A stretch of 64,000 nucleotides of DNA. It comes from Anaerolineales bacterium (lineage in GTDB: Bacteria > Chloroflexota > Anaerolineae > Anaerolineales > UBA11579). Below are positions 1-64,000 of the stretch, in pieces (the first letter of the stretch is position 1; each line of letters starts with the position of its first letter). The notes below the pieces were generated by a model. That model saw only the letters and a program-made list of their open reading frames with translations. It did no database searches and was not told the DNA's origin. The DNA lies in assembly GCA_040882365.1 (NCBI GenBank), contig JBBEBI010000041.1:16126-80125 (forward strand), given 5' to 3'. The position numbers were made by a program, and so were the translations under genes.

Positions 1-659
1 CACGAAAATTCGTCGTCTTTGAAATTCGAAGCAATCTGACGCAACAACTCAAGGTCCTCGGACGTGTCTACCGTCCAGCGATAGTGACCATAATTGGGGC
101 TGTGCTTGATATGCAAAATGCGGAAGCGATCGGGGTGCTCGTAAAAGAAAGGCATCACATGTTCGCGCTGGTGGGGTTCCTGAGCTTCGCGCCAGGCGAT
201 CTCCAGCGCCGCCATGGTGCAGAATTCGGCATCCAAACCAATGGGGATGGTGCGGTCGCTCGGCAGCCGGTTGGCCGCAAAATCCAGCGGCGGTTGCGCC
301 TCCAGGAAGGTCCGCAGGTTGTCAGCCAACATCTCGGGGTCAATGAAGGGGCAATCCCCGGTGAGACGCACGACAACTTCGGCATCGTATTGGCGCGCAG
401 CGTGCACATAGCGGTCCAGTACATCGTGCAGGTCGCCGCGGCAGCAAGCAAAGCCTTGCTCCTTGCAGAAGGCGGCGATCACGTCATCCTCAGTGGCCAC
501 CGAGGTGGCCACAATGATTTGATGGATGCCAGCCGCCCGGCTGGCGCGGCGCATCACCCAGGCCAATACCGGCTGGCCGCCCAAATGGGCGAGCACCTTG
601 CCCGGCAGGCGGCTGGAAGCCATGCGAGCTTGAATAATGGCAACCACGCGAGGTGCCAT
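1..659 (-). CDS. Cytidylyltransferase, SpsF / CMP-(non)ulosonate synthetase family (partial; 3' end lies beyond the window start)
   Basis: Absent from the ORF track because it has no stop inside the window. Reverse translation from ATG 659-657 gives MAPRVVAIIQARMASSRLPGKVLAHLGGQPVLAWVMRRA...VVRLTGDCPFIDPEM. This shows the ARxxSxRLPGK nucleotide loop and the TGDCP motif of PF02348-type cytidylyltransferases. The listed + ORF 84..803 is its antisense shadow. Confidence 0.75.
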   Translation of the reverse strand, partial: MAPRVVAIIQARMASSRLPGKVLAHLGGQPVLAWVMRRASRAAGIHQIIVATSVATEDDVIAAFCKEQGFACCRGDLHDVLDRYVHAARQYDAEVVVRLTGDCPFIDPEMLADNLRTFLEAQPPLDFAANRLPSDRTIPIGLDAEFCTMAALEIAWREAQEPHQREHVMPFFYEHPDRFRILHIKHSPNYGHYRWTVDTSEDLELLRQIASNFKDDEFS

Positions 660-660
660 G

Positions 661-1716
661 TCAGCCAGCCGCCTCCAAGGCTAAGTCATAAGCCTGGAAA
701 AGTCTTTGCTTGTTTCGGTTCCAGTCCGCACGGGCCTCAGCCACCTGACGGGCTTGGGTGCGCATTTCATTTTGTTGCTTGCCCACCGCGGCATGCAACA
801 TGAAATCAGTAAGAGCCACCTCATCCTTCACGGGAAACCACCATCCCTGTTTGCCCGGCGTCACCCACTCGCGGTTGCCCGGAATATCGGAGACCAGGGC
901 CGGCACCCCGCTGGCCAATGCCTCCATCAGCGATACGGAAGAGCCATCACTTTGCGAAGCGCTGATGTACACATCCGCGGCGCGGTAGTAATTGGACAGG
1001 TCATCCTGTGAAACTTGGCCGGGCATGTGGGCGCGGTCCAGCATACCCGCGCGCTCAAAGACGCGGCTCAGCCTCGACGCCAAGCTGCCATCGCCAGGCA
1101 TCAGCAAACGCAGGGAAGCATCTCTCCGGGCCGCACGTATGAAAGCGCGCCCAATGGTAAGCGGATCGTACAAAGGCTCCCAGGAGCGTACATGCAGGAT
1201 GACAAAATTATTTTGCCAACCAAGTCTGACCCGCAAGTTCCCATTCCCGCCCTTGGGATTGAATTGATTCAAATCGACCCCCCAGGGAAAGATGACAATA
1301 CGATCCGGGTGGACGCCCAGTTCAACGGCAGCATGCCTCACGGTATCGCAATCGCCGATTACGGCATCGGCGCGCTCAAGCGCAAACCGGACGCGGCGGC
1401 GCGTCAAAAAGTTATGGCGCGCTTCCCACAGAATATCAGAACCCCACGACATGAGCACCAGCGGCTGAAAGCCGCTTTTGGCTGCCAGGTAGCCGGGCCC
1501 GGGCAGTGGGCCGGCATGGATCAGATCGGGCTTCACTTCTTCGATCACATCTTTCAACTCTCCGGAAGCCTCTCGCGCTCCTTTTGGAATAGGACGTGTT
1601 TCTGAGGCGCCATGGCTCAGACGCAAAAATGAGGCTTCGTGGCCTGCCTCGGTGATCGCGGACAGGAAACGGTGGTCGTGAGGGGTGTAGCCGCGACTGA
1701 AATACAAGATCTTCAT
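661..1716 (-). CDS. Glycosyltransferase, GT-B fold, GT4 (glycos_transf_1) family
   Basis: 351-aa ORF. The C-terminal half carries the GT4 donor-binding signature YISASQSDGSSVSLMEALASGVPALVSDIPGNREWV. Its stop abuts the start of the downstream cytidylyltransferase gene. Confidence 0.8.
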   Translation of the reverse strand: MKILYFSRGYTPHDHRFLSAITEAGHEASFLRLSHGASETRPIPKGAREASGELKDVIEEVKPDLIHAGPLPGPGYLAAKSGFQPLVLMSWGSDILWEARHNFLTRRRVRFALERADAVIGDCDTVRHAAVELGVHPDRIVIFPWGVDLNQFNPKGGNGNLRVRLGWQNNFVILHVRSWEPLYDPLTIGRAFIRAARRDASLRLLMPGDGSLASRLSRVFERAGMLDRAHMPGQVSQDDLSNYYRAADVYISASQSDGSSVSLMEALASGVPALVSDIPGNREWVTPGKQGWWFPVKDEVALTDFMLHAAVGKQQNEMRTQARQVAEARADWNRNKQRLFQAYDLALEAAG

Positions 1717-1729
1717 TCAAGGAATCGGG

Positions 1730-2794
1730 CTACTTTAGATCCTCATGGCGCAATTCCTTGCCAAAAGGCAGGTCCGCCGCGGCCCTTTTTCCGACGACAT
1801 CGAGGATATCCCAGGCCATCAGCGCCCCCGGGGTCGCCGGGCGCAGCACCTCAATCATGTCCTCAGTAAATGCCTCGCCGGCTTTTATATTGCGCGCGGC
1901 GCGCAGGCAATGTCGCTGGACGATGTAAGTTTCCTTTTCGTTCTCAGCCACAAATTTTTCGGCAGAGCCCAGGGCGCGCTCGAGGATACGAACTTCTTCC
2001 ACCATGTGCGCCCAGTTGTCGGGATTGAGAGCGAACTTGTGATCAGGGCCCTCGCGCCCATTGCTATCCGTAAAATGCCGTTCAATAACGCGCCCGCCCA
2101 GGGCGACGGCGCCCACTACCGGCGCGGCGCTCTGGGTGTGATCCGAGAGGCCCAGGATCACATCTGGCCAGAGGCTGGCATAGGTCTTGAGCACGTTTAG
2201 GTGCAAATGGTCGTAATTGCTTTCGCTGGCTGTGTAGTTGGTATTACACTGCATCAGGACGACCTGCTTATTCACAGGCAAGACCATATCCATGGCTCGT
2301 TTCACATCGTTGATGTCGGAGTCGCCGGTGGCAATCAAGATCGGCTTGCTGAATTGAGCCATGCGCACGATAGCTTGTGGCCATGACATGAGGCTAGAGC
2401 CCGCCTTATAGGCGGGCACGTATGGATCAAGCATGTCGATGGCTTCGTAGTCGTACGGGGATGAGAAGTAATGGATGTCGAATTCGTCGCAAGCATCTTT
2501 TAGTGTGGGCGTCCATTCGAAGGGAATCGAGGCGTCTTCGTACACTTCGAACACGCTCTTTTTCCATTTCGCCTGGTGGGAGAGCTGCCCGCCCAGCGAC
2601 TTAAACCCGTAATCGGAGACGATCTTAGGAGCGCGGAAATTCTGGAACTTGGCGGCATCGGCGCCGGCCTGCTTGGCCAGGCGAATTAAGGCCACAGCGC
2701 GCTTCAGGTCGCCATCGTGGTTAGCGGCGATATCGGCGATGAAGTAGGTGGGATGCCGGGGGCCAACTTTGCGCCCCTGGATCTCAATCTCCAT
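1730..2794 (-). CDS. NeuB-family nonulosonic acid synthase, divergent copy (PseI/LegI/NeuB-like)
   Basis: FIADIAANHDGDLKRAVALIRLAKQAGADAAKFQNF (NeuB TIM-barrel N-terminal motif), LGLSDHT, and a C-terminal SAF-like segment NIKAGEAFTEDMIEVLRP. It differs from the canonical copy at 49533..50579 by an insertion of roughly 40 aa after KFQNF. It also has AGSSLMSWPQ in place of ASGEVTNLPLL. Confidence 0.75.
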   Translation of the reverse strand: MEIEIQGRKVGPRHPTYFIADIAANHDGDLKRAVALIRLAKQAGADAAKFQNFRAPKIVSDYGFKSLGGQLSHQAKWKKSVFEVYEDASIPFEWTPTLKDACDEFDIHYFSSPYDYEAIDMLDPYVPAYKAGSSLMSWPQAIVRMAQFSKPILIATGDSDINDVKRAMDMVLPVNKQVVLMQCNTNYTASESNYDHLHLNVLKTYASLWPDVILGLSDHTQSAAPVVGAVALGGRVIERHFTDSNGREGPDHKFALNPDNWAHMVEEVRILERALGSAEKFVAENEKETYIVQRHCLRAARNIKAGEAFTEDMIEVLRPATPGALMAWDILDVVGKRAAADLPFGKELRHEDLK

Positions 2795-2797
2795 GGC

Positions 2798-3736
2798 TTA
2801 TCCTTTCACCGGCTCAGGCGCGGCCGCCAGATTTTGCAACTTGGCGCGGTAGCCAGATTGGAGCTGTTCGTGTAACCGCTCTATACCCTCAGCGATAGTG
2901 GGCGGCCTGCGTTCAAGTGCCTTCGCCAGCCTGCCGGTCCGCAAGGTCAGGTTAAGGGCGCGCCGCGCAGCGACTTCCACCGCCGAGGTGGTGGTTGGCT
3001 GGACCAGGCCTGCATCTAATCCGAATCGATTGGCAATGGCCACGCCGAACTCATATTTGCTCATGTGATCGGCACTGACGACGTGATAGAGGCCGCGCAA
3101 ATTTTTCTCCAATAGCTGCAGCATGATTACGGCCAGGTCAGTCACCAGCAATGGGCAAAAAGTGCGGTCCGTAAAGCCCAGCACCGCGTTTCCCGCAGTA
3201 AGATTGTTATGGAAAAATTCCGCCAGGCTGTGGCGGCCGCTCACGCTCCAGCCGAAGAAGTTGGGGCGCACGATGAGCACATGGGGATGGGCGGCTTTCA
3301 CTGCCAGCTCGGCCAGCCGCTTGGTGCGGCCATAGACACTGATTGGCACAGGGGCGTCCTCTTCGTTATAGTCGCCCTTGGCGCCATCGAAGACTGCGTC
3401 GGTGGATACCTGAAGAAAACGCAGGCCTCGTTTGGCGCTCTCAGAAGCCAGGCGACCGGGCAACTCCGCATTCAGGCGCTGGGCCAGTTCGGGCTGACGA
3501 TCGCAGGTGTCCAAGTTGGCCAGCGCAGCACAATTGATCACCCAATCGGTCTTAGCCTCATCGAGCACGCGGGAGATGGCGCCAGGCGCCAATAGATCAG
3601 CGTGCATGGTCTCAAAACCGGGATCACGCAATGGCTGCTCGTGCACTACGCCGATGACCTCATGACGTTTGGCAGCCTCAAGGGCGAGGTTGATACCCAA
3701 TAAACCGCTAACCCCGGTGATCAGGATGCGAGTCAC
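2798..3736 (-). CDS. RmlD-like NAD(P)-dependent sugar-nucleotide 4-reductase (SDR)
   Basis: N-terminal Rossmann ILITGVSGLLG, catalytic YGRTK (YxxxK), about 310 aa with RmlD-type layout. 4-nt ATGA-type overlap with the upstream dehydratase gene (3733-3736). Confidence 0.7.
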   Translation of the reverse strand: MTRILITGVSGLLGINLALEAAKRHEVIGVVHEQPLRDPGFETMHADLLAPGAISRVLDEAKTDWVINCAALANLDTCDRQPELAQRLNAELPGRLASESAKRGLRFLQVSTDAVFDGAKGDYNEEDAPVPISVYGRTKRLAELAVKAAHPHVLIVRPNFFGWSVSGRHSLAEFFHNNLTAGNAVLGFTDRTFCPLLVTDLAVIMLQLLEKNLRGLYHVVSADHMSKYEFGVAIANRFGLDAGLVQPTTTSAVEVAARRALNLTLRTGRLAKALERRPPTIAEGIERLHEQLQSGYRAKLQNLAAAPEPVKG

Positions 3737-4752
3737 GCCGACTTGCCTGCCTTAATCTCAGCCTCGATAGGATCGACCATGGCGCGGATCTGCGCCGCAG
3801 TCAGAGTTAGCGGGTTTTCGTTGCTGGCATAATAAAAGCCTTCGGGAAGCGGCTTGCCTTTTTTATCCCAAGAACGCACGAAATATGGCCCCTGAGCCGG
3901 TTGGATGACATACATATCTTCGAGCTCGACCGCGGTGCGGGCTTCATCTTCGGAAATGAGCACCTCATGCAATTTTTCCCCGGGCCGGATGCCGATCACT
4001 TCGAGCGCGGCTTTGGGTGCGATGGCCTTGGCCAGATCCATGATCGAAGTACTCGGCAGCTTGGGCACGAAGACCTCACCACCCTGCATCACCTCGATGC
4101 AACTCAAGACGAAATGCACTCCTTGCTCAAGCGACAACCAGAATCGGGTCATGCGCTCATCGGTGATGTGCAATTTCCCGTTCGAGCGCTGGCGTAAGAA
4201 AATGGGCACCACGCTGCCACGGCTGCCAATAACGTTGCCGTAGCGCACGCAGCTAAACCGAGCCGGCCGATCGCCGGAATAGGCGTTGCTCTGCACGGTG
4301 AGTTTCTCGGCGGCCAGCTTGGTGGCCCCGTACAAGTTGACCGGGCTGACAGCCTTGTCGGTACTGAGCGCCAAGACTTTGCTAACGCCAGTTTCCAGTG
4401 CCCCTTCCACCACGTTGGCGGTCCCAAGTATGTTGGTCTTGATGGCCTCCATGGGGTTGTATTCGCAGGCGGGCACCTGCTTTAGCGCCGCGGCGTGGAT
4501 GACAATGGTCACGCCATCCATGGCGCGCTTGAGGCGCCCCAGGTCGCGCACGTCGCCGATGAAATAGCGCAAATTCGGCTGGTCGAAACCTGCCTCGCGC
4601 ATTTCGTGCTGCTTGAGTTCGTCGCGGCTGAAGACAATCACCTTGGCCGGTTTGTACTCCTCCAACAGAATGCGCGTGCACTCCCTGCCGAAGGAGCCGG
4701 TCCCGCCCGTGATCAACACAACCTGCTTTTTCCAATCCATCGTCGTCTCCAT
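3733..4752 (-). CDS. UDP-N-acetylglucosamine 4,6-dehydratase, PseB/FlaA1/CapD family
   Basis: VVLITGGTGSFG...VFSRDELKQHEM...YGATKLAAEK...RYGNVIGSRGSVVPIF...DERMTRFWLSLEQGVHFV...GGEVFVPKLPS...GIRPGEKLHE. Together these are the characteristic motif string of short PseB/CapD-type dehydratases. Confidence 0.85.
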   Translation of the reverse strand: METTMDWKKQVVLITGGTGSFGRECTRILLEEYKPAKVIVFSRDELKQHEMREAGFDQPNLRYFIGDVRDLGRLKRAMDGVTIVIHAAALKQVPACEYNPMEAIKTNILGTANVVEGALETGVSKVLALSTDKAVSPVNLYGATKLAAEKLTVQSNAYSGDRPARFSCVRYGNVIGSRGSVVPIFLRQRSNGKLHITDERMTRFWLSLEQGVHFVLSCIEVMQGGEVFVPKLPSTSIMDLAKAIAPKAALEVIGIRPGEKLHEVLISEDEARTAVELEDMYVIQPAQGPYFVRSWDKKGKPLPEGFYYASNENPLTLTAAQIRAMVDPIEAEIKAGKSA

Positions 4753-5586
4753 CTATTTGCTGATCACCACCAGAGGATACAGCCCTTTTTCTCCAAAGAA
4801 ACGAGGAAACCACTCCTCCAAGCGATAAAGCAGGCGCAGCCAGACCCGGCCGAGCCATTCCTCGCGGATGAAGAAGCGCAGCACGTTGGTGCTGGCGCTG
4901 CGCCAGACCAGGATCTGGAAATCCATCTTGCCGCGCAATACGTTCTTCAACCAACGCGCGTCCTGCTTGTTCACGAAGGTCCCCTTGCCCAGCTCCAGTT
5001 CTTCAGGCAGCGTGCCATTCACCGGGCCCACACCTTTGCGTCCCTTAATCCAGGCCTTGATGCGATCGAAGAATCTATTCAGGGAGGAATCACCCCAGCC
5101 GTTTACCACCACAGCGCGCCGACCCGGGGTGAGCACGCGCCGCAATTCCATATACGCCTGCACGTGCTGGCTGACCGGCAGATGATGGATGGTATGCAAA
5201 GAAACCACCGCGTCGAACGCATCTGCCACGAAAGGAAGACGGGAAACATCGCTTACAACGTATGAGCCCTGACTGCCGATGCGTTCTCGCGCCGCCTTGA
5301 GCGCGGTAATGGAAACATCCGCGCAGATGCGCTTTTGATAGCCCTTGGAATAATCCAGATATTCCGGATATTGGATGGGCCCCGAGCCAGCGTCCAGAAA
5401 GAGGCGCCCCGTAGGAATTAGATGGCGCCCCACCCGCAGATGGCAGCGATGGATGTATTCCTGGGACACCGGACGCAAATCCTCGTAGCGTGCGTTCTGG
5501 TACAGGCCGTCGGAAACTTCCTTCCAGCCCACTCGGTCGTAGAACTCGCGCACCTGGCGCTTGATCTCGCGTTCGGAGTCGATCAT
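4753..5586 (-). CDS. Class I SAM-dependent methyltransferase
   Basis: Motif I FLDAGSGP, post-I and motif II region AFDAVVSLHTIHHL, then LTPGRRAVVV. The track start is 5601. The ATG at 5586 forms an ATGA overlap with the upstream stop (5583-5586 = tcat on the + strand) and matches the coupling pattern used elsewhere in the locus. Confidence 0.7.
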   Translation of the reverse strand: MIDSEREIKRQVREFYDRVGWKEVSDGLYQNARYEDLRPVSQEYIHRCHLRVGRHLIPTGRLFLDAGSGPIQYPEYLDYSKGYQKRICADVSITALKAARERIGSQGSYVVSDVSRLPFVADAFDAVVSLHTIHHLPVSQHVQAYMELRRVLTPGRRAVVVNGWGDSSLNRFFDRIKAWIKGRKGVGPVNGTLPEELELGKGTFVNKQDARWLKNVLRGKMDFQILVWRSASTNVLRFFIREEWLGRVWLRLLYRLEEWFPRFFGEKGLYPLVVISK

Positions 5587-7172
5587 CGCGCTGTATCCCA
5601 ATCAAAGGGCCGGCCCAGCAAATAATCAAAGGTGCGGGCGTATCGCGCCTGACCTTCATCAGAAAAAATCGCGCTCAAAGGCGTAGTCTCTACGTCTTTC
5701 CAGAAATGCAGAAGGTGCCAGGGGAATGGTTGAGGATAATCGAAAAAGAAACGGTATGCGTAATGCCAGGCCGTGTCCACTTGTTGCGGGTTGAGCCGCG
5801 CCGCCGTCAGATCCCAAAGGCAAGAGTCCAATGTGGAGAAATATTCATCCCACGATTCGGGGTCGTGGGTAAATCCTTTGCCGCGGTAATGCGTGCGGCC
5901 GGCCACGATCACCGGCAGGCTGCTCATCGCCATCTCCAGGCCAACCGTGGTCGTGTACACCAGGCCCAGGTCGGCAATGTCGAGCAAGTCGTATGTATTC
6001 ACAGGGTCCTCAGCGGCCACCAAATGCAGATTGCCCGGCAACTCGGGCAAGACCTGATGCACGATTTCGGTCACTGAAGGGCCGTCCAGGTTGCGCTCGC
6101 CGGGGTGGGCGCGCAGAACGAACTGCACATCCTTCCGTGCCGCAAAATATGCCAGCGTCCTACGCAGCCAGGTACTCATATCACCGGTGAATGCCGCGCG
6201 ACCCAGAGTGAGGCTGTCGCCGATCACATTGGCCGCCAGCAGCACCATTGGCCGTTGGTCCAGGCCCAGCTTGGCGCGCACTTGCTCGCCGCCTTCGGCG
6301 GGTAGGTTCTGCCAGCGGCGGTAGAAGTTGCGGAAGAGGCCGGCGGCTTGGCGAGTAGCGAAGAGCTCTTCTACATGGCCGCGCTGCTCCGGGTTGAACG
6401 GCTCGTCTTTCTTCGCTTGCCAGAGAGCATCCGTCTCCTGCAACATCACCGGCGTGTTGCGCGAGAGCCAGATGCGGTCGCGTTGTTCGCCGAACTCATA
6501 ACTGACCACAGGAATGTCCAGATAGCGGGCGGCATGGAACACAGCGCCGAATTCCATAATCAACCCGTTGGGCAGGATCACCATATCCGGGCGCTCGTCT
6601 TTAAGCCAGGCCAGCGCGGCAGCTGCGGCAGCTCGGTTGCGCTGCAAGCGCAACTGGAAAAGCTCGCTGCTTTTGACGATCTCCTCTACCTGAAGCGTGT
6701 ATTGCGTATCCATAAGGGAAACGTGTTCTACTGCCTCAGCCAAGGAGTTGGGAAGTGAGGTGGGGGTAGTATTCGAAAAAGACTTACTATCAATCAAAGT
6801 CCCCGCCGGTTTGAAGACACTGCGCGTGTAGGCTTCACGGCGGCGCAGGTCGAATTTCGAGAGCGGCCCTTTCCAGGTGGCATAAGGCAAGTAAGCCAAC
6901 GTGGCCTGGTGACCCAGACCCGCCAGCCCCAAGGACAGCAACGCGGCGTGCCCGATCCAATAGTGAAGGGTGGCGAAAAGCAGAACCTTGCTGCCTTTAC
7001 GGCCGCGCAACGGAGAAGTCTTCACCTGCCGGCACCAATCCGGCAATGCAGCTTTCAGTTCCTCGAGCTTGAAACCACTCACCGGGGCGCGCCCGCCGCG
7101 TAGCGCCCAATCCAGTTCGGCCGCCAGCGGCAGCTCGGCCAGCACGCGTTTGATCTTCGTTCCGCTCAACAT
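5583..7172 (-). CDS. Capsule_synth (KpsS/KpsC-like) GT-B glycosyltransferase candidate
   Basis: 529 aa. The C-terminal half reads ...RPMVLLAANVIGDS...VQFVLRAHPGERN...YDLLDIADLGLVYTTTVGLEMAMSSLPVIVAGRTHY. This follows the xxHP...(T/S)VNSTxGLEA...PVxxxGxxxY pattern I recall for PF05159 capsule biosynthesis proteins. No HMM was run. Confidence 0.45.
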   Translation of the reverse strand: MLSGTKIKRVLAELPLAAELDWALRGGRAPVSGFKLEELKAALPDWCRQVKTSPLRGRKGSKVLLFATLHYWIGHAALLSLGLAGLGHQATLAYLPYATWKGPLSKFDLRRREAYTRSVFKPAGTLIDSKSFSNTTPTSLPNSLAEAVEHVSLMDTQYTLQVEEIVKSSELFQLRLQRNRAAAAAALAWLKDERPDMVILPNGLIMEFGAVFHAARYLDIPVVSYEFGEQRDRIWLSRNTPVMLQETDALWQAKKDEPFNPEQRGHVEELFATRQAAGLFRNFYRRWQNLPAEGGEQVRAKLGLDQRPMVLLAANVIGDSLTLGRAAFTGDMSTWLRRTLAYFAARKDVQFVLRAHPGERNLDGPSVTEIVHQVLPELPGNLHLVAAEDPVNTYDLLDIADLGLVYTTTVGLEMAMSSLPVIVAGRTHYRGKGFTHDPESWDEYFSTLDSCLWDLTAARLNPQQVDTAWHYAYRFFFDYPQPFPWHLLHFWKDVETTPLSAIFSDEGQARYARTFDYLLGRPFDWDTAR

Positions 7173-7173
7173 C

Positions 7174-8457
7174 TCAGGCTTTCACGACCTCGACCTGTTC
7201 AATGCGCCAATCCAGCAGGGGGCGCATCAATCCCTGGCGCGGCTCCGGCCACTGCATGCCGGGCGCACCCATGGCATCTACGACGAAGGCGAGGGCACGC
7301 TCCTCCTGGAAGTAGCGGCGCACACGGAACGAGCTGGCATTCAGACCCAACACATACTGGCCTTCGTTCAAGGTGTTTGCCGGTATCTGGGCGCGGCTGA
7401 CGTAATGCCCTGCCGGGCGGGTAGCAAATTTGTCGTATTGCTGCGGGGCGTCGGTATCGAACGAGGTAAACAGCACCTCGCCGCGAATCGTCTGCAAATA
7501 CATCCCCACCCGTAGCCCCTGGATCGGCTTCTCGACTTCGTATTCGATCTCGATCTCGAGCGGCTGCCGTGATTGCACCGTCTCAACCACTTTGCCTTGC
7601 GGGTCGCGCACGCGCATGGCAATGGGCTTGAACGGCGCAGCGTCGCCGGGGATCTCGTCCACCGTCCAGATGCGTTCGCCGCTTTGTGACAGGCCGGAAG
7701 CCATGTAGTAATCCACCGCCTGGCGCGTAGTTGACCTGTAGACCAGCTCGCCCTTTTCCAGCACAATGGATTCTTCGGTGAGGCGCAGGATGGCAGACAT
7801 GTTATGACTGACAAAGAGCACCGTGCGCCCGGCCTGGGCCACATCGCTCATCTTGCCCAGGCATTTGCGCTGGAACTCCGCGTCCCCCACGGCCAGGACC
7901 TCATCCACGACGAGGATCTCGGGCTCCAGATGAGCGGCCACCGAGAAGGCCAGCCGCAAATACATGCCGCTCGAATAATGTTTTACCGGTGTATCGATGA
8001 ATTTTGAGACCCCGGAGAAATCGACGATCTCTTCGAACTTGGCGGCGATCTCTCGGCGCTTCATGCCCAGCACCGCGCCGTTAAGATAGATATTCTCGCG
8101 GCCCGTCAGCTCCGGATGGAAGCCTGTGCCCACCTCGAGTAAAGCGCCTACCCGCCCGCGAATCTCGGCGTAGCCGGTGGTCGGGTCGGTGACACGGGAA
8201 AGGATCTTGAGCAGGGTGCTTTTCCCAGCCCCGTTGCGGCCGATAACACCAAGCACCTGTCCCTGCTCCAAATCGAACGAAACGTTCCGCAAGGCCCAGA
8301 TCTTCTCAGCGTGCCGGCGTAGTTCACCTTTTAGCATACGCACCGGCCACTTAAAGGTGTCGCTTATTGTGTCGCGCAGTGTGCGATAGCGCTGCTCTGC
8401 TTTCCCTCCCAGGCGATACTGCTTGCCAAGATCCTCAACCTTGATAGCGTAAGTCAT
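7174..8457 (-). CDS. wzt: O-antigen/teichoic-acid-type ABC exporter ATPase with C-terminal glycan-binding extension
   Basis: Walker A GRNGAGKST, signature YSSGMYLRLAF, Walker B ILVVDEVLAVGD. An extra C-terminal region of about 170 aa (IWTVDEIPGD...YVLGLNASSF...) is typical of Wzt_C beta-sandwich domains. It lies next to an ABC-2 permease gene. Confidence 0.9.
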   Translation of the reverse strand: MTYAIKVEDLGKQYRLGGKAEQRYRTLRDTISDTFKWPVRMLKGELRRHAEKIWALRNVSFDLEQGQVLGVIGRNGAGKSTLLKILSRVTDPTTGYAEIRGRVGALLEVGTGFHPELTGRENIYLNGAVLGMKRREIAAKFEEIVDFSGVSKFIDTPVKHYSSGMYLRLAFSVAAHLEPEILVVDEVLAVGDAEFQRKCLGKMSDVAQAGRTVLFVSHNMSAILRLTEESIVLEKGELVYRSTTRQAVDYYMASGLSQSGERIWTVDEIPGDAAPFKPIAMRVRDPQGKVVETVQSRQPLEIEIEYEVEKPIQGLRVGMYLQTIRGEVLFTSFDTDAPQQYDKFATRPAGHYVSRAQIPANTLNEGQYVLGLNASSFRVRRYFQEERALAFVVDAMGAPGMQWPEPRQGLMRPLLDWRIEQVEVVKA

Positions 8458-8463
8458 TGCGCC

Positions 8464-9318
8464 CTACACCACATCCGCAAACGTGCGTTCCATGCGCCGA
8501 AAATAGATGAGGCCGGTGATCAACAAAACAAATGAAGTGACGATAGAGACCCATAGCAGGCCGGTCGAATAAATCGGTGTGCCCACTAAGACGTTGCGGA
8601 ATCCTTCGATCACACCCACCATCGGATTGAGCGCGTAGAGCCAATCGAAACCTTGCGGTAGGCGATCAAAGATTTCGTTGGCCTCGTATGCGATCGGGGT
8701 GGCCAACATCCAGAATTGCGTCAGAAACGGGATAATGTGGCGTACGTCGCGGTAGTGCACGTTGAGCGCCGAGAGCCAGAGACCAACACCAAGCGCTGTT
8801 ACCAGGGATAGGATCAAGTAAAAGGGAAGGCCCCAAATGCCCGAGGTGGGCGCCACGCCGTAGTACACCATCATGCCGGCAAGGACGAGGAACGCAATGG
8901 CAAAGTCCACCACACCACTCAAAACGGAAGACAAGGGGATAACCACGCGGGGGAAATAGACCCTCGTGATCATGTTGCGGTTAGTCACTAGGGAGCGTCC
9001 TGCCTCACCAATGGCTGTAGAGAACAGGTTCCACGGTAACAAGGCAGCGTAAGTAAACAGAGGACGGGGAATGCCGCCGCTGGAGAGCCCGGCGATATCG
9101 CCGAAAAGCACATTGAAAATGAGCATCTGTAACAGAGGTTGGATGATCGCCCAGGTGCCGCCAAGCAGGGTCTGCTTGTAGCGCACCAGAATATCGCGCC
9201 AGGTGAGAAAGAAGATCAATTCGCGGAAGCGCAACAGCTCATGCAGGTCGAGTCCCACCAAGCCGCGCTGCGGCCTGATCACGATAGTTGGAGCCGCCTG
9301 GCCTTTGACGATACTCAC
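8464..9318 (-). CDS. wzm: ABC-2 type polysaccharide exporter permease
   Basis: 284 aa with about 6 hydrophobic spans. N-terminal [37 protein letters not shown] is the conserved ABC-2 (Wzm/TagG/KpsM) entry motif. Confidence 0.85.
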
Positions 9319-10280
9319 CGCACGGCCTCTTTACGATGCTCGCGAAACCAAGTGATACTCTTGCGTAGCCCCTCATCGAAATCCATGCCGGCGCGGAATC
9401 CAAAATACTTTTCAGCCCGGCCGACATCCAACAGGCGGCGCGGCTGGCCATTAGGCTTGTCCGTGTCCCAAACATACTCCCCGCTATATCCGGTCAGCCT
9501 ACCGATAGTCTCTGCCAGATCTTTGATGCTGATCTCCCGCCCCGAGCCTAGATTCACCGGCTCGGGCCCGTTGTAGCGTTCGGCGGCCAGGATCACGCCT
9601 TCAGCGGCGTCGTCTACATAGAGGAATTCACGCGTCGGCGACCCGTCGCCCCACAATTCCACCTGTTTGTTACCCCGCTCCTCGGCCTCGATGAATTTGC
9701 GGATCAGGGCAGGGATCACATGAGAGCTTTCGAGATCGAAGTTATCGCCCGGGCCATAGAGGTTCACGGGCAGCAAGAAGATCGCATTGAACCCGTATTG
9801 CTGGCGATAGGCTTGCGCTTGTACCAGCAGCATCTTCTTGGCAAGACCATAAGGAGCGTTGGTTTCTTCGGGATAGCCATCCCAGAGATCCTTTTCACGG
9901 AATGGCGTGGGCGCGAATTTGGGATAGGAGCAAATGGTGCCCAGGGCCACAAATTTCTTCACGCCGCGCTCCCAAGCCTGATGCATCAATGGCACACCCA
10001 TCATCAAGTTGGTGTAGAAAAATTCGGCGGGACGAGTCCGATTGACGCCGATGCCGCCGGCCAGGGCAGCGACGTGGATGACCAGGTCGGGCTTGGCATC
10101 ATCCAGCATACGGGAAATATCTGACGGCTGGGCGAGGTCGTAATTCTTTTTGCGGGGCACGAAAATATCGGTTGCGCCGCGGGCGCGCAGCTTGTCCACT
10201 ATCACCGAACCCAGGAAGCCTGCCCCGCCGGTCACGGTCACTCGTTTGCCCTGCCAAAAATTAGTATCCGTCATCATCAC
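9315..10280 (-). CDS. fcl: GDP-L-fucose synthase-like 3,5-epimerase/4-reductase
   Basis: [12 protein letters not shown]...NYDL...[14 protein letters not shown]...[12 protein letters not shown]...GTICSYPKF...[21 protein letters not shown]...[27 protein letters not shown] matches the Fcl/WcaG motif order. Confidence 0.8.
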
Positions 10281-10283
10281 CTG

Positions 10284-11321
10284 TCATTGCACTATAAAGT
10301 GAGCGTTGCGAAAACGGTCATCTTGTGGATTCTTGATCAGGCCATCCTGTAAGGCGTGCAGCACCTCGCGCACGCCATCATCCACGGTGAGCAGGGCTTT
10401 ATACCCCAGTTCGCGGCGAACCTTCTCGAAAGACACGCTGATATCGCGCATGTCTCCGCCGAAGGTCAGGTCCTTATACCGCACGGTTGTTTCAGGCAGG
10501 CGCTTGAGTACAAAATCCACGATCTGATCCTTACGATAATTGCCTTGCTCAGTTCCCAGGTTGAAGACCTGGCCGCGCACTTTCGCTTCCGGCGCCTCCA
10601 GAGCGAGCTGGAAACCGTTGACGATGTCGCGCACGTGCACAAACGAGCGCGAATAGCCGCGTTGGTAGATGAGCAGTTCGCGTTTGGTATAAGCATCCAA
10701 CACAAATTGGTTCACGATAAGGTCAAAACGAGTGCGAGGAGAAATTCCATATAAAGTGGCCAAACGGAAGATCAAAGGCGCACAGCCGGCATTCTTTTGC
10801 CTGAGCAGATATTCTTCTGCCGCGATCTTCGTTTCAGCATACAAAGATTGAGGATTGAGTGGTGTTTCCTCAGTGACCAAGTCTCCATTCAGCGACAGGC
10901 CGTAATTGCTATACGTAGAAGCAAACAAAAAACGTTTGATGCCTAATTCTTCTGCCTGGTCGAACACGTGCTGCGTGGCTTCCACGTTGTACCGCCACGC
11001 CACCTGGTGGCCCACCGCTTGGCAAGCCGGGAACCCGACAATGGCCGCCAAGTGGACTACGGCATCGGGCACGCGATGCTGGGCTTTCAATACCTCGCGC
11101 AAGGCGCGCGCCTCCCACACGTCCACTTTGGCGAAAGAAAAATTGGGATGCGCTAGATAATTGATGAGCGAATCGCCGCCAAACAGCAATTTGTCCATTA
11201 CGGTGACGTGATAACCGTTGCACAGGAGCTCACCGGTCAGCAGCGAACCGATATAGCCAGCGCCACCGGTGATCAGCACATGCTTTGCATCGGGTTGCCG
11301 ACCGTTCGGGTTAGTGCTCAC
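10284..11321 (-). CDS. Extended SDR, NAD-dependent sugar-nucleotide epimerase/dehydratase (substrate unknown)
   Basis: VLITGGAGYIGS Rossmann motif and catalytic YAETK. 345 aa. It lacks the GMD-type N-terminus, so I do not call it gmd. Confidence 0.7.
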   Translation of the reverse strand: MSTNPNGRQPDAKHVLITGGAGYIGSLLTGELLCNGYHVTVMDKLLFGGDSLINYLAHPNFSFAKVDVWEARALREVLKAQHRVPDAVVHLAAIVGFPACQAVGHQVAWRYNVEATQHVFDQAEELGIKRFLFASTYSNYGLSLNGDLVTEETPLNPQSLYAETKIAAEEYLLRQKNAGCAPLIFRLATLYGISPRTRFDLIVNQFVLDAYTKRELLIYQRGYSRSFVHVRDIVNGFQLALEAPEAKVRGQVFNLGTEQGNYRKDQIVDFVLKRLPETTVRYKDLTFGGDMRDISVSFEKVRRELGYKALLTVDDGVREVLHALQDGLIKNPQDDRFRNAHFIVQ

Positions 11322-11811
11322 GTAGGGGATCCCATTCCAATTGCACCTTGTGGCCTTGCACCCGCAGCGAGGGTCCGGGTTGGTCTTCTTTCAATAAGGT
11401 TAGGCCTTGCTCCAGGCAGGTGAGCTTGCAGATGTCGGCGATGTCTTCGGGATCGCCATTTAACTTATCGACGTGGACGCCGTTGTAACCAGCAGCCCGT
11501 ACCTGCACAAGCAGCTGCTGCACACGGCGCCGTGTTTTGCGATAAAGCTGCATGGAATGCTCGACGTAGTTGACTGTCAGGCGGGCGCGGCGGCTGATGC
11601 CCTGCGGGGTGATGATGTAGCGCAGCTTGCGGCGTTGGGCGCGCTTGACCTTCACATAGCCTTTGGCCACCAAGCGCTTCAAGTGCCAGTTAACCGTACC
11701 CACGGCCACTCCCAGTTGGGAGGCCAGGGAGGCCTGCGTAATATCGGGGTCGCTCTCGATCTGCTCCAAGAGCAGCATGTCGCGCGCGGTATCGGCTTTA
11801 GGGTCCGTCAT
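11311..11811 (-). CDS. Winged-helix regulator, EPS-associated MarR-like, with extra C-terminal domain of about 60 aa
   Basis: LLEQIESDPDITQASLASQLGVAVGTVNWHLKRLVAKGYVKVKRAQRRKLRYIITPQGISRRARLT fits the GxVNxxLKxLxxKGYVKV...KLxYxxTPxG pattern of EPS-locus MarR regulators. It is a paralogue of 51254..51712 and the first gene after a 50-bp gap. Confidence 0.6.
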   Translation of the reverse strand: MTDPKADTARDMLLLEQIESDPDITQASLASQLGVAVGTVNWHLKRLVAKGYVKVKRAQRRKLRYIITPQGISRRARLTVNYVEHSMQLYRKTRRRVQQLLVQVRAAGYNGVHVDKLNGDPEDIADICKLTCLEQGLTLLKEDQPGPSLRVQGHKVQLEWDPLREH

Positions 11812-11832
11812 TATCTAAAATTCAGCCGTTGA

Positions 11833-11841
11833 ATTATAACA
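11833..11841 (-). promoter_or_regulatory. Putative extended -10 promoter element (TGTTATAAT) upstream of the regulator gene
   Basis: The minus strand reads ...cgtTGtTATAATtcaacgg..., 21 nt upstream of ATG 11811. The -35 region is poor (TCTCAA). Confidence 0.3.
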
Positions 11842-11861
11842 ACGATTTTATGGTTTTGAGA

Positions 11862-13415
11862 CTATTCTTTGTGCATCCAATCCCAGAGCACGAACAGTAC
11901 TGCACTTAACAGCCCCAGGCCGATGACCTGATATAAATCCACGATAGGCCAGTCGAAATTCGTGTAGCGCCGTAGATACCAGGGGATGAACCAGGCTATC
12001 ATCAAAACGGCGCCTCCCATGGCCCGGCGTAACCAGGGGTCCCTTGTTTCGCGATACCACACCCAGGCCCAGGCGGCCAGGGCGATCTGGATGGCAGCAA
12101 AAGCGCTACGGTAACGCGGGCTATCCCAAAGGTCTCCCCCACCGCGATAGGAAGCGGTGAAACTCACCACCCAACTCGAGAGAAGCAACGCTCCGGGAAG
12201 GCGGTGCCATTCCTTTGAGCGCAAGGCCAAGAAAGTCGTATATAGCAGAAGGGCCAGAAGCAGGGTCCAGCCCACAGCCCGCCAAACGCCTATAGCAGTC
12301 CAAACCGTCGGCCCCGTGGCTACTACAGCTGCCGGTAATAGAGGGCGTAAGATCCCATAGGCAACCAGAAAAGGAATTTGCCCAAATAGCGGAAGGCGTT
12401 CGAACTGGCGCGCCACCCAACCCGAAGCGTTCTCGCTGACGTACGCTTGCCATCGGGCAGACTGGATCAACCAAAGGTTCTGCTCATCGGCGAGAAGAAT
12501 GAATCCGATCAGTATGACAAACGCAGCAGCAGCCAATCCGATCCAGACTTTGGGTGAGCGTAACCAGCGCCATTCGTCCAATGCCAACGCCGCCACGACC
12601 AACATAAAAATCAGCGAAGGCGTGAAAGCCCAGGTAAGCGGAATAGATAATAAGACCGGCGCCGCTAGCAATGCCAGTTTACCAATAGATCGCTTTTCAC
12701 GGAGGCGCAGAAGACCATACAGGGCAAGCGGCACCAAGAAAACGGTAAAGGCCTCGCGCATTTGCGAGGAACCCAGCAGCACGGCCTCAGGATACAGAGC
12801 CAATCCCCAGGCCGCTAAGTAGGCGACCTTCTCGCCCCATACACGCCGCGAAAAAGCCCAGGTGAAGGCGACCGCCAATCCCGAGACAGCCGCGGCCAGC
12901 GCGAGCACCAATAGCGGCTGATGCTCAGTACCGCCCAGATAGCGGTAGACAGCGGCGCTCAAGAACAGCAAACCCCCGTATTGATCGGTGGAACTAATTC
13001 CTTGAAATGAACTTAGCAGAGGTTGATCCGAGCGAGCAAGATTCCAGGCTGCCACGTCACGGTTATAGGCATCTTCCATCACATAGCCGGCCTGCTGCAC
13101 TGCAGTGTCATAGCCACCGGCGGGCAACGCAAATAACCACAGTGCGCCCATCGCGAGGCGAAGCAAAGCCGCGCCAATGGTTAACACCAGGAGCCATCTG
13201 GGTGGCCTTTCGCGGCGCAGAATCCGGCATGCGATCCAAAACAGCAGGGCGGCAAGAGCCAGTAGTGCCAGAAAGGACAGCCAGCTATTTACATTGGAAA
13301 AACGCGATGAAAACCAGGCTAAAAGAAATGCCAAGACTAATATTCCCCAACCAACCATGGCAATAAAGCTCCACGAATATTTTCTTGTTTTTGCGCGCGC
13401 TTTTCGTTTTGGCAT
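11862..13415 (-). CDS. Polytopic membrane protein, possible GT-C-type glycosyltransferase
   Basis: 517 aa with more than 10 hydrophobic spans. An early extracytoplasmic-loop acidic motif YVMEDAYNRDVAAWNLA resembles the DAxxxD loop motif of the two large paralogues below. An O-antigen polymerase/ligase-like role cannot be excluded. Confidence 0.35.
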   Translation of the reverse strand: MPKRKARAKTRKYSWSFIAMVGWGILVLAFLLAWFSSRFSNVNSWLSFLALLALAALLFWIACRILRRERPPRWLLVLTIGAALLRLAMGALWLFALPAGGYDTAVQQAGYVMEDAYNRDVAAWNLARSDQPLLSSFQGISSTDQYGGLLFLSAAVYRYLGGTEHQPLLVLALAAAVSGLAVAFTWAFSRRVWGEKVAYLAAWGLALYPEAVLLGSSQMREAFTVFLVPLALYGLLRLREKRSIGKLALLAAPVLLSIPLTWAFTPSLIFMLVVAALALDEWRWLRSPKVWIGLAAAAFVILIGFILLADEQNLWLIQSARWQAYVSENASGWVARQFERLPLFGQIPFLVAYGILRPLLPAAVVATGPTVWTAIGVWRAVGWTLLLALLLYTTFLALRSKEWHRLPGALLLSSWVVSFTASYRGGGDLWDSPRYRSAFAAIQIALAAWAWVWYRETRDPWLRRAMGGAVLMIAWFIPWYLRRYTNFDWPIVDLYQVIGLGLLSAVLFVLWDWMHKE

Positions 13416-13421
13416 GGTTAG

Positions 13422-16004
13422 CTAAGAGTCAGGAGCGGAACAGTTATCAAGTTTAGCGGATACCAGTAAAACTAGGGAGCCATCGGATTCCTTGACGATT
13501 ACGGCCGCAGCATCCAGGGTTTTGCCGCAATGAAAAACGTAAACATCCGAACTGGCGGGGAATTCCGCGTCTAGACTATCCAAGGGGAGGATAACCTCGC
13601 CCGGTTCCGGCCCTAGCAGGTAAAAAGTGAGGCGCGCGAAATCCATCGGCGAAACGAGGAGGAAATTTCTATCGGGTAAACCTTCATGCACGCGATAGTA
13701 ACGAGGGTGCAGGGCGCGGCCGCCAATTACATTTAGCCCGCCAGCCGTAAATAAATTAAGCACCCGTTGCTTATCCGTTGAATTCCCCAACGTGACGCGG
13801 GAGAGCGCATCGAGTACATGCTGCGATGATACCTTTGCGTAGCGCGGCACGTTTAGCGCTTCGATGATCGAAAACGAGGAACCTGCCATCAGGAGCAATA
13901 AAGCCGCGATAACAAGGGGCCAACGCCCAATGGATTGCGATTTGGGTTTTACTCGAGATTTCGGCTCAATGGGGACCAGCTTGGCAAGGAATTGTTTTAC
14001 TCGTGGGAGATTATGGAATAACAACAGGATCCAAATTACCAATTGCCCCAGCCCTAGGGTGTAATACAGGAGCACAGACCAATCCATGGGCAGGTTGTAC
14101 CGCCAGCCCGATACCCGGGCCAGCGCCAAATTGATTGTGAAGCCCAGACTGATGAACAGGGGCACCAATCCGACCCAGCCCACCTTCTTCCAAGCCACCG
14201 CCAGGCCGATCGCCACCAAAAGCAAGTTTGCAGCCATTGGTAAAACCGTTTCTCCCGGCAAATCCCCTTCCCAGCCGGGCCAAAAGGGTAATTCACGAAC
14301 ATGGGATTCCAGGTCTCTCAACTGCAGTGAAAGGGGCATCGCCATGAAGTTGAGCATCTGATTGCGCACGTAATTATCGGCCACAAAGCCGGCCACATAA
14401 CCCGGGTTCTGCAAGGTGAACTCGCGCACCCGCCCCATCTGGCGCGCGTAATACTCGCCCTCGCTCTCGCCAGGCAGGAAGGGGAGCACATAAGTGCCGG
14501 GCGTGAAGCTGTAGCGATTGGCCAGGAACCCGGACACCACCGCGTCTTCGATGGCCCATTGGCCTATGAGGGCGCGGTTGCGCAGGATCCAAGGACTGGC
14601 AACGAGAAGAACCCCCAACACAAACAAGGCGGCTGGCCGCCATGCCAGTCGCCAACCCCAAACCAAAACAACCAATAGCAAAACGAAGGGGATAAGAGTC
14701 AGGCTTTGCGAGCGCAACAGGATGGACCAGCCCAGCAGGCCCCCAACCAACAACGCTGCCATCCAGTTGCGGGGCGAACTCCGCAGCCAGCTTACGACTG
14801 CCAGCGCTAACGCGGCCATTAACATCGCCGTGGGCAAATCGGCCATCAACAGTCTTGCGTGCGAGGTATTGATCACATTCCCGAGGACAATTGAGTTCGC
14901 TTCGCGCAGAATGACGATTCCCGCTAACAATAAACCGGAAAAACGATTGTGGAGCTTCGCGCCGAGCAAATAGAGAAATGCAGGAAATAGCGCCAGGCCG
15001 AGCACTTGGCCGATAACCACCCCGTCGTAATCGCCTCCCAAAAATCCTTCCAGCCCTGCCAGGAAAAGCACGTAGGCCGGGCGCCGAATAGCCACCTGAT
15101 CACCAAAACGAAAACCTTCACCGATGAGCACGTTGTTGGCGATCGCATCGTGATTGAAGGCATCCGAGAGTGGGAAACTCTGATAGTTCGGTGCCACTGG
15201 TGGTGAACTGTAATACGTGGAAGGCGCTGGTTGCATAAGCCAAATGCCTGCAGCGATGAGCCACACCATGCCCGCCAGGATCAGGTCAAGCCGCTGCTCC
15301 AGAAACCTTCCCTTTCGCCACCGTCGCCAAATGGCAATTGCCACCAAGAGGATCAGCGCTGCGATCAACAAACACAGAAGCACTTGACTGCTCAGGATCG
15401 GCGTCCCGGGAGCATTCCAAACAGTGGCATCGAACCCCAGACCGAGGCCGGTCAGCGCAACCAGCACAACAAATAAGATGAGAAACGTGAAAACGAAAAG
15501 CCCTAACCGTAATTTTTCTTTTTCTTGGTCAAGTCCCCGCGTGTTAATTCCATAACGCATAACCAAAAACGTGGGCAACCAAAAAAGGGATACCACAATT
15601 CCATAAAAAAATAGGGGGCGAATTCGAATGATGTATAACGAGATCGAACCAAAGAGGCTAACTGCTCGCGCTTGAGGCAGGAAGAACAGGGCCCAGCAAA
15701 AAACCAGAACTGCGCAAACAAGCAACAATGAAAACCAGAACCGGCTTGTGGAGCGCAAAAATGAACTTAGCCGATCAATTGCATTCTTTATCCATTTCCC
15801 TCGGGTTACGCTGATAACTGCGAAACTAAAAATGAGTGCGAGGGCGAACAGTAATAAGGCCAGAAGGATACGCTCAAGTGAATAGCCAAGAACAACAGCC
15901 CTGGAAGCTTCGCTTGGCTCGGCCAGCGACCAGGCAAAACAAAACCAACCGACCAGCGCAGAGACGGTCATGCTGACGCGCAGGGCTATTCGTTTTGCCG
16001 GCAT
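13422..16004 (-). CDS. Large polytopic GT-C-like (PMT_2/ArnT-like) glycosyltransferase candidate with C-terminal soluble domain
   Basis: 860 aa. An N-terminal multi-TM module of about 270 aa is followed by the loop motif FPLSDAFNHDAIANNVLIGEGF, more TM spans, and a C-terminal non-membrane domain (GRALHPRYY...FARLTFYLLGPEPGEVILPLD...). Clear paralogue of 21547..24180. Confidence 0.5.
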   Translation of the reverse strand: MPAKRIALRVSMTVSALVGWFCFAWSLAEPSEASRAVVLGYSLERILLALLLFALALIFSFAVISVTRGKWIKNAIDRLSSFLRSTSRFWFSLLLVCAVLVFCWALFFLPQARAVSLFGSISLYIIRIRPLFFYGIVVSLFWLPTFLVMRYGINTRGLDQEKEKLRLGLFVFTFLILFVVLVALTGLGLGFDATVWNAPGTPILSSQVLLCLLIAALILLVAIAIWRRWRKGRFLEQRLDLILAGMVWLIAAGIWLMQPAPSTYYSSPPVAPNYQSFPLSDAFNHDAIANNVLIGEGFRFGDQVAIRRPAYVLFLAGLEGFLGGDYDGVVIGQVLGLALFPAFLYLLGAKLHNRFSGLLLAGIVILREANSIVLGNVINTSHARLLMADLPTAMLMAALALAVVSWLRSSPRNWMAALLVGGLLGWSILLRSQSLTLIPFVLLLVVLVWGWRLAWRPAALFVLGVLLVASPWILRNRALIGQWAIEDAVVSGFLANRYSFTPGTYVLPFLPGESEGEYYARQMGRVREFTLQNPGYVAGFVADNYVRNQMLNFMAMPLSLQLRDLESHVRELPFWPGWEGDLPGETVLPMAANLLLVAIGLAVAWKKVGWVGLVPLFISLGFTINLALARVSGWRYNLPMDWSVLLYYTLGLGQLVIWILLLFHNLPRVKQFLAKLVPIEPKSRVKPKSQSIGRWPLVIAALLLLMAGSSFSIIEALNVPRYAKVSSQHVLDALSRVTLGNSTDKQRVLNLFTAGGLNVIGGRALHPRYYRVHEGLPDRNFLLVSPMDFARLTFYLLGPEPGEVILPLDSLDAEFPASSDVYVFHCGKTLDAAAVIVKESDGSLVLLVSAKLDNCSAPDS

Positions 16005-16020
16005 TACCGCGACGCTGCCA

Positions 16021-17442
16021 TTAGTCTACAATCTTGTAATCGGCTACCCGTCTTTCCAGGGCACGCCAGATGTCGGGGGGCGCCTCCCCGGCCGCCAAGT
16101 GCTCGGCGATGAAACGGCCCATGTCGGCGCAATGGTCTGAGTTGTTGTAGTTATACATCCCGATGCGGCCCGTGGTCAGCAAATTAGGTACTTGTCGTAA
16201 TTTATCGCTAACCAGTTTCATCTTATCCGCATAAGCCAAATCGTAACGCGGGTAGAAATTCTTTCTCCGAATCACAAAGCTGCCCAGTACTTCTTCACGG
16301 CTTATCAATCCCGTTTGAACCAACCCGGCGACTACACGTTCAGTCAAATCCGCATCGCTGGCCAGCCACAGTTCGCTGCCTTCCGCGGCGGTGAAATCTG
16401 CCGTGATCACCGTGCGGTCCGCAGGTCCCAGCTCTGGATTCATTTGCTTTTGCTCAAACAGGCGGCTGAACACCACATTGCGTTGAGGAAAGAAGATCCA
16501 TTGATCCGCGAAGACCAGGGGGCGCTTGATTTGTATGTAAGCCAAGATGAGATGGCGGAACTGCAGCCCATCCACCGCCTGGTTGAATTCGGCATCCACC
16601 TCGCCAAACACCATGCGCCCTATAACAGGAAGGGGAAGGGAAGAGACCAGGTAGTCGCATTCGAATTGCCTAAGCTGGCCTTGATGGTTCGCTGTAACAC
16701 TGGCAACTTTGCCCGCCTTCATTTTCAAGCCTTTTACATCGACTGAAGTGAGCACTTCCCCGCCGTGGGCGCGGATGCCTTCCGCCAGCGCCTGCGGCCA
16801 ATCCCCAAAACCGGCGCGGGGGTAATAGAAGAACTCGGCATTTGTATCCGCAGTTTCCTTCTTCAACCCCAGCAACTTCAGGATGAGTTCCAAGCCGCCC
16901 GAAGCCGGAAGGCGCGTACGCGCCATTTCGGGATGCAAGCTTGCCGGGTCGCCCCATACCTTATCTGCCAGAGGTTCGAAGACCAATTCGTAGGTCGGGC
17001 GACCGAACCGGCGGATGATGTATTCCTCGTAGGAACGCGGTGCGCGGCGATCCAACAGGCCTTTGACGAGTTCTACCCCATAACCCAGGCCGAGGCTCAG
17101 GAATCGGGCTGGGCCGAGCACTATTGCCAGGTTGCCAAGCTTCAATGGGTAATCTACCAAATGACCCTCGATGTACAGCCGGTTCTTTTTTGGTAGTTTG
17201 AGCAACCGGTCGCCCATCAAGCTAGTGACTTCGTCGAGGACGCCGGGGATGACGGAATACAGCTTGTGGGCGCCGTAATCCAGCACAAAGCCGTCGCGCT
17301 CAAAGCTGGCGCAAAGCCCGCCGATGACGGATTCCTTCTCGAGAACCGTCACCTGGTATTTGCCTGTTCGGGCGAGGAAGTAACCGGCGGCCAGCCCTCC
17401 CACTCCGGCGCCGAGGATGACGATCTTGTCTTTACTTGCCAA
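16021..17442 (-). CDS. FAD/NAD(P)-binding oxidoreductase (amine-oxidase / UDP-galactopyranose-mutase-like fold)
   Basis: N-terminal KIVILGAGVGGLAAGYFLAR...VTVLEKESVIGGLCASFERDGFVLDYGAHKL (GxGxxG plus the GG motif). TTG start at 17442 is preceded by GGAG. Confidence 0.7.
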   Translation of the reverse strand: MASKDKIVILGAGVGGLAAGYFLARTGKYQVTVLEKESVIGGLCASFERDGFVLDYGAHKLYSVIPGVLDEVTSLMGDRLLKLPKKNRLYIEGHLVDYPLKLGNLAIVLGPARFLSLGLGYGVELVKGLLDRRAPRSYEEYIIRRFGRPTYELVFEPLADKVWGDPASLHPEMARTRLPASGGLELILKLLGLKKETADTNAEFFYYPRAGFGDWPQALAEGIRAHGGEVLTSVDVKGLKMKAGKVASVTANHQGQLRQFECDYLVSSLPLPVIGRMVFGEVDAEFNQAVDGLQFRHLILAYIQIKRPLVFADQWIFFPQRNVVFSRLFEQKQMNPELGPADRTVITADFTAAEGSELWLASDADLTERVVAGLVQTGLISREEVLGSFVIRRKNFYPRYDLAYADKMKLVSDKLRQVPNLLTTGRIGMYNYNNSDHCADMGRFIAEHLAAGEAPPDIWRALERRVADYKIVD

Positions 17443-17451
17443 CGTATCTCC

Positions 17452-17478
17452 AGAAATAGAGCGGCTCAGAGCCGCCCT
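17452..17478 (-). terminator. Putative intrinsic terminator / RNA-stability hairpin between the methyltransferase and FAD genes
   Basis: Minus strand: AGGGCGGC-TCTGA-GCCGCTCT (8-bp stem including one G-U) followed by ATTTCT. It sits immediately 5' of the GGAG-TTG start of the FAD gene. Confidence 0.35.
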
Positions 17479-17509
17479 CGGAATTCACCGACGCAAATGA
17501 TAACTGGGA

Positions 17510-18439
17510 TTACTGCTTTTCGGCGATGACCAACACCTGTCCCATCCAATAAGGGATCTGCAGATAAGTTAATCCCAGGCGTTTTACCAGCCATCCTGCG
17601 GCCTTGGCGACCGGCTTCAGGTAAGCCTCCATGCGGAAGAGGATGTAGCCTAGCTCTAAGGTTTGCCAATGGCGGCGGGTTTGCACTACCCGGAAACCTA
17701 ATTCCCCCAGCATGCGCGCCAGGGTTGGGCGCGTAAAGTAATAAAGGTGTACGGAAAGTAAAAACACCCAGCGGCGCCCCATTAGGCGGGCGACAAAGGA
17801 GCGAATGTCCGGGTAATTGACCACCAATAACCCACCCGGCTTAAGCGCGCGGGCGCATTCGCCCAACGTGGCTTTGGGATCAGGCGTATGCTCCAGCACG
17901 TCCCAAAGGGTGACCACATCGAAAGAAGCCGAAGACAGCTTCATATCGAAAATGGTCCCAGGAACGATGTGTAGGCCGTAATTCCGATTGCCCCATTCAC
18001 ACAGCCAGCGGTTGGGCTCGCAGCCGGCCATCTCCCAACCAGTTTTCTGCGCCACCGAAAGGAAGGAGCCGCCCGCCGTTCCTACATCCAGCAGGCGGCC
18101 GCGCTGCGGTCGAAAGTGTTCGATGATCTTCAGCGCCTTGGCAAAGGTGCGCTCGCGCCCGGCCGCCTGCGAAACGAACAACTCATCGCTGCCAGCGCTG
18201 TAACCCTCTAAGACGACATCACTGCGCAGGCGGGGGTTGAGGTACATCAGCCCGCAGCGTTCGCAGCGGACCAGCTGATCCAAAAGAACTTCATCGCCTG
18301 AGGAGCGGAAGGTGTTAGTGATCTCCTCCGGTTTGGCCTCTTCGTAGCGCGGCGGATAAATGACCTCATAATCATCCGTCCCACATAAATTGCATGGGAC
18401 GGATTCGAGGAGGGTTTGATATTGTTGGGCCTTTGTCAT
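17510..18439 (-). CDS. Class I SAM-dependent methyltransferase with N-terminal zinc ribbon
   Basis: CNLCGTDDY...CERCGLMYLNPR (two CxxC pairs) followed by motif I LLDVGTAGGSFL and VVTLWDVLEHT. Paralogue of 47444..48376. Confidence 0.8.
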   Translation of the reverse strand: MTKAQQYQTLLESVPCNLCGTDDYEVIYPPRYEEAKPEEITNTFRSSGDEVLLDQLVRCERCGLMYLNPRLRSDVVLEGYSAGSDELFVSQAAGRERTFAKALKIIEHFRPQRGRLLDVGTAGGSFLSVAQKTGWEMAGCEPNRWLCEWGNRNYGLHIVPGTIFDMKLSSASFDVVTLWDVLEHTPDPKATLGECARALKPGGLLVVNYPDIRSFVARLMGRRWVFLLSVHLYYFTRPTLARMLGELGFRVVQTRRHWQTLELGYILFRMEAYLKPVAKAAGWLVKRLGLTYLQIPYWMGQVLVIAEKQ

Positions 18440-19377
18440 TGATTGCGGCTGCGGCGAAGGAAATTTTTGACTTCCTGAAAGCGAGTATTGATCGCATTGA
18501 GGGAAAGGCCGATGCCCAGGGCAATCAGACCGGTAGGAAGGCTAAAGAGTATGATGCCACCCAAGATGCTGTTGGGCAAGCCTTCCTGACCAAATAGATT
18601 CATCAACCGCAATACACCAGCAACGGCAGCCATCAGCCAGAAAACCACCGCCACGGCGCCGAACACGCGCAGCGGGCGGTGGTCGCGCAGCAAGATTGCG
18701 GCGGTCAACATGATGCGATACCCATCGGCAAAGGGGCGCAATTTGGAATGGCTATCCTCCGGGCGGCTGCGGTAACGGATCGGCACCTCCACGACGCGCA
18801 ATCCCTCGGCCAGCGCTTGCAAAGTGATTTCGGTTTCCACCTCAAAGCCAGAGGTAAGCACTGGCACGCTCTCTACGAAACGGCGATTTACGGCGCGGTA
18901 GCCGGAAAGCACATCGCGGAATTTGGTACCGAAGAGCCGATTGATGTAGCTGACGATCATGCGGTTGCCAAACTGGTTCATGCGTTTCATGTTGGCGTCC
19001 GACGCGGCCGCCAGGCGCTCCCCAACCACCATATCAGCCTCGCCCGCCAACACGGGCGCGATCAGCGCGTGGATGTCGTCCGCAAAATAGGTGTCATCCC
19101 CGTCCACAACGACGATCACATCTTCTCTCAGCTCATCGAAGATGGCGCGTAAGACATTTCCTTTCCCCAGGGCCGCCACCCGGCGCACCTCCGCGCCGGC
19201 ATTGCTTGCCAGTTCCGTGCTCGCGTCGGTGGAGGCATTGTCGAATACGTATATGGCGGCATCGGGAAGCGCCTTGTGAAAACCCTGCACCACACCCGTG
19301 ATCGTAGTCGCCTCGTTATGGCAAGGAATGGCGACTGCCAATTGTTGTTTGCGGGAGAAAATCCTGCGCGGGGCCAT
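18436..19377 (-). CDS. GT2 polyprenyl-phosphate glycosyltransferase (GtrB/ArnC/DPM1-like)
   Basis: LAVAIPCHNEATTI...YVFDNASTDAS...VVVDGDDTY (DxD). Two C-terminal TM helices (VFGAVAVVFWLMAAVAGVL; ILGGIILFSLPTGLIALGIGLSL) give the GtrB/ArnC architecture. The start is moved to ATG 19377 (MAPRRIF...), directly after the upstream stop at 19380-19382. The track start at 19458 would overlap that gene by 79 nt. Confidence 0.8.
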   Translation of the reverse strand: MAPRRIFSRKQQLAVAIPCHNEATTITGVVQGFHKALPDAAIYVFDNASTDASTELASNAGAEVRRVAALGKGNVLRAIFDELREDVIVVVDGDDTYFADDIHALIAPVLAGEADMVVGERLAAASDANMKRMNQFGNRMIVSYINRLFGTKFRDVLSGYRAVNRRFVESVPVLTSGFEVETEITLQALAEGLRVVEVPIRYRSRPEDSHSKLRPFADGYRIMLTAAILLRDHRPLRVFGAVAVVFWLMAAVAGVLRLMNLFGQEGLPNSILGGIILFSLPTGLIALGIGLSLNAINTRFQEVKNFLRRSRNQ

Positions 19378-19379
19378 GC

Positions 19380-20009
19380 CTAAGCCTTCCTGAGCAGCAT
19401 CCATTGATTCATGCCCATTGAGAATTCCTGATATTGCTCGACCGACAATCCGGCACAATCGGCCAGAGCCTTCAGGCCTGTTTGTGTAAGGTACAGCTTA
19501 TGGTCTTTGATCTCCTGACGATCGAAAATTCCAAGGCGCGCCAACTTCTTCAATACAAAATGGCCTTGCGGAGCCGGCGTGGTCAGGCCGGCCAAACCGT
19601 CCTTGCGTAAACACTTTGCGATCAAATCAAAATGCGCCTGCGGATCAAGGAGATGCTCGATGACGGCCAGGGAGAGAACTCCATCATAGGTTACTTTTGG
19701 TATCCACGTAGTGAGGTCCGCTTCGATGAGGTCAAATCCGTGGGTTTCGCTGGTAACCGATAAATCCACTCCAGTGAACTCGACTCCAGGATAGCCTTGG
19801 CTTAAGGCAGCCAAATTGCGTCCCCAAAATCCGCACCCCAATTCGAGGCACTGGAGTTCCTTGCCCGGGTTCTCGGAAACCAACAGGTCGAGAAACGAAC
19901 GAGCCCGAAACAAGCGGCGGCGGATGGCGAAATCTTCCAGGCCACGGAAGGTACGCTGCTGACCGTATGAATGAGACCGCTTTGCAGTGGAAATCTGTTT
20001 GGCCATCAT
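19380..20009 (-). CDS. Small class I SAM-dependent methyltransferase
   Basis: Motif I CLELGCGFWGRN, then YDGVLSLAVIEHL. ATGA overlap (20006-20009) with the radical SAM gene. Confidence 0.7.
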   Translation of the reverse strand: MMAKQISTAKRSHSYGQQRTFRGLEDFAIRRRLFRARSFLDLLVSENPGKELQCLELGCGFWGRNLAALSQGYPGVEFTGVDLSVTSETHGFDLIEADLTTWIPKVTYDGVLSLAVIEHLLDPQAHFDLIAKCLRKDGLAGLTTPAPQGHFVLKKLARLGIFDRQEIKDHKLYLTQTGLKALADCAGLSVEQYQEFSMGMNQWMLLRKA

Positions 20010-21490
20010 CTACTTAGCCAGCGCAACATCAACGCCCGATAGGGCACCATTTCCATCTTGGTTTCAAAGCGGCGCCTCAGAAAATTCCAGGGCTGACGCA
20101 GCAATTTGAAAGGATGATAACGCAATTTCCACCACAGGAAATGGGCGTATAGGCGCACACGATAACGATTAAGGCGGGCATAGTCGGCGCGCCAGGTGGG
20201 GCTGAAGTTCAATTCTGAGAGCGTCGTATAACCCGAGAACTGCTCATGGATCGACGAACCGGGCACCGGAGTAATGACAAACAGCGCAATCTCATCTACG
20301 CCCACGCGGGTAAGGTCCCGCGCAAGATCCCAGGTCGTTTGCAGATCCTCATCCGTTTCACCCGGATATCCGAGAACAAAGCAGGCCTGCGAGCGGATGC
20401 CCACCTGGTTCATGCGCTTGACCAACCGGACCGCATGCTCAAGGTTGAACGGCTTGCGCATCAGTTTCAGCAGGCGCGGTGAGCCCGTCTCCGGAGAGAT
20501 AGAAATATAGCGGCACCCCGCCTTGGCCATCAGGTCGATGGTTTCCTCGTCGCGCATGGTTTCCACTTTTGTGCCCGCCGCGATCTTCCAGGTCACCTTC
20601 AACCGGCGACAGATGAGCTCGTTGCACATCTCGCGAATGCGTCGATCGGAAATTGTGGGATCCAAATCTTCGATGTGGAATTCGTGCACATGCAGCGTCT
20701 TAGCAAAATGCTCGATCTCGGCGACCACGTTGCCAGCGGAACGCGGGCGCCACTTCTGGTTGTTGGTGGCTGGGACTACGCAGAAGCCGCACGGGTAGGG
20801 GCAGCCGCGCGAGGTCAGCAGTGGCAGATAGCGGCGCGCCGATACGGGCCCGTGGGCGAAGCGCAAAGACCAGTAATTATCGAGGGGGAATAGATCCCAG
20901 GCTGGGAAGGGCAACGCGTTAAGTTCCTCTTCAGAAAGATATCCGTTTGGAGGGCTGTAGAACTTAGACGAACCCAGCCCGTCGATCCCACGTAGAGTTT
21001 CCTCGGGCGCCGAGGGATTCAGCGCTCCCAGCAACCGGATCGCCCTACGCTCAGACTCGCCGGTAAGAATGAAATCGGCGCCTGCCGCGTAGAATTCCGC
21101 TGCCACGTGGGAGAGCGCATAGGCGGTCACCGCTTGGGTGTTCTCCACCACGATCACCGGCACCTGGGGGAGCGCCTGCTTTATGGCGCGGACGATCGAC
21201 ACCGTGGAAATATGGTTGGTCAGGTTTATGGCGTAGACAAAAACCGCGATGACCTCTTTGGGCAATTGCTCGACGATCTGCGCCTCGGCGAGACCGAAGA
21301 ACTGGAATTTGCCTTCCGCACGGTTCCGGCGCGGGGCCGCTGCATAAGCGTCGATCACCTGAACTAGGTAACCGCCCTGCCTCAGCGCGGCCGCCAGGTA
21401 AGCAAGACTGATGGGCATGTACACGATCCCGGTCGTGAACGGGTCGCTACGCTGCACAACGAGATTGGGATTGATCAGGGCAATGGACAT
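20006..21490 (-). CDS. Cobalamin-binding radical SAM enzyme (class B, methylase-like)
   Basis: The N-terminal region of about 150 aa has a B12-binding-domain layout (IALINPN...PISLAYLAAALRQGGYLVQVIDAY...PVIVVENTQ...). The radical SAM cluster motif is LLTSRGCPYPCGFCVVP (CxxxCxxC), followed by ISISPETGS and FVLGYPGETDED. Confidence 0.85.
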   Translation of the reverse strand: MSIALINPNLVVQRSDPFTTGIVYMPISLAYLAAALRQGGYLVQVIDAYAAAPRRNRAEGKFQFFGLAEAQIVEQLPKEVIAVFVYAINLTNHISTVSIVRAIKQALPQVPVIVVENTQAVTAYALSHVAAEFYAAGADFILTGESERRAIRLLGALNPSAPEETLRGIDGLGSSKFYSPPNGYLSEEELNALPFPAWDLFPLDNYWSLRFAHGPVSARRYLPLLTSRGCPYPCGFCVVPATNNQKWRPRSAGNVVAEIEHFAKTLHVHEFHIEDLDPTISDRRIREMCNELICRRLKVTWKIAAGTKVETMRDEETIDLMAKAGCRYISISPETGSPRLLKLMRKPFNLEHAVRLVKRMNQVGIRSQACFVLGYPGETDEDLQTTWDLARDLTRVGVDEIALFVITPVPGSSIHEQFSGYTTLSELNFSPTWRADYARLNRYRVRLYAHFLWWKLRYHPFKLLRQPWNFLRRRFETKMEMVPYRALMLRWLSR

Positions 21491-21514
21491 AACAAGAACG
21501 CCTCATACGAGGCG
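21491..21514 (-). promoter_or_regulatory. Hairpin immediately 5' of the radical SAM start codon (SD-sequestering or terminator-like)
   Basis: Minus strand: CGCCTC-GTAT-GAGGCG followed by TTCTTGTT-ATG. The only GAGG near the start lies in the 3' arm of the stem. A TATAAT hexamer lies 10 nt upstream of the hairpin. Confidence 0.3.
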
Positions 21515-21546
21515 CGGGAGAGAATTATACCTAGTACGAGATACGA

Positions 21547-24180
21547 CTATTGAGGCGCACAAATGAACGCATCGGAGTCGTCCGCCAGTAAGTCGTGCCC
21601 GCCGTCATCGAGAAAGACAACCGCGGCCGCCCGAAAGTAAGTGCTTTCTGAACAACCCAGTACCAGCACGTTTACCGCGTTCGGAAAATACCCGGGCGGG
21701 GCTTCGAGTGGCAGGGCCACTTGATCATTCTCTGGACCAACGACCCAAAAAGCCATCCTTGAGAAGGGCAATGGATTGTATGCCGATTCGCCTCCCGACT
21801 CCCCAATCCCGGCGGGATAGAAACGCGGGTAAAGGGCGCGCCCCCATAGGGCTTTCGCTCCTCCTTGCCGCAAGAAGCCTTGCAGGTCCAAGCCGGTTAG
21901 CTGGGCCAACTCGGAATCCTCCCATTGAGCTTGGGCAGTGGCCGCATCCAAATCGAGGAAGCGGGCGGGCAACACAAGCTCTGACAAGGGGAGCAGCAGG
22001 CCGGCCAGCAGGATAGCGGCGGCCCAGCGCGGCAGCTTCTGTTGGCGCCAGGAAGGCGCTTTTTGCTGCCTGGCAGCCTTACCCTTAGCCAGCCTCGACC
22101 CAAAAAAGTAAGCCCAGAGCCACAAAGTGAGCTGCGCCAAACCCGCACAGTAGAACAAGATCAGCACCCAATCTACGGGAAGAATCAAGCGCCAACCGGA
22201 TACGCGGGCTACAGCCGTGCTTAGGTTGTAGAAGACATGTATTCCAATTGGCACCAGGGTTAGCCAGCCGGCTTTCTTCCACACAGCCCCAACGCCGATA
22301 GCGACCAGTGTCAGGTTGAACACCAGGGGCAGCCAGGCTTCACTTGGGAAGGTGCCATCCCAGGTTTGCCAATAAGGCGTCTCGCCGATATAGGTGTCCA
22401 GCGAGCAGCATTCGCTCCACAGGCGATCCTCAGCACCCAGCCAATAGGGCCGCAGGTTATAGAACGTGACGATCTTGTCGGCTAGATCGAAACGCACGGG
22501 CAAGGCCAGCAAGGAAGACACTTCATTGTGGAAGAAGTGAGCGGTGACAAAGGTCGCGACTTCTCCGGGATGTGTGAATGTGAATTGGGCCACTTTGGAA
22601 AAACCGAGCGATACATAATCAGCAACCGCCGTGCCCTCGGGGAATCCGGGGTCGGCCAATTCGGGCGTGAGGCTATATTGCTTGGCCAGGTACAAAGCCT
22701 GCAAGGGCTGCGAATATCCAAATTGACCCGTGTATTGATAGTTTCTCCACATCCATGGGAGCGCCGCAAGCAGGAACCCCAGCAAGAGAAGCCCTGCATA
22801 CGCCAGCCTGCGCACAGTTCTTCCCGCCTGCCAAAGAGCCAGAAACAAGGCGATTGGCAGAAAGATTATCGTTTGCGAACGAAGCAGCATCAGCAATCCC
22901 AGGGCGCCGCCTACCCAAAGCGGCCAGTGCAGGACGCGCCGATCTGATTGCAGCCAGCAAAGGACGAGCAGGGTGAACAGCGCAATGCCCAGCGCGGCCG
23001 GCAGATCCGTCATCAACAATTTTGAATGAGAGACATTGATGTCTCCGGAAAGGGCGATCGCATTCTGCTCACGGAAAATCATAGCCAGCGCTAGCAGAAA
23101 CCCCGTCAGGCGGTGATGCAGGAAGCTCGCCAAGGAAAAGAGAACTGCGGGAAAAAGAGCTAGTACCATGATTTGGGCCGCAATTACATTCAAATAGTTC
23201 TGGCCTACCAGCGCGTGGAGCACACCCAGGAAGAAGCTGTAGAGCGGCTTCTCGATGACGTCGTTAAAGCCTTCGCCGACCAAGAGGCTCTGCGCAGAAA
23301 GATCGTGAGTGGCGGCATCCGAGTGTGGGTAATACTCGAAATTCGGCGGGCGGGGAGTTGGGGAAAAGAAAGTGGGAGTGAGCGTTTGCGTTTGCCACGT
23401 CCAGATAGCAAAAACCCACAAGACCAGCGCGGCCAGCAAGTCAATGCGGGAAAGCCGCCAGCCAAACCTTTTCTCAATGAAACGCAAGACAAAATAAAGC
23501 AGACCCGCGCCCAACCATGCCAGCAAGACTTGCGTGGCTAGCAGGGGAACTCCCGGGGTGTCCCAGCCGGCGCGGTCGGGAACCAGCCCGAATCGGGTAC
23601 CCCACATGAAGACGGCGATGACAGCGATAGCGCCCAAAGCAGCGACAGTCGGAAGCCAGGCTTTGAAATCAAATGTGGAACGCTTGGGTCTGCGAAGCAA
23701 AGGGGCACAGATTAATATTTGAATGCTGAACAAGAAAAGCCACATCAGAGCAGGAAATAGCCGAAGCAGCCAGGCGCGTACGAAATTGTCGGTGAACTTG
23801 AAGGTGAGGAAACATAAATATAAAGAAAGGACGGAAAAAAATAAAGCAGCACCAATAATGGCTGCATAGACGACCGGATTATTTACCGCGGCCAGGATTT
23901 TCCTTTCAATGGATGGCAAGGCCTTGTGTCTTTTCCATCTCAACCAGAACAGAAGGGCAAACAGTACAGCGATAGCTAATAACCCTACTACTAGTAGCCA
24001 TCTGGTTGGTGAAAGGCCCAGCAGCCAGGCTGACGCGCCTTCGCTGGGCGCGCCGAAAACGAGGGTTATCGCCCCCAGTGCTTCCAGCGCCGGCAGCAGC
24101 AAAAAGAGCCCCAGCAACCTGGCCGTGCCTTTTTGCTCTCTGCGAGATTCTAGGTTACGGGCAGTCAAAGCTGCGCTCAA
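21547..24180 (-). CDS. Large polytopic GT-C-like glycosyltransferase candidate, paralogue of 13422..16004
   Basis: 877 aa with the same tripartite layout. Loop motif YPHSDAATHDLSAQSLLVGEGF. C-terminal domain GRALYPRFY...FSRMAFWVVGPENDQVALPLE... aligns by eye with the 860-aa protein. Confidence 0.5.
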   Translation of the reverse strand: MSAALTARNLESRREQKGTARLLGLFLLLPALEALGAITLVFGAPSEGASAWLLGLSPTRWLLVVGLLAIAVLFALLFWLRWKRHKALPSIERKILAAVNNPVVYAAIIGAALFFSVLSLYLCFLTFKFTDNFVRAWLLRLFPALMWLFLFSIQILICAPLLRRPKRSTFDFKAWLPTVAALGAIAVIAVFMWGTRFGLVPDRAGWDTPGVPLLATQVLLAWLGAGLLYFVLRFIEKRFGWRLSRIDLLAALVLWVFAIWTWQTQTLTPTFFSPTPRPPNFEYYPHSDAATHDLSAQSLLVGEGFNDVIEKPLYSFFLGVLHALVGQNYLNVIAAQIMVLALFPAVLFSLASFLHHRLTGFLLALAMIFREQNAIALSGDINVSHSKLLMTDLPAALGIALFTLLVLCWLQSDRRVLHWPLWVGGALGLLMLLRSQTIIFLPIALFLALWQAGRTVRRLAYAGLLLLGFLLAALPWMWRNYQYTGQFGYSQPLQALYLAKQYSLTPELADPGFPEGTAVADYVSLGFSKVAQFTFTHPGEVATFVTAHFFHNEVSSLLALPVRFDLADKIVTFYNLRPYWLGAEDRLWSECCSLDTYIGETPYWQTWDGTFPSEAWLPLVFNLTLVAIGVGAVWKKAGWLTLVPIGIHVFYNLSTAVARVSGWRLILPVDWVLILFYCAGLAQLTLWLWAYFFGSRLAKGKAARQQKAPSWRQQKLPRWAAAILLAGLLLPLSELVLPARFLDLDAATAQAQWEDSELAQLTGLDLQGFLRQGGAKALWGRALYPRFYPAGIGESGGESAYNPLPFSRMAFWVVGPENDQVALPLEAPPGYFPNAVNVLVLGCSESTYFRAAAVVFLDDGGHDLLADDSDAFICAPQ

Positions 24181-26227
24181 TAGGCATGAATAGTTCTATC
24201 GCCGCGTCCTTGTAATCGGCCACCGATTCATAATACGCCAACAGCGGGGTTGTTACCCAAGTAACCCAGGCATTGTTTTCTTCATTCAGACTGTCCCCAA
24301 CGCTTTCGATGTCGGGCTCTTTATACAAAATAGCCTCGCGCTCAGACACGATGAGCGAAAAGCGGCCGGAAGCCAGGTCGGAACGGACCTCCTCAAAAAA
24401 AAGTTCGTTGCCCGCCAAGGCCTGATCCATAACATATTTTTTTTCGTAATCAACAACCAACGGCACGTCACCCACCAGCCCAAAGGTAATGAGCTGGCGC
24501 TGATCCATAAAAAGGACCTCGCCATATTGGCGTGCGCAGGCTACATAGTCCTGAATGCGGCCGAGGACAAATTCGGTGCGCTCCTGAGACGGCCGCTCAA
24601 GCGGCTTGCCCGCCACCATTGGCATGAAAGCCGGAATGATGACAATGATTGCAAGTAGCCAGCGCACAGTCACCGCGCTTTTTTGCAGCCTAGAGAGATT
24701 GGGTGCCAGCCCTCCTTCCCAGGCCATCGCGGCCACCAGCACTAGGCCCACCAGGAACATGTCCATGTTATGCAAGTCTGTGCCTCCGCCCACCTTGACG
24801 CTGGCGATAACGCCTACGACCAGGAGGGACCCCAAGCCCAGCACGGTCACAATACGCTGCCACTGCACTGTCTTCCATAGCTTTTCCTTCGCCAAGTAAA
24901 TAAGCAAAACGATCAAGGGCAGCGTGGCAAGGGCAAGGCCTAGCAGGATGCCTGGGGGATAGATCGAATTGGGAAGCAAACGTTCCCAGAGGAAGGGCTG
25001 CTGGGTGGAAACGGCCTGCAAACCCTGCAGGGTTTCCACGGACGGGGTCGCAGGAACAGGGGCAGCATCACCTGCCACCAGGAAGGGGAAAAAGCCCACG
25101 ACGATACCAACAAGGATGGGCAGCCCTTTGCTCCAGATTCCAGCCAGCCCAAGGGCCAAGGCGCTGAGCCAATCGCGCCAAACTAATCTGCCCCGCTCAA
25201 GGACGGCGTCTCCGAAAGCCAACAAGACAACCCAAATGCCAGCCGCAAATCTCCAGCTGTAGCGGCTGAGGCCCGCGTAATGGCCGGCGATGTAGGCCAA
25301 CGGCAAGGCTAGCCAGATGGGTTTGCGCCGCGCCACCGCCACTAGCATCGCCGCCAGCACCAGCGGCGAGTAGACGGGCCCCTGGTTTAGGAAAATGAGT
25401 GCCCACAGGCCAGCCAGCAGCCACTGATTTCGCCACCTGATCCCCGGCCAGAACGCGGCCCACCCCAACACCGCATAAGGCACGGTCACCAGGATGGCGC
25501 CCCACAGGCGAACAGCCCAGATGGGAACATGCGGAATGAGAAAAGGGAGACCCCACAGCGTTTGCCGACCGGGATCGATCCAGGCAAATATGGGCTCTTC
25601 TCCGGAAATGTTGTAACGCTCGCTGCCAAAAGCGATTGAATAGTCCCAAAGGCGATTCCCTTCGGACCAGTGCAGAGCAAACGGATAATCGCTAACCAAA
25701 ACGAATGATTCGGCCAATACCAATATTGCTCCCAGCACAAGGCCAGCCACCAGGAACGTTGGCCACTCAACAATTTCCTTTTTGGAGGTGGTAAGCAAAA
25801 AGGCACTAACAATCAACACAAGGCTGAATAGAAAAAGACGGAAAAACAATCCAGTGAAGAGCCCGCCCCAAGAGGAGTAAAACACAAACCAGGCCAGGAA
25901 CAATAGTACGAGAAGTATTAGGGGCCAGCGCCAACCACCAAGGTTTCGCCGCCAAGCCAACAAGCGATTTTCCAACACTTTCCAGCCTGGCAGGTAGAGC
26001 CAGGCGAATACCAAGGACAACAATCCGGCGAAAAATAGATAGAAGGCCAGTAAGGCAGCTGCCCATTTTATTGATAATCTCCCCAACCAGGAGCCAGACC
26101 CCCAGCCGAGGGAAAATAGCTCAATCCCGGCCAGAATTAACAAAAGGGCAACCGCGGCAAGCAAAATTGCCCGCTGATAGGGTGGCATCGCAGCCGGTCG
26201 ATTAGGGACGGAGTTCTTATGCGCCAT
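24155..26227 (-). CDS. Polytopic membrane protein with C-terminal soluble domain (function unknown, possibly glycan transferase/polymerase)
   Basis: 690 aa, with more than 12 hydrophobic spans and a C-terminal non-membrane region of about 170 aa (EVLFMDQRQLITFGLVGDVPLVVDYEKKYV...). 26-nt overlap with the downstream 877-aa gene. Confidence 0.35.
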   Translation of the reverse strand: MAHKNSVPNRPAAMPPYQRAILLAAVALLLILAGIELFSLGWGSGSWLGRLSIKWAAALLAFYLFFAGLLSLVFAWLYLPGWKVLENRLLAWRRNLGGWRWPLILLVLLFLAWFVFYSSWGGLFTGLFFRLFLFSLVLIVSAFLLTTSKKEIVEWPTFLVAGLVLGAILVLAESFVLVSDYPFALHWSEGNRLWDYSIAFGSERYNISGEEPIFAWIDPGRQTLWGLPFLIPHVPIWAVRLWGAILVTVPYAVLGWAAFWPGIRWRNQWLLAGLWALIFLNQGPVYSPLVLAAMLVAVARRKPIWLALPLAYIAGHYAGLSRYSWRFAAGIWVVLLAFGDAVLERGRLVWRDWLSALALGLAGIWSKGLPILVGIVVGFFPFLVAGDAAPVPATPSVETLQGLQAVSTQQPFLWERLLPNSIYPPGILLGLALATLPLIVLLIYLAKEKLWKTVQWQRIVTVLGLGSLLVVGVIASVKVGGGTDLHNMDMFLVGLVLVAAMAWEGGLAPNLSRLQKSAVTVRWLLAIIVIIPAFMPMVAGKPLERPSQERTEFVLGRIQDYVACARQYGEVLFMDQRQLITFGLVGDVPLVVDYEKKYVMDQALAGNELFFEEVRSDLASGRFSLIVSEREAILYKEPDIESVGDSLNEENNAWVTWVTTPLLAYYESVADYKDAAIELFMPIERSFDCP

Positions 26228-27368
26228 GTAGCGCCGCCTGCATCAGTGCCTCATAGGCCTTGCACATCTTCTCAATACTGTAGTCAGCCGTCGCTCGTTC
26301 TTGGCCAGCGCGCCCAAGCCGCTGGCGCAACTTTTCATCTTCGATGATGCGCTCCAGCGCTGCAGCTAGCGCGCCAGCGTCACCGGGCGGGACAAGCAAG
26401 GCGCTCTTCCCCTCCTCGACCACGTCCACAACCCCCTCGACGCGGGTGGCGACGACAGGCAGGCCCGCGAAAAGCGCCTCAAGCAATGCGAGAGACAGGC
26501 CTTCCCACAACGAGGGCTGTACAAATACATCCGCTGCAAATAGCAGGTTAGCAACGTCATCGCGCACGCCTAAGAACAAAACCTTATCGACAATTCCCAG
26601 ATCCGTTGCCTTCTTTTCTAAGTCGATTCTTTGCGGTCCATCCCCAGCAAACACGAACCTGAGTTCGGAATGTCCGGGCGCAACTAAAGCAATAGCATCA
26701 AGCAAATGGGTATGCCCTTTTTGATTCGTTAACCGCCCCAAAGTCAAGAACAGAAGGCCATTGGCAGGAATCCCAAGTTCTTTTCGAGCGATACCTGCAT
26801 CCTTCTTTTTGGATAGCGGTTCAATTCCGTTTGGGATCACAACCAAGCGGCTCGCCCGCGCGCCCTCGCGTTGCACTGCATATTCGCGCACCTGTGAGGA
26901 GACTGCTACCATCACACTACACAAGCGCGAATTAGTAAGCCGCCCGTGCAGCCAGGCCATGACGTTGGAAGATCCCTCGATATATCCGTGGTGCGTTCCA
27001 ATGCGAACGGGCACCCGTGCCAGCCAGGCCACCGGCAACCCCAACAAGTTACTATGTGGCGTAAACGTGACAATTACATTAGCATGGCCCTTGAGCACAT
27101 TGTAAAGCCTGCGCAACGCGCCGAATACATGGAACAGATTGAAAAGCGCAAAGGTTTTTAGCCGCCAGCCATTTAACGAAACGACGGGAAACTCGCATCT
27201 GACCTGCCATTTGTCCCTCAATCCCTGCTTGTCGTAGAAGAATACTGCCGTGACCTGATGACCTTGTTGATGAAACCAGCGCGCCTGCGAAAGCAACATC
27301 TTCTGAGCCCCGGCCACTTCCATTTGTGTACCCAGGAAGACAATAGAGAGCTTCTCAGTTGCAGCCAT
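26217..27368 (-). CDS. Glycosyltransferase GT4
   Basis: VFVQPSLWEGLSLALLEALFAGLPVVATRVEGVVDVVEEG (E-x7-E region of glycos_transf_1). Confidence 0.85.
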   Translation of the reverse strand: MAATEKLSIVFLGTQMEVAGAQKMLLSQARWFHQQGHQVTAVFFYDKQGLRDKWQVRCEFPVVSLNGWRLKTFALFNLFHVFGALRRLYNVLKGHANVIVTFTPHSNLLGLPVAWLARVPVRIGTHHGYIEGSSNVMAWLHGRLTNSRLCSVMVAVSSQVREYAVQREGARASRLVVIPNGIEPLSKKKDAGIARKELGIPANGLLFLTLGRLTNQKGHTHLLDAIALVAPGHSELRFVFAGDGPQRIDLEKKATDLGIVDKVLFLGVRDDVANLLFAADVFVQPSLWEGLSLALLEALFAGLPVVATRVEGVVDVVEEGKSALLVPPGDAGALAAALERIIEDEKLRQRLGRAGQERATADYSIEKMCKAYEALMQAALHGA

Positions 27369-27386
27369 AGCGCCCGGCGATTATAG

Positions 27387-28337
27387 CTACCCAGTTCCCA
27401 GCTTTTGATAGCGCAGCCGCCTGAGCCAATTCACAAAATTGCTCCGCAGGCCCAACGGCAAGTAAGACGCCAGCCATGCAAGTGCCGCGCCCAATTGAAG
27501 CGGCCACGCAGCCAGCGCTTTTGCGCTGTGATCGCGGACCTGCTTCATCTCTCGCGGTCCGCCCTCACCCAGTAAATTCTGTCCCAGTTTTTCATGCATT
27601 TTTGCCCTGGCATGCCGCTTGAAGGACGCCGGAAGACTACTGTCCTCGGCAAACGCCTTTTCCAGGTAACGCTCAAAACCTTGGGCACCGCCGCTCCGTG
27701 CAAATGTGGTGCTGGACGCATGTACGCGTACCCGCACCAAAGGTTCGGGGACCACGGCCACTGGATAACGGCGTGCAATGCGCCGCCACAGGTCCAGATC
27801 CTCCGCCCAAGTCATGCTCTCATCGAAGCCCCCTATTGCCCGCAAGGCATCCCTCCTCATCAACATGCAAGGCATGGCCATGAGCACCGACCATTCCTGG
27901 AGCATGTCGGGGTAAATCCAGCCCTGGAAGCGGGACGTATCGCGCACACCCAGGTCTCTTCCCTGATCATCGAACTTGGAAAAACTGCAATGCACATAGC
28001 CGGCATCCGGGTTTTTTGCGAACACGCCCATTTGCTTTTGCAGCTTCTCCGGCAGAAACAAATCATCCGCATCTAGAAAAGCGATATACGGGGCTTGAGC
28101 CAACCGGATACCGTGATTCCGCGCGGCTGAGACCCCCGCCGGTTTCTGGAGGACATAGCGAATCTTCTTGGTTTCGACAAAGGGCGCAAGTTTCCTGCCC
28201 GTATCGTCTGTGGATCCATCATCGATAACAATGACTTCGTAATCGGTATAAGTCTGCGCGAACACGCTTTGTACCGCTTCAGTAATGTACGGCGCGGTAT
28301 TGCGCGTGGGAATTACGACGCAAACAGATGGGGACAC
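27387..28337 (-). CDS. Glycosyltransferase GT2
   Basis: VCVVIPTRNTAPYITEAVQSVFAQTYTDYEVIVIDDGSTDDT...IAFLDADD (GT-A DxD). Confidence 0.85.
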   Translation of the reverse strand: MSPSVCVVIPTRNTAPYITEAVQSVFAQTYTDYEVIVIDDGSTDDTGRKLAPFVETKKIRYVLQKPAGVSAARNHGIRLAQAPYIAFLDADDLFLPEKLQKQMGVFAKNPDAGYVHCSFSKFDDQGRDLGVRDTSRFQGWIYPDMLQEWSVLMAMPCMLMRRDALRAIGGFDESMTWAEDLDLWRRIARRYPVAVVPEPLVRVRVHASSTTFARSGGAQGFERYLEKAFAEDSSLPASFKRHARAKMHEKLGQNLLGEGGPREMKQVRDHSAKALAAWPLQLGAALAWLASYLPLGLRSNFVNWLRRLRYQKLGTG

Positions 28338-28338
28338 G

Positions 28339-29289
28339 CTAAATTTCCCGCTTCAAGTATTTTTCTTGTGCACGGTACACGACCGGTAAAATTCCCAGCC
28401 GCTGCAATATGCTGCGAATTGCGTTCCTGATCCAGCCCAGCGCCCAGAGAGACTTCCTGGTTTGCAGATAGACCGCATGTTGCGGCAAGTAATTGCCCAG
28501 CGGTTTCCAATCCTGCGTAACATTGATCGCCTCGAGACGATATTGCCGCGCAGCTTTCATAAATTCCCAGCGCACCTTATCAAAGACTCCATAGCGCAGT
28601 TGAATGGCGGTTCGCTCCACAGCAGAATCGCTAGCGCCCTGGCAAGTGCTTAGGCCCTTAGCCGCGTTCGTGAAGTAGCCCGCCAAGCCTTCAGCCCGGA
28701 CCATGGTCAGCCCGCGGACCGCTATGCGGAAGGAGTACTCCATATCGGGGCCGATCCGGAATTGTTCATCGAAAAATCCAATTTGCTCCGACACACTACT
28801 GCGAAGCAGCCAAAACGCGCCTCCTTGAGCGAAGGCACGGCGAAAGTGGTTTATCCGAAAAGCAGGGGTGTGGCGGCGAGCGCCTTCCTCTTCGCCGTAA
28901 TTTTCCACGGCTATGTAATCCGCATAGCACAGTGCAGCTTCCGGATGTTGCTTCAAGGCGGCCAATTGGCACTGCAGGGAATCGATCAAGCGCCTATCAT
29001 CCACATTCCAAATGGCCAGGTATGGCGCTTTGGTGGCCTGCCAGGCCCGGTTCCATGAAGCCCCGAGGGTTTCTAACCGGGGCGGGAAGAGGGTGTGCAC
29101 GCGTTCCGAATGCCTGAGTGCAAAATCCTTCGCCAGAGTCTTCTCTCGCATGCTGGGATCATTCAGGACCAGAATTAACTCAAGTTCGGGGAATACCGTT
29201 TGGGCGCGCAGGTTTTCAAAAAAACCTGGCAGGTATTCCTCGCCCCGGTATACCGATGTGAGGACGCTCAGGGAAGGTACAAAAGCCAT
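28339..29289 (-). CDS. Glycosyltransferase GT2
   Basis: LSVLTSVYRGEEYLPGFFENLRAQT...LILVLNDPS...YLAIWNVDD. GT-A fold pattern. 1-nt gap to the next GT2. Confidence 0.75.
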   Translation of the reverse strand: MAFVPSLSVLTSVYRGEEYLPGFFENLRAQTVFPELELILVLNDPSMREKTLAKDFALRHSERVHTLFPPRLETLGASWNRAWQATKAPYLAIWNVDDRRLIDSLQCQLAALKQHPEAALCYADYIAVENYGEEEGARRHTPAFRINHFRRAFAQGGAFWLLRSSVSEQIGFFDEQFRIGPDMEYSFRIAVRGLTMVRAEGLAGYFTNAAKGLSTCQGASDSAVERTAIQLRYGVFDKVRWEFMKAARQYRLEAINVTQDWKPLGNYLPQHAVYLQTRKSLWALGWIRNAIRSILQRLGILPVVYRAQEKYLKREI

Positions 29290-29323
29290 CAGAAGGGATT
29301 ATGCCGTACAGCGAGGAAAAGCA

Positions 29324-30502
29324 TCAGCTTTTCCAGGTACGGCGAATGGGCTCGAAACGGTCCAGGATCTCAAATACACCGCGCACAAAATCCTCAGCGG
29401 TCCAGCTGGCGGCCCGTTTGCGGCCGCGGGCAATCAACTTGCTTCGCAGGCCGTGGTCGCCATGTATCTTTCGGATCGCACCGGCGATTTCATCCGGGCT
29501 GGCTGGGTCCACCAGCAGCGCTGCATTGCCAAATTGCTCCTCGGCCCCGTCCACCCGGGCGGCGATCACCGGGCAACCCAGAGCGAAAGCCTCGAGCGGT
29601 GGCAGGTTCTCGGGCCCGAAAAAACTGACATAGGTCAGTGCCAGCGCGTTTTGATAAAGGGCGACCAATTGTGAGGCATTTACAAAGCCTAGCACCCGAA
29701 CCTGGTCATTCAGTCCCAGCTTGGCAATATTCTCTTCGACAAAGGCTTTGTTGCCAAAATCTGAGCCAGCCAACACCAATGGGATGTTCAATCTCTTGTC
29801 TCGAAGTTTTTTCAACGCCAGGAGTAGATTGACGTGGTTTTTGTGCGCCCAGAATTGAGCTGGATATAAGAGATAACCGGGTTGAAATCCCGCTACCTCC
29901 TCTCTCTCCCCCTTAGCATTCAATGCGTAAGAGGGCGTCGGGTGCGGAAGGACGTGTATGCGTTCCGGCGGCACCTGCAGGAAATTTAGGACCTCTTCTT
30001 TGCCGACCTGTGTGCCCGTAATAATGCCCGCAGCGCGCCTAAGAAAGGGTGTCAGGCGTCGTTCGCGGGTTTCCCATTCGGCGTTCTCGCTCACTTCGGG
30101 GAACCACGGCTGCTTGCGATGCTGCAAATCGAGCACGATGGTCAGATAGGGTAAATCAATTTCCACAGGCCGCGGGCCAAGAAACCACACGAATTCCACT
30201 CCCCCGGCCCGCAGTTTGCGCTCCAGCGCACTACGGCCCGAAAGGCGCTTGCGCCAGCTGGGAAAGGTGCGCGACACGAAAGCGCCAATTCTTTCGCCGA
30301 GTCCTGCGCCACGATAAGGTAACCATTGCAGGCCCGCCCTTTTTGCAGCCGCCCCGATCTCACGACTGGGTGCGGAGATGATGACGAATTGGTGCAGGCT
30401 TTTGGGCTCCAGGGTGCATATGGCACGAAAGATATCGGCCTGCATGGTGTATGCGCCGCCATCTTGCGGACGGTAGTGATCGAGATAAATGCCGACCTTC
30501 AT
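29324..30502 (-). CDS. Glycosyltransferase GT4
   Basis: ALTYVSFFGPENLPPLEAFALGCPVIAARVDGAEEQFG (glycos_transf_1 signature). Confidence 0.8.
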   Translation of the reverse strand: MKVGIYLDHYRPQDGGAYTMQADIFRAICTLEPKSLHQFVIISAPSREIGAAAKRAGLQWLPYRGAGLGERIGAFVSRTFPSWRKRLSGRSALERKLRAGGVEFVWFLGPRPVEIDLPYLTIVLDLQHRKQPWFPEVSENAEWETRERRLTPFLRRAAGIITGTQVGKEEVLNFLQVPPERIHVLPHPTPSYALNAKGEREEVAGFQPGYLLYPAQFWAHKNHVNLLLALKKLRDKRLNIPLVLAGSDFGNKAFVEENIAKLGLNDQVRVLGFVNASQLVALYQNALALTYVSFFGPENLPPLEAFALGCPVIAARVDGAEEQFGNAALLVDPASPDEIAGAIRKIHGDHGLRSKLIARGRKRAASWTAEDFVRGVFEILDRFEPIRRTWKS

Positions 30503-30505
30503 AGA

Positions 30506-31273
30506 CTATGGCCGCCTTGCGACCGCCAAGATGTGCCAGGTATCTTCAGTGATCGCAGCATTTCTCTCATACGCCGGCAGGAACTCCACCGGTTCGAATC
30601 TGCAACTTTCCAAAAATGCCGCCATCTCCTGCACGAGAAAAAAACGGTTAATCTGTGTTTCCTGCAGATGGTTGGCGTGGCTATTCCTGCCCGAATCATC
30701 AATGTCATAGGTGACCTCGGCCAACTGCTTGGCCACATCCAAACGCGTGCTCGATTTCCGAACCACTTCGCCGCCGCCCGTTTTCCAGCGTCGTTCCCGC
30801 ATTGGTTCGAAATTTCTAAGCATGGCCGCGGCATGCCAGAATTCATAAACAAAAAGGCCCTGTGGGATCAACTGGGTTCGCACGCCATCTAAAACCCGAC
30901 GGATACCCGCGTTCGTTTGCACGTAGCCGATGGAGTCAAATAGACAGTAGGCGGCGTCAAAAGGTCCGTCCGGTAGATCAAGTTTTCGCATATCCTGGAA
31001 ACGAAAATCCACATAGGATTTCTTTTCCTTCGCCTTACGTCGAGCGACTTTCAATAGGTCATCCGAGTAATCCGTGGCAACTATACGATAACCCAACCTC
31101 TCTAGCTCGAAGGCATGGCCGCCTGTTCCGCACGCCAGCTCCAGCAATCGATGGCACTTGCCATCGGAATACTTCTGCAGACATTCGTGGACAAATGTAG
31201 CTTCCGCCGCGTACGGTTTATCTTGATAGAAGATATCGTATAACTCGGCGTGCCTGCCGATGTAAGAACTCAT
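30506..31273 (-). CDS. TylM1/DesVI-like SAM-dependent sugar N-methyltransferase candidate
   Basis: AELYDIFYQDKPYAAEATFVHECL...RLLELACGTGGHAFEL...DYSDDLLKVARRK...QDMRKLDL..FDAAYCLFDSIGYV...IPQGLFVYEFWH aligns motif-for-motif with my recollection of TylM1 (AELYDLVHQGKGKDY..EA...LLDVACGTGMHL...LSADMLAIARRR...GDMRDFSL..FSAVTCMFSSIGHL...VVVEPWW). Confidence 0.6.
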   Translation of the reverse strand: MSSYIGRHAELYDIFYQDKPYAAEATFVHECLQKYSDGKCHRLLELACGTGGHAFELERLGYRIVATDYSDDLLKVARRKAKEKKSYVDFRFQDMRKLDLPDGPFDAAYCLFDSIGYVQTNAGIRRVLDGVRTQLIPQGLFVYEFWHAAAMLRNFEPMRERRWKTGGGEVVRKSSTRLDVAKQLAEVTYDIDDSGRNSHANHLQETQINRFFLVQEMAAFLESCRFEPVEFLPAYERNAAITEDTWHILAVARRP

Positions 31274-31279
31274 GCGCCT

Positions 31280-32395
31280 TCAATTATCCCAGTTGGGCGC
31301 CTGGCGAATGGCATCGGCAATGAACGTGATCTTCTCTTCGTCGAGGTTCCAGGTTGAGGGCAAATAGAGCCCGGTCTCCCAGAGCGAATCAGCGACGGGA
31401 CAAGCCACTTCACGAAAACCCGGCATCTTCCGCAGCACCGGTTGCTGGTTCATGGGACAGAAGAAGGTTCGAGTCTGGATGCCGCGTTCGGCGAGTGCCT
31501 CTGTCAGCTTGTCTCGCGAGATACCAAATTCCGGCTGCACCGCGATGCCATACATCCAATAGACGTTCTTGGCCCAGTCCAGTTCAGCCGGCAATTGCAG
31601 GCCCGGCACATCTTTCAACTTCCGGTTGTAGCTGTGGGCCACGCGGCGCTTCTCCCCAACAATCTTGTCGATTTTGCGAAATTGAGCCAAACCCAAGGCA
31701 GCAACAAAGCCAGGCATGCGGAAATTGAAGCCGGCCAACTCGTGCCGGAAGCGTGGCTCGGTAAACGCCAGGTTGCGCAACAGCCTCAAGCGTTCCGCAA
31801 ACGCGGCGGCGTTGGTCGTGACCATGCCACCCTCACCGGTTGTAATGACCTTGTTGGCGTAGAAACTAAAGCAGGCCATGTGCCCGAAGCTACCGGTCAT
31901 ACGGCCGCGCACTGTGGCGCCATGCGATTCTGCGCAATCCTCTATCACAATTAGATTGTGTCGATTGGCGATCTCCATCAGTCGATCCATATCAACGGGA
32001 TGACCATAGAGGTGCACCGGGATAATGGCTTTGGTTCTGGGGGTGATCAGGCCCTCGATCAGATCCAGGTTGAGATTCCAAGTAACAGGTTCTGAATCCA
32101 CCGGGACAGGGATGGCGCCGTTGTGCACGGCTGCCAGCGCAGTGGCGATATTGGTGCTGGCGCTGACCAAGACCTCATCGCCGCGTTGCAGCTCCAGCGC
32201 GGCTACCGCCAAGTGCAACGCCGAGCTGCCGCTATTGACCGCCACGCCGAATTTGCACCCCACATAAGCAGCGAAGTCGTTTTCGAAATCTTCTATGTAG
32301 TTGCCGAAGGTGCCAGAGACCTGCCCCTTACGCAAGGCATCTACCACCATGGCAATTTCATCTTCACTGATGACGGGCTCAAAAACCGGGATCAT
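31280..32395 (-). CDS. DegT/DnrJ/EryC1/StrS-family PLP-dependent sugar aminotransferase
   Basis: MIPVFEPVISEDEI...SGSSALHLA...IIPVHLYGHPVDMD...FSFYANKVITTGEGG (PLP lysine motif). Confidence 0.9.
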   Translation of the reverse strand: MIPVFEPVISEDEIAMVVDALRKGQVSGTFGNYIEDFENDFAAYVGCKFGVAVNSGSSALHLAVAALELQRGDEVLVSASTNIATALAAVHNGAIPVPVDSEPVTWNLNLDLIEGLITPRTKAIIPVHLYGHPVDMDRLMEIANRHNLIVIEDCAESHGATVRGRMTGSFGHMACFSFYANKVITTGEGGMVTTNAAAFAERLRLLRNLAFTEPRFRHELAGFNFRMPGFVAALGLAQFRKIDKIVGEKRRVAHSYNRKLKDVPGLQLPAELDWAKNVYWMYGIAVQPEFGISRDKLTEALAERGIQTRTFFCPMNQQPVLRKMPGFREVACPVADSLWETGLYLPSTWNLDEEKITFIADAIRQAPNWDN

Positions 32396-32804
32396 TTTTC
32401 ACGTCCACGAACACTTTGTCCTGCTCCTCCCCCAAATAAGGGCCTTGTTTCACGCTAATGCACTGCATATCTTCCAGCACGCGGATGGCGTGCACGCCAT
32501 GAATAAGCACGATGGCGTCGCCGGGGTGCATCTCGATCTCGCGCAACAGATTGCCTTCATCACTATAAAGATCGACAACCACTACACCTCGCTGCACCAT
32601 GAACATCTGCTGCAAATCGCTGATCGTACGTGTCACTGGTTTGTGATAGTGAGGAGGCTCAACAAAGCCGGCTGTATGGGCTAGTAGGCCGAATTGAAAG
32701 GATGAATCGGCCGGGGAAAAGAATGTGGTCTTCTCCACTTTCGTATCCGCCCAGATGATCTCGGCGCATTTGATACCGCTAAATTCGACAACTTCGATGG
32801 CCAT
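32379..32804 (-). CDS. Small cupin-fold protein (sugar-nucleotide ketoisomerase/epimerase candidate, FdtA/WbuC-like)
   Basis: 141 aa. Cupin motifs PPHYHKP...MFMVQRGVVVVDLY...MHPGDAIVLIHGVHAIRVLED. 17-nt overlap with the aminotransferase gene. The precise activity cannot be inferred by eye. Confidence 0.45.
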   Translation of the reverse strand: MAIEVVEFSGIKCAEIIWADTKVEKTTFFSPADSSFQFGLLAHTAGFVEPPHYHKPVTRTISDLQQMFMVQRGVVVVDLYSDEGNLLREIEMHPGDAIVLIHGVHAIRVLEDMQCISVKQGPYLGEEQDKVFVDVKNDPGF

Positions 32805-32820
32805 TCTTATCCTTGTCTAT

Positions 32821-33594
32821 TCAATCAGATGACTGAGGTTTCCTGACAATCATGCCATGCTGCCCCCCGTAATAGTCAAACCCATTGGGAACATTCTTAT
32901 GGGAAGACGTAAAACCAAGGACCTGCAACCCTATGGACCGTGCCATTCTTTTCGCGTAGGAGCGCGTAACAACCAAATTCGTGTGGTTCACCTCGGCGGC
33001 AAACTCCAGATACCCTTTTGGCAGCCATAGGTTTTCCAATATAGTATCGAGCGCGAAGAGCATTGGTGATTTTCGATTTATGGAGTGCCTGGCTTTTCGT
33101 CCGAAGTACAGGATCCCATATCCCCGGGGCTTCAGCACACGCATTGAATCTACCAGATATGACTCGAAAACCTGGACTTTCTCCACGTGCTGCAAGACTA
33201 TGAAAGAATAGACAAAATCAATACTGCAATCCGGCAAGGGAATCGTCATTCCATCCGACGAATACAACTCAATATTGTTGATTCCTCTGGCAGCTAATTC
33301 CTTCTTTACTAACTCGGCGTTCTCGTGAATATCGATGCCAACGGCTTTCCCGAAACTTTGGGCAGCGGCGGCCAACAATCTTCCTCCTCCATACCCAATT
33401 TCAAGACTAACTAGGCTCTCGGGAGATTTCAGGTACTTCGCCATCGGGTGGGCGATATGCACGCTGAAATCCCACATCCCTTGAACGAAGGATGCCTCGG
33501 CATCTTGCGCGGTGTCGAACCAGGTGAAAAATGCATCCTTGGATGTCCTGGCTGCCTCGCGGATCTCGCGTTTGAAATCGCCTTGTTGGCTCAT
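32821..33594 (-). CDS. Class I SAM-dependent methyltransferase
   Basis: Motif I LVSLEIGYGGGRLL, then IDFVYSFIVLQHV and LKPRGYGILYF. Confidence 0.75.
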   Translation of the reverse strand: MSQQGDFKREIREAARTSKDAFFTWFDTAQDAEASFVQGMWDFSVHIAHPMAKYLKSPESLVSLEIGYGGGRLLAAAAQSFGKAVGIDIHENAELVKKELAARGINNIELYSSDGMTIPLPDCSIDFVYSFIVLQHVEKVQVFESYLVDSMRVLKPRGYGILYFGRKARHSINRKSPMLFALDTILENLWLPKGYLEFAAEVNHTNLVVTRSYAKRMARSIGLQVLGFTSSHKNVPNGFDYYGGQHGMIVRKPQSSD

Positions 33595-33638
33595 TTAGAA
33601 GGAAGATCCTTAGTATAAATCTTGGATATATCGACTAT

Positions 33639-33875
33639 TTATATCGTACCGGGTTTCCTGCCCAGCGCCCCAATGAACACCCCACCTAGATAGCTCATTT
33701 CCGCCTGGATCTCCAATCCGGCGGAGGCGAGGAGGCTGTGCAATTCGCCTCGGCCATACACACGCCCCAGCCAGGCCCGCATTCGCCGGTTGGGGATGAG
33801 CCGCAGCCAGCCGGCGGGGCCGTACTTGTTAGGTACACCCACAAAAACCCAACCTCCAGGCTTGGCAACCCTGGT
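33639..33875 (-). pseudogene. 3' remnant of a class I methyltransferase gene
   Basis: The frame opens after a stop at 33876-33878 and reads TRVAKPGGWVFVGVPNKYGPAGWLRL...ELHSLLASAGLEIQAEMSYLGGVFIGALGRK. This is only the post-motif-II LKPGG...C-terminal part of a methyltransferase. There is no SAM-binding N-terminus. Confidence 0.55.
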
Positions 33876-34179
33876 TCATAACCTCGGGCGGCATGGTGGC
33901 GTCCGCATCCATCCATCCAATGATGTCTCCACTGGCCTCCAAAATGCCGCGATGGAACGCAGCGGCTAATCTGCGCGCCTTCCGACGGATCAGTCGAAGG
34001 TTTGGATGGCCCAGTCCAGCCACCACATCTGCCGTCCTATCGGGGGAAGCATCGTCTACTACGATGACCTCGAGGGGCGCGTCGATCTTGCCATATAAGT
34101 CATCGATCAGCGCGGCGATATGCTCCCTTTCCTTATAGGTTGGGATAATGATGGAAACTTCGCTTCCGGCGGGGCGCAT
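33829..34179 (-). pseudogene. 5' remnant of a DPM1/GtrB-like GT2 (polyprenyl-phosphate glycosyltransferase) gene
   Basis: VSIIIPTYKEREHIAALIDDL...EVIVVDDASPDRTADVV...IRRKAR..AAAFHRGILEASGDIIGWMDADATMPPEVM matches the first 100 or so residues of DPM1-type GT2. Homology then stops and the frame terminates 15 codons later (116 aa in total). Confidence 0.6.
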
Positions 34180-34193
34180 GACTGGAGCTTACC

Positions 34194-35222
34194 TTAGCCA
34201 GAAGGATGCAGAACGGCCGACCGAATTGCCTTCCAGATCAACCGCAGAGGCCAATAAACCACCAATAGACGGCGCGCGATGATCTGCTGGACCAAGTAGA
34301 GCGGCGATTTCATCAGCCGCTCGATGTCTCCCGCCGCGCGCATAGGTTCATTGAGCTTGCCAACTGCCAAATCGCGTTGCAATGCAATGATTGCTTCAGG
34401 GTGTTCACCCCTATAAGGTTCCAGCCATTGCAAATTTGGCCATCCCTTCTCTCCCAGGAACATGGGCCGCCTCAATCTTTGATAGCTCTCTTCGAACCAG
34501 TGTTTGTTGCGGCGAAAGGCCGAGGTCCAGTCGACGTGAGAATAGTAGCCAACCTTTTGCTGCGCTTGTTTTGGAAAGACGTATGAATAGTGGAATAGCA
34601 ATATAGGTCTGTCCCTATTTTTAGGGGAAGAAATCCAATGCTTTTCTCTTAGATCAACGCCGTAAGTATCGAGAACGGTTGGCGGTCTGTGCGCAAGATA
34701 TCTATATCCAGGATCCCAACGAAATACGCGATGGAAAAGCCTATGCTCGTATAAATGCCATTGCCCAGTAATCAAGCTGTGAAACCCTCCAAAGAACTCG
34801 TGATAAGGAAATGAGATCGTGGCAATTTCATCTTCCCGGTCCAAAATATTGAGGACTGCCTGCATGTCGTCATTCATATAGAATTCATCACTGTCTACTT
34901 GCCATAGCCATTGTCCTGAAATTCTCTTGGCATATGCCTGGGACATTTCGTCTTTTTCCGGCCAAAACCCATCCACAAATCCTTCATCAGCGGCCGTGAT
35001 TACCCGCAGCTTCTTACCCGGGTCATGCCGGGTCCCGAACTCAGCCAACATCTCCCGCGTGCCGTCCGTGGAATGCCCGTCAGAGGTGGCCAGCGACTTC
35101 GCCGCGCGGGTGGCGCCTTCCACCACAATGATCTCGTGGGCGAATGGATACAGGGCGTGCAGGTTGTATTCCAGAAGGGGCTGGGCATTGAGGGCGATAA
35201 TTCCAAAGCTTACGCGAGCCAT
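34194..35222 (-). CDS. GT2-like (GT-A fold) glycosyltransferase, divergent
   Basis: Start set at MARVSFGIIALNAQPLLEYNLHAL (ATG 35222, just after the upstream stop at 35227-35229). EIIVVEGATR...STDGTREML...WQVDSDEF (DxD-like DSD). Confidence 0.5.
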   Translation of the reverse strand: MARVSFGIIALNAQPLLEYNLHALYPFAHEIIVVEGATRAAKSLATSDGHSTDGTREMLAEFGTRHDPGKKLRVITAADEGFVDGFWPEKDEMSQAYAKRISGQWLWQVDSDEFYMNDDMQAVLNILDREDEIATISFPYHEFFGGFHSLITGQWHLYEHRLFHRVFRWDPGYRYLAHRPPTVLDTYGVDLREKHWISSPKNRDRPILLFHYSYVFPKQAQQKVGYYSHVDWTSAFRRNKHWFEESYQRLRRPMFLGEKGWPNLQWLEPYRGEHPEAIIALQRDLAVGKLNEPMRAAGDIERLMKSPLYLVQQIIARRLLVVYWPLRLIWKAIRSAVLHPSG

Positions 35223-35226
35223 ATGG

Positions 35227-36249
35227 CTAGATCCGCTTGCGGCTCCCCTCACGGGTGAGCGCCTTAATTCGGAAATATATCTTCTCAAACACGTTTATCG
35301 CGGCAAACCCACTAAGAGGAGATCTCGCATAGCGTTTCCAAGCCAGTAAACCTAAATCAATATTGACCCGGCAGGCCCCCCACCATCGCCTTTCCAATGT
35401 TCGGCTCAACGCACTAGGAATATAGATCTGCTTCCTCTTGTTTGCCGCGGCTAGTTTCAAAAACCAGCGTTCCATGGCCTGCAATCCGGCGCTCGTATTC
35501 GGGAAATCCCACAGAGCTGTTCGATTATGAATCTTCTTCTCAACAGCCGTCGGGTTTAATCCTAACCTGTAAAGCTCCCTTAAGCGCACCTGGTCGGCCA
35601 CTGCCTGCTGTTCGTGCCCATATTGTCTTCCCACCTGGTGACTGTGGAGACGGTAACGAAGCAACACCGACTGGAGGTTAGCAAACCGGACTCGAGGTGA
35701 AGCCCGTGTCCACAGTTCGTAATCCTGAGCTCGTACCACTTTTTCATCATAGCGCAGCTGCAGTCGTTCGAATGTGGATCTGCGCAGCATGACCGAACTG
35801 TGCACTACCGAAGAATTGAAAATGAATTCGCTGCGAATATCCTCGTCTCGTTCCGGGTACTTCCAGGTTTGTTCGGGTTTCCCGCCTATCGTCTTCGCCC
35901 AGCAGCCGAGCACATCGATGTCCGGATGTTCCTCCATAAAACTGTATTGCGTTTTAAGGCGCCGGGGCAGACTAATATCATCATGGTCCATCCTGGCTAT
36001 ATACTGCCCTGAGGCGATATCAAGACCCTTGTTCAGCGATCGGGATAGCCCAAGCTGTTTTCTATTGAAAACCAGCCGTAACCTTTTATCGGAATATGAA
36101 TTCAGTACTTTCCGGCTGTCATCCGTGGAGGCATCCTCAATGATGACAAACTCAAATTCATCGAACGTCTGTCGAAGCACGCTGTCTATCGCCCCCGCTA
36201 AATAAGGCATCCCATTGCGCACGGCCATCAAGACTGTTACCTTCGGCAT
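35227..36249 (-). CDS. Glycosyltransferase GT2
   Basis: VTVLMAVRNGMPYLAGAIDSVLRQTFDEFEFVIIEDASTDDS...IARMDHDDIS. Confidence 0.85.
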   Translation of the reverse strand: MPKVTVLMAVRNGMPYLAGAIDSVLRQTFDEFEFVIIEDASTDDSRKVLNSYSDKRLRLVFNRKQLGLSRSLNKGLDIASGQYIARMDHDDISLPRRLKTQYSFMEEHPDIDVLGCWAKTIGGKPEQTWKYPERDEDIRSEFIFNSSVVHSSVMLRRSTFERLQLRYDEKVVRAQDYELWTRASPRVRFANLQSVLLRYRLHSHQVGRQYGHEQQAVADQVRLRELYRLGLNPTAVEKKIHNRTALWDFPNTSAGLQAMERWFLKLAAANKRKQIYIPSALSRTLERRWWGACRVNIDLGLLAWKRYARSPLSGFAAINVFEKIYFRIKALTREGSRKRI

Positions 36250-36253
36250 AGGC

Positions 36254-37360
36254 TCAACAGTCCAAGTCGTGCAGCAATGTCATTTCTAGATCAACCACAC
36301 CAGAGAGGGAAAAATTATCTTCGACATGCCTGCGAGCTTTCTTGCCCACTGCATCGCGCAGATCAGAGCCATCTATGGCGCGCTGGATTGCACTGCGCAA
36401 GCTGCCGGCATCGGTATCGCACAGCAGTCCGTTTTCGCCGTCCGTAATCAGTTCCTGTATCCCAGGCACACGCGTGCCGATCACGGGAAGGCCGCAGGCC
36501 ATCGCTTCGAGTAAGGACTTAGGATGACCTTCGTAAAGGGACGGTAACACAAACAGGTCACAAGAATTCAGGAATTGAGGCAACTCCCGGTTGGGGATCT
36601 TCCCCGCGAATCGTGCATTGGCTTTGCTTTGTTTGGCCTGGGTAGAAAGCATGTCCAATTGGGAGCCCTGGCCTACCAACGACAATTCGACATCCATTCC
36701 AGTAATTGCCTCGAGCAAGGCCGACAGATTCTTTTGTGGCTCAAGCCGCCCGACATACCCGATGCGAAATTTCTTTGATGTGGTTCTCACTATTGGCCGA
36801 AAGCGATCTGTTTCTACATAGTTGGGGATGACTCGTAGCCTTTCCCGAGAAACTGCATAGTGACCGGTGACGGATTCGGACATTGCCGCAGTAGTCACTA
36901 CCACGCAGTCGGCATTGGTAAACACTTTCCTTTCCAAACGCCTTGCGGTTTCGGCGGCCGGGGATCCTTCTCCATGCCTTCGTGCCTCGAAATCCGACAA
37001 TAAATAACCGCATCTGGCAATAAACTTCGCTCCCCGCCGGCGGGCCGCTGTCAGCGCGACATCTGCCCCGGAAACCTGGTTACTTTTGAAGATATGGCCT
37101 CGTGGTGGCAGCCATTTCAATTGTCGCTGATACCAGCCTTCGGGTAGACCCCAATGATTGGTGATTAAGTTGATCCCCGGAATCTCCTTTGCCCGCAGCA
37201 TTTCCTCTTTTCCCCCATAGGTCACGAAGGTGACTTCCACCTCTCTCTGCCGCAATGCCTTGTATAGGGCAATTTCCCGCGCGAACATACCGGCTTCTTC
37301 CCAGGTCCCAAGGGAAACTCCTTGGGTGAAAAAAAGGGTTAGGTCGATCGATTTTTGCAT
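36254..37360 (-). CDS. Glycosyltransferase GT4
   Basis: LFVLPSLYEGHPKSLLEAMACGLPVIGTRVPGIQELITDGENG. Confidence 0.85.
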   Translation of the reverse strand: MQKSIDLTLFFTQGVSLGTWEEAGMFAREIALYKALRQREVEVTFVTYGGKEEMLRAKEIPGINLITNHWGLPEGWYQRQLKWLPPRGHIFKSNQVSGADVALTAARRRGAKFIARCGYLLSDFEARRHGEGSPAAETARRLERKVFTNADCVVVTTAAMSESVTGHYAVSRERLRVIPNYVETDRFRPIVRTTSKKFRIGYVGRLEPQKNLSALLEAITGMDVELSLVGQGSQLDMLSTQAKQSKANARFAGKIPNRELPQFLNSCDLFVLPSLYEGHPKSLLEAMACGLPVIGTRVPGIQELITDGENGLLCDTDAGSLRSAIQRAIDGSDLRDAVGKKARRHVEDNFSLSGVVDLEMTLLHDLDC

Positions 37361-37386
37361 GTCCGCGATGGGTCGTTCTGTGGAGG

Positions 37387-38469
37387 CTATTTAGTTATTT
37401 GATCCAATATGGGCTTATAGATTTCCGCATAATAGCGGGCGGCGATCAAAGACCAATCGTAACTCGCAATCGTTTTGAGCCCGCTGGCAATAAACCGAGC
37501 CCGGATGTCGGGATGGTCGATCAACTCTATGACATGAGCCGCCAGCGAAGGTACATCCTCGCTCTCGGCCAAGAATCCATTTTCTCCTGGAATGATCACG
37601 TCCGGCGCCAACCCCACCTTCGTAGCCACCAGCGGCACACCAGTGGCCAGCGATTCGATCACGCCTTTGGGCCCCCCTTCCTCCCTGGATGTAAGCAAAT
37701 ACATGTCAAGCGCCTGATAAAGACGAGGGATCTGCAAATAATCGTCCAAAACCATATGTTTATACGGAATCCCCAGCCGCTCAAGCCCGGCTTTCACATA
37801 ACCGCGGGCGGGGGCGCTGAGCAACACAAATACGGGATGCTGTTTGCTTACTGCCTCTACAACCTTAAGGAAAATGTCAGGGCCCTTGATCAATTTGGGT
37901 TCCGTTCCTTCACCCATCCCGACCCCATCTTTGTGGAACGAGCCTATACAGATAGCTTGCCGGAGTATGCCGAACTCACGGCGCCTCTCTTGTTTTTGTT
38001 CTTCATTTACCGGCGCGAAGACTTTTAGGTCAACCCCAAGGGGTATGCAGATCAGTTTTTCGGCAGGAACTCCCCAAGCTAACAAGCGCTGTTGCATGAC
38101 AGAACTTGCCGTATGGATCTTGTCGAATTCACCTATAGATGAAAGGACCCGATCGAAGGTCTCCTTGAAAAGCGGGTCGTCTTTCAATCCGTGGAATATG
38201 GTTCCAACAATCACGTTGCGTTCATTGTGCCGCGCTCCCACGTTTGCCGCCATATCCCACAAAGACCCATAATGGACGATCTGGCCTGAAAGCCGCTCGG
38301 CAGTGCGGGCCACTCGTGCCTTCAGCCCGAACTGTTTCTCAACCTCACGCGTAGTGTAATACCCATCCCAATCCAGTGACCAGTTGACCCCAGGAGATAT
38401 GTAATAGAGGCCCGGCGGGCCTCGCCGGCGAAATCGCTGAGCTACTTTCCCGAAGAACGAGCGCATCAT
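37387..38469 (-). CDS. Glycosyltransferase GT4
   Basis: YLLTSREEGGPKGVIESLATGVPLVATKVGLAPDVIIPGENG. The start is set at ATG 38469, which forms an ATGA overlap with the upstream stop (38466-38469). The track start is 38523. Confidence 0.8.
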   Translation of the reverse strand: MMRSFFGKVAQRFRRRGPPGLYYISPGVNWSLDWDGYYTTREVEKQFGLKARVARTAERLSGQIVHYGSLWDMAANVGARHNERNVIVGTIFHGLKDDPLFKETFDRVLSSIGEFDKIHTASSVMQQRLLAWGVPAEKLICIPLGVDLKVFAPVNEEQKQERRREFGILRQAICIGSFHKDGVGMGEGTEPKLIKGPDIFLKVVEAVSKQHPVFVLLSAPARGYVKAGLERLGIPYKHMVLDDYLQIPRLYQALDMYLLTSREEGGPKGVIESLATGVPLVATKVGLAPDVIIPGENGFLAESEDVPSLAAHVIELIDHPDIRARFIASGLKTIASYDWSLIAARYYAEIYKPILDQITK

Positions 38470-39455
38470 GCCAAGTCCAGTCTCTGCCTTGCCGGATAGC
38501 TCCAGGCTAGCAGGCTGCGCCAAATCATAGGTAAATGAGTTGGCCTCTTCAATGATTCGTTTATTGCATCGATGTACTGGGAGAAATTTCTTTGCGGATC
38601 GAAGAGCTCAACGGCGCGTTGGCGGGCGGTCTTGGAATAAATCTCCAAATTCGCCAGAATTATTTCGAGTTGCCGCGGGAAGCTTTCCACACTGACTGGC
38701 TGGCCACAATCACCAATCACCTCTTGCATGGCTCCGCTATCCTCGAAAAGCACAGGCAGTCCCGACGCCAGTGCCTCCAGCACATGGTTTGGACACGCCT
38801 CGTTTTTGGAAAAAGTGAGCAACAGGTGACAAGATCGCAAGGCGATTGCGAGATCAGAGCGCTTTAGGTAGCCCTGCCCGTGTACATTCTTCAGATCGGG
38901 CGCATTATCATAACTGCCGCAAAGAATGAAATCCACGTCGGGGTTTCTCTGGGCGACTTCATAAACCTGGCTCATACCCTTTAGGGGATTTTTGCTCCAG
39001 GTTACACAGGCGACCTGTGTGCGGCGCGGGAATTTTCGTCGCCTTCCCTCCGGTGTGAAGACTTGGAGATCCACCGGATTGTGAATGATGGGTCCATCCT
39101 GGGTTATTACGCTAAACATCTCACGCGTGCTATGACGCGCGTATTGGCTTTGGAAGATCGTGAGGTCGGCGAGGCGATTGACCTTGCCCTGGCGCAGGTC
39201 CGCCTCTGCATCCCGTCCGTAATTTTGAGCCGCGCCATCAATACGCTGCACAATGCGTACTCTCGGGTTACTCCTTATAACCAGCATGAGATCCCGATAA
39301 GGGGTCATCCAATGATTAGTGAACAAGACCTCGCATTTGCCTTTTGGATCGCGTATGATCTCCCACCCGATCTTGCGGAGATAATTTGCAAAATTGTCCA
39401 GAAAATAATAGCCGCCTCCCTCTGGGCGAAATTCAATAGGAATACATATGCGCAT
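38466..39455 (-). CDS. Glycosyltransferase, GT4-like
   Basis: LLLTFSKNEACPNHVLEALASGLPVLFEDSGAMQEVIGDCG. GT-B C-terminal domain signature. Confidence 0.7.
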   Translation of the reverse strand: MRICIPIEFRPEGGGYYFLDNFANYLRKIGWEIIRDPKGKCEVLFTNHWMTPYRDLMLVIRSNPRVRIVQRIDGAAQNYGRDAEADLRQGKVNRLADLTIFQSQYARHSTREMFSVITQDGPIIHNPVDLQVFTPEGRRRKFPRRTQVACVTWSKNPLKGMSQVYEVAQRNPDVDFILCGSYDNAPDLKNVHGQGYLKRSDLAIALRSCHLLLTFSKNEACPNHVLEALASGLPVLFEDSGAMQEVIGDCGQPVSVESFPRQLEIILANLEIYSKTARQRAVELFDPQRNFSQYIDAINESLKRPTHLPMIWRSLLAWSYPARQRLDLA

Positions 39456-39457
39456 TC

Positions 39458-40210
39458 TTATTTACCCGACACTGGCACCAGTTCGGACCAGATCTCGCCC
39501 CAGCGCACTTCAATGTGCTGGGGTCTCAATCCGGCCTCATCGATTTCCTGATGGAAGCTCTGCAAGGTGTATTCGATCTTATGGTCCTCATCTAAGCGCC
39601 ATTCGACGCCTAGCTCCTTCTTTAATGGAACGCGCCAATCGCGTTCGAAAAGCGGCACGCGAACAAAAACGCGTTTGGCCTTGGTCATTTCGACCATGTC
39701 GCGCAAGAATTGGGGCCGGCCATTCAAATGCTCCAGCACGTTCGAAAGCAACACTACGTCGTAGAGTATTTTAGTTTCTAGTCTCATTGCGTCCTGGACG
39801 GCATAATGAAGGTCGGGGTGAGAATACCTGCGTTTCGCCTCTACAATATTCTGGAGGCTTAGATCGATTCCGTCCACAACCGCCTTCGATTTCGCAACTA
39901 GATCGTAGGCAACGTCTCCCGTTCCGCAGCCAACATCAAGAACGCGCTCCCCCGCAAAGATCCGGGAGACGAAAAACTCGTGATAAGACGTGTGGCGGTG
40001 TTTCGTATGCTTACCGCCCCCATAAGCTACAGCCAGGGTGCCCTGCAATCCATAGAACGCGGCGTCCAATCGAAAGAGAAAACGCAGCGCTTCATCGGGA
40101 GGGAGGGTTTTGACTTTCCGTTGGACGAGGCGCACTAGAAGTCGTTCGTATGTGGCGCGGTCAAGTAGTTGCGCCAAGCGTATCAGAATTATGGATAGAA
40201 TTTTTCCCAT
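39458..40210 (-). CDS. Class I SAM-dependent methyltransferase
   Basis: Motif I RVLDVGCGTGDVAYDL, then YDVVLLSNVLEHL. Confidence 0.8.
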   Translation of the reverse strand: MGKILSIILIRLAQLLDRATYERLLVRLVQRKVKTLPPDEALRFLFRLDAAFYGLQGTLAVAYGGGKHTKHRHTSYHEFFVSRIFAGERVLDVGCGTGDVAYDLVAKSKAVVDGIDLSLQNIVEAKRRYSHPDLHYAVQDAMRLETKILYDVVLLSNVLEHLNGRPQFLRDMVEMTKAKRVFVRVPLFERDWRVPLKKELGVEWRLDEDHKIEYTLQSFHQEIDEAGLRPQHIEVRWGEIWSELVPVSGK

Positions 40211-40321
40211 TCAGAGCTCAATTTTAGTGAATAAAACAATGTTTATGGAATGAGACGTTTTTTACTCTATCACTTAATAGCCAGATGAAATCTTAGTCAC
40301 TCGCTGGCCTGTATCGTTCAA

Positions 40322-40528
40322 CTAAGGGGTTAAACTCGGCCGACAGTCGCCGAGAGATATAGTCGATGCTGGCCGAATCCATCTCTTCCGTGTATGTTCC
40401 AATTTTTCCTTTGCGCGAGATAACAATACGCGCAACCAAGTTCTTCCCAACTTGGGGTACGAAACGACAAAAACCTTTTCCTCGGGGTTTTTGCTTTCAA
40501 TTTCCAATTGATCGGGTTCAATGCGCAT
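40322..40528 (-). pseudogene. N-terminal remnant of a sulfotransferase gene
   Basis: 68-aa ORF containing VFVVSYPKLGRTWLRVLLSR. This is a degenerate version of the PAPS 5'-phosphosulfate-binding loop (YPKSGTTW). It lies in a 329-bp gap too short for a full sulfotransferase, and the remaining 110 bp are about 30% GC. Confidence 0.45.
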
Positions 40529-40539
40529 GGCAGTATGGG

Positions 40540-41808
40540 TTACGGTCTCGTCTTGCTAATCCGTTCAAAAACTTCCAGAATCCGGTCGCTTGCAAGTTGC
40601 TCCTGCATGCCCAAAAAAGTCCGTGTGTATGTTTTTTGGCGCTCAGGTTCCATCCTTATATCCTCCAGTTTTGCAGATCGCAACCAACTTATTATGCGTC
40701 TCCGATCTACTTTGATGATACAGCCGGAATAATTCATCAGTGATTGGGGATATCCGGAAAGCAATTCATCGAAATAACGCTGTTTAGGCAACGACCATGA
40801 CGCTGCAAGGTCTATATGGGGAACATAAATGTTGATACATGGGGTACCACAAGCCACGGCCTCAACGGCCGCCATACTATTCGCGGTGATACAAACATCC
40901 GCGGCCAACATCAGTTTATAGGATGTGAAAACAGGATAATAGCTGTCATCTAACCCAGTGAGATATGTATCGGCCTCCTCCATTTGATATCGCAGTACCT
41001 CTTGTTTCCCCCTGGATTTGACAATTAATTCTGCGGATTCGCGGTCACAAAACTCGCGTAAGACTCGGACGATCTCCTCAAACGCATGCCCCCTCCAAAT
41101 CTCCCACACAAACTGCGGCTTACCCGCCCGAATAGCGGCTCGAGTTCTAGATAATTTGCTCCCCCGACCCCATACGTAAAATCGCCAAGGTGTGTTCGAC
41201 GAGATAACAGGCGCCATCAATAAGACCACCTTTGCATTGGGGGCAATATCCAGTTCCTTACGGGCATCCTCGCGAGAAATCACACCGATCTGGTCAAACA
41301 TCGCAGAACCCGCGACGGCCCATTGACCGCTTCGGGCGTCTCTTTCGCGCCGCCAATCCATCGAACGACTTTGTAATCTAAAATGAAGATCTCGACAGAA
41401 TTCGCTTGGATATATCGTTAGATCGAAATTATTCAACGCGGCAAGGGAACCTTGAGCAATTTCAAAAAAATGAACCAAGGAGATAACCTTTACTCCAGAT
41501 TTCCTCAATTCAGCTATAACATCCAAATCGGCCCTGAGTGTGTGGAATCCCTCATGGGTTACCAATACATCGAATGATGAACTATCACGTAGTTGAGAAA
41601 GGGCGGTAATTCCGCTGATATTTTTGCGTGGAATCCGAAAATTCGAAAACGTTTCGGCTGTGGCCACCTGATACGATTTGTCCCCCAGCGGGCGAGCAGC
41701 ATCTTCGTAAAAAACAATCACCTCGTGTCCCTGCCTTAATGCCGCTTCAAGCAGACCTCCCATTGTCTTCAAATAGGTTACCCTCTGAAAGTAGAAAGCG
41801 ATACGCAT
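40540..41808 (-). CDS. Hypothetical protein, GT-B/TagF-like fold suspected
   Basis: 422 aa, soluble. ...VAGSAMFDQIG...AKVVLLMAPV... and ...LMLAADVCITANSMAAVEAVACGTPCINIYVP... loosely resemble CDP-glycerol glycerophosphotransferase / GT-B C-terminal motifs. Low-GC gene. Confidence 0.3.
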   Translation of the reverse strand: MRIAFYFQRVTYLKTMGGLLEAALRQGHEVIVFYEDAARPLGDKSYQVATAETFSNFRIPRKNISGITALSQLRDSSSFDVLVTHEGFHTLRADLDVIAELRKSGVKVISLVHFFEIAQGSLAALNNFDLTIYPSEFCRDLHFRLQSRSMDWRRERDARSGQWAVAGSAMFDQIGVISREDARKELDIAPNAKVVLLMAPVISSNTPWRFYVWGRGSKLSRTRAAIRAGKPQFVWEIWRGHAFEEIVRVLREFCDRESAELIVKSRGKQEVLRYQMEEADTYLTGLDDSYYPVFTSYKLMLAADVCITANSMAAVEAVACGTPCINIYVPHIDLAASWSLPKQRYFDELLSGYPQSLMNYSGCIIKVDRRRIISWLRSAKLEDIRMEPERQKTYTRTFLGMQEQLASDRILEVFERISKTRP

Positions 41809-41824
41809 AGCAGCTTGCCAGATC

Positions 41825-42928
41825 CTAAGTAATCGCCTTCGCCAGAATTGCAGTGATTCGATCTGCGGTCTTTCCGTCCCATAGGGGCGGAACTCGACTC
41901 AAAACCGACCCGCGGTCCAGGGCACGGTGAAAACCATCAACAATCCCCTTGCGCTTGTTCCCTACTAGTTGGTTAGTTCCCTGCTTTATCGTAATAGGGC
42001 GTTCGGTGTTGTCACGCAGTGTGAGACAACTAACGCCAAGTACTGTGGTTTCCTCCTGGATGCCACCCGAATCTGTGAGCACCAGCCTGGCGTTAATCAT
42101 TAGATTCAAGAAGTCGAAATAGCCCAACGGTTCCAAGAGCATTATGCGTTGCCCGCTCTTTTGGGAATCAAAGGCCAACGAATCGATTATTTTTCGCGTT
42201 CGCGGGTGGACGGGGAATAAAACGGGCATTTCCCGCCCTATGTCGCCCAGCGCGGCCAGGATTTCCTTCAAGACAGGGATTTGATCGACGTTTGACGGCC
42301 GGTGAAGAGTGACCAAAGCATAACTCCTCTTTTCTACTCCCATCGTTAAATATGTGTCTAATTCGGCCGCCTGGTCTCTGAAGCCCACCAAGCTATCCAC
42401 CATGATGTTACCGACTCTATAAATTCGCCCGTTATCGATGCCTTCATTCAATAAATTCTGGTCAGCGTCTTCCGAGGGGGTAAACAGAAAGTCCGCGAGC
42501 ATATCAGTGACCTTACGATTATGCTCCTCGGGCATACTCCGATCGAAACTGCGCAAGCCTGCTTCCACATGGGCAAGTGGCAAGTTCATCTTGTTAGCCG
42601 CGATAGCTGCAGCCAGCGTAGAATTGACGTCACCAAAAACAACCACCATTCGAGGCCGATAGCCCGTAAATTCGTCGCCTAAAGCGGTGATGACCTGCGC
42701 GATCTGATTGGCCGGCGTGCCTGTATGAATATTCAGGTCGGCATCCGGTTTCGGCAGACCCAGCTGCTCGAAGAACACCTTCGACATGTTTTCGTCGAAG
42801 TGCTGCCCGGTATGGATCAGCCGCACCGTCGCCCGGCCATCATTCTGCAGGGCGCGCCACAGCGGAGCCGCCTTCATGAAGTTGGGCCGCGCCCCTACCA
42901 CCAGTGTTAAATCGTTTTTGCTGCTCAT
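41825..42928 (-). CDS. wecB: UDP-N-acetylglucosamine 2-epimerase (non-hydrolysing)
   Basis: VVGARPNFMKAAPL...IHTGQHFDENMS...VVVFGDVNSTLAAA...HVEAGLRSFDRSMPEEHNR...LTDSGGIQEE. Confidence 0.9.
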   Translation of the reverse strand: MSSKNDLTLVVGARPNFMKAAPLWRALQNDGRATVRLIHTGQHFDENMSKVFFEQLGLPKPDADLNIHTGTPANQIAQVITALGDEFTGYRPRMVVVFGDVNSTLAAAIAANKMNLPLAHVEAGLRSFDRSMPEEHNRKVTDMLADFLFTPSEDADQNLLNEGIDNGRIYRVGNIMVDSLVGFRDQAAELDTYLTMGVEKRSYALVTLHRPSNVDQIPVLKEILAALGDIGREMPVLFPVHPRTRKIIDSLAFDSQKSGQRIMLLEPLGYFDFLNLMINARLVLTDSGGIQEETTVLGVSCLTLRDNTERPITIKQGTNQLVGNKRKGIVDGFHRALDRGSVLSRVPPLWDGKTADRITAILAKAIT

Positions 42929-43872
42929 TCAGGTGTGTGAAAACCAATTTGAGCTTTTTCGTGCTCGTGGAAATAAAGATAATCCTTTACACATTCGTCC
43001 CAATTGATTCCGTATGCATCGGTAATGTCCTGGATCCGCTCTTGGATCTGCAGAATTTGGTCGCTTGAGAACACGAAGCCAGGGTCATGAAAAAGATGAG
43101 AGTTGCGTATTGAGTCTTCTTTTGTGGATCGAAACGGCTTCGCTAGCTGCTCCCCAACGTAGACAAGGAAGCGGTCGACATCAAAACCGAGCCCCAAGAA
43201 ATCGAAGACCCGTTTTGCATATTTGGCATCCTCCGAAAATTTTTCCAATTCCAGGAACTGCATTTTCTTGTCGCCAAAGAAATTGAATTGATCCAGTGCC
43301 ATATGGTAAACATTCGCCCATACATTGGCCGCACCTAAAAAGCCACCCTCTCCAACTAATGATTGGGGACGAATTCGATAAGCCTGTTGCCCAGGTTTGC
43401 GCGCATCTTCGGCGAGATAAATTGCATGTACCGTTTTTAGAGGATTGCGAAAGACAATCAAGCCGCGCGATTCCAGATCTGCTTTTTCTATTTCGTATTC
43501 AATCAGAGGCGTTGCAGCCGTCATCAAGTGGGCCGTATGGATCACATAACCGTCTCTTTCTCGTTTTTGCCTCTGCCTTTGCAGCCGGGCCCAAAATCCG
43601 CGAGGAGACGATTGGGGCTCTCCATTTATCAACCCTGCTACATTGCGCACATACGGCTCAGCAAAATTCGACCGAAAGCTGAAATATCCATCCTTGTCCT
43701 GCTTCCAAAGATCGGCGAGCATATACAGGTACTGCAAGATGGCCGAAGTGGGTTCGCCTACATATAAGTTCTCATGATAGGACACGTATCCCTGATCTTC
43801 GAAAACGCCCGCCAGAAACTTAGTGCCGGCGCGCCCCGTGCTAAGCATTCGAATCAATCGTCCACTCACCAA
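42925..43872 (-). CDS. Sulfotransferase-like protein, divergent
   Basis: LSTGRAGTKFLAGVF (PSB-loop-like) and LIVFRNPLKTVHAIY (3'-PB R-[DN]-P...S/H-like motif). ATGA overlap with wecB. Low-GC gene. Confidence 0.4.
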   Translation of the reverse strand: MVSGRLIRMLSTGRAGTKFLAGVFEDQGYVSYHENLYVGEPTSAILQYLYMLADLWKQDKDGYFSFRSNFAEPYVRNVAGLINGEPQSSPRGFWARLQRQRQKRERDGYVIHTAHLMTAATPLIEYEIEKADLESRGLIVFRNPLKTVHAIYLAEDARKPGQQAYRIRPQSLVGEGGFLGAANVWANVYHMALDQFNFFGDKKMQFLELEKFSEDAKYAKRVFDFLGLGFDVDRFLVYVGEQLAKPFRSTKEDSIRNSHLFHDPGFVFSSDQILQIQERIQDITDAYGINWDECVKDYLYFHEHEKAQIGFHTPE

Positions 43873-43881
43873 GTAATTCCT

Positions 43882-44844
43882 TCAACTGGCATGTTGCATC
43901 ATCTTAACAAGATGATCCCTGAACTCGGGCCGCCGGTGAAATAAGGCCTCAACCATTTCCGCATAGTAGTGCTTAAGGTCGGCATTGTAGGTATAAGGTC
44001 GTTTAAGTTGATAAACGTTTAAGGCGTCGCTGATCCAGCGCGGATCCTCTGCAAGGCCAAGGAACCGTGCCAACCTGCGAAATATATGCGAATCCACCTC
44101 GTCTTGAAAATAATGTAGGAAGTGCTCGGAATGCTCTTCGGCCAGCTCTACAAACCACTTAATCTCTTCCAGTATTGTTTTTAGCAAAGGGAAGAGATCA
44201 TTGTCATTGAATTGGGGATAAAACTTCGATATTCCTATTCGAGAAAGCGACAAACTGCAATCAAGTGGGTTTCGAATAGGCAACAGAAATCTTAACCTCG
44301 GGTTATTTTTCACAAGCTGACCTAGATCAGCGCCGTTCTTCCGTATAAATTCACCCACCTTTTCAGATTCCTTCCAAACTAGGCTTTTTACGCTGCGTTT
44401 GAGTAGGCGAGTGCCAAAGCGCGCCCTATAAGTCCTCCACATTTCAGGGTGCTCGGCAAAAGCGTGGGACAAAACCACCGAACCGCCGTGACCCCCACGC
44501 GCTCCACCCTGCGATAGCGTAAGAGCTACATGGCAAAACCGTCGGAATTTTTCGTCCGAGTAATTAACCAAGAAGTTCCACTCCTCACGCGGAAGGATGC
44601 GCGACCCGGCATGATTGAGCACCTGGCATTCCGGATGCAGAAAGAGTACTGAGGCCGTCAGCGAGGTCAGGTTTCGATAAGGTCCTAGGAATAAACACAC
44701 GCTCCGCAACCCGTCAATCGTTGTCGCCTCGCGCGCTGAAATGCGACCTAATGGTGGCTCCGGCAACTTTTCGGGGTACTTGCGGCGCCAGGTCAGTGCC
44801 CAAAACACCTGGGCGCGTCGCGGCAAACTTTGCAGCCAATCCAT
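43882..44844 (-). CDS. Sulfotransferase-like protein, divergent
   Basis: CLFLGPYRNLTSLTASVLFLHPE (degenerate PSB loop) and FLLPIRNPLDCSLSLSR (3'-PB motif RNPLDxxxS). 1-nt overlap with the ABC exporter gene. Confidence 0.4.
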   Translation of the reverse strand: MDWLQSLPRRAQVFWALTWRRKYPEKLPEPPLGRISAREATTIDGLRSVCLFLGPYRNLTSLTASVLFLHPECQVLNHAGSRILPREEWNFLVNYSDEKFRRFCHVALTLSQGGARGGHGGSVVLSHAFAEHPEMWRTYRARFGTRLLKRSVKSLVWKESEKVGEFIRKNGADLGQLVKNNPRLRFLLPIRNPLDCSLSLSRIGISKFYPQFNDNDLFPLLKTILEEIKWFVELAEEHSEHFLHYFQDEVDSHIFRRLARFLGLAEDPRWISDALNVYQLKRPYTYNADLKHYYAEMVEALFHRRPEFRDHLVKMMQHAS

Positions 44845-46730
44845 CAGCCGTTTACCTCTTTGACCGGTTGCGGGGTTGGGGATTGGCCATCGCTATCTAT
44901 TTGAAATTGCAATTCGCACAGCCGCTTGTACAGTTCGTTGCGAGTAAACAGCTCGTCGTGCCTACCCAGGTCAAGTACCACCCCGCCTTGCATCACAATG
45001 ATCTTGTCGGCGTGGATGACGGTGGAAAGCCGATGGGCCACCACTACCGAGGTTCTCCCTTGAATTACGCGGTCGATTGCTGCCTGCACCAAGCGCTCTG
45101 ACTCGGTGTCCAGTGAACTGGTAGCCTCATCCAGGATTAGGATCTCGGGCTGATGCACGATAGCCCGAGCGATGGCGATGCGTTGGCGTTGCCCGCCAGA
45201 GAGACGGATACCGCGATCCCCAACTAAGGTCTCATAGCCCAAGGGAGTTGCTTCAATGAACTCCGCTGCGTTGGCCACTTCGGCGGCTGCCTTGATCTGC
45301 TCACGAGAAATGCCTTCACGCCCGTAGGCGATATTGTTGGCAATCGTTTCGTTGAACAGCAGGTTCTCTTGGGCCACCACACCAAACAAGCCGCGGTAAG
45401 CATCAACCCTCAGATCGCGCAGATCTTGCCCATCGATGCTGATCGCGCCGGCGGTAGGGTCATAGAACCGCAACAGCAAATCAGTGAAGGTCGATTTCCC
45501 CGCCCCGCTCGGGCCCACGAGAGCTACTGTCTGGCCCTGTTGAATTTCAACGTTTACTCCGCTTAATACGGTCTCATCTCCATACGAGAAAGCAACATCC
45601 TTAAAGTGAATACTGTTCTTAAACTCAGCGATGTCTTTTGCGCCGTTCTTTACCGTCGGCCGCACGTGCAGGATTTCGTAAACTCGCCCAGCCGAGGCAG
45701 CCATTTCTTGGTAATTCACATAGATCTGACCTATCTGGCTGATCGGGTGGATCATGGCCCTCCCCACGTATAAGAACAAGAAAAAGCCGACGATAGTCAA
45801 ATCGCCATTCAATAACTCCCGTGTTGAGAGCAACAGAATAGAAATATTGCCTATTGCATTGACTGTGAGAACGGCCGGTTCCTGCCAGTGTTTGGACAAA
45901 GCTCGTCTTATATGGATGGGGATCATTCCCTGAAATCGTCGGCTAAGGCGATTTTGTTCGTAACGTTCCGCTGCGAACGACTTGACCACGCGGATATTTT
46001 GAAATATCTCCGTCAAATAGGCATGCACAGCCGCAATCAGATCAAATTCTGCCGTCACGTATTTTCTAACCTGTGTACGCAGCACCCGGGCAATGCCCCA
46101 CTGGATCGCAGCGATCAGGGAAACCAATATCATAAGCTGCAGATTGGTACGCACTAGCATTACGCCATAGATCAGCGCCATCACCGGAGCTACTGTGGCT
46201 GACTTCAGGATGCCGGCTAGGCTGTTCACACTGGCCGCTGCATCCTGCTCCAGGCGGGACACCAAGCTGCCTGCCCGCTGATGATTGAAAAAATCCATGG
46301 AGAGGGAAAGCAGATGCTTAAACACATGCTCTTGCAGCGCGCGCAACGTATTCACTCTGGCCAGTGTGAATACATAGAAAGCAATAGTTTCCAGAGCCGT
46401 CCCCACAATAACCAGGGACAAGAAAATCCCGGAAAGCATTAGAACGATATCCCAAGGCTGAAGGGAGCCCAACCCAAGCACACTACTGATTAACTGATCC
46501 GCATTATTAAGATCCACGTTAGATATCGATACAGAAGCGCCCGTCCCGCCAGAGGAAATCCCCGCCTGGCCAAGGGCCACTTGCATCATCGGGGCCATGA
46601 TCAGCGGCTGCGCTGCTGCGACCCCGGCCGCCCCGAGCCACAGAATGACAAGGATTACCAGGTACGTCTTGTACTGGAACAGAAAAGCAAGAATAAGCCG
46701 GGTGGGCGAGCTAAAATCTTGTGTTTTCAT
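44844..46730 (-). CDS. Fused TMD-NBD ABC exporter, MsbA/PglK-like (candidate lipid-linked glycan flippase)
   Basis: N-terminal six-span TMD. NBD with Walker A GPSGAGKST, signature LSGGQRQRIAIARA, Walker B ILILDEATSSLD. Confidence 0.8.
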   Translation of the reverse strand: MKTQDFSSPTRLILAFLFQYKTYLVILVILWLGAAGVAAAQPLIMAPMMQVALGQAGISSGGTGASVSISNVDLNNADQLISSVLGLGSLQPWDIVLMLSGIFLSLVIVGTALETIAFYVFTLARVNTLRALQEHVFKHLLSLSMDFFNHQRAGSLVSRLEQDAAASVNSLAGILKSATVAPVMALIYGVMLVRTNLQLMILVSLIAAIQWGIARVLRTQVRKYVTAEFDLIAAVHAYLTEIFQNIRVVKSFAAERYEQNRLSRRFQGMIPIHIRRALSKHWQEPAVLTVNAIGNISILLLSTRELLNGDLTIVGFFLFLYVGRAMIHPISQIGQIYVNYQEMAASAGRVYEILHVRPTVKNGAKDIAEFKNSIHFKDVAFSYGDETVLSGVNVEIQQGQTVALVGPSGAGKSTFTDLLLRFYDPTAGAISIDGQDLRDLRVDAYRGLFGVVAQENLLFNETIANNIAYGREGISREQIKAAAEVANAAEFIEATPLGYETLVGDRGIRLSGGQRQRIAIARAIVHQPEILILDEATSSLDTESERLVQAAIDRVIQGRTSVVVAHRLSTVIHADKIIVMQGGVVLDLGRHDELFTRNELYKRLCELQFQIDSDGQSPTPQPVKEVNG

Positions 46731-46736
46731 CAGAGG

Positions 46737-47447
46737 CTAAGTCCTCACCGGCTGTGCCGCACGGGCGCCAAGGATCTCCTCGGCCCGCTGCCAATCAACC
46801 ATCGTATCCAAGCTCAGCGCCTCTCCGCGAGAGATGATCAGTGGAAGACACTTTTCGCCATATAGGCTCCCCCTTTCCATCAATACATCCCGCCGGCAGG
46901 CATACACGGTGCCTTCACGCGCGTAAGCAGATACCACCTGCTGTCGCCGCGTGATCGCCTTCCCGCCGTCCGTCAAAAAAACGAGAAATCCGTCCTGGAC
47001 CTTCATCGCTTTTTGGGGCGAATACAGATCCGGTATTTCAACCACGCTAACCACCGAATCGCACCCCTTGCTCTCCAGTAATTCCACGGCTTTCCGAACG
47101 CGCCCCCCGCGCCGCAGCGGTGAGGTCGGCTGAAGGAGCACAATAATATCCGCCCGCCATCCTTGGCGTTCCAGCTCTCCCACCGCATGCTGCGCAACGG
47201 CCAGCATCGGGCTGTCATCCGCAGCCAGCTCCGCCGGCCGCAAGAAGGGGATCTCCAATCCCAGTTTGCGTCCCAATTCGGCGATCTCTTGGGAGTCAGT
47301 GCTTAGTACCAATCGATCGATTACTCCAGAAGCATTCGCGGCTTCGAGGGTATACGCGAGCAATGGCTTGCCAGCCAACTCGCGCAGATTCTTATTGGGG
47401 ATGCCCTTGGAGCCGCCCCGCGCCGGAATGATCCCCAGCACGCTCAT
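46737..47447 (-). CDS. neuA: N-acylneuraminate cytidylyltransferase (CMP-sialic acid synthetase)
   Basis: LGIIPARGGSKGIPNKNLRELAGKPLLAYT...LSTDS...FLRPAELAADDSPM...LLQPTSPLR. Confidence 0.85.
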   Translation of the reverse strand: MSVLGIIPARGGSKGIPNKNLRELAGKPLLAYTLEAANASGVIDRLVLSTDSQEIAELGRKLGLEIPFLRPAELAADDSPMLAVAQHAVGELERQGWRADIIVLLQPTSPLRRGGRVRKAVELLESKGCDSVVSVVEIPDLYSPQKAMKVQDGFLVFLTDGGKAITRRQQVVSAYAREGTVYACRRDVLMERGSLYGEKCLPLIISRGEALSLDTMVDWQRAEEILGARAAQPVRT

Positions 47448-48376
47448 AGGGCCATGCCTCGCGGCGCGTTTTGCACAGTGCGGATTTCGCGCAACAAAAG
47501 CTCAACGCTTTCGGGCGACGGCAGATGGCCGGAGTCGGGTGCGATCGAGGCGCACACATAACTGATATGCAGCCGGTCGGCCGCATATCCCTTGCGCAGC
47601 ACGGTGAACCCCTTTTGACGCAGGAATGCTTCTGTGGTCTCTTGCGTCAAATAGTAAGGATGGTCGATCTTGATCACCTCGTTGATGTTCCAGTGGCGCA
47701 GGTAAGCAGCCCTGAGATCGACGATATCAAAGAAGAAGATCCCGCCTTCTGTTAAACATTCCCTCACTTTTGTCAGGGTGACGGAAATGTCTAATAGATG
47801 GTCGATCGTTTGGCACAACAGCAGCAGATCGAATTTCTCAGATCCAAAATCAGTCCCTTCAAAGAGCCCGTGAATGGTGGAGAGCCCACGCGCTTTTGCC
47901 TCACGCAGTTCCTCGGCCGAGGGATCCAGCACAACTCCGGCGTAGCCGAAGCGCTGGGAGAAATGCTGCGCTACCACCCCCGTCGAACCACCGATATCCA
48001 ACAGTCGGCCCCCGGGCCGTCGTCCTAAAAAGGGCGCAGCGAACTCAGCGCGTTCCCTGGCATACTCGCCCTGCTCGCCTTGAATGCTCTTGGCATCGAT
48101 GACCCGCCCGTGATAGGCGCTAACCAGCGGCCGATAGACCCGAGCGTAGAAGTCGCTATAGGCAGTGCCGGTTAGCCGCGGGTTCAGGAATACCAGCCCG
48201 CAGCGGCCACAGGCATAGGCGTTGGCAGTGAACCCGTAGCGGTCGCGGTCACATAACTGCACAAAGTAATTGCCCACACACAGATTGCACAGCTCTACCC
48301 ATTCTTTGGGTTGGTCGGCATAACGGTAGGCCAGTGCCTGGATTCGGTCAGTACGATCGGCTTGAATGGTGACCAT
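47444..48376 (-). CDS. Class I SAM-dependent methyltransferase with N-terminal zinc ribbon
   Basis: CNLCVGNYF...CGRCGLVFLNPR, motif I RLLDIGGSTGVVA, then FDLLLLCQTIDHL. ATGA overlap with neuA. Paralogue of 17510..18439. Confidence 0.8.
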   Translation of the reverse strand: MVTIQADRTDRIQALAYRYADQPKEWVELCNLCVGNYFVQLCDRDRYGFTANAYACGRCGLVFLNPRLTGTAYSDFYARVYRPLVSAYHGRVIDAKSIQGEQGEYARERAEFAAPFLGRRPGGRLLDIGGSTGVVAQHFSQRFGYAGVVLDPSAEELREAKARGLSTIHGLFEGTDFGSEKFDLLLLCQTIDHLLDISVTLTKVRECLTEGGIFFFDIVDLRAAYLRHWNINEVIKIDHPYYLTQETTEAFLRQKGFTVLRKGYAADRLHISYVCASIAPDSGHLPSPESVELLLREIRTVQNAPRGMAL

Positions 48377-48378
48377 AT

Positions 48379-49533
48379 CTAATACGCAATCTGTTTGGCG
48401 ATGCTGAGCTCAACCTTCGCCAACAAATCGGCGATGCGCTTGCCGGCGCCGCCATCACCGTAAATCGATTCGGACGGGTAGCGGCCATTCGCCAAGTGTC
48501 GTTTGAGTGCGCCTTCGATTTTCGCCGCATCATAAGGTACATCCGCCACATTCTTACCGCGCTCGCGGCCCGCTTGCCGGCCGCCAATGTTCACCGCGGG
48601 CACTCCCAGGAAGGAACATTCGCGAATGCCAACGCTGGAGTTCCCCACGATGGCTTTGCTGTTGTAGATCAGGCGCAGGAAGTCTTCCGGCTCCATGTTC
48701 TTAAAGTAATGGAACTTAGCCCCCCGCCCCTTCTCGCGGAAGATGCGAATGCCGCGCGAGATGCCATCGGAACCCGCATCCACATTGGGCCAGAACCACA
48801 AAGCGGGCAGGTCAAAAGCTTCTACGGCTTCCAACGTTTCCGTGATCTGAGCGCGCGATCCGGCAATCTGCGTCGTGACCGGATGCTGCATCACCACCAC
48901 ATAGCCATCCGAGAGCTCGCTGATGGCTCCCACGCCGCCGTATTTCACGAACGGATCGAAGTCCAATTCAGGTTGCTTTAGCACCTCGGCTGCCAAGTCA
49001 ATCGACGGACATCCGGTGACGAAAACAGATTGGGGAGCCTCGCCCATACGGATCAGCCGCTCAGCCGCGCCTTTGGTGGCTGCGAAATGCAGATTGGCCA
49101 GCTTGCTTACCGCGTGGCGCACCTTCTCGTCAATGGAGCCGGTCACTTCGCCGCCCTGCACGTGGGCCAGCGGAATATTCATGTAGGATGCTGCCACCGC
49201 CGTGGCCAGGGTTTCGTAGCGATCCGCTACGGTGACCACCACATCAGGCTGCAGGTTATCGAAGATCGTAGCCAATTCCATGATGCCGAGGCCCGTGGAT
49301 TTGGCGGAAGTGATTAGATTCTCGCCTTCCAGCACAATGAAAACCCGCGCCGCAATCTTGAAACCATCCTGCTCGATGTATTCCACGATGCTGCCATAGC
49401 GATCCAACAGCGCCGAGGCGGCCACAATGAGTTGGAGTTCCAGATCGCCGTGCTGTTGCATGGCGCGCAGCGCCGTTTTGATCCGCGCGTAGCTAGGCCG
49501 TGCCGTCACTACCAGTCCGACTTTGCGCGTCAT
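48379..49533 (-). CDS. neuC: UDP-N-acetylglucosamine 2-epimerase (hydrolysing)
   Basis: VVTARPSYARIK...VVTVADRYETLATAVAASYMNIPLAHVQGGEVTGSIDEKVRHAVSKLANLHF is the GGE-x-TG-x-ID...RHA motif of NeuC-type epimerases. Confidence 0.85.
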   Translation of the reverse strand: MTRKVGLVVTARPSYARIKTALRAMQQHGDLELQLIVAASALLDRYGSIVEYIEQDGFKIAARVFIVLEGENLITSAKSTGLGIMELATIFDNLQPDVVVTVADRYETLATAVAASYMNIPLAHVQGGEVTGSIDEKVRHAVSKLANLHFAATKGAAERLIRMGEAPQSVFVTGCPSIDLAAEVLKQPELDFDPFVKYGGVGAISELSDGYVVVMQHPVTTQIAGSRAQITETLEAVEAFDLPALWFWPNVDAGSDGISRGIRIFREKGRGAKFHYFKNMEPEDFLRLIYNSKAIVGNSSVGIRECSFLGVPAVNIGGRQAGRERGKNVADVPYDAAKIEGALKRHLANGRYPSESIYGDGGAGKRIADLLAKVELSIAKQIAY

Positions 49534-50579
49534 CAGGCCAGATCCTCTTCGGCTAGTAACTGGTCGCGCTTTAGGTTACGCGCCAACTTGCGGCCGATCA
49601 GCTCACCCAAACGTTCAGTGGCAATGCCGGTCCCGGGCTTTTTAGTCGTCAAATCCTCTTTGGCAAGCACGGTTCCCGCCGGCAGATCGCGCCTGGCGAC
49701 TACGCTATGGAAGAACAAGAGCCGCAATTCATTTCTTTCTGCCGCGGCCTTATCTTTATCTACAGGAGATTCTAAAGCGGTTTCGATGAACCGTACGCCC
49801 TCAACCAATTGTCCCAATTCAGTTGGCGTGAGCGAGGCGGGCACATCCGGGCCGAACATGTCTCGGCTCAAGGTCACGTGCACCTCTATTATGTTGGCTC
49901 CCAAGCTGGCTGCGGCCAAGCCGGCGTAAATCTTCCCGGAGTGATCTGAAAGCCCCACCGGAACGTCATAACGCTCCCGCATCTCATGCATAACATTCAA
50001 CCCAAGTTCCTCTGGGGGGCACGGGTAGGCAGTAGTGCACTGAAAAATAGCTAGTGGCGCCTTCGGTTTAATTGCGGCAACCGCCTTATCCAATTCCTCC
50101 CAGGAACTCATCCCCGCCGATAACAACACCGGCCTTCTCGTGGCAAGTATCTTTTCCAACAAAGGGAGGTTGGTTACTTCGCCGGAGGCCACTTTCCACG
50201 CGGGGACCCCCACGCGCTCCAGCAGCTCCACCGCTTCGATCGAGAAAGGCGAGCTGAGGAAGAGCAGCTTGCCCTCATCGGCGTGTTGCGCCAGGCCGCG
50301 CCATTGCTCTTCGCTGAATTCCATACGCCTCCAATATTCCAAGCGCGTGCCATCTTGTTTGCTAAAGGATACGCGGAATTTTTCCTCCAGCGTGCTCTCG
50401 GCTTCGGCTATGTGCGTCTGGAATTTCACCGCGTCTGCTCCGGCCGCGGCGATGGCGTCGATGAAGGCATGTGCCATTCCCAAGCTGCCCTCGTGGGCCT
50501 GCGCCACCTCGCCGATGATCAGGGCTGGGTGACCCGACCCGATCCTGCGGTTGCCAATCGCGATCTCAGTTTGCGTCAC
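49533..50579 (-). CDS. neuB: N-acetylneuraminate (sialic acid) synthase, canonical
   Basis: LIIGEVAQAHEGSLGMAHAFIDAIAAAGADAVKFQTH...KVASGEVTNLPLLEKI...PVLLSAGMSS...GLSDHSG. C-terminal SAF domain (...LPAGTVLAKEDL...KKPGTGI). Confidence 0.9.
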   Translation of the reverse strand: MTQTEIAIGNRRIGSGHPALIIGEVAQAHEGSLGMAHAFIDAIAAAGADAVKFQTHIAEAESTLEEKFRVSFSKQDGTRLEYWRRMEFSEEQWRGLAQHADEGKLLFLSSPFSIEAVELLERVGVPAWKVASGEVTNLPLLEKILATRRPVLLSAGMSSWEELDKAVAAIKPKAPLAIFQCTTAYPCPPEELGLNVMHEMRERYDVPVGLSDHSGKIYAGLAAASLGANIIEVHVTLSRDMFGPDVPASLTPTELGQLVEGVRFIETALESPVDKDKAAAERNELRLLFFHSVVARRDLPAGTVLAKEDLTTKKPGTGIATERLGELIGRKLARNLKRDQLLAEEDLA

Positions 50580-51250
50580 GCTTTGGACTCTTTCACAAAG
50601 TAAGCCGTGGGACTCTTTGCCCAGGGGAAGGCGAGTAGCCTGACTTGCCTGCCCGTGAGGAATTCGTCAACTGCATCGGTTTCTCCGGCGCCGGCAACCG
50701 CATATTCATCCAATGCCACCACCCCGCCAGCGACCACGCAAGGGTACAGATGGGTCAAAGCTGTCATGGTGGGCTCGTATAAGACGAAATCCAGGTTGAG
50801 CAAGGCGGCTCGAAAACCTGGATTTTCTTTGATGTACTTCGGCATGCTTTCTTCAGCCTTGCCATGCACCAATTCAATGCGATGACTCAAGCCCTGTTGC
50901 TCGGCTATGCCTTGGATGGTTGCCATGGCCACATCGCTCCCGTCCTTGATCTGAACCTGCTTAAAATCCCTGGCTGTCTTACGGTCATGACCCTTGGCCC
51001 CGTCTTGAGGATATCCCTCAAATGTATCGAAGCCGATTACCTTGCGGCGCGACTGGGGATTAAAGATCTCGATCAGCTTGGCCCACAGTAGCAAACCGGC
51101 GCCCTTCAACACGCCGCCCTCGACAATATCGCCGGGCTTATCCGCGATAAGCTTGAACAATTCATAGCGAGCCAGCAGCTTTGTGAATCGATCCAGGTCT
51201 CCCCACAGGGAAAACTGGTTATACAGGTCCCAGCGCGCTTGTTCTTCCAT
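50576..51250 (-). CDS. TylF/macrocin-type SAM-dependent O-methyltransferase
   Basis: GDIVEGGVLKGAGLLLWAKL...VIGFDTFEGYP...LLNLDFVLYEPTMTALTHLYPCVVAGGVVALDEY follows the PF05711 motif order. ATGA overlap with neuB. Confidence 0.7.
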   Translation of the reverse strand: MEEQARWDLYNQFSLWGDLDRFTKLLARYELFKLIADKPGDIVEGGVLKGAGLLLWAKLIEIFNPQSRRKVIGFDTFEGYPQDGAKGHDRKTARDFKQVQIKDGSDVAMATIQGIAEQQGLSHRIELVHGKAEESMPKYIKENPGFRAALLNLDFVLYEPTMTALTHLYPCVVAGGVVALDEYAVAGAGETDAVDEFLTGRQVRLLAFPWAKSPTAYFVKESKA

Positions 51251-51253
51251 GGC

Positions 51254-51712
51254 CTAAGGGTTATTTTCCTTCAATTCGTAGCCGCGGCCATTGCGTTTGA
51301 CCGTCCACTTGCCCGGTTTGTCCTCTACTCGAATCCCCTCCTCAATACAGGTAAGGCGAAGGATGTCCATCACCTCATCGCCTCCCTCCAGGTAAACCTG
51401 CCGAACCCCGCTATGTTGCATCAGAATAGCCATATCCTTAGCCTGCTGCCGCAGGTCGCGGTACACCTGCAAGGAATCCCGCAGGTATTGCAGCGCATTC
51501 CGCGTGAAGGCTGACATTCCTTCCGGGGTTAGGTTGTAACGCAACCGGGTGCGGTCCATTCGCGTCGCCTTCAAATAGCCGCGGTTGATCAAGCGTTTGA
51601 TATACCAGTTCACGCTACCCACGGCGATATCCAAATGTGTAGCTAACCCCGCTTGAGTGACGCTTTCATCTGCAGAAATAGCCTCCAAAAGGCGGTATTC
51701 ACGTTCCTTCAT
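51254..51712 (-). CDS. Winged-helix regulator, EPS-associated MarR-like, paralogue of 11311..11811
   Basis: LLEAISADESVTQAGLATHLDIAVGSVNWYIKRLINRGYLKATRMDRTRLRYNLTPEGMSAFTR, plus a shared C-terminal LTC(I/L)E(E/Q)G segment. About 40% identity to the other copy by eye. Confidence 0.6.
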   Translation of the reverse strand: MKEREYRLLEAISADESVTQAGLATHLDIAVGSVNWYIKRLINRGYLKATRMDRTRLRYNLTPEGMSAFTRNALQYLRDSLQVYRDLRQQAKDMAILMQHSGVRQVYLEGGDEVMDILRLTCIEEGIRVEDKPGKWTVKRNGRGYELKENNP

Positions 51713-51731
51713 ATCAGCATTCAGGAAATGA

Positions 51732-51760
51732 ATTCTGACACATTAAAAACGGAATGTCAA
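51732..51760 (-). promoter_or_regulatory. Putative sigma-70-type promoter for the regulator/neu sub-operon
   Basis: Minus strand: TTGACA (51760-51755), 17-nt spacer, CAGAAT (51737-51732). It lies 20 nt upstream of ATG 51712. Confidence 0.5.
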
Positions 51761-51795
51761 TGGACATCGTCCGGGCCTTCGAATATGGGGGAAAG

Positions 51796-52620
51796 CTATT
51801 TTTGGGCTTCCAGGAAGATCCCGACCTCGGGTTCACGAGATTCCAACAATTGCGTATCCCGCAACACCGGGCACCGGCTTTGGCCATACCCGGATCGATA
51901 CACCTGGGTAAAGCCATCTGTGCCTACCATGGCACTCAACTTGGCTGCATTAAACCAATTGATGTGATTCTCAGGATGGCGTCTCTGGCTCAGCAATGAA
52001 TATTTCGCCGTGCAGTAGTTCAAAGCGTCTTCAAGGCTGGGTTCTGCCAGAACCCTGCGCAGCTCCGCGTCTGATACCTTCTTGGCGGCCCCATCAGCGT
52101 GCAATTCGCTGGCGCTGCTGGCGAAACTCCACAGGAATTTCTGCTCGAATGACGCCTGGTTGATGTTGGCGAGGAAATCCTTGTTCGGAAAAGTGTTCAG
52201 ATCGTGTTTCGGTCGATAAAAAAAGGCCTCGTCTTTCAGCTCGTAGGCCGCGTAATAAATATCGATGTCGGGCACCACCAACCGCAAAAAGCCATCCTTG
52301 GCTAGGGCACGGTAAGCTTCAGCCAGGAAGTGCTGCACCATTTCATCAGTAATATGCTCTAGCGTGTACCGCGAGAAAATTACTTTCGCCTTTTTATCTT
52401 CAACCGGAAAGCGAGTCCCGGCCATTAACTCCCAGTGAATACCAATATTCTCACTGCCATAATGCTCGCTGGGGTGATTGACCCTCGTCCACGCGGGATG
52501 GCTGAATTGTGCTTCCGCACCCACATTGTAGAAACGCCTTTCGCGCAAGGCTTCCTCGCCAAACCAGCGCGATAGGCTTCTAGGTTTTTGCTCCCCAATT
52601 TGGCTATTGGAGGCGGGCAT
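51796..52620 (-). CDS. Methyltransferase-fold protein with degenerate SAM motif I (possibly frameshifted at its 5' end)
   Basis: SRYTLEHITDEMVQHFLAEAYRALAKDGFLRLVVPD is the Methyltransf_11-type motif II/III region. The expected motif I reads FYNVGAEAQFSHPAWTRVN (no GxG). See the finding on 51796..52721. Confidence 0.5.
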   Translation of the reverse strand: MPASNSQIGEQKPRSLSRWFGEEALRERRFYNVGAEAQFSHPAWTRVNHPSEHYGSENIGIHWELMAGTRFPVEDKKAKVIFSRYTLEHITDEMVQHFLAEAYRALAKDGFLRLVVPDIDIYYAAYELKDEAFFYRPKHDLNTFPNKDFLANINQASFEQKFLWSFASSASELHADGAAKKVSDAELRRVLAEPSLEDALNYCTAKYSLLSQRRHPENHINWFNAAKLSAMVGTDGFTQVYRSGYGQSRCPVLRDTQLLESREPEVGIFLEAQK

Positions 52621-52728
52621 GGCAAAGGAGCTGAAACCCTTGGCCTCCTAAGCGGGACAATGTCATAGCCAAATGGATTGAAGAAGGCTTTACGAATCAG
52701 ATCTTTGAACACCTTAATCATTAAGGGA

Positions 52729-52758
52729 AATATAACCTCAAAAACTTGACTCTGTCTA
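52729..52758 (-). promoter_or_regulatory. Putative divergent promoter (minus strand)
   Basis: Minus strand: TAGACA (52758-52753), 18-nt spacer, TATATT (52734-52729). The predicted start site falls at about 52722, next to ATG 52721 (leaderless geometry). Confidence 0.4.
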
Positions 52759-52774
52759 TTCCATCCCGTACAAT
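52746..52774 (+). promoter_or_regulatory. Sigma-70-type promoter of the riboswitch/btuFCD operon
   Basis: TTGACT (52746-52751), exactly 17 nt, TACAAT (52769-52774). It lies upstream of the cobalamin riboswitch. Confidence 0.65.
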
Positions 52775-52789
52775 ACGCCCTACAGCTTT

Positions 52790-53012
52790 AACATTGCATT
52801 TGGGTGGCCGCTTTCATAGCGGCAACTGCGAAGCCGGTGAGACTCCGGCGCTGTCCCGCAACTGTGATCCGCCTCGAGCGGCAAGCCAGGTCGCCGGCCC
52901 AGATGCCCACGCGCACCAGCGCAGCATCGCACAACCTCGCGGAAGGGGGGTGCGGCGGCCGCAACAAGTTGCGGCTTGCCTCTCCCCTGCCATCGAGCAG
53001 GGGATTTTCTTT
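52790..53012 (+). promoter_or_regulatory. Cobalamin (B12) riboswitch with terminator-type expression platform
   Basis: Conserved core GAAGCCGGTGAGACTCCGGCGCTGTCCCGCAACTGTGA (52830-52867), corresponding to GAAnnnGGUGnnAnUCCnnnnCnGnCCCGCnACUGU including the B12 box. Downstream AGCCAGGTCGCCGGCC. Flanking hairpins GCCGCT/AGCGGC and CCGC/GCGG. A G-run (AAGGGGGG) can compete with the terminator 5' arm. Confidence 0.8.
52983..53012 (+). terminator. Intrinsic terminator (riboswitch expression platform)
   Basis: TCCCCTGC-CATCGA-GCAGGGGA (8-bp stem) followed by TTTTCTTT. It ends 25 nt before the btuF-like start. Confidence 0.65.
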
Positions 53013-53037
53013 AACTCTGCATATTAAAGGAGCAACC

Positions 53038-54015
53038 ATGAAGCCTATGAAATTTCCCGTATTGTTTCTTGTCGCTTTGCTCGCCGCCGCTTGCGCCGCC
53101 CCTACGCCACAGCCGACTCTGCCCGCGCCGGCAGTGAGCGTCGCGCAGGCCACGGCCACGCCCATTCCGCCGGTCACATTTCCGCTCACGCTTGTGGATG
53201 GCCTGGGGCGCACCATCACGCTGGAGGCTCCTGCCCAACGCATCATTTCCCTGGCGCCTTCCAATACGGAGATACTCTTTGCCCTGGGCGCCAATGCTCA
53301 GTTGGTGGGCCGTGACGACGGCTCTGACTTCCCGGAGGCAGCTCTCCAAGTTGCCAGCATTGGCGATACCTTTTTGGAACTCAACGCCGAATTGATCATC
53401 AGCTTGGAACCCGATCTCGTACTGGCCGCACAAATAACCCCGATCGAGCAGGTGACGCAATTGGAACAACTCGGTATCAATGTATTCTGGTTGGCCAACC
53501 CTGTTGATTTCGAAGGCCTCTACGCAAATCTCGCCACCGTCGGCCAAATGGTCGGCCGCGAACAAGAAGCGGCCGCTTTGGCGCCATCGCTGCAAAGTCG
53601 CGTCGCCGCTGTCGATGAAGCCCTGGCCGGCGTGACCGACAAGCCAACCGTGTTCTACGAGATCGATGCCAGTGACCCGGCCGCACCCTGGACCACGGGT
53701 ACCGGAACCTTCCTCGATTTGCTGATTACCCGCGCTGGCGGCCAAAACGCGGCCGCCGCACTGCAAGGCGACTATGCCCAGATAAGCATCGAGGAGCTGC
53801 TGGTTCAGGATCCTGATTTCATCCTCTTGGGCGATGCGCTCTACGGCGTGACCGTGGAATCGGTAGGCCAACGCGCCGGTTGGAGCGATCTTTCTGCGGT
53901 GCGGAATGGAAACGTTGTCCCCTTCGACCCAAACAAGGCCACCCGCCCCGGCCCGCGCCTCGTGGATGCCCTCGAGGAGTTGGCCCGGCTGTTACACCCG
54001 GACCTGTTCAACTAA
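53038..54015 (+). CDS. btuF: Cobalamin/siderophore-type periplasmic binding protein (PBP8), lipoprotein
   Basis: AAAGGAG RBS, then MKPMKFPVLFLVALLAAAC (signal peptide plus lipobox Cys). RIISLAPSNTEILFALGANAQLVGRDDGSDFPEAA is the BtuF/FhuD-family entry motif. The track ORF start at 52804 runs through the riboswitch and is rejected. Confidence 0.75.
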   Translation: MKPMKFPVLFLVALLAAACAAPTPQPTLPAPAVSVAQATATPIPPVTFPLTLVDGLGRTITLEAPAQRIISLAPSNTEILFALGANAQLVGRDDGSDFPEAALQVASIGDTFLELNAELIISLEPDLVLAAQITPIEQVTQLEQLGINVFWLANPVDFEGLYANLATVGQMVGREQEAAALAPSLQSRVAAVDEALAGVTDKPTVFYEIDASDPAAPWTTGTGTFLDLLITRAGGQNAAAALQGDYAQISIEELLVQDPDFILLGDALYGVTVESVGQRAGWSDLSAVRNGNVVPFDPNKATRPGPRLVDALEELARLLHPDLFN

Positions 54016-54068
54016 GTTCTGATGGAGAAGGGATGCCAATCCTGCTTCCCTTCTAAAACGAGCGGCCA

Positions 54069-55067
54069 TTGCGCAAGCATCCATTTCTGCTTAACTCACT
54101 GCTCTTGGCGATCGCCGTCATCCTAAGTGTGGCGATCGGCTCTGTGTTCATTCCGCCTGCGGTCTTGCTAAGTGCGCTTTTTGGCGGCGCCGTGGAAAGC
54201 GCCCAGACCACTATCATCTTCGACATCCGCTTGCCGCATACGCTCTTGGTTGCCATCACCGGGGCGGCCCTGGCCGGCAGCGGCACTGCTTATCAGGGCC
54301 TCTTCCGCAATCCATTGGCCGATCCTTATCTCATCGGGGTTGCGTCTGGAGCCGGGTTGGGCGCTGTGTTCGTCATGGCCAGCGCCTGGCCCAAGACTCT
54401 CCTCGGCTTCTACACCATCCCCGCAGCTGCCTTCCTGGGCGCGCTGCTGGCTGTCGCCGTCGTCCTGAGCATTGCTCGTCTGGGCAAGACCATTCCGGTC
54501 ACCACGCTCTTGCTGGCGGGTGTTGCGGTGAGCTCGTTCACCACAGCGCTCAGTTCTTTTCTAATGCTGCAATCGGAAAGCGAGCTGCGCCGCGCCATCA
54601 GTTGGCTGCTCGGTGGTTCCGCGCTAAGCGGCTGGCAGCCAGTCATCGCCATTCTTCCTTATGTGGCGGTCGGCCTTGGCATCCTTTTGTTTTCGGGCCA
54701 CCAACTCAACGTACTGCAATCTGGGGAGGAACAGGCGCAGCAATTGGGCATGCCCGTGGAGCGCGTCAAACTACTTTTGATTGGCGCCGCGTCCTTGGCG
54801 GCAGCCGCCGCCGTCGCCTTCTCCGGCATGATCGGTTTTATCGGCCTCATCGTGCCGCATGCCCTTCGCCTGGTCTGGGGAGCCGACCACCGGCGCCTCC
54901 TCCCCTTGTCAGTCCTTGGGGGCGCAACAGCGCTCCTGCTGGCGGATGTATTGGCGCGCTCTCTTTTTGCGCCCGAAGTGTTGCCGGTCGGCATCCTTAC
55001 CGCCCTGGCGGGCGTGCCATTTTTCTTGTGGCTCCTCCGCCGTGCCCGCGCACAGATGATCTGGTAG
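54069..55067 (+). CDS. btuC: FecCD-family ABC permease
   Basis: 332 aa with about 9-10 TM spans. ...LAGSGTAYQGLFRNPLADPYLIGVASGAGLGAV... is the FecCD/BtuC signature. TTG start as in the track. Confidence 0.75.
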   Translation: MRKHPFLLNSLLLAIAVILSVAIGSVFIPPAVLLSALFGGAVESAQTTIIFDIRLPHTLLVAITGAALAGSGTAYQGLFRNPLADPYLIGVASGAGLGAVFVMASAWPKTLLGFYTIPAAAFLGALLAVAVVLSIARLGKTIPVTTLLLAGVAVSSFTTALSSFLMLQSESELRRAISWLLGGSALSGWQPVIAILPYVAVGLGILLFSGHQLNVLQSGEEQAQQLGMPVERVKLLLIGAASLAAAAAVAFSGMIGFIGLIVPHALRLVWGADHRRLLPLSVLGGATALLLADVLARSLFAPEVLPVGILTALAGVPFFLWLLRRARAQMIW

Positions 55068-55069
55068 CC

Positions 55070-55834
55070 ATGCTTTACGCCAATTCGCTAACCGTCTCTT
55101 ATGGGAAACTCGAGGTGCTCCGCAACCTTGATATCGAGATCCTTTCTGGGATGCTGCTGGGCGTCATAGGCCCCAATGGTTCAGGAAAAACTACGTTGAT
55201 TCGGGCTTTGAGCGGCGTGATTGAACATACGTTAGGATCCGTCCAACTTTCAGGAAAAGAGCTGGCCGAGTTCTCCGAAGCTGAACGCGCCCGCCACATT
55301 GCCGTCGTCCCTCAGTCTGCCTCGTTACCTCCGGCCTTCACCGTCTTCGAATGCGTGGCTTTGGGCCGTACGCCGCATTTGAATTGGCTCGGCAGGTTGG
55401 GTTCGCACGATCTTGACCAGATCCAGCGTGCCATGCACGCCTGCGAAATCAGCCACTTGGCCGAGCGCCGCGCCGCCGAACTCTCCGGCGGCGAACAGCA
55501 GCGCGTGCTTCTGGCCCGCGCCCTAGCTCAGGACTGCCCTATCTTGCTCCTCGATGAACCAACCGCCCATCTGGATCTCCATCACCAGGTCGCCTTGCTC
55601 AACCTCATGCGCCGCATGGCGAAAGAGAACAGCCTTGCTGTTCTCGTCGCAATGCACGACCTGAATCTGGCGGCCCTCTATGCAGACCAGTTGGTGTTGC
55701 TGGTCAACGGGCGCGTACGCGCCTCCGGCTCCCCGGCCGAAGTCTTGACCGCAGACATCTTGCAGGAAGCCTACCGCGTCCCCTTGCAGGTGCATCCGAA
55801 TCCCCGGCACGGGATGCCGTGGATCGTCCTGTAG
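55070..55834 (+). CDS. btuD: ABC transporter ATPase of the BtuD/FepC type
   Basis: ATG 55070, 3 nt after the permease stop. MLYANSLTVSYGK...GPNGSGKTTL (Walker A), LSGGEQQRVLLARAL, ILLLDEPTAHLD. The track ORF start at 54602 is an out-of-frame read-through of the permease gene. Confidence 0.8.
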   Translation: MLYANSLTVSYGKLEVLRNLDIEILSGMLLGVIGPNGSGKTTLIRALSGVIEHTLGSVQLSGKELAEFSEAERARHIAVVPQSASLPPAFTVFECVALGRTPHLNWLGRLGSHDLDQIQRAMHACEISHLAERRAAELSGGEQQRVLLARALAQDCPILLLDEPTAHLDLHHQVALLNLMRRMAKENSLAVLVAMHDLNLAALYADQLVLLVNGRVRASGSPAEVLTADILQEAYRVPLQVHPNPRHGMPWIVL

Positions 55835-55880
55835 TCAGCTGAATTCGCAGCCTTCCTTTATCGCTCGTCGCGGCCCTTGG

Positions 55881-55889
55881 TGCTAGAAT
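55881..55889 (+). promoter_or_regulatory. Putative extended -10 promoter (TGcTAGAAT) of the response-regulator gene
   Basis: TGCTAGAAT ends 9 nt before ATG 55899, so the transcript would be leaderless or nearly so. No Shine-Dalgarno sequence is present. Confidence 0.35.
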
Positions 55890-55898
55890 GCCCGCATT

Positions 55899-56942
55899 AT
55901 GCCGTCAAGACGGATTCTCCTCGTTGAGGATCAAAAGGAAAGCGCCGAGGTATTCCGCGCTGGTCTGGAAAGCCTGGAACAGGATTTTGATGTCGTTACG
56001 GTCGCCTCAGCGGAAGAAGCCCTCCATGCTCTGGATGCCTCTGAGTTCGATCTGCTAATGGCCGACGTGCTGCTTCCTGGCATCTCGGGCCTGGAGTTGA
56101 TGGTCCGTTTCCGCCGCCGCAATCCAGATACCAAAGCCATCTTAGTCAGCGGAGTGCGCGACCCGGAGATTCGCAAGCAGGTTGCCCGCTCTGGGGCAGA
56201 TGCCTTTTTCTTCAAGCCCGTGGAGCTCTCCGACTTGCTGGATGCAGTCGAGCGCCTATTTGGGCTGGCCTCCAGCTTCCTGCCTTCCGAGCTTTCGGCA
56301 GTCAAAGGTGAAGGCACGCCGGCGGACGGTTCGGCCAAGCACGTTTCCGACCAGCTTGCTGAATTGCGCTTTCACTTGCAGGCGCTGAGTGTGGCGCTGA
56401 TCAATGAGCGCGGCCAAATTCTGGCGCGCGCTGGCGCCTTGCCAGATGGAGAAATCGAAACATCCCTTATGCCCCATCTCATGTCAGCCTTCTTTGCCGC
56501 CGGGCGCATCGCCGCCTTCGCCAAATCGGCTCAGCCGGACGACTTCCTGCTTTTCCGCGGCAAGCGTTACCACCTGCATCTGTGCAGCGTGAGCCCGATG
56601 TACGCTCTGCTGGTGGCCACCAAGCCGCTAAGAGCGGCGCGCATGGCCGCCACCGCCGAAGCCCTGCAGAAAGCCGTTTTACGCGTGAGCAGCGAGCTAG
56701 GGAAATTGGAGAAGGCGGCCCTGGCCAGCGCGGTGGTTGTGGAAAAGGCGCCCAAGAAAATGGGCGACACGGATCCCCAGCTTGAGCGCCTCATGGATAA
56801 GGCCGAAACCAAACCTATGAGCCGCAGCCAGACCGATAAATATTGGAAGAAGAAGGAAATGGAGCCCCAGCCTGTTTCCCGGCCCGGCGCTCTTACTTAT
56901 GAGCAAGCCGTGCAGCTCGGCCTGGCCCCGCGGGAAAATTAG
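55899..56942 (+). CDS. Response regulator: REC domain plus uncharacterised C-terminal domain
   Basis: RILLVEDQKE...DLLMADVLLPGISGLEL...AILVSGV...ADAFFFKPV (CheY-like D-D-T/S-K pattern). The C-terminal 200 or so aa have no DNA-binding motif I recognise (possibly Roadblock/LC7-like: ALINERGQILARAG...). The tail is Lys/Glu-rich. Confidence 0.7.
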   Translation: MPSRRILLVEDQKESAEVFRAGLESLEQDFDVVTVASAEEALHALDASEFDLLMADVLLPGISGLELMVRFRRRNPDTKAILVSGVRDPEIRKQVARSGADAFFFKPVELSDLLDAVERLFGLASSFLPSELSAVKGEGTPADGSAKHVSDQLAELRFHLQALSVALINERGQILARAGALPDGEIETSLMPHLMSAFFAAGRIAAFAKSAQPDDFLLFRGKRYHLHLCSVSPMYALLVATKPLRAARMAATAEALQKAVLRVSSELGKLEKAALASAVVVEKAPKKMGDTDPQLERLMDKAETKPMSRSQTDKYWKKKEMEPQPVSRPGALTYEQAVQLGLAPREN

Positions 56943-57100
56943 CTATTTACTGCCAACTATCGGATAGACAAACAAATAGCCCGCCTTCCATCGCTTATCC
57001 AACAATCCACTAATTCCGGAACATGCCTATAACCCTCTAATCGGCACGTTGTTCGACATGTTACAATTTGCCCTCTTTGCCTGACCGCGCACGGGAAAAT

Positions 57101-57171
57101 TGGGGCGTGGTGCAATGGTAGCACACCGGCCTTTGAAGCCGTGGATCCTGGTTCGAGCCCAGGCGCCCCGA
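57101..57171 (+). tRNA. tRNA-Gln (anticodon UUG)
   Basis: Manual cloverleaf: acceptor TGGGGCG/CGCCCCG (U1-G72), D stem GTGC/GCAC, anticodon stem CCGGC/GCCGT with loop CTTTGAA (anticodon TTG), T arm CCTGG-TTCGAGC-CCAGG, discriminator A. CCA is not encoded. Close to E. coli tRNA-Gln in layout. Confidence 0.85.
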
Positions 57172-57262
57172 CCTGGTTCATTGAACAAATGCCAATCTCA
57201 ACTTCTGAAGAACCACCTTTAGCTCTTACATTCCGATTCACCACCGAAATGGGTCACTGCCG

Positions 57263-58618
57263 GTGAGCGCCCGCGTTGTCTTGCTGGCCGCAGGCAAGGG
57301 TACCCGCATGCGTTCGCGGCTTCCCAAGCTCTTGCACCCGTTGGGTGGCCAGCCCATGGTTCTGCATGGCCTCCAAGCCGCCGAAGGGGTTGGCGACGGG
57401 CTGCCGGTCCTGGTCGTAGGGCACGGGGCTGAGGGTGTTCGTGCTGTGGTGGGGCCTCGCGCAGAATTTGTAGAGCAGGCCGAACTACTTGGCACAGGCC
57501 ATGCCTTGCTTCAAACAAAGTCGCTCTTGGCCGGCCGCGCTGATCTGATCGTGGTTTCCAACGCCGATCTTCCCCTGCTTCAGGCTCAAACCCTCAAGCT
57601 CTTACTTGCCAAACAAAAGGCGAACAAAGGCCCTTTCACCATGCTCACGCTCAAGCAAAAAGAGGCACGTGGATTTGGTCGCGTGAAACGCAACAAATCC
57701 GGCCGCGTTGCGGTAATCATTGAGGAGGCAGAAGCGACTCCCAGACAATTGGCCATCGATGAACTGAACGTTGGCGCTTATTGCTTCCGCGCCGAATGGC
57801 TGTGGCCGGCACTCGAGAAGCTAAAACCCTCGCCAAAGAAAAAGGAATACTATTTGACTGATCTGCTTGAGCTCGCCGTGAAATCCGGTAAGCGCGTAGA
57901 GACCGTTGCCCTGGACGATCCTGATGAAGCCATTGGCATCAACACCCGCGAGCACCTGGCCGAGGCCGAAGCCGCCTTGCGCAGGCGCATCAACCGGCAT
58001 TGGATGCTCGCGGGCGTCACGCTGATAGACCCACAGTCCACTTACATCGAAAGCGGTGTGACCATCGGGCAGGATACGAAAATCTGGCCGAACACGATGC
58101 TGCTTGGCAACACGCACATTGGCCAGGATTGCGCGGTAGGGCCAAACACGGTGGTACGCGACAGCCGTATCGGCGATGCCTGCAAGATAGAAGCCGCCGT
58201 TGTGGAGACCGCAATAATCGAAAATAACGTGGACATCGGCCCCTTTGCCCATTTGCGCAAAGGCGCCAAGCTCGGTGATGGCGTGCACATAGGCAATTTC
58301 GGCGAAGTGAAAGATTCGGCCCTTGGGCCCGGTGTTAAGATGGGCCACTTTTCCTACATCGGGGATGCCACCATCGGCGCCAACGTGAACATCGGCGCCG
58401 GCACCATCACCGCCAACTATGATGGCGTCAACAAAAACAAGACCGTAATCGAAGAAGGCGTGTTCATCGGCAGTGACACGATGCTGGTGGCTCCTCTGCA
58501 TATCGGCAAAGGCGCCCGCACCGGCGCGGGCGCCGTCGTCACCAAAGACGTGCCCGCTCACACGGTGGTGGTTGGCGTGCCAGCCCGTGCTATCCGTAAA
58601 TTGGAGGGATCTGATTAG
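57263..58618 (+). CDS. glmU: Bifunctional UDP-N-acetylglucosamine pyrophosphorylase / glucosamine-1-phosphate N-acetyltransferase
   Basis: GTG start. VVLLAAGKGTRMRSRLPKLLHPLGGQPMV, then C-terminal left-handed beta-helix hexapeptide repeats (...IGDACKIEAAVVETAIIENNVDIGPFAHLRKGAKLGDGVHIGNFGEVK...). Confidence 0.9.
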   Translation: MSARVVLLAAGKGTRMRSRLPKLLHPLGGQPMVLHGLQAAEGVGDGLPVLVVGHGAEGVRAVVGPRAEFVEQAELLGTGHALLQTKSLLAGRADLIVVSNADLPLLQAQTLKLLLAKQKANKGPFTMLTLKQKEARGFGRVKRNKSGRVAVIIEEAEATPRQLAIDELNVGAYCFRAEWLWPALEKLKPSPKKKEYYLTDLLELAVKSGKRVETVALDDPDEAIGINTREHLAEAEAALRRRINRHWMLAGVTLIDPQSTYIESGVTIGQDTKIWPNTMLLGNTHIGQDCAVGPNTVVRDSRIGDACKIEAAVVETAIIENNVDIGPFAHLRKGAKLGDGVHIGNFGEVKDSALGPGVKMGHFSYIGDATIGANVNIGAGTITANYDGVNKNKTVIEEGVFIGSDTMLVAPLHIGKGARTGAGAVVTKDVPAHTVVVGVPARAIRKLEGSD

Positions 58619-58625
58619 TTCGCTT

Positions 58626-59891
58626 GTGGTTCTGCTCGTCTTTCTGTTAGCCATCGACTTGATCATTACCGCCACGCGGGCGGGCATCCTGAACGCCCGC
58701 TATGCCCGGCTGGCCTCGCTCAGCGAAGAACTGGGCAAGCAAGTCGATCGCGCCCTTGAACTGTTGAGGCGGCGCGCCAGTCTGCGGGATAGCTTGCGCT
58801 TGGCGCTCACCTTGTTGCGTTTCATGATCGCCGGCCTCGCCCTGGCGCTGCTCATACCGCTCGAGGCCGCTGTCATTCCTCTCCAAAACCTCATCGTCCT
58901 CCTGCTTCTCGTTGGCTTGTTCATTTGGTTGTTTGAATACTTCGTCGAGCGCCGAGTGGCTCGCAACCCGGAGGATTGGGCATTGCGCCTCACGCCCTTG
59001 GCCCGCGTCATCGCCCTCGTGATGCGCCCTCTCTTGGCGCTTCCCGCTCGTCTCTCCACTCGCAGCGGCGGAGAGCCTCAACAATTGGTCACCATCACCG
59101 AAGAGGAACTCCGTTCCTTTGTGGATGCCAGCCAGCGCCAGGGCGTCTTGGAACAGGATGAACGAAAGATGATCTTTTCCATTTTCGAATTCAGTGACAC
59201 CCTGGTCAGAGAGATCATGGTGCCCCGCATCGATATCTTCGCCCTGGATGTAGGAATACCGGTTCAGGAAGCGGGCGCCGCTTTGCTCGCATCTGGTTAT
59301 TCCCGCGTGCCGGTGTTCAAAGAAAATATCGATAATATCGTGGGCCTGCTTTACGCTAAAGACCTGCTCAAGGTATGGCGCTCACCTGGTCAAATCACAT
59401 CGCTGCGCGAGTTGCTGCGCCCAGCCAACTTCGTCCCCGAATCGAAGAAGCTCGATGACTTGTTGGGCGAAATGCAGGGAGGCAGCATTCACATCGCCAT
59501 TGTGGTGGATGAATACGGGGGAGTGGCGGGCCTGGTCACCCTGGAAGATATCGTCGAAGAGATTGTGGGCGAGATCCAGGACGAGTACGATCAAGGGGAA
59601 GAGTCCTCTTATCAGCAGATCTCGGAGCATGAATTCCTCTTTCATGGGCGCATCAACCTGGACGACTTCAACGAAGTCGTGGGCAGCCAGTTAAGCAGTG
59701 AGGATGCCGATACGCTCGGTGGCTATCTTTTCAGCCGTATCGGCCGCGTCCCCAAGGCGGGAGACAAGTTGGAAGAAGGGGGCGTGACATTGACCATCGA
59801 GCAAATTGCCGGGCGCCGTATTCGCCGCGTGCGCGCCCAACATGCGGTAAGCGCAAGCTCATCCACAGAGAAGGAAACAAATGCTAAATAA
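58626..59891 (+). CDS. CNNM/CorC/HlyC-family protein (DUF21 TM domain + CBS pair + CorC_HlyC)
   Basis: TM N-terminus, ...ITEEELRSFVDASQRQGVLEQDERKMIFSIFEFSDTLVREIMVPR... (CBS entry), ...HIAIVVDEYGGVAGLVTLEDIVEEIVGEIQDEYD..., and the C-terminal CorC_HlyC domain. The start is uncertain (GTG 58626 chosen). The track start at 58473 overlaps glmU. Confidence 0.8.
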   Translation: MVLLVFLLAIDLIITATRAGILNARYARLASLSEELGKQVDRALELLRRRASLRDSLRLALTLLRFMIAGLALALLIPLEAAVIPLQNLIVLLLLVGLFIWLFEYFVERRVARNPEDWALRLTPLARVIALVMRPLLALPARLSTRSGGEPQQLVTITEEELRSFVDASQRQGVLEQDERKMIFSIFEFSDTLVREIMVPRIDIFALDVGIPVQEAGAALLASGYSRVPVFKENIDNIVGLLYAKDLLKVWRSPGQITSLRELLRPANFVPESKKLDDLLGEMQGGSIHIAIVVDEYGGVAGLVTLEDIVEEIVGEIQDEYDQGEESSYQQISEHEFLFHGRINLDDFNEVVGSQLSSEDADTLGGYLFSRIGRVPKAGDKLEEGGVTLTIEQIAGRRIRRVRAQHAVSASSSTEKETNAK

Positions 59892-60291
59892 GACCCAGCG
59901 AGCGGAACTGATAAACGCGGCCAAGCAGGCACGCGCCAGTGCCTACGCACCTTACTCCAAATACCACGTTGGCGCCGCGCTGCTCACCGCCTCCGGCAAG
60001 ATCTACCTGGGCGCCAACATCGAGAACGCCGCCTACCCGGATTCGATCTGCGCAGAGCGCGTGGCCATATTCACCGCGGTAACCGAAGGCGAGCGTGCCT
60101 TCCAGGCGATTGCCGTGGTCACTTCGGATGGCGGCACGCCCTGCGGCTCCTGCCGCCAGGTCCTCGCCGAATTCTCTCTGGATGCCAACGTGCTGATCGC
60201 CAACGAAAAGGGCGAGATAGTGCGCGAAGAAACCGTAGCTAGTCTCCTGCCCGGGGCTTTTGGCCCACAGAATCTAAAAGCCACGCTCTAG
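59881..60291 (+). CDS. cdd: Cytidine deaminase
   Basis: YAPYSKYHVGAALL...NIENAAYP..ICAERVAIF...PCGSCRQVLAEF (CAE and PCGxCRQ zinc motifs). Confidence 0.9.
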   Translation: MLNKTQRAELINAAKQARASAYAPYSKYHVGAALLTASGKIYLGANIENAAYPDSICAERVAIFTAVTEGERAFQAIAVVTSDGGTPCGSCRQVLAEFSLDANVLIANEKGEIVREETVASLLPGAFGPQNLKATL

Positions 60292-60307
60292 CTTCAAGAT
60301 TCCTTCG

Positions 60308-61030
60308 ATGCGCACGCTCATTATCAGCGACATTCACGCCAATGCGTCTGCATTGGATAGCGTGTTGAAGGCTGCCGGTGAGGTGGATGCCGTCTGGTGT
60401 CTGGGGGATGTGGTGGGCTATGGCCCCGACCCGAACGAGTGTATTGCCCGCTTGAAAGACCTTCGGGGCTTGGTTTGTTTGCAGGGCAACCACGACGCTG
60501 CCGCCATTGGCAACCTGAGCTTGGATGGCTTCAACGTCGAGGCGCGGAGCTCCATCGAATGGCTCCGCAACTGCCTGTCGCCCGACGACCAGGCCTTCCT
60601 GAAAAAGTTACAGCCTCGCAGCGAAGAGAACGGCGTGACCCTAGCGCACGCCAGCCCGCGCCAGCCCGTTTTGGAATATTTATTGGACAGCTATTCCGCA
60701 AGCGAGAATTTCAATTACTTCAGCACCGACTATTGCTTCGTTGGCCACACGCATGTTCCCGTGCTTTTCTTCCTCCGCAGCAAAGTGGTGGATTTGCAGG
60801 TGCCGCTCGCCAATACCCAGACTGAGCTGAAACGCCGCTGCATTGCCAATCCGGGCTCGGTGGGCCAGCCCCGCGATCGCGATCCACGCGCCGCTTTTGC
60901 CGTCTTCGATAATGAGACCGAAGCCTGGGATTATCGCCGGGTGGAATACGATATTGCCTCTGTGCAGGCTCGTATGCGCGCCGCCGGATTGCCGGACAGG
61001 CACATTGCCCGCCTCGCCAGCGGCTGGTAA
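60308..61030 (+). CDS. Metallophosphoesterase (calcineurin-like, YfcE/MJ0936-type)
   Basis: IISDIHAN...WCLGDVVGYGPDP...LQGNHD...VGHTH...NPGSVGQPRD. Confidence 0.8.
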   Translation: MRTLIISDIHANASALDSVLKAAGEVDAVWCLGDVVGYGPDPNECIARLKDLRGLVCLQGNHDAAAIGNLSLDGFNVEARSSIEWLRNCLSPDDQAFLKKLQPRSEENGVTLAHASPRQPVLEYLLDSYSASENFNYFSTDYCFVGHTHVPVLFFLRSKVVDLQVPLANTQTELKRRCIANPGSVGQPRDRDPRAAFAVFDNETEAWDYRRVEYDIASVQARMRAAGLPDRHIARLASGW

Positions 61031-61040
61031 CTAGCCTAAT

Positions 61041-61922
61041 ATGAAACAGAAACTCGTCTTTATTGCATCCCTCTCCCATTCAGGTTCGACCCTGATCAAC
61101 TTATTACTTGGTAACCATCCTCAATTGGTAGGACTGGGAGAAGTGGACACGGTGCTACAAATGAATTCAGCCGAATTGGAGAGCGAGAAGGTCATGCGCT
61201 GCTCCTGTGGCCACCGCGTGGCCAACTGCCAATTCTGGACGCGTGCCATTACCGCCCTGCAATCTCGGCCCAGCGCCAACTTGGTTGATCGATACCGCAT
61301 CTTGTTCGCAACTTTCCAACGCCTGTACACCCCGGATTTCCAGATCGTTGATTCATCCAAATACCTGGAGCAATTGCGTACGGTCATATCACTCCCAAAT
61401 ACGGACCTCAAAGTCATTCATCTTATCAAAGATGTGCGCGGGTTCGCTGTGTCTCAACGCGATGCTACCAACGCAGAACTTAAATACCATCACCTGCCTG
61501 TCCTATTTGGCTCTGTGCCTCTCAGTCGATGGTTATATTTACACACATTGAAGACAGCCACCTACCTGTTTTGGAAATGGTATTTGCGCAATGTGGCAAT
61601 TCAGCGTCTTCTGAAAAGAAACAGGATTGCCCACATTTGTGTCGGCTACGATCAATTGGCCCAAGACCCCAGGCGAATCCTCTCGCGTATCTATGAGTTT
61701 TTAGGACTTGAAACGCCGCGTAAGATGTCCTTGGTGCCAAAGTTAACTAATAGCCACGCCTTCATGGGTAATCCAATGTTGGGCGATTCCACAAAAATGA
61801 GCTCGATTATCTATGACGATCGCTGGGAAAAACGCTCGGATTGGCGCTTGGCGGCCCTGCTTTTTCCCCACATCCTTGCTTTTAATGCCGGCACCGTTTA
61901 TTCGAATAGTCTGTCGAACTAG
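61041..61922 (+). CDS. Sulfotransferase family protein
   Basis: VFIASLSHSGSTLINLLLGNHPQ (PSB loop) and KVIHLIKDVRGFAVSQ (3'-PB-like). Confidence 0.65.
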   Translation: MKQKLVFIASLSHSGSTLINLLLGNHPQLVGLGEVDTVLQMNSAELESEKVMRCSCGHRVANCQFWTRAITALQSRPSANLVDRYRILFATFQRLYTPDFQIVDSSKYLEQLRTVISLPNTDLKVIHLIKDVRGFAVSQRDATNAELKYHHLPVLFGSVPLSRWLYLHTLKTATYLFWKWYLRNVAIQRLLKRNRIAHICVGYDQLAQDPRRILSRIYEFLGLETPRKMSLVPKLTNSHAFMGNPMLGDSTKMSSIIYDDRWEKRSDWRLAALLFPHILAFNAGTVYSNSLSN

Positions 61923-61990
61923 TGCCCTTATGGAACCTTTCTCTATCCATAATCGTCTTATGGCCAACTAAGGATTCTGAGGAGCAAACC

Positions 61991-62917
61991 ATGAAGAGGA
62001 CCTCGCTATTTCTTTCCGCCCTGGCTTTGTTGGCCGTCCTGGTTTCCGCTTGTGGAGCGGCGGCCACCCTCCCAACAGAGAGCCAAGAGTTCTATCCCCT
62101 GCCCACTCCGATGGTGGGCGCGCCTGCGGCCATCTCTGCGGATTACACCGTGGAAGAATCGGGGCGCGCAGAACTCCCAGCCGCCGAGGCGCCGGCCGCC
62201 CAGGCGCCTGACCGCCTGGTGATCAAGACCGCCAGCCTTTCAATTGTTGTGGATGCCCCCGAGCAGCGCATGAACGAACTGGCCGCCATGGCCGAGCGGA
62301 TGGGCGGCTTTGTGGTTAGTTCCAGCGTTTATAAGACCGGCTGGGAACGCGGCCTTGAAGTACCCAGCGCGTACATCACCATCCGTGTCCCTAGTCAGGC
62401 ATTCCAGCAGGCTCTGGACGAGATCCGCGCCGGGGCCATCGATGTGCCCTCCGATACCCAGTCCGGGCAAGACGTGACCGCTGAATACACCGACCTGCAA
62501 TCCAGGCTGCGCAATCTGGAAAGCGCCGAAGTGCTATTGCGCCAGATCATGGAAGAGGCCACCGATACCGAGGATGTCCTGGCTGCCTTCGACCAACTCA
62601 ACTACATCACCGAACAGATTGAAGTTCTCAAGGGCCAGATCAAATATTACGAGGAATCAGCCGCCTTTTCCGCCATCTCCGTTGAGCTCATCGCCAACGA
62701 GGCCGTGCAACCTATCGTAGTCGGCCCCTGGAATGTTACTGGCGTCGCTAAAGACGCCATCGAAGCCCTCGTTAAAGCTCTCCAAGGTATTGCGGAGGCG
62801 CTTGTTTGGTTCTTCTTTTACGTGCTTCCCGTCCTCTTGGTGCTTGGCGTTCCCTTGTTGCTAATTGGTCTTGGTCTGCGATCCTGGTGGCTGAAGCGGG
62901 CAAGAACCGCAAAATAG
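61991..62917 (+). CDS. DUF4349-like lipoprotein with C-terminal TM anchor
   Basis: ATG 61991 after GGAG. MKRTSLFLSALALLAVLVSAC (lipobox). ...LVIKTASLSIVVD...ITIRVPSQAFQQALDEI...DVTAEYTDLQSRLRNLESAE...LKGQIKYYEE... and a terminal TM segment (FFFYVLPVLLVLGVPLLLIGLGL). The track start at 61922 is rejected. Confidence 0.6.
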   Translation: MKRTSLFLSALALLAVLVSACGAAATLPTESQEFYPLPTPMVGAPAAISADYTVEESGRAELPAAEAPAAQAPDRLVIKTASLSIVVDAPEQRMNELAAMAERMGGFVVSSSVYKTGWERGLEVPSAYITIRVPSQAFQQALDEIRAGAIDVPSDTQSGQDVTAEYTDLQSRLRNLESAEVLLRQIMEEATDTEDVLAAFDQLNYITEQIEVLKGQIKYYEESAAFSAISVELIANEAVQPIVVGPWNVTGVAKDAIEALVKALQGIAEALVWFFFYVLPVLLVLGVPLLLIGLGLRSWWLKRARTAK

Positions 62918-62931
62918 CCCCATAGATGAAA

Positions 62932-62964
62932 GCGCCAATGCAATGTTGGCGTTTTCGTTATTTT
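62932..62964. terminator. Intrinsic terminator between convergent genes
   Basis: GCGCCAA-TGCAATG-TTGGCGT stem-loop followed by TTTCGTTATTTT on the + strand. On the minus strand the same hairpin is followed by a weaker TTTCATC. Confidence 0.6.
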
Positions 62965-62974
62965 ATCCTTTGGG

Positions 62975-63925
62975 TTATTTCCTTTGCAAAACAACCCTAT
63001 TGGCAACCTTTTTTTCAATGATCAAACGGAAGAAGAGAAGGGCCTCTTCGAATGAGCCGTCATGGCTTTTATGGCCGATGCCCGGATAGACTCTTAACCC
63101 CAGCCACGCCCTTTTTTCCTGATATGTCTGGACCAAGGGGAGAGCGTGCATGGAAAATTCATTGACCGCATCATATTGCGATTGAATGAGAAAAAGTGGC
63201 GGCAATTCATCCTTGGATCTCGCTAAATTGTAAAGATCTGGAAGACCGCCCCTGTCCTTCCCGCCCAAAAAGGCGTAGGCATTTTCTTTGACATCCCCAT
63301 AATCCTCGATTTTGCGTACAAGGTCGATCTGGGGGGAAGTCACATAAATCCCCGTACAATCATATTTGATGCCGTGCCATAGAGCTCCAAATCCGCCCAT
63401 GGATCCACCGTACGTGAACCATGGCTGATCCACTCCTTCTGCCCTGGTCTCATTTATGAGATCAACAATCATTCGCTCTACAAACCCATCGCCATGTTCT
63501 CCCCAAAACCAGCTCCCGAGGCGTCTATATCCAAATGTATCCCAAGGCGCCAAAATATCGAAATCTTCACACGGGCTCGGGGGTAAATCCCCGCCGTGAC
63601 CGTGGAAAAATACAACAAGGGCCTTGGCCTGATTTAAGGCCGGCATGAAGGCGTAACGGAGAAAACGATTGCCGGAGTGGAAGATGAGAGGATATTGCTG
63701 TTCAAGAGAGGAAGCGGCGAAAATAAAACCCGAATTTTTCCTTCTTTTCTTTTCCTCCCCCTCAGCATCATCTAGATTTGTATTAAATAGAAAGAATGGA
63801 TCGATATTTCCGAGCGGCAAAAAGGGGCCTCTTATCGTTTTTCTTAAGAAGGAGCGGCGAATTCCCTCTCGAAAACCGAGCGCGCGTAATTTTCCAAAAA
63901 ACCGTCGTAGATTCATGTTCTGCAT
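62975..63925 (-). CDS. Alpha/beta hydrolase (esterase/peptidase-like)
   Basis: VVFFHGHGGD (oxyanion region) and nucleophile elbow GGSMGGFGA (GxSxG). A late His is in GIGHKSHDG. Confidence 0.6.
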   Translation of the reverse strand: MQNMNLRRFFGKLRALGFREGIRRSFLRKTIRGPFLPLGNIDPFFLFNTNLDDAEGEEKKRRKNSGFIFAASSLEQQYPLIFHSGNRFLRYAFMPALNQAKALVVFFHGHGGDLPPSPCEDFDILAPWDTFGYRRLGSWFWGEHGDGFVERMIVDLINETRAEGVDQPWFTYGGSMGGFGALWHGIKYDCTGIYVTSPQIDLVRKIEDYGDVKENAYAFLGGKDRGGLPDLYNLARSKDELPPLFLIQSQYDAVNEFSMHALPLVQTYQEKRAWLGLRVYPGIGHKSHDGSFEEALLFFRLIIEKKVANRVVLQRK

Positions 63926-64000
63926 ATCATTTTTTTAATCCGATCATGTTCCCTATGCATAGCATATCCATGTCCGTATTGAGGAATGTACGTACAGCAT

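Follow-up and report, generated by a model that had tools for sequence, protein, structure and literature searches.

The radical SAM locus

The window, meaning the whole 64,000-nucleotide stretch of DNA analyzed here, contains a run of minus-strand genes of about 52 kb that includes Wzm/Wzt, many GT2 and GT4 glycosyltransferases, sugar-nucleotide enzymes, NeuB, and several methyltransferases. This agrees with the original prediction, which had placed a radical SAM (rSAM) enzyme in a surface-glycan locus. The genes discussed below are as follows.

7174-8457, minus: Wzt, ABC ATPase with a Wzt_C carbohydrate-binding domain (annotated in the locus gene scan)
8464-9318, minus: Wzm, ABC-2 permease (annotated in the locus gene scan)
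11862..13415, minus: 517-aa PMT_2-family GT-C glycosyltransferase, 10 TM-like segments (PMT_2 26.9 bits, cutoff 26.1)
13422..16004, minus: 860-aa 16-TM membrane protein, GT-C candidate, paralogue of the 877-aa protein
16021..17442, minus: FAD flavoprotein, 473 aa, type A cassette member (Pfam Amino_oxidase, NAD_binding_8, GLF)
17510..18439, minus: MT309, ~310 aa, four-Cys zinc ribbon, class I SAM domain, and conserved C-terminal extension (Pfam, conservation, AF2)
18436..19377, minus: GT2, polyprenyl-phosphate hexose synthase-like, 313 aa (NCBIfam, PDB, orthologues)
19380..20009, minus: small class I SAM methyltransferase, 209 aa, Anaerolineales-specific insertion (Pfam Methyltransf_23/11)
20006..21490, minus: rSAM enzyme, 494 aa, ATG start, from an uncharacterized orthologous family with class B (Rossmann plus TIM barrel) architecture (ORF call and translation)
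21547..24180, minus: 877-aa multi-pass protein, 14 TM-like segments, GT-C-type candidate (weak PMT_2, E 2e-4)
24155..26227, minus: 690-aa 12-TM membrane protein, possibly a flippase or a further GT-C

Read in the sequence, the rSAM stop codon (TGA, 20008-20006) overlaps the start of the small methyltransferase (ATG, 20009-20007), which is the ATGA coupling described originally. The N-termini of its orthologues move the GT2 start, most likely to the ATG at 19377, 2 nt past the small methyltransferase stop; the small methyltransferase does directly precede GT2. MT309 and GT2 share 4 nt at the GT2 stop. The small methyltransferase is found in 8 of the 83 related loci used for all cassette counts, and is directly adjacent to rSAM in 5. 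It is a lineage-specific insert and, taken generally, not the functional partner of rSAM; the conserved partner is MT309.

GT2 reaches 220 of 325 bits on the NCBIfam model AglJ, and also matches those for Dol-P-hexose transferase and PpgS. Its sole PDB relative is the Dol-P-Man synthase 5mlz, and it ends in TM-like segments at residues 234-252 and 269-287. An orthologue lies on the same strand, immediately adjacent to rSAM, in 43 loci. The flavoprotein, which has an orthologue in 43-48 loci, with the same-strand count at 43, scores 263 of 389 bits on PRK07208 and aligns with PDB 4dsg over residues 5-449 (E 4.6e-12), as well as with 3ute; its sequence indicates a full-length relationship to eukaryote-type UDP-galactopyranose mutases (UGM). 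The 877-aa membrane protein is directly upstream of rSAM and is a neighbor kept in the Anaerolineales loci, where related loci show 33-37% identity between proteins of its type and those of the 860-aa type. The 690-aa protein has no match in a Pfam scan, and no flippase, including the GtrA and MATE types, was identified at the locus. Wzm/Wzt export the polysaccharide that is the probable target of decoration by the cassette.

The radical SAM enzyme and its core

The 494-aa ORF is divided into the following parts.

20936..21490, minus: Rossmann-like (B12-binding-type) N-domain, residues ~1-185 (model secondary structure, conservation, N-domain HMM matches)
20231..20833, minus: partial TIM-barrel core, residues ~220-420 (Pfam match, PDB alignments to AprD4/TsrM/MgmA, conservation)
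20780..20803, minus: CxxxCxxC [4Fe-4S]/SAM cluster motif, C230/C234/C237
20009..20182, minus: C-terminal helical tail, residues 437-494 (model helices, composition, conserved residues)

The predicted CxxxCxxC motif (GCPYPCGFC) is present, within SRGCPYPCGFCVV, and is kept in all of the 80 orthologues used for motif conservation. Pfam Radical_SAM matches residues 226-388 with 79.1 bits (cutoff 29.5), and the orthologue alignment adds further core invariants: SPETGS (E334), C326, and C370. The ORF is not a chance one, since there are more than 2,000 homologues, and orthologues that are 45-86% identical over their full length. These orthologues form a tight family spread across many bacterial phyla and some archaea. 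The AF2 model (pLDDT 88.9, pTM 0.90) finds full-length Foldseek matches in AprD4, TsrM, MgmA, OxsB, CysS, and TokK. The protein is thus truly a radical SAM enzyme, and its two domains are laid out as in class B. The 58-aa tail is strongly cationic and aromatic, with 15 K/R for only 2 D/E, and 13 F/W/Y. Its conserved residues are R444, Y448, F451, K455, Q466, F475, T477, K478, and E480, and it is possibly a membrane-surface or phosphate-binding element.

No cutoff is approached among the curated NCBIfam families: the best HMM, that of a P-methyltransferase family (Sden_1168/PhpK-like), gives 148 of 575 bits, and the nearest neighbor families are likewise uncharacterized. The top solved match is AprD4 (PDB 6FD2), a 1,2-diol dehydratase, both in sequence (E 4e-18) and in fold (E 2e-20, TMq 0.68, TMt 0.74). 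Like rSAM it has a two-domain layout, it is of similar length (457 vs. 494 aa), and its substrate is a sugar. However, in sequence the two are similar only in the core (residues 188-416), and the AprD4 family HMM yields 75 of 500 bits over residues 189-416, leaving the N-domain unmatched. AprD4 is also cobalamin-free and non-methylating; it belongs to aminoglycoside biosynthesis, where its substrate is a free pseudodisaccharide. Whether the closest relatives are non-methylating, as the original prediction asked, therefore receives a divided answer: the nearest solved structure is, while the nearest curated HMM belongs to a methyltransferase family.

The N-terminal domain and cobalamin

In the window protein, the Pfam B12-binding match (residues 24-114, E 9e-5) reaches 22.7 bits, below the gathering score of 32.1, and stops just short of the position at which a Gly-Gly motif is expected. 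The homology is nevertheless real, because PF02310 is matched at E<=0.01 by 42 of 47 orthologues (best E 5e-8), because the N-terminal 200 residues of five diverse orthologues match curated B12-rSAM models by themselves, and because the AF2 N-domain is a 5-stranded Rossmann-like fold, followed by a hairpin after β5. These N-domain matches are to Sden_1168 (E 1e-7 to 4.5e-17) and, in some of the five, to HpnR, BchE, and a ladderane-type model; the AprD4 model is not among them. The B12-binding-type assignment thus holds by orthologue HMMs and model, even though the window protein itself falls under the Pfam cutoff.

Structural features of the class 1 cobalamin-dependent rSAM (Cbl-rSAM) enzymes have been defined (PMC13331322; PMC9204698). 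Like TokK, TsrM, OxsB, MgmA/QCMT, and CysS, our protein has an N-terminal Rossmann domain, a CxxxCxxC barrel, and C-terminal helices, and it matches them at full length (TMq 0.60-0.63) with an identity to the solved enzymes of <20%. It shares their long, His-free β1-α1 loop (conserved N9, D16, G21, Y24, and P26) and the Gly-Glu at the start of α5 (G144 in 78/80 orthologues, E145 in 70/80). After β3 comes A87-x-N-x-T-x-H93, with A87 in 79 and H93 in 78 of the 80. In TokK, the corresponding stretch is A70-x-S-x-Y-x-W76, in which Trp76 sits under the cobalt and the W76H variant is still active (PMC9204698). The spacing is identical, both proteins having a conserved residue six positions after the conserved Ala of the β3-α3 loop.

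There are also departures from class 1. The Gly-Gly on β4, which forms the DMB/ribose pocket in MetH, OxsB, TsrM, and TokK (PMC9204698), is absent from all 80 orthologues and is replaced by the invariant E116-N117 of E116-N117-T-Q119, whereas neighbor families keep GG at ~99%. The candidate for the residue under the cobalt is a His, not a Trp, Arg, or Asn, and helix 4 has an insertion of about 7 residues. If a corrinoid is bound, the mode would be unusual, having no Gly-Gly pocket and placing His93 at the TokK Trp76 position. A cobalamin riboswitch and a BtuF-like ABC operon adjoin the glycan locus, and indicate that the host imports corrinoids.

The enzyme had been called cobalamin-dependent. 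Its class B architecture stands, but dependence is not established, given the sub-cutoff Pfam score and the missing Gly-Gly, and cobalamin use is uncertain. Family comparisons weigh in both directions: AprD4 and ArsL belong to the B12-rSAM similarity network yet have no bound cobalamin, methylating and non-methylating class B enzymes are inseparable by sequence, and each network group with a characterized member contains C-methyltransferases (PMC12931638). The cobalamin-free AprD4 and ArsL, the rank of AprD4 as the top match, the missing Gly-Gly, and the low Pfam score give some weight to a cobalamin-independent radical dehydratase or oxidase (AprD4- or DesII-like), in which the N-domain binds substrate. 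Such an enzyme would make a keto (deoxy) sugar, and a TcaB9-like MT309 would then C-methylate the adjacent carbon via an enolate. We consider this possible but on balance unlikely. The N-domain is matched by models of cobalamin-dependent families, both the Gly-Glu motif for tail binding and the TokK-like A...H spacing are kept, and the AprD4 model is matched far below its full score and in the core only.

The partner methyltransferase and the cassettes

MT309 is the most constant partner of rSAM, with an orthologue in 70 of the 83 loci, which range from Chloroflexota to DPANN archaea; de novo clustering places it in 60. Pfam gives it generic methyltransferase domains only (Methyltransf_23, 99.5 bits). 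The top Foldseek matches of its AF2 model (pLDDT 88.5) are the NDP-sugar C-3-methyltransferases MtmC, KijD1, and TcaB9, which likewise begin with a four-Cys zinc ribbon and continue into a class I SAM domain; these superpose over ~314-328 columns (TMq 0.57-0.62). Among the matches listed, they provide the sole profile alignments spanning the zinc ribbon to residue ~273 (MtmC 15-256, TcaB9 59-273). Sugar C-3-methyltransferases require a keto-sugar substrate. That need would account for the rSAM and MT309 genes traveling together, and the near-universal pairing and the fold of MT309 thus speak for the dehydratase. However, the conserved genes of the cassette include no dedicated ketoreductase. 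MT309 (309 vs. ~416 aa, identity 15-16%) is also missing some 100 aa that TcaB9-type enzymes have at the C-terminus, and their catalytic residues could not be mapped onto it. MT309 itself could be a C-methylase, and could alone account for any C-methyl group.

The C-methylated sugar first proposed for the locus is plausible, and this partner's fold makes it more so; the sugar and lipid-carrier context holds as well. Methyl-group addition by rSAM itself is unproven. For the other product proposed, a modified lipid carrier, there is no precedent, and polyprenyl, dolichol, and undecaprenyl go unmentioned in a review from 2026 on rSAM enzymes that modify lipids.

Two cassette types recur. Type A, as in the window, combines rSAM, GT2, MT309, and the UGM-like flavoprotein; in this lineage, GT-C membrane glycosyltransferases are inherited together with these genes as well. 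Type B has rSAM, MT309, a HAD hydrolase, a nucleotidyltransferase (IspD/MobA-like), and a CofD-GT2 fusion. Lipid-linked-sugar machinery is present in both. The CofD-like phosphotransferase and the IspD/MobA-like and HAD enzymes of type B suggest phospho-linked substituents, and could point away from sugars to P-methylation (Sden_1168/PhpK-like), to methylation or cyclization of the polyprenyl chain (HpnP/HpnR/Grs-like), or to protein or peptide modification. Lipid-modifying class B enzymes do exist, and the P-methyltransferase family is the best curated HMM at full length and for the N-domain alone. Even so, we regard a non-sugar target as very improbable. All HMM scores are far under their cutoffs, the window genes scanned include neither a PEP mutase nor any other gene for phosphonates, no rSAM enzyme is known to act on polyprenyl or dolichyl carriers, precursor-peptide or RiPP context is absent, and the constant partner resembles sugar methyltransferases.

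Lipid-linked sugars and a model for the pathway

The locus invites comparison with three-component systems for extracytoplasmic glycosylation: GtrA/GtrB/GtrC, the C. youngae pentofuranose system, mycobacterial DPA/Emb/Aft, and ArnC/ArnT. It shares with them a Dol-P-Man-synthase/GtrB-like GT2 with C-terminal TM helices and a PMT_2-like GT-C, but has three to four large GT-C-like proteins where they have one. To our knowledge, radical SAM enzymes, zinc-ribbon methyltransferases, and UGM-like flavoproteins are absent from systems of this kind. ArnD is one precedent for the tailoring of a sugar while it is lipid-linked. DprE1/E2 is another (PMC11127046), and the same work provides a framework for GT2 and GT-C decoration of ABC-transporter-dependent glycans. 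The window has the two enzymes within just such a locus.

A further parallel is offered by HpnI/HpnJ (hopanoid cyclitol ether) and calditol synthase (Cds). There a lipid first receives a hexose from a glycosyltransferase, and an rSAM enzyme is then proposed to remodel that hexose: HpnJ would do so on BHT-glucosamine, and Cds on archaeal tetraether lipids, at their glucose headgroup (PMC13459092). By analogy, rSAM might rearrange the lipid-linked hexose after the GT2 step, by ring contraction or to a carbocycle, before the contracted ring or cyclitol is methylated and transferred. HpnJ ranks with the best NCBIfam matches, OxsB (proposed to act in this way on a nucleotide) is a full-length fold match, GT2 is immediately adjacent in 43 loci, and the cationic, aromatic tail fits membrane-surface binding. 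We nonetheless hold this to be improbable. The HpnJ match is in the core only (108 of 578 bits), the UGM-like enzyme could already change the ring size, and a carbocycle cannot be a glycosyl donor, which is hard to reconcile with the GT-C enzymes on either side. The window has no hopanoid or tetraether genes, and its lipid would be a transient polyprenyl-phosphate carrier, whereas those of HpnJ and Cds are membrane end products.

Our best explanation, which we put forward tentatively and somewhat short of even confidence, is that rSAM uses radical chemistry to tailor a sugar for the decoration of glycans outside the cytoplasm, possibly by a corrinoid-based C-methylation. What the enzyme acts on, whether that substrate is lipid-linked, and which step follows which are inferred here. 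The flavoprotein may first turn a nucleotide sugar into its furanose form, and GT2 would put a hexose on polyprenyl phosphate. The 5'-deoxyadenosyl radical of rSAM would then take a hydrogen off an unactivated sugar carbon, and a methyl group would most probably be installed from a protein-bound corrinoid, as in the sugar C-methylases GenK and GenD1. These are likened to rSAM by their sugar-tailoring context, but they belong to antibiotic clusters, and rSAM to a locus for a primary glycan of the cell envelope, which also holds polyprenyl-phosphate machinery. MT309 may add a further methyl group, and after flipping, GT-C enzymes would move the tailored sugar to the exported glycan outside the membrane.

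Such chemistry had been judged unusual for an envelope glycan. We found no paper that describes the cassette, and it is indeed uncharacterized, but it is widespread across bacterial and archaeal phyla. Since a sugar-methyltransferase-like partner and lipid-linked-sugar enzymes adjoin rSAM in many of these phyla, the enzyme probably tailors a sugar for surface-polysaccharide decoration.

The radical SAM gene and its operon

The radical SAM enzyme (hereafter rSAM) is encoded by an ORF with an ATG start and a product of 494 aa, exactly at the coordinates of the original prediction (20006..21490) but on the minus strand. Its translation contains SRGCPYPCGFCVV, a canonical CxxxCxxC motif whose cysteines C230, C234 and C237 are kept in 80/80 orthologues. 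With the Pfam Radical_SAM model (PF04055) it reaches 79.1 bits, well over the cutoff of 29.5. The AlphaFold model (pLDDT 88.9, pTM 0.90) contains a high-confidence partial TIM barrel that Foldseek matches to many radical SAM structures, and the invariant segment SPETGS (E334) aligns with equivalent segments of AprD4, TsrM and MgmA. The last 58 residues comprise 15 K/R, only 2 D/E and 13 aromatic residues, a composition that would fit an enzyme docking to a membrane surface or binding a substrate that bears phosphate.

Together with the genes downstream, rSAM forms a block:

20006-21490, minus strand: rSAM, 494 aa
19380-20009, minus strand: small class I methyltransferase, 209 aa
18436-19377, minus strand: GT2, polyprenyl-phosphate hexose synthase-like
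17510-18439, minus strand: MT309, zinc-ribbon methyltransferase, 309 aa
16021-17442, minus strand: FAD protein, UDP-galactopyranose-mutase-like, 473 aa

Reading the first junction confirms the ATGA coupling proposed earlier, as the rSAM stop codon (TGA, 20008-20006) overlaps the start codon of the small methyltransferase (ATG, 20009-20007). The longest GT2 ORF overlaps the small methyltransferase by 79 nt, but judging by orthologue N-termini translation most likely begins at the ATG at 19377, 2 nt past the methyltransferase stop codon. At the next junction, the GT2 stop and the MT309 start share 4 nt. Upstream, the 56-nt spacer at 21491-21546 (minus strand), between the gene for an 877-aa membrane protein and rSAM, carries a TATAAT hexamer (GGTATAATTC) that could be an internal promoter of the rSAM-methyltransferase-GT2-MT309 block.

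The glycan locus

The block lies in an almost unbroken run, about 52 kb long, of minus-strand genes. These encode two ABC exporters, one of them Wzm/Wzt, numerous glycosyltransferases of families GT2 and GT4, and epimerases and dehydratases that act on sugar nucleotides. An aminotransferase, a NeuB/CMP-sugar branch and no fewer than six other methyltransferases are also encoded. Because this run holds exporters, glycosyltransferases and sugar-nucleotide enzymes, rSAM is indeed embedded in a surface-glycan locus. Its landmarks are:

1730-2794, minus strand: NeuB-family synthase
7174-9318, minus strand: Wzm/Wzt pair, Wzt with a C-terminal carbohydrate-binding domain
11311-11811, minus strand: small MarR/HTH_24 winged-helix regulator
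41825-42928, minus strand: UDP-GlcNAc 2-epimerase
44844-46730, minus strand: fused MsbA/PglK-type ABC_membrane+ABC_tran protein, 628 aa
46737-47447, minus strand: CMP-sugar (CTP_transf_3) synthetase
51254-51712, minus strand: second small MarR/HTH_24 winged-helix regulator

The NeuB synthase, the 2-epimerase and the CMP-sugar synthetase together indicate that the locus also encodes a nonulosonic-acid branch (sialic, pseudaminic or legionaminic type), and the carbohydrate-binding domain on Wzt implies a capped chain terminus. Two different ABC exporters, at 7174-9318 and 44844-46730 (both minus strand), sit inside one glycan locus. A 163-aa protein related to the two MarR/HTH_24 regulators is found downstream of the rSAM cassette in seven related loci (cluster C14, for example L022:15024-15515).

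The enzymes next to rSAM point to lipid-linked sugars. The best NCBIfam models for GT2 are AglJ (220/325 bits), dolichyl-phosphate hexose transferase and PpgS, its sole solved relative is a dolichol-phosphate mannose synthase (PDB 5mlz), and it ends in two TM-like segments; this signature identifies it as a probable polyprenyl-phosphate sugar synthase. The FAD protein matches eukaryote-type UDP-galactopyranose mutases (4dsg, E 4.6e-12; 3ute) across residues 5-449, and its best description is that of an enzyme resembling sugar pyranose/furanose mutases. Assignment to the carotenoid- or phytoene-desaturase type, or to the HpnE type, was rejected, since those matches cover the N-terminal dinucleotide-binding region only. 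The flanking proteins of 877, 860 and 517 aa contain between 10 and 16 TM-like segments, and their matches to PMT_2, the ArnT/PMT-type GT-C family, range from weak to borderline (26.9 vs 26.1 bits for the 517-aa protein and weak for the 877-aa protein in Pfam).

GtrB-like GT2 enzymes make polyprenyl-phosphate sugars, with which GT-C enzymes then decorate glycans outside the membrane, including in ABC-transporter-dependent pathways (PMC11127046). Judged by sequence, two components of such a three-component system are present: GT2 as the predicted membrane-anchored synthase, and the PMT_2-like flanking proteins as predicted GT-C enzymes using the lipid-linked donor. No Pfam family of GtrA, SMR or MATE type is present among the scanned neighbours that could supply the flippase; a 690-aa protein with 12 TM segments, matching no family, is a candidate flippase only.

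A conserved cassette across bacteria and archaea

The rSAM family has more than 2,000 homologues, the best 120 of which are at least 66% identical and mostly from Anaerolineales. A scan with one genome per species recovered 80 further loci with rSAM orthologues at 45-86% identity. The bacterial ones are spread over Chloroflexota, Planctomycetota, Bdellovibrionota (among them the isolate Fluviispira multicolorata), Omnitrophota, Elusimicrobiota, Lentisphaerota, Acidobacteriota, Magnetococcales, Nitrospinota, SAR324, Desulfobacterota and Patescibacteria, the archaeal ones over Woese- and Aenigmarchaeota and Methanocellaceae.

The surroundings of rSAM were surveyed in 83 loci by BLAST with the window neighbours and by unbiased clustering of all neighbouring ORFs. 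The most constant partner is MT309, present in 70/83 loci at 38-89% identity and on the same strand as rSAM in 59/60 clustered cases; many of the exceptions are truncated contigs. GT2 and FAD protein orthologues occur in 43 loci each. The small methyltransferase stressed by the original prediction is found in only 8/83 loci, all from Anaerolineales, and is directly adjacent in five of them, so that it was rejected as a general functional partner; the stress on it was misplaced.

Two arrangements recur. In type A cassettes the order is rSAM-GT2-MT309-FAD, with MT309-FAD-rSAM in archaea. In type B cassettes, carried by Bdellovibrionota, Magnetococcales, SAR324, Nitrospina and Elusimicrobia, rSAM-MT309 precedes genes for a HAD hydrolase and an IspD/MobA-like nucleotidyltransferase, as well as for a CofD::GT2 fusion and a small GT2. 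The Fluviispira locus additionally has a PMT_2 GT-C directly upstream of rSAM and a polyprenyl-phosphate sugar-phosphate transferase downstream. A large multi-pass membrane protein lies directly upstream in every Anaerolineales locus with sufficient upstream sequence; by a crude TM count, which under-counts, one occurs within 7 kb in 52/81 loci and directly upstream in 24/70. Since this count missed a Pfam-confirmed case, the association with an adjacent GT-C is described as frequent, and the idea that it is universal was set aside.

An extra rSAM-SPASM protein (394 aa, cluster C19) lies next to the cassette in L044 (8808-9992) and L029, and a second, divergent class B-type paralogue lies within 7 kb in L051, L056, L083 and L044. 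In the complete 2.24-Mb Anaerolineales genome CP075526.1 (L001:1-3298), the cassette stands outside any large glycan locus, and genes of the mevalonate pathway, for HMG-CoA reductase, HMG-CoA synthase and thiolase, are some 7 kb away; this proximity is possibly coincidental, although the mevalonate pathway supplies isoprenoid carriers. In one Chloroflexota lineage (L002:13610-15253), rSAM is split from the rest of the cassette by two insertions: a membrane protein of 666 aa, encoded on the opposite strand, and a sulfatase-superfamily protein of 547 aa, the latter possibly a phospho-substituent transferase.

MT309 begins with an invariant four-cysteine zinc ribbon (C16, C19, C59 and C62); a class I SAM domain follows, and the C-terminal extension is conserved. 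Its best Foldseek matches (model pLDDT 88.5) are the NDP-sugar C-3-methyltransferases MtmC, KijD1 and TcaB9, over about 314-328 columns with TMq 0.57-0.62, against about 220-250 columns and TMq 0.43-0.50 for generic methyltransferases. Among the matches listed, the MtmC/TcaB9-type profile alignments alone span the zinc-ribbon region and continue to about position 273 of MT309, that of MtmC beginning at position 15. The N-terminal zinc-binding and class I SAM domains are thus common to MT309 and TcaB9/KijD1/MtmC. The latter are three-domain proteins of about 410 aa, whereas MT309, at 309 aa, is about 100 residues shorter and lacks the full C-terminal domain. Its TM-score normalised to these targets is only 0.45-0.48, and its alignments stop near target residue 269 of 416 (for TcaB9, A4 positions 10-108 align to chain 173-269). 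MT309 therefore resembles this group without being a member of it.

The rSAM-MT309 pairing brings in the main rival to a corrinoid-dependent methylase. A cobalamin-free dehydration or oxidation of the AprD4/DesII kind would yield a keto sugar for a TcaB9-like C-methyltransferase, which would explain why rSAM and MT309 are found together almost universally. We consider this rather unlikely, for reasons that lie in the N-terminal domain.

The N-terminal domain and the cobalamin question

In the rSAM model, strands b1 to b5 (residues 2-7, 42-47, 80-87, 112-116 and 140-142) alternate with helices in a Rossmann-type domain, and short strands at about residues 172-178 form a small hairpin after strand 5. 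Class 1 cobalamin-rSAM domains are described in just these terms, as a five-stranded Rossmann-type domain with a β-hairpin after strand 5 (PMC13331322), and the model fits that description. Full-length Foldseek matches are AprD4, TsrM, MgmA/QCMT, OxsB, CysS and TokK (TMq 0.60-0.68).

The Pfam B12-binding model (PF02310) gives rSAM 22.7 bits, below the gathering score of 32.1, and the match stops at residue 114, exactly where the Gly-Gly motif should start. The same model reaches E<=0.01 in 42/47 orthologues (best 5e-8). When the N-terminal 200 residues of five orthologues from bacteria and archaea are searched alone, they match curated B12-rSAM models: Sden_1168 at E 1e-7 to 4.5e-17, and in some cases HpnR, BchE and a ladderane-type model. 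The AprD4 model is missing from all five of these lists. As a statement of homology, then, the domain is of the B12-binding type, as first described, though not by the strict Pfam criterion. Its specific similarity to cobalamin-dependent families weakens the cobalamin-free rival.

Homology and fold fall short of proving cobalamin binding. AprD4 and ArsL are examples from this very similarity network: despite Rossmann-related domains, neither binds cobalamin (PMC12931638). For this reason three sequence features through which OxsB, TsrM and TokK touch cobalamin (PMC9204698) were checked in 80 rSAM orthologues and 54 neighbouring class B proteins.

The first, a Gly-Glu motif at the start of α5, hydrogen-bonds the cobalamin tail (PMC9204698). 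It is retained, with G144 in 78/80 and E145 in 70/80 orthologues directly preceding helix 146-156, which again counts against a cobalamin-free enzyme. The second, the downstream Cbl-binding motif in the β3-α3 loop, provides the residue under the cobalt; in TokK it reads A70-x-S72-x-Y74-x-W76, with W76 nearest the cobalt, and the W76H variant is reported to be still active (PMC9204698). In the rSAM family the motif appears remodelled to A87-x-N89-x-T91-x-H93, with A87 in 79/80 and H93 in 78/80 orthologues. Given the identical spacing, A87...H93 may be in register with A70...W76 of TokK. A profile of the N-terminal domain has no significant PDB match, so that no solved cobalamin domain is reached by sequence, and full-length family profiles aligned over the radical SAM core only.

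The third feature is absent. A Gly-Gly motif (at least one Gly) on β4 makes the pocket in which the dimethylbenzimidazole base and the ribose sit (PMC9204698), and it is kept at about 99% in the neighbouring class B families. In the rSAM family, Gly is found at positions 114-116 in 0/80 orthologues and at position 113 in only three; in its place E116 and N117 are invariant and Q119 is nearly so. Helix 4 also has an insertion of about 7 residues relative to the neighbouring families. We read this as a domain of cobalamin type from which a hallmark of base-off cobalamin binding has disappeared, a loss that the cobalamin-free rival would explain. Going by these motifs, we give about equal weight to corrinoid binding having been lost and to its being present in an unusual mode. 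The homology to cobalamin families and the Gly-Glu motif thus speak for the cobalamin dependence first proposed, and the missing Gly-Gly motif and the sub-threshold PF02310 score speak against it.

Corrinoid uptake beside the locus

Immediately next to the glycan locus, and divergent from its first gene, are the following features:

52785-52916, plus strand: full-length cobalamin riboswitch (RF00174; 57.5 vs 31.5 bits, E 1e-11)
52804-54015, plus strand: BtuF-type periplasmic binding protein, downstream of the riboswitch
54602-55834, plus strand: ABC ATPase ORF, downstream of the BtuF-like gene

The likely true start of the BtuF-like gene is an ATG near 53039, preceded by AGGAG. Together these features form a riboswitch-controlled corrinoid uptake operon, and the organism therefore imports corrinoids. 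As weak context, the operon hints at corrinoid use by rSAM. The gap of about 590 nt between the binding-protein gene and the ATPase ORF (54016-54601, plus strand) holds no ORF of at least 100 aa, and the ATPase domain begins only at residue 173 of its ORF; this may be the site of a permease gene that is frame-shifted or wrongly delimited.

Closest relatives

No curated class B cutoff is reached by rSAM in NCBIfam (Sden_1168, PhpK, BchE, HpnJ, HpnR, BzaD, KedN5, TsrM-type, MgmA and ApyD). Its best scores, as bits over cutoff, are 148/575 for the Sden_1168 P-methyltransferase, 112/750 for ApyD and 110/481 for the BchE cyclase, followed by HpnJ (108/578), PhpK (91/600), AprD4 (75/500) and HpnR (43/650). 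A phosphonate or P-methylation function, suggested by the best of these models, was rejected, as there are no phosphonate genes among the scanned window genes. An HpnJ/Cds-like ring contraction of a lipid-linked hexose (PMC13459092) is less likely than either the corrinoid-mediated methylation or its cobalamin-free rival, as is a non-sugar substrate.

AprD4, a cobalamin-free, non-methylating diol dehydratase (PMC12931638), is the nearest solved structure in sequence (E 4e-18) as well as in fold, a resemblance that the cobalamin-free rival explains. The sequence match covers the radical SAM core only, and the AprD4 family model (NF033070) is likewise limited to residues 189-416, the N-terminal domain not being included. 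Non-methylating members have no distinguishing sequence features (PMC12931638). In a library of 1.8 billion proteins (50%-identity representatives), the nearest non-orthologous neighbours are 27-33% identical and uncharacterised. Anchoring the family through them was abandoned, since their best curated match (E 5.5e-90) is far below every curated cutoff. With AprD4 matching through the core only and the neighbours uncharacterised, the relatives neither clearly overturn the methylase reading nor clearly spare it. The same library contains giant proteins of 1,500-2,300 aa with 3-4 separate rSAM matches at 27-29% identity (P0164, P0167, P0179, P0181, P0195, P0209 and P0226), which appear to be tandem multi-rSAM fusions.

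Proposed function

In some cases a sugar is tailored while lipid-linked, as by DprE1/E2 (PMC11127046). On our proposal, the product of the cassette is a tailored sugar donor, with which the polysaccharide exported by Wzm/Wzt would be decorated outside the cytoplasm. In this model rSAM would abstract a hydrogen at an unactivated sugar carbon and methylate it through a corrinoid, as GenK and GenD1 do, after which MT309 would add a further methyl group. Among the possible outcomes, corrinoid-mediated C-methylation followed by MT309 is the most likely, and we hold it tentatively. The analysis establishes what the enzyme is, its fold, its conservation and its gene linkage; the substrate, the order of the steps and the lipid-linked state of the sugar we infer. 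What the original prediction observed is confirmed and its interpretation partly supported: the sugar-tailoring idea is strengthened, while “cobalamin-dependent” and “methylase” stay provisional.

A bolder version, which we think improbable, is that the family is the first radical SAM enzyme to act on a polyprenyl-phosphate-linked sugar donor in three-component glycosylation. It would make a C-branched (methylated) sugar, with the corrinoid bound in a way so far unobserved among radical SAM enzymes, without a Gly-Gly pocket and with the invariant β3-α3 His lying under the cobalt or even ligating it. If true, uncultivated bacteria and DPANN archaea would widely carry in their envelopes a C-branched sugar that has so far gone unseen.

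Conclusion

B12-type radical SAM enzymes form more than 100 sequence groups, most of them without known function (PMC12931638), and for that reason one more uncharacterised class B-type enzyme is in itself unsurprising. What goes beyond routine annotation is an rSAM-MT309 pair conserved across domains, set in lipid-linked glycan machinery and marked by systematic loss of the Gly-Gly motif. Our literature search found no description of the cassette, of any radical SAM enzyme in polyprenyl-phosphate/GT-C decoration, or of a B12-rSAM connected with O-antigen, capsule, S-layer or polyprenyl. Class B-type radical SAM tailoring and three-component glycosylation are each of a known kind, and we class the present case as their combination. 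To our knowledge, the current repertoire of lipid-linked donors and GT-C enzymes includes only epimerase- or deformylase-type tailoring.

Predicting cobalamin binding from sequence is a recognised annotation problem, as AprD4 and ArsL illustrate, and the loss of Gly-Gly from an otherwise cobalamin-like domain offers a natural test case of which sequence features truly predict it. The clear and conserved genetic context makes the function of the family experimentally approachable, and Fluviispira multicolorata, as a cultured carrier, provides an opening for genetics. If the model is right, radical chemistry would join the repertoire of extracytoplasmic glycan decoration, and Chloroflexota, Planctomycetota, Bdellovibrionota, Omnitrophota, DPANN archaea and other carriers would be predicted to have a new tailored sugar in their cell envelopes.
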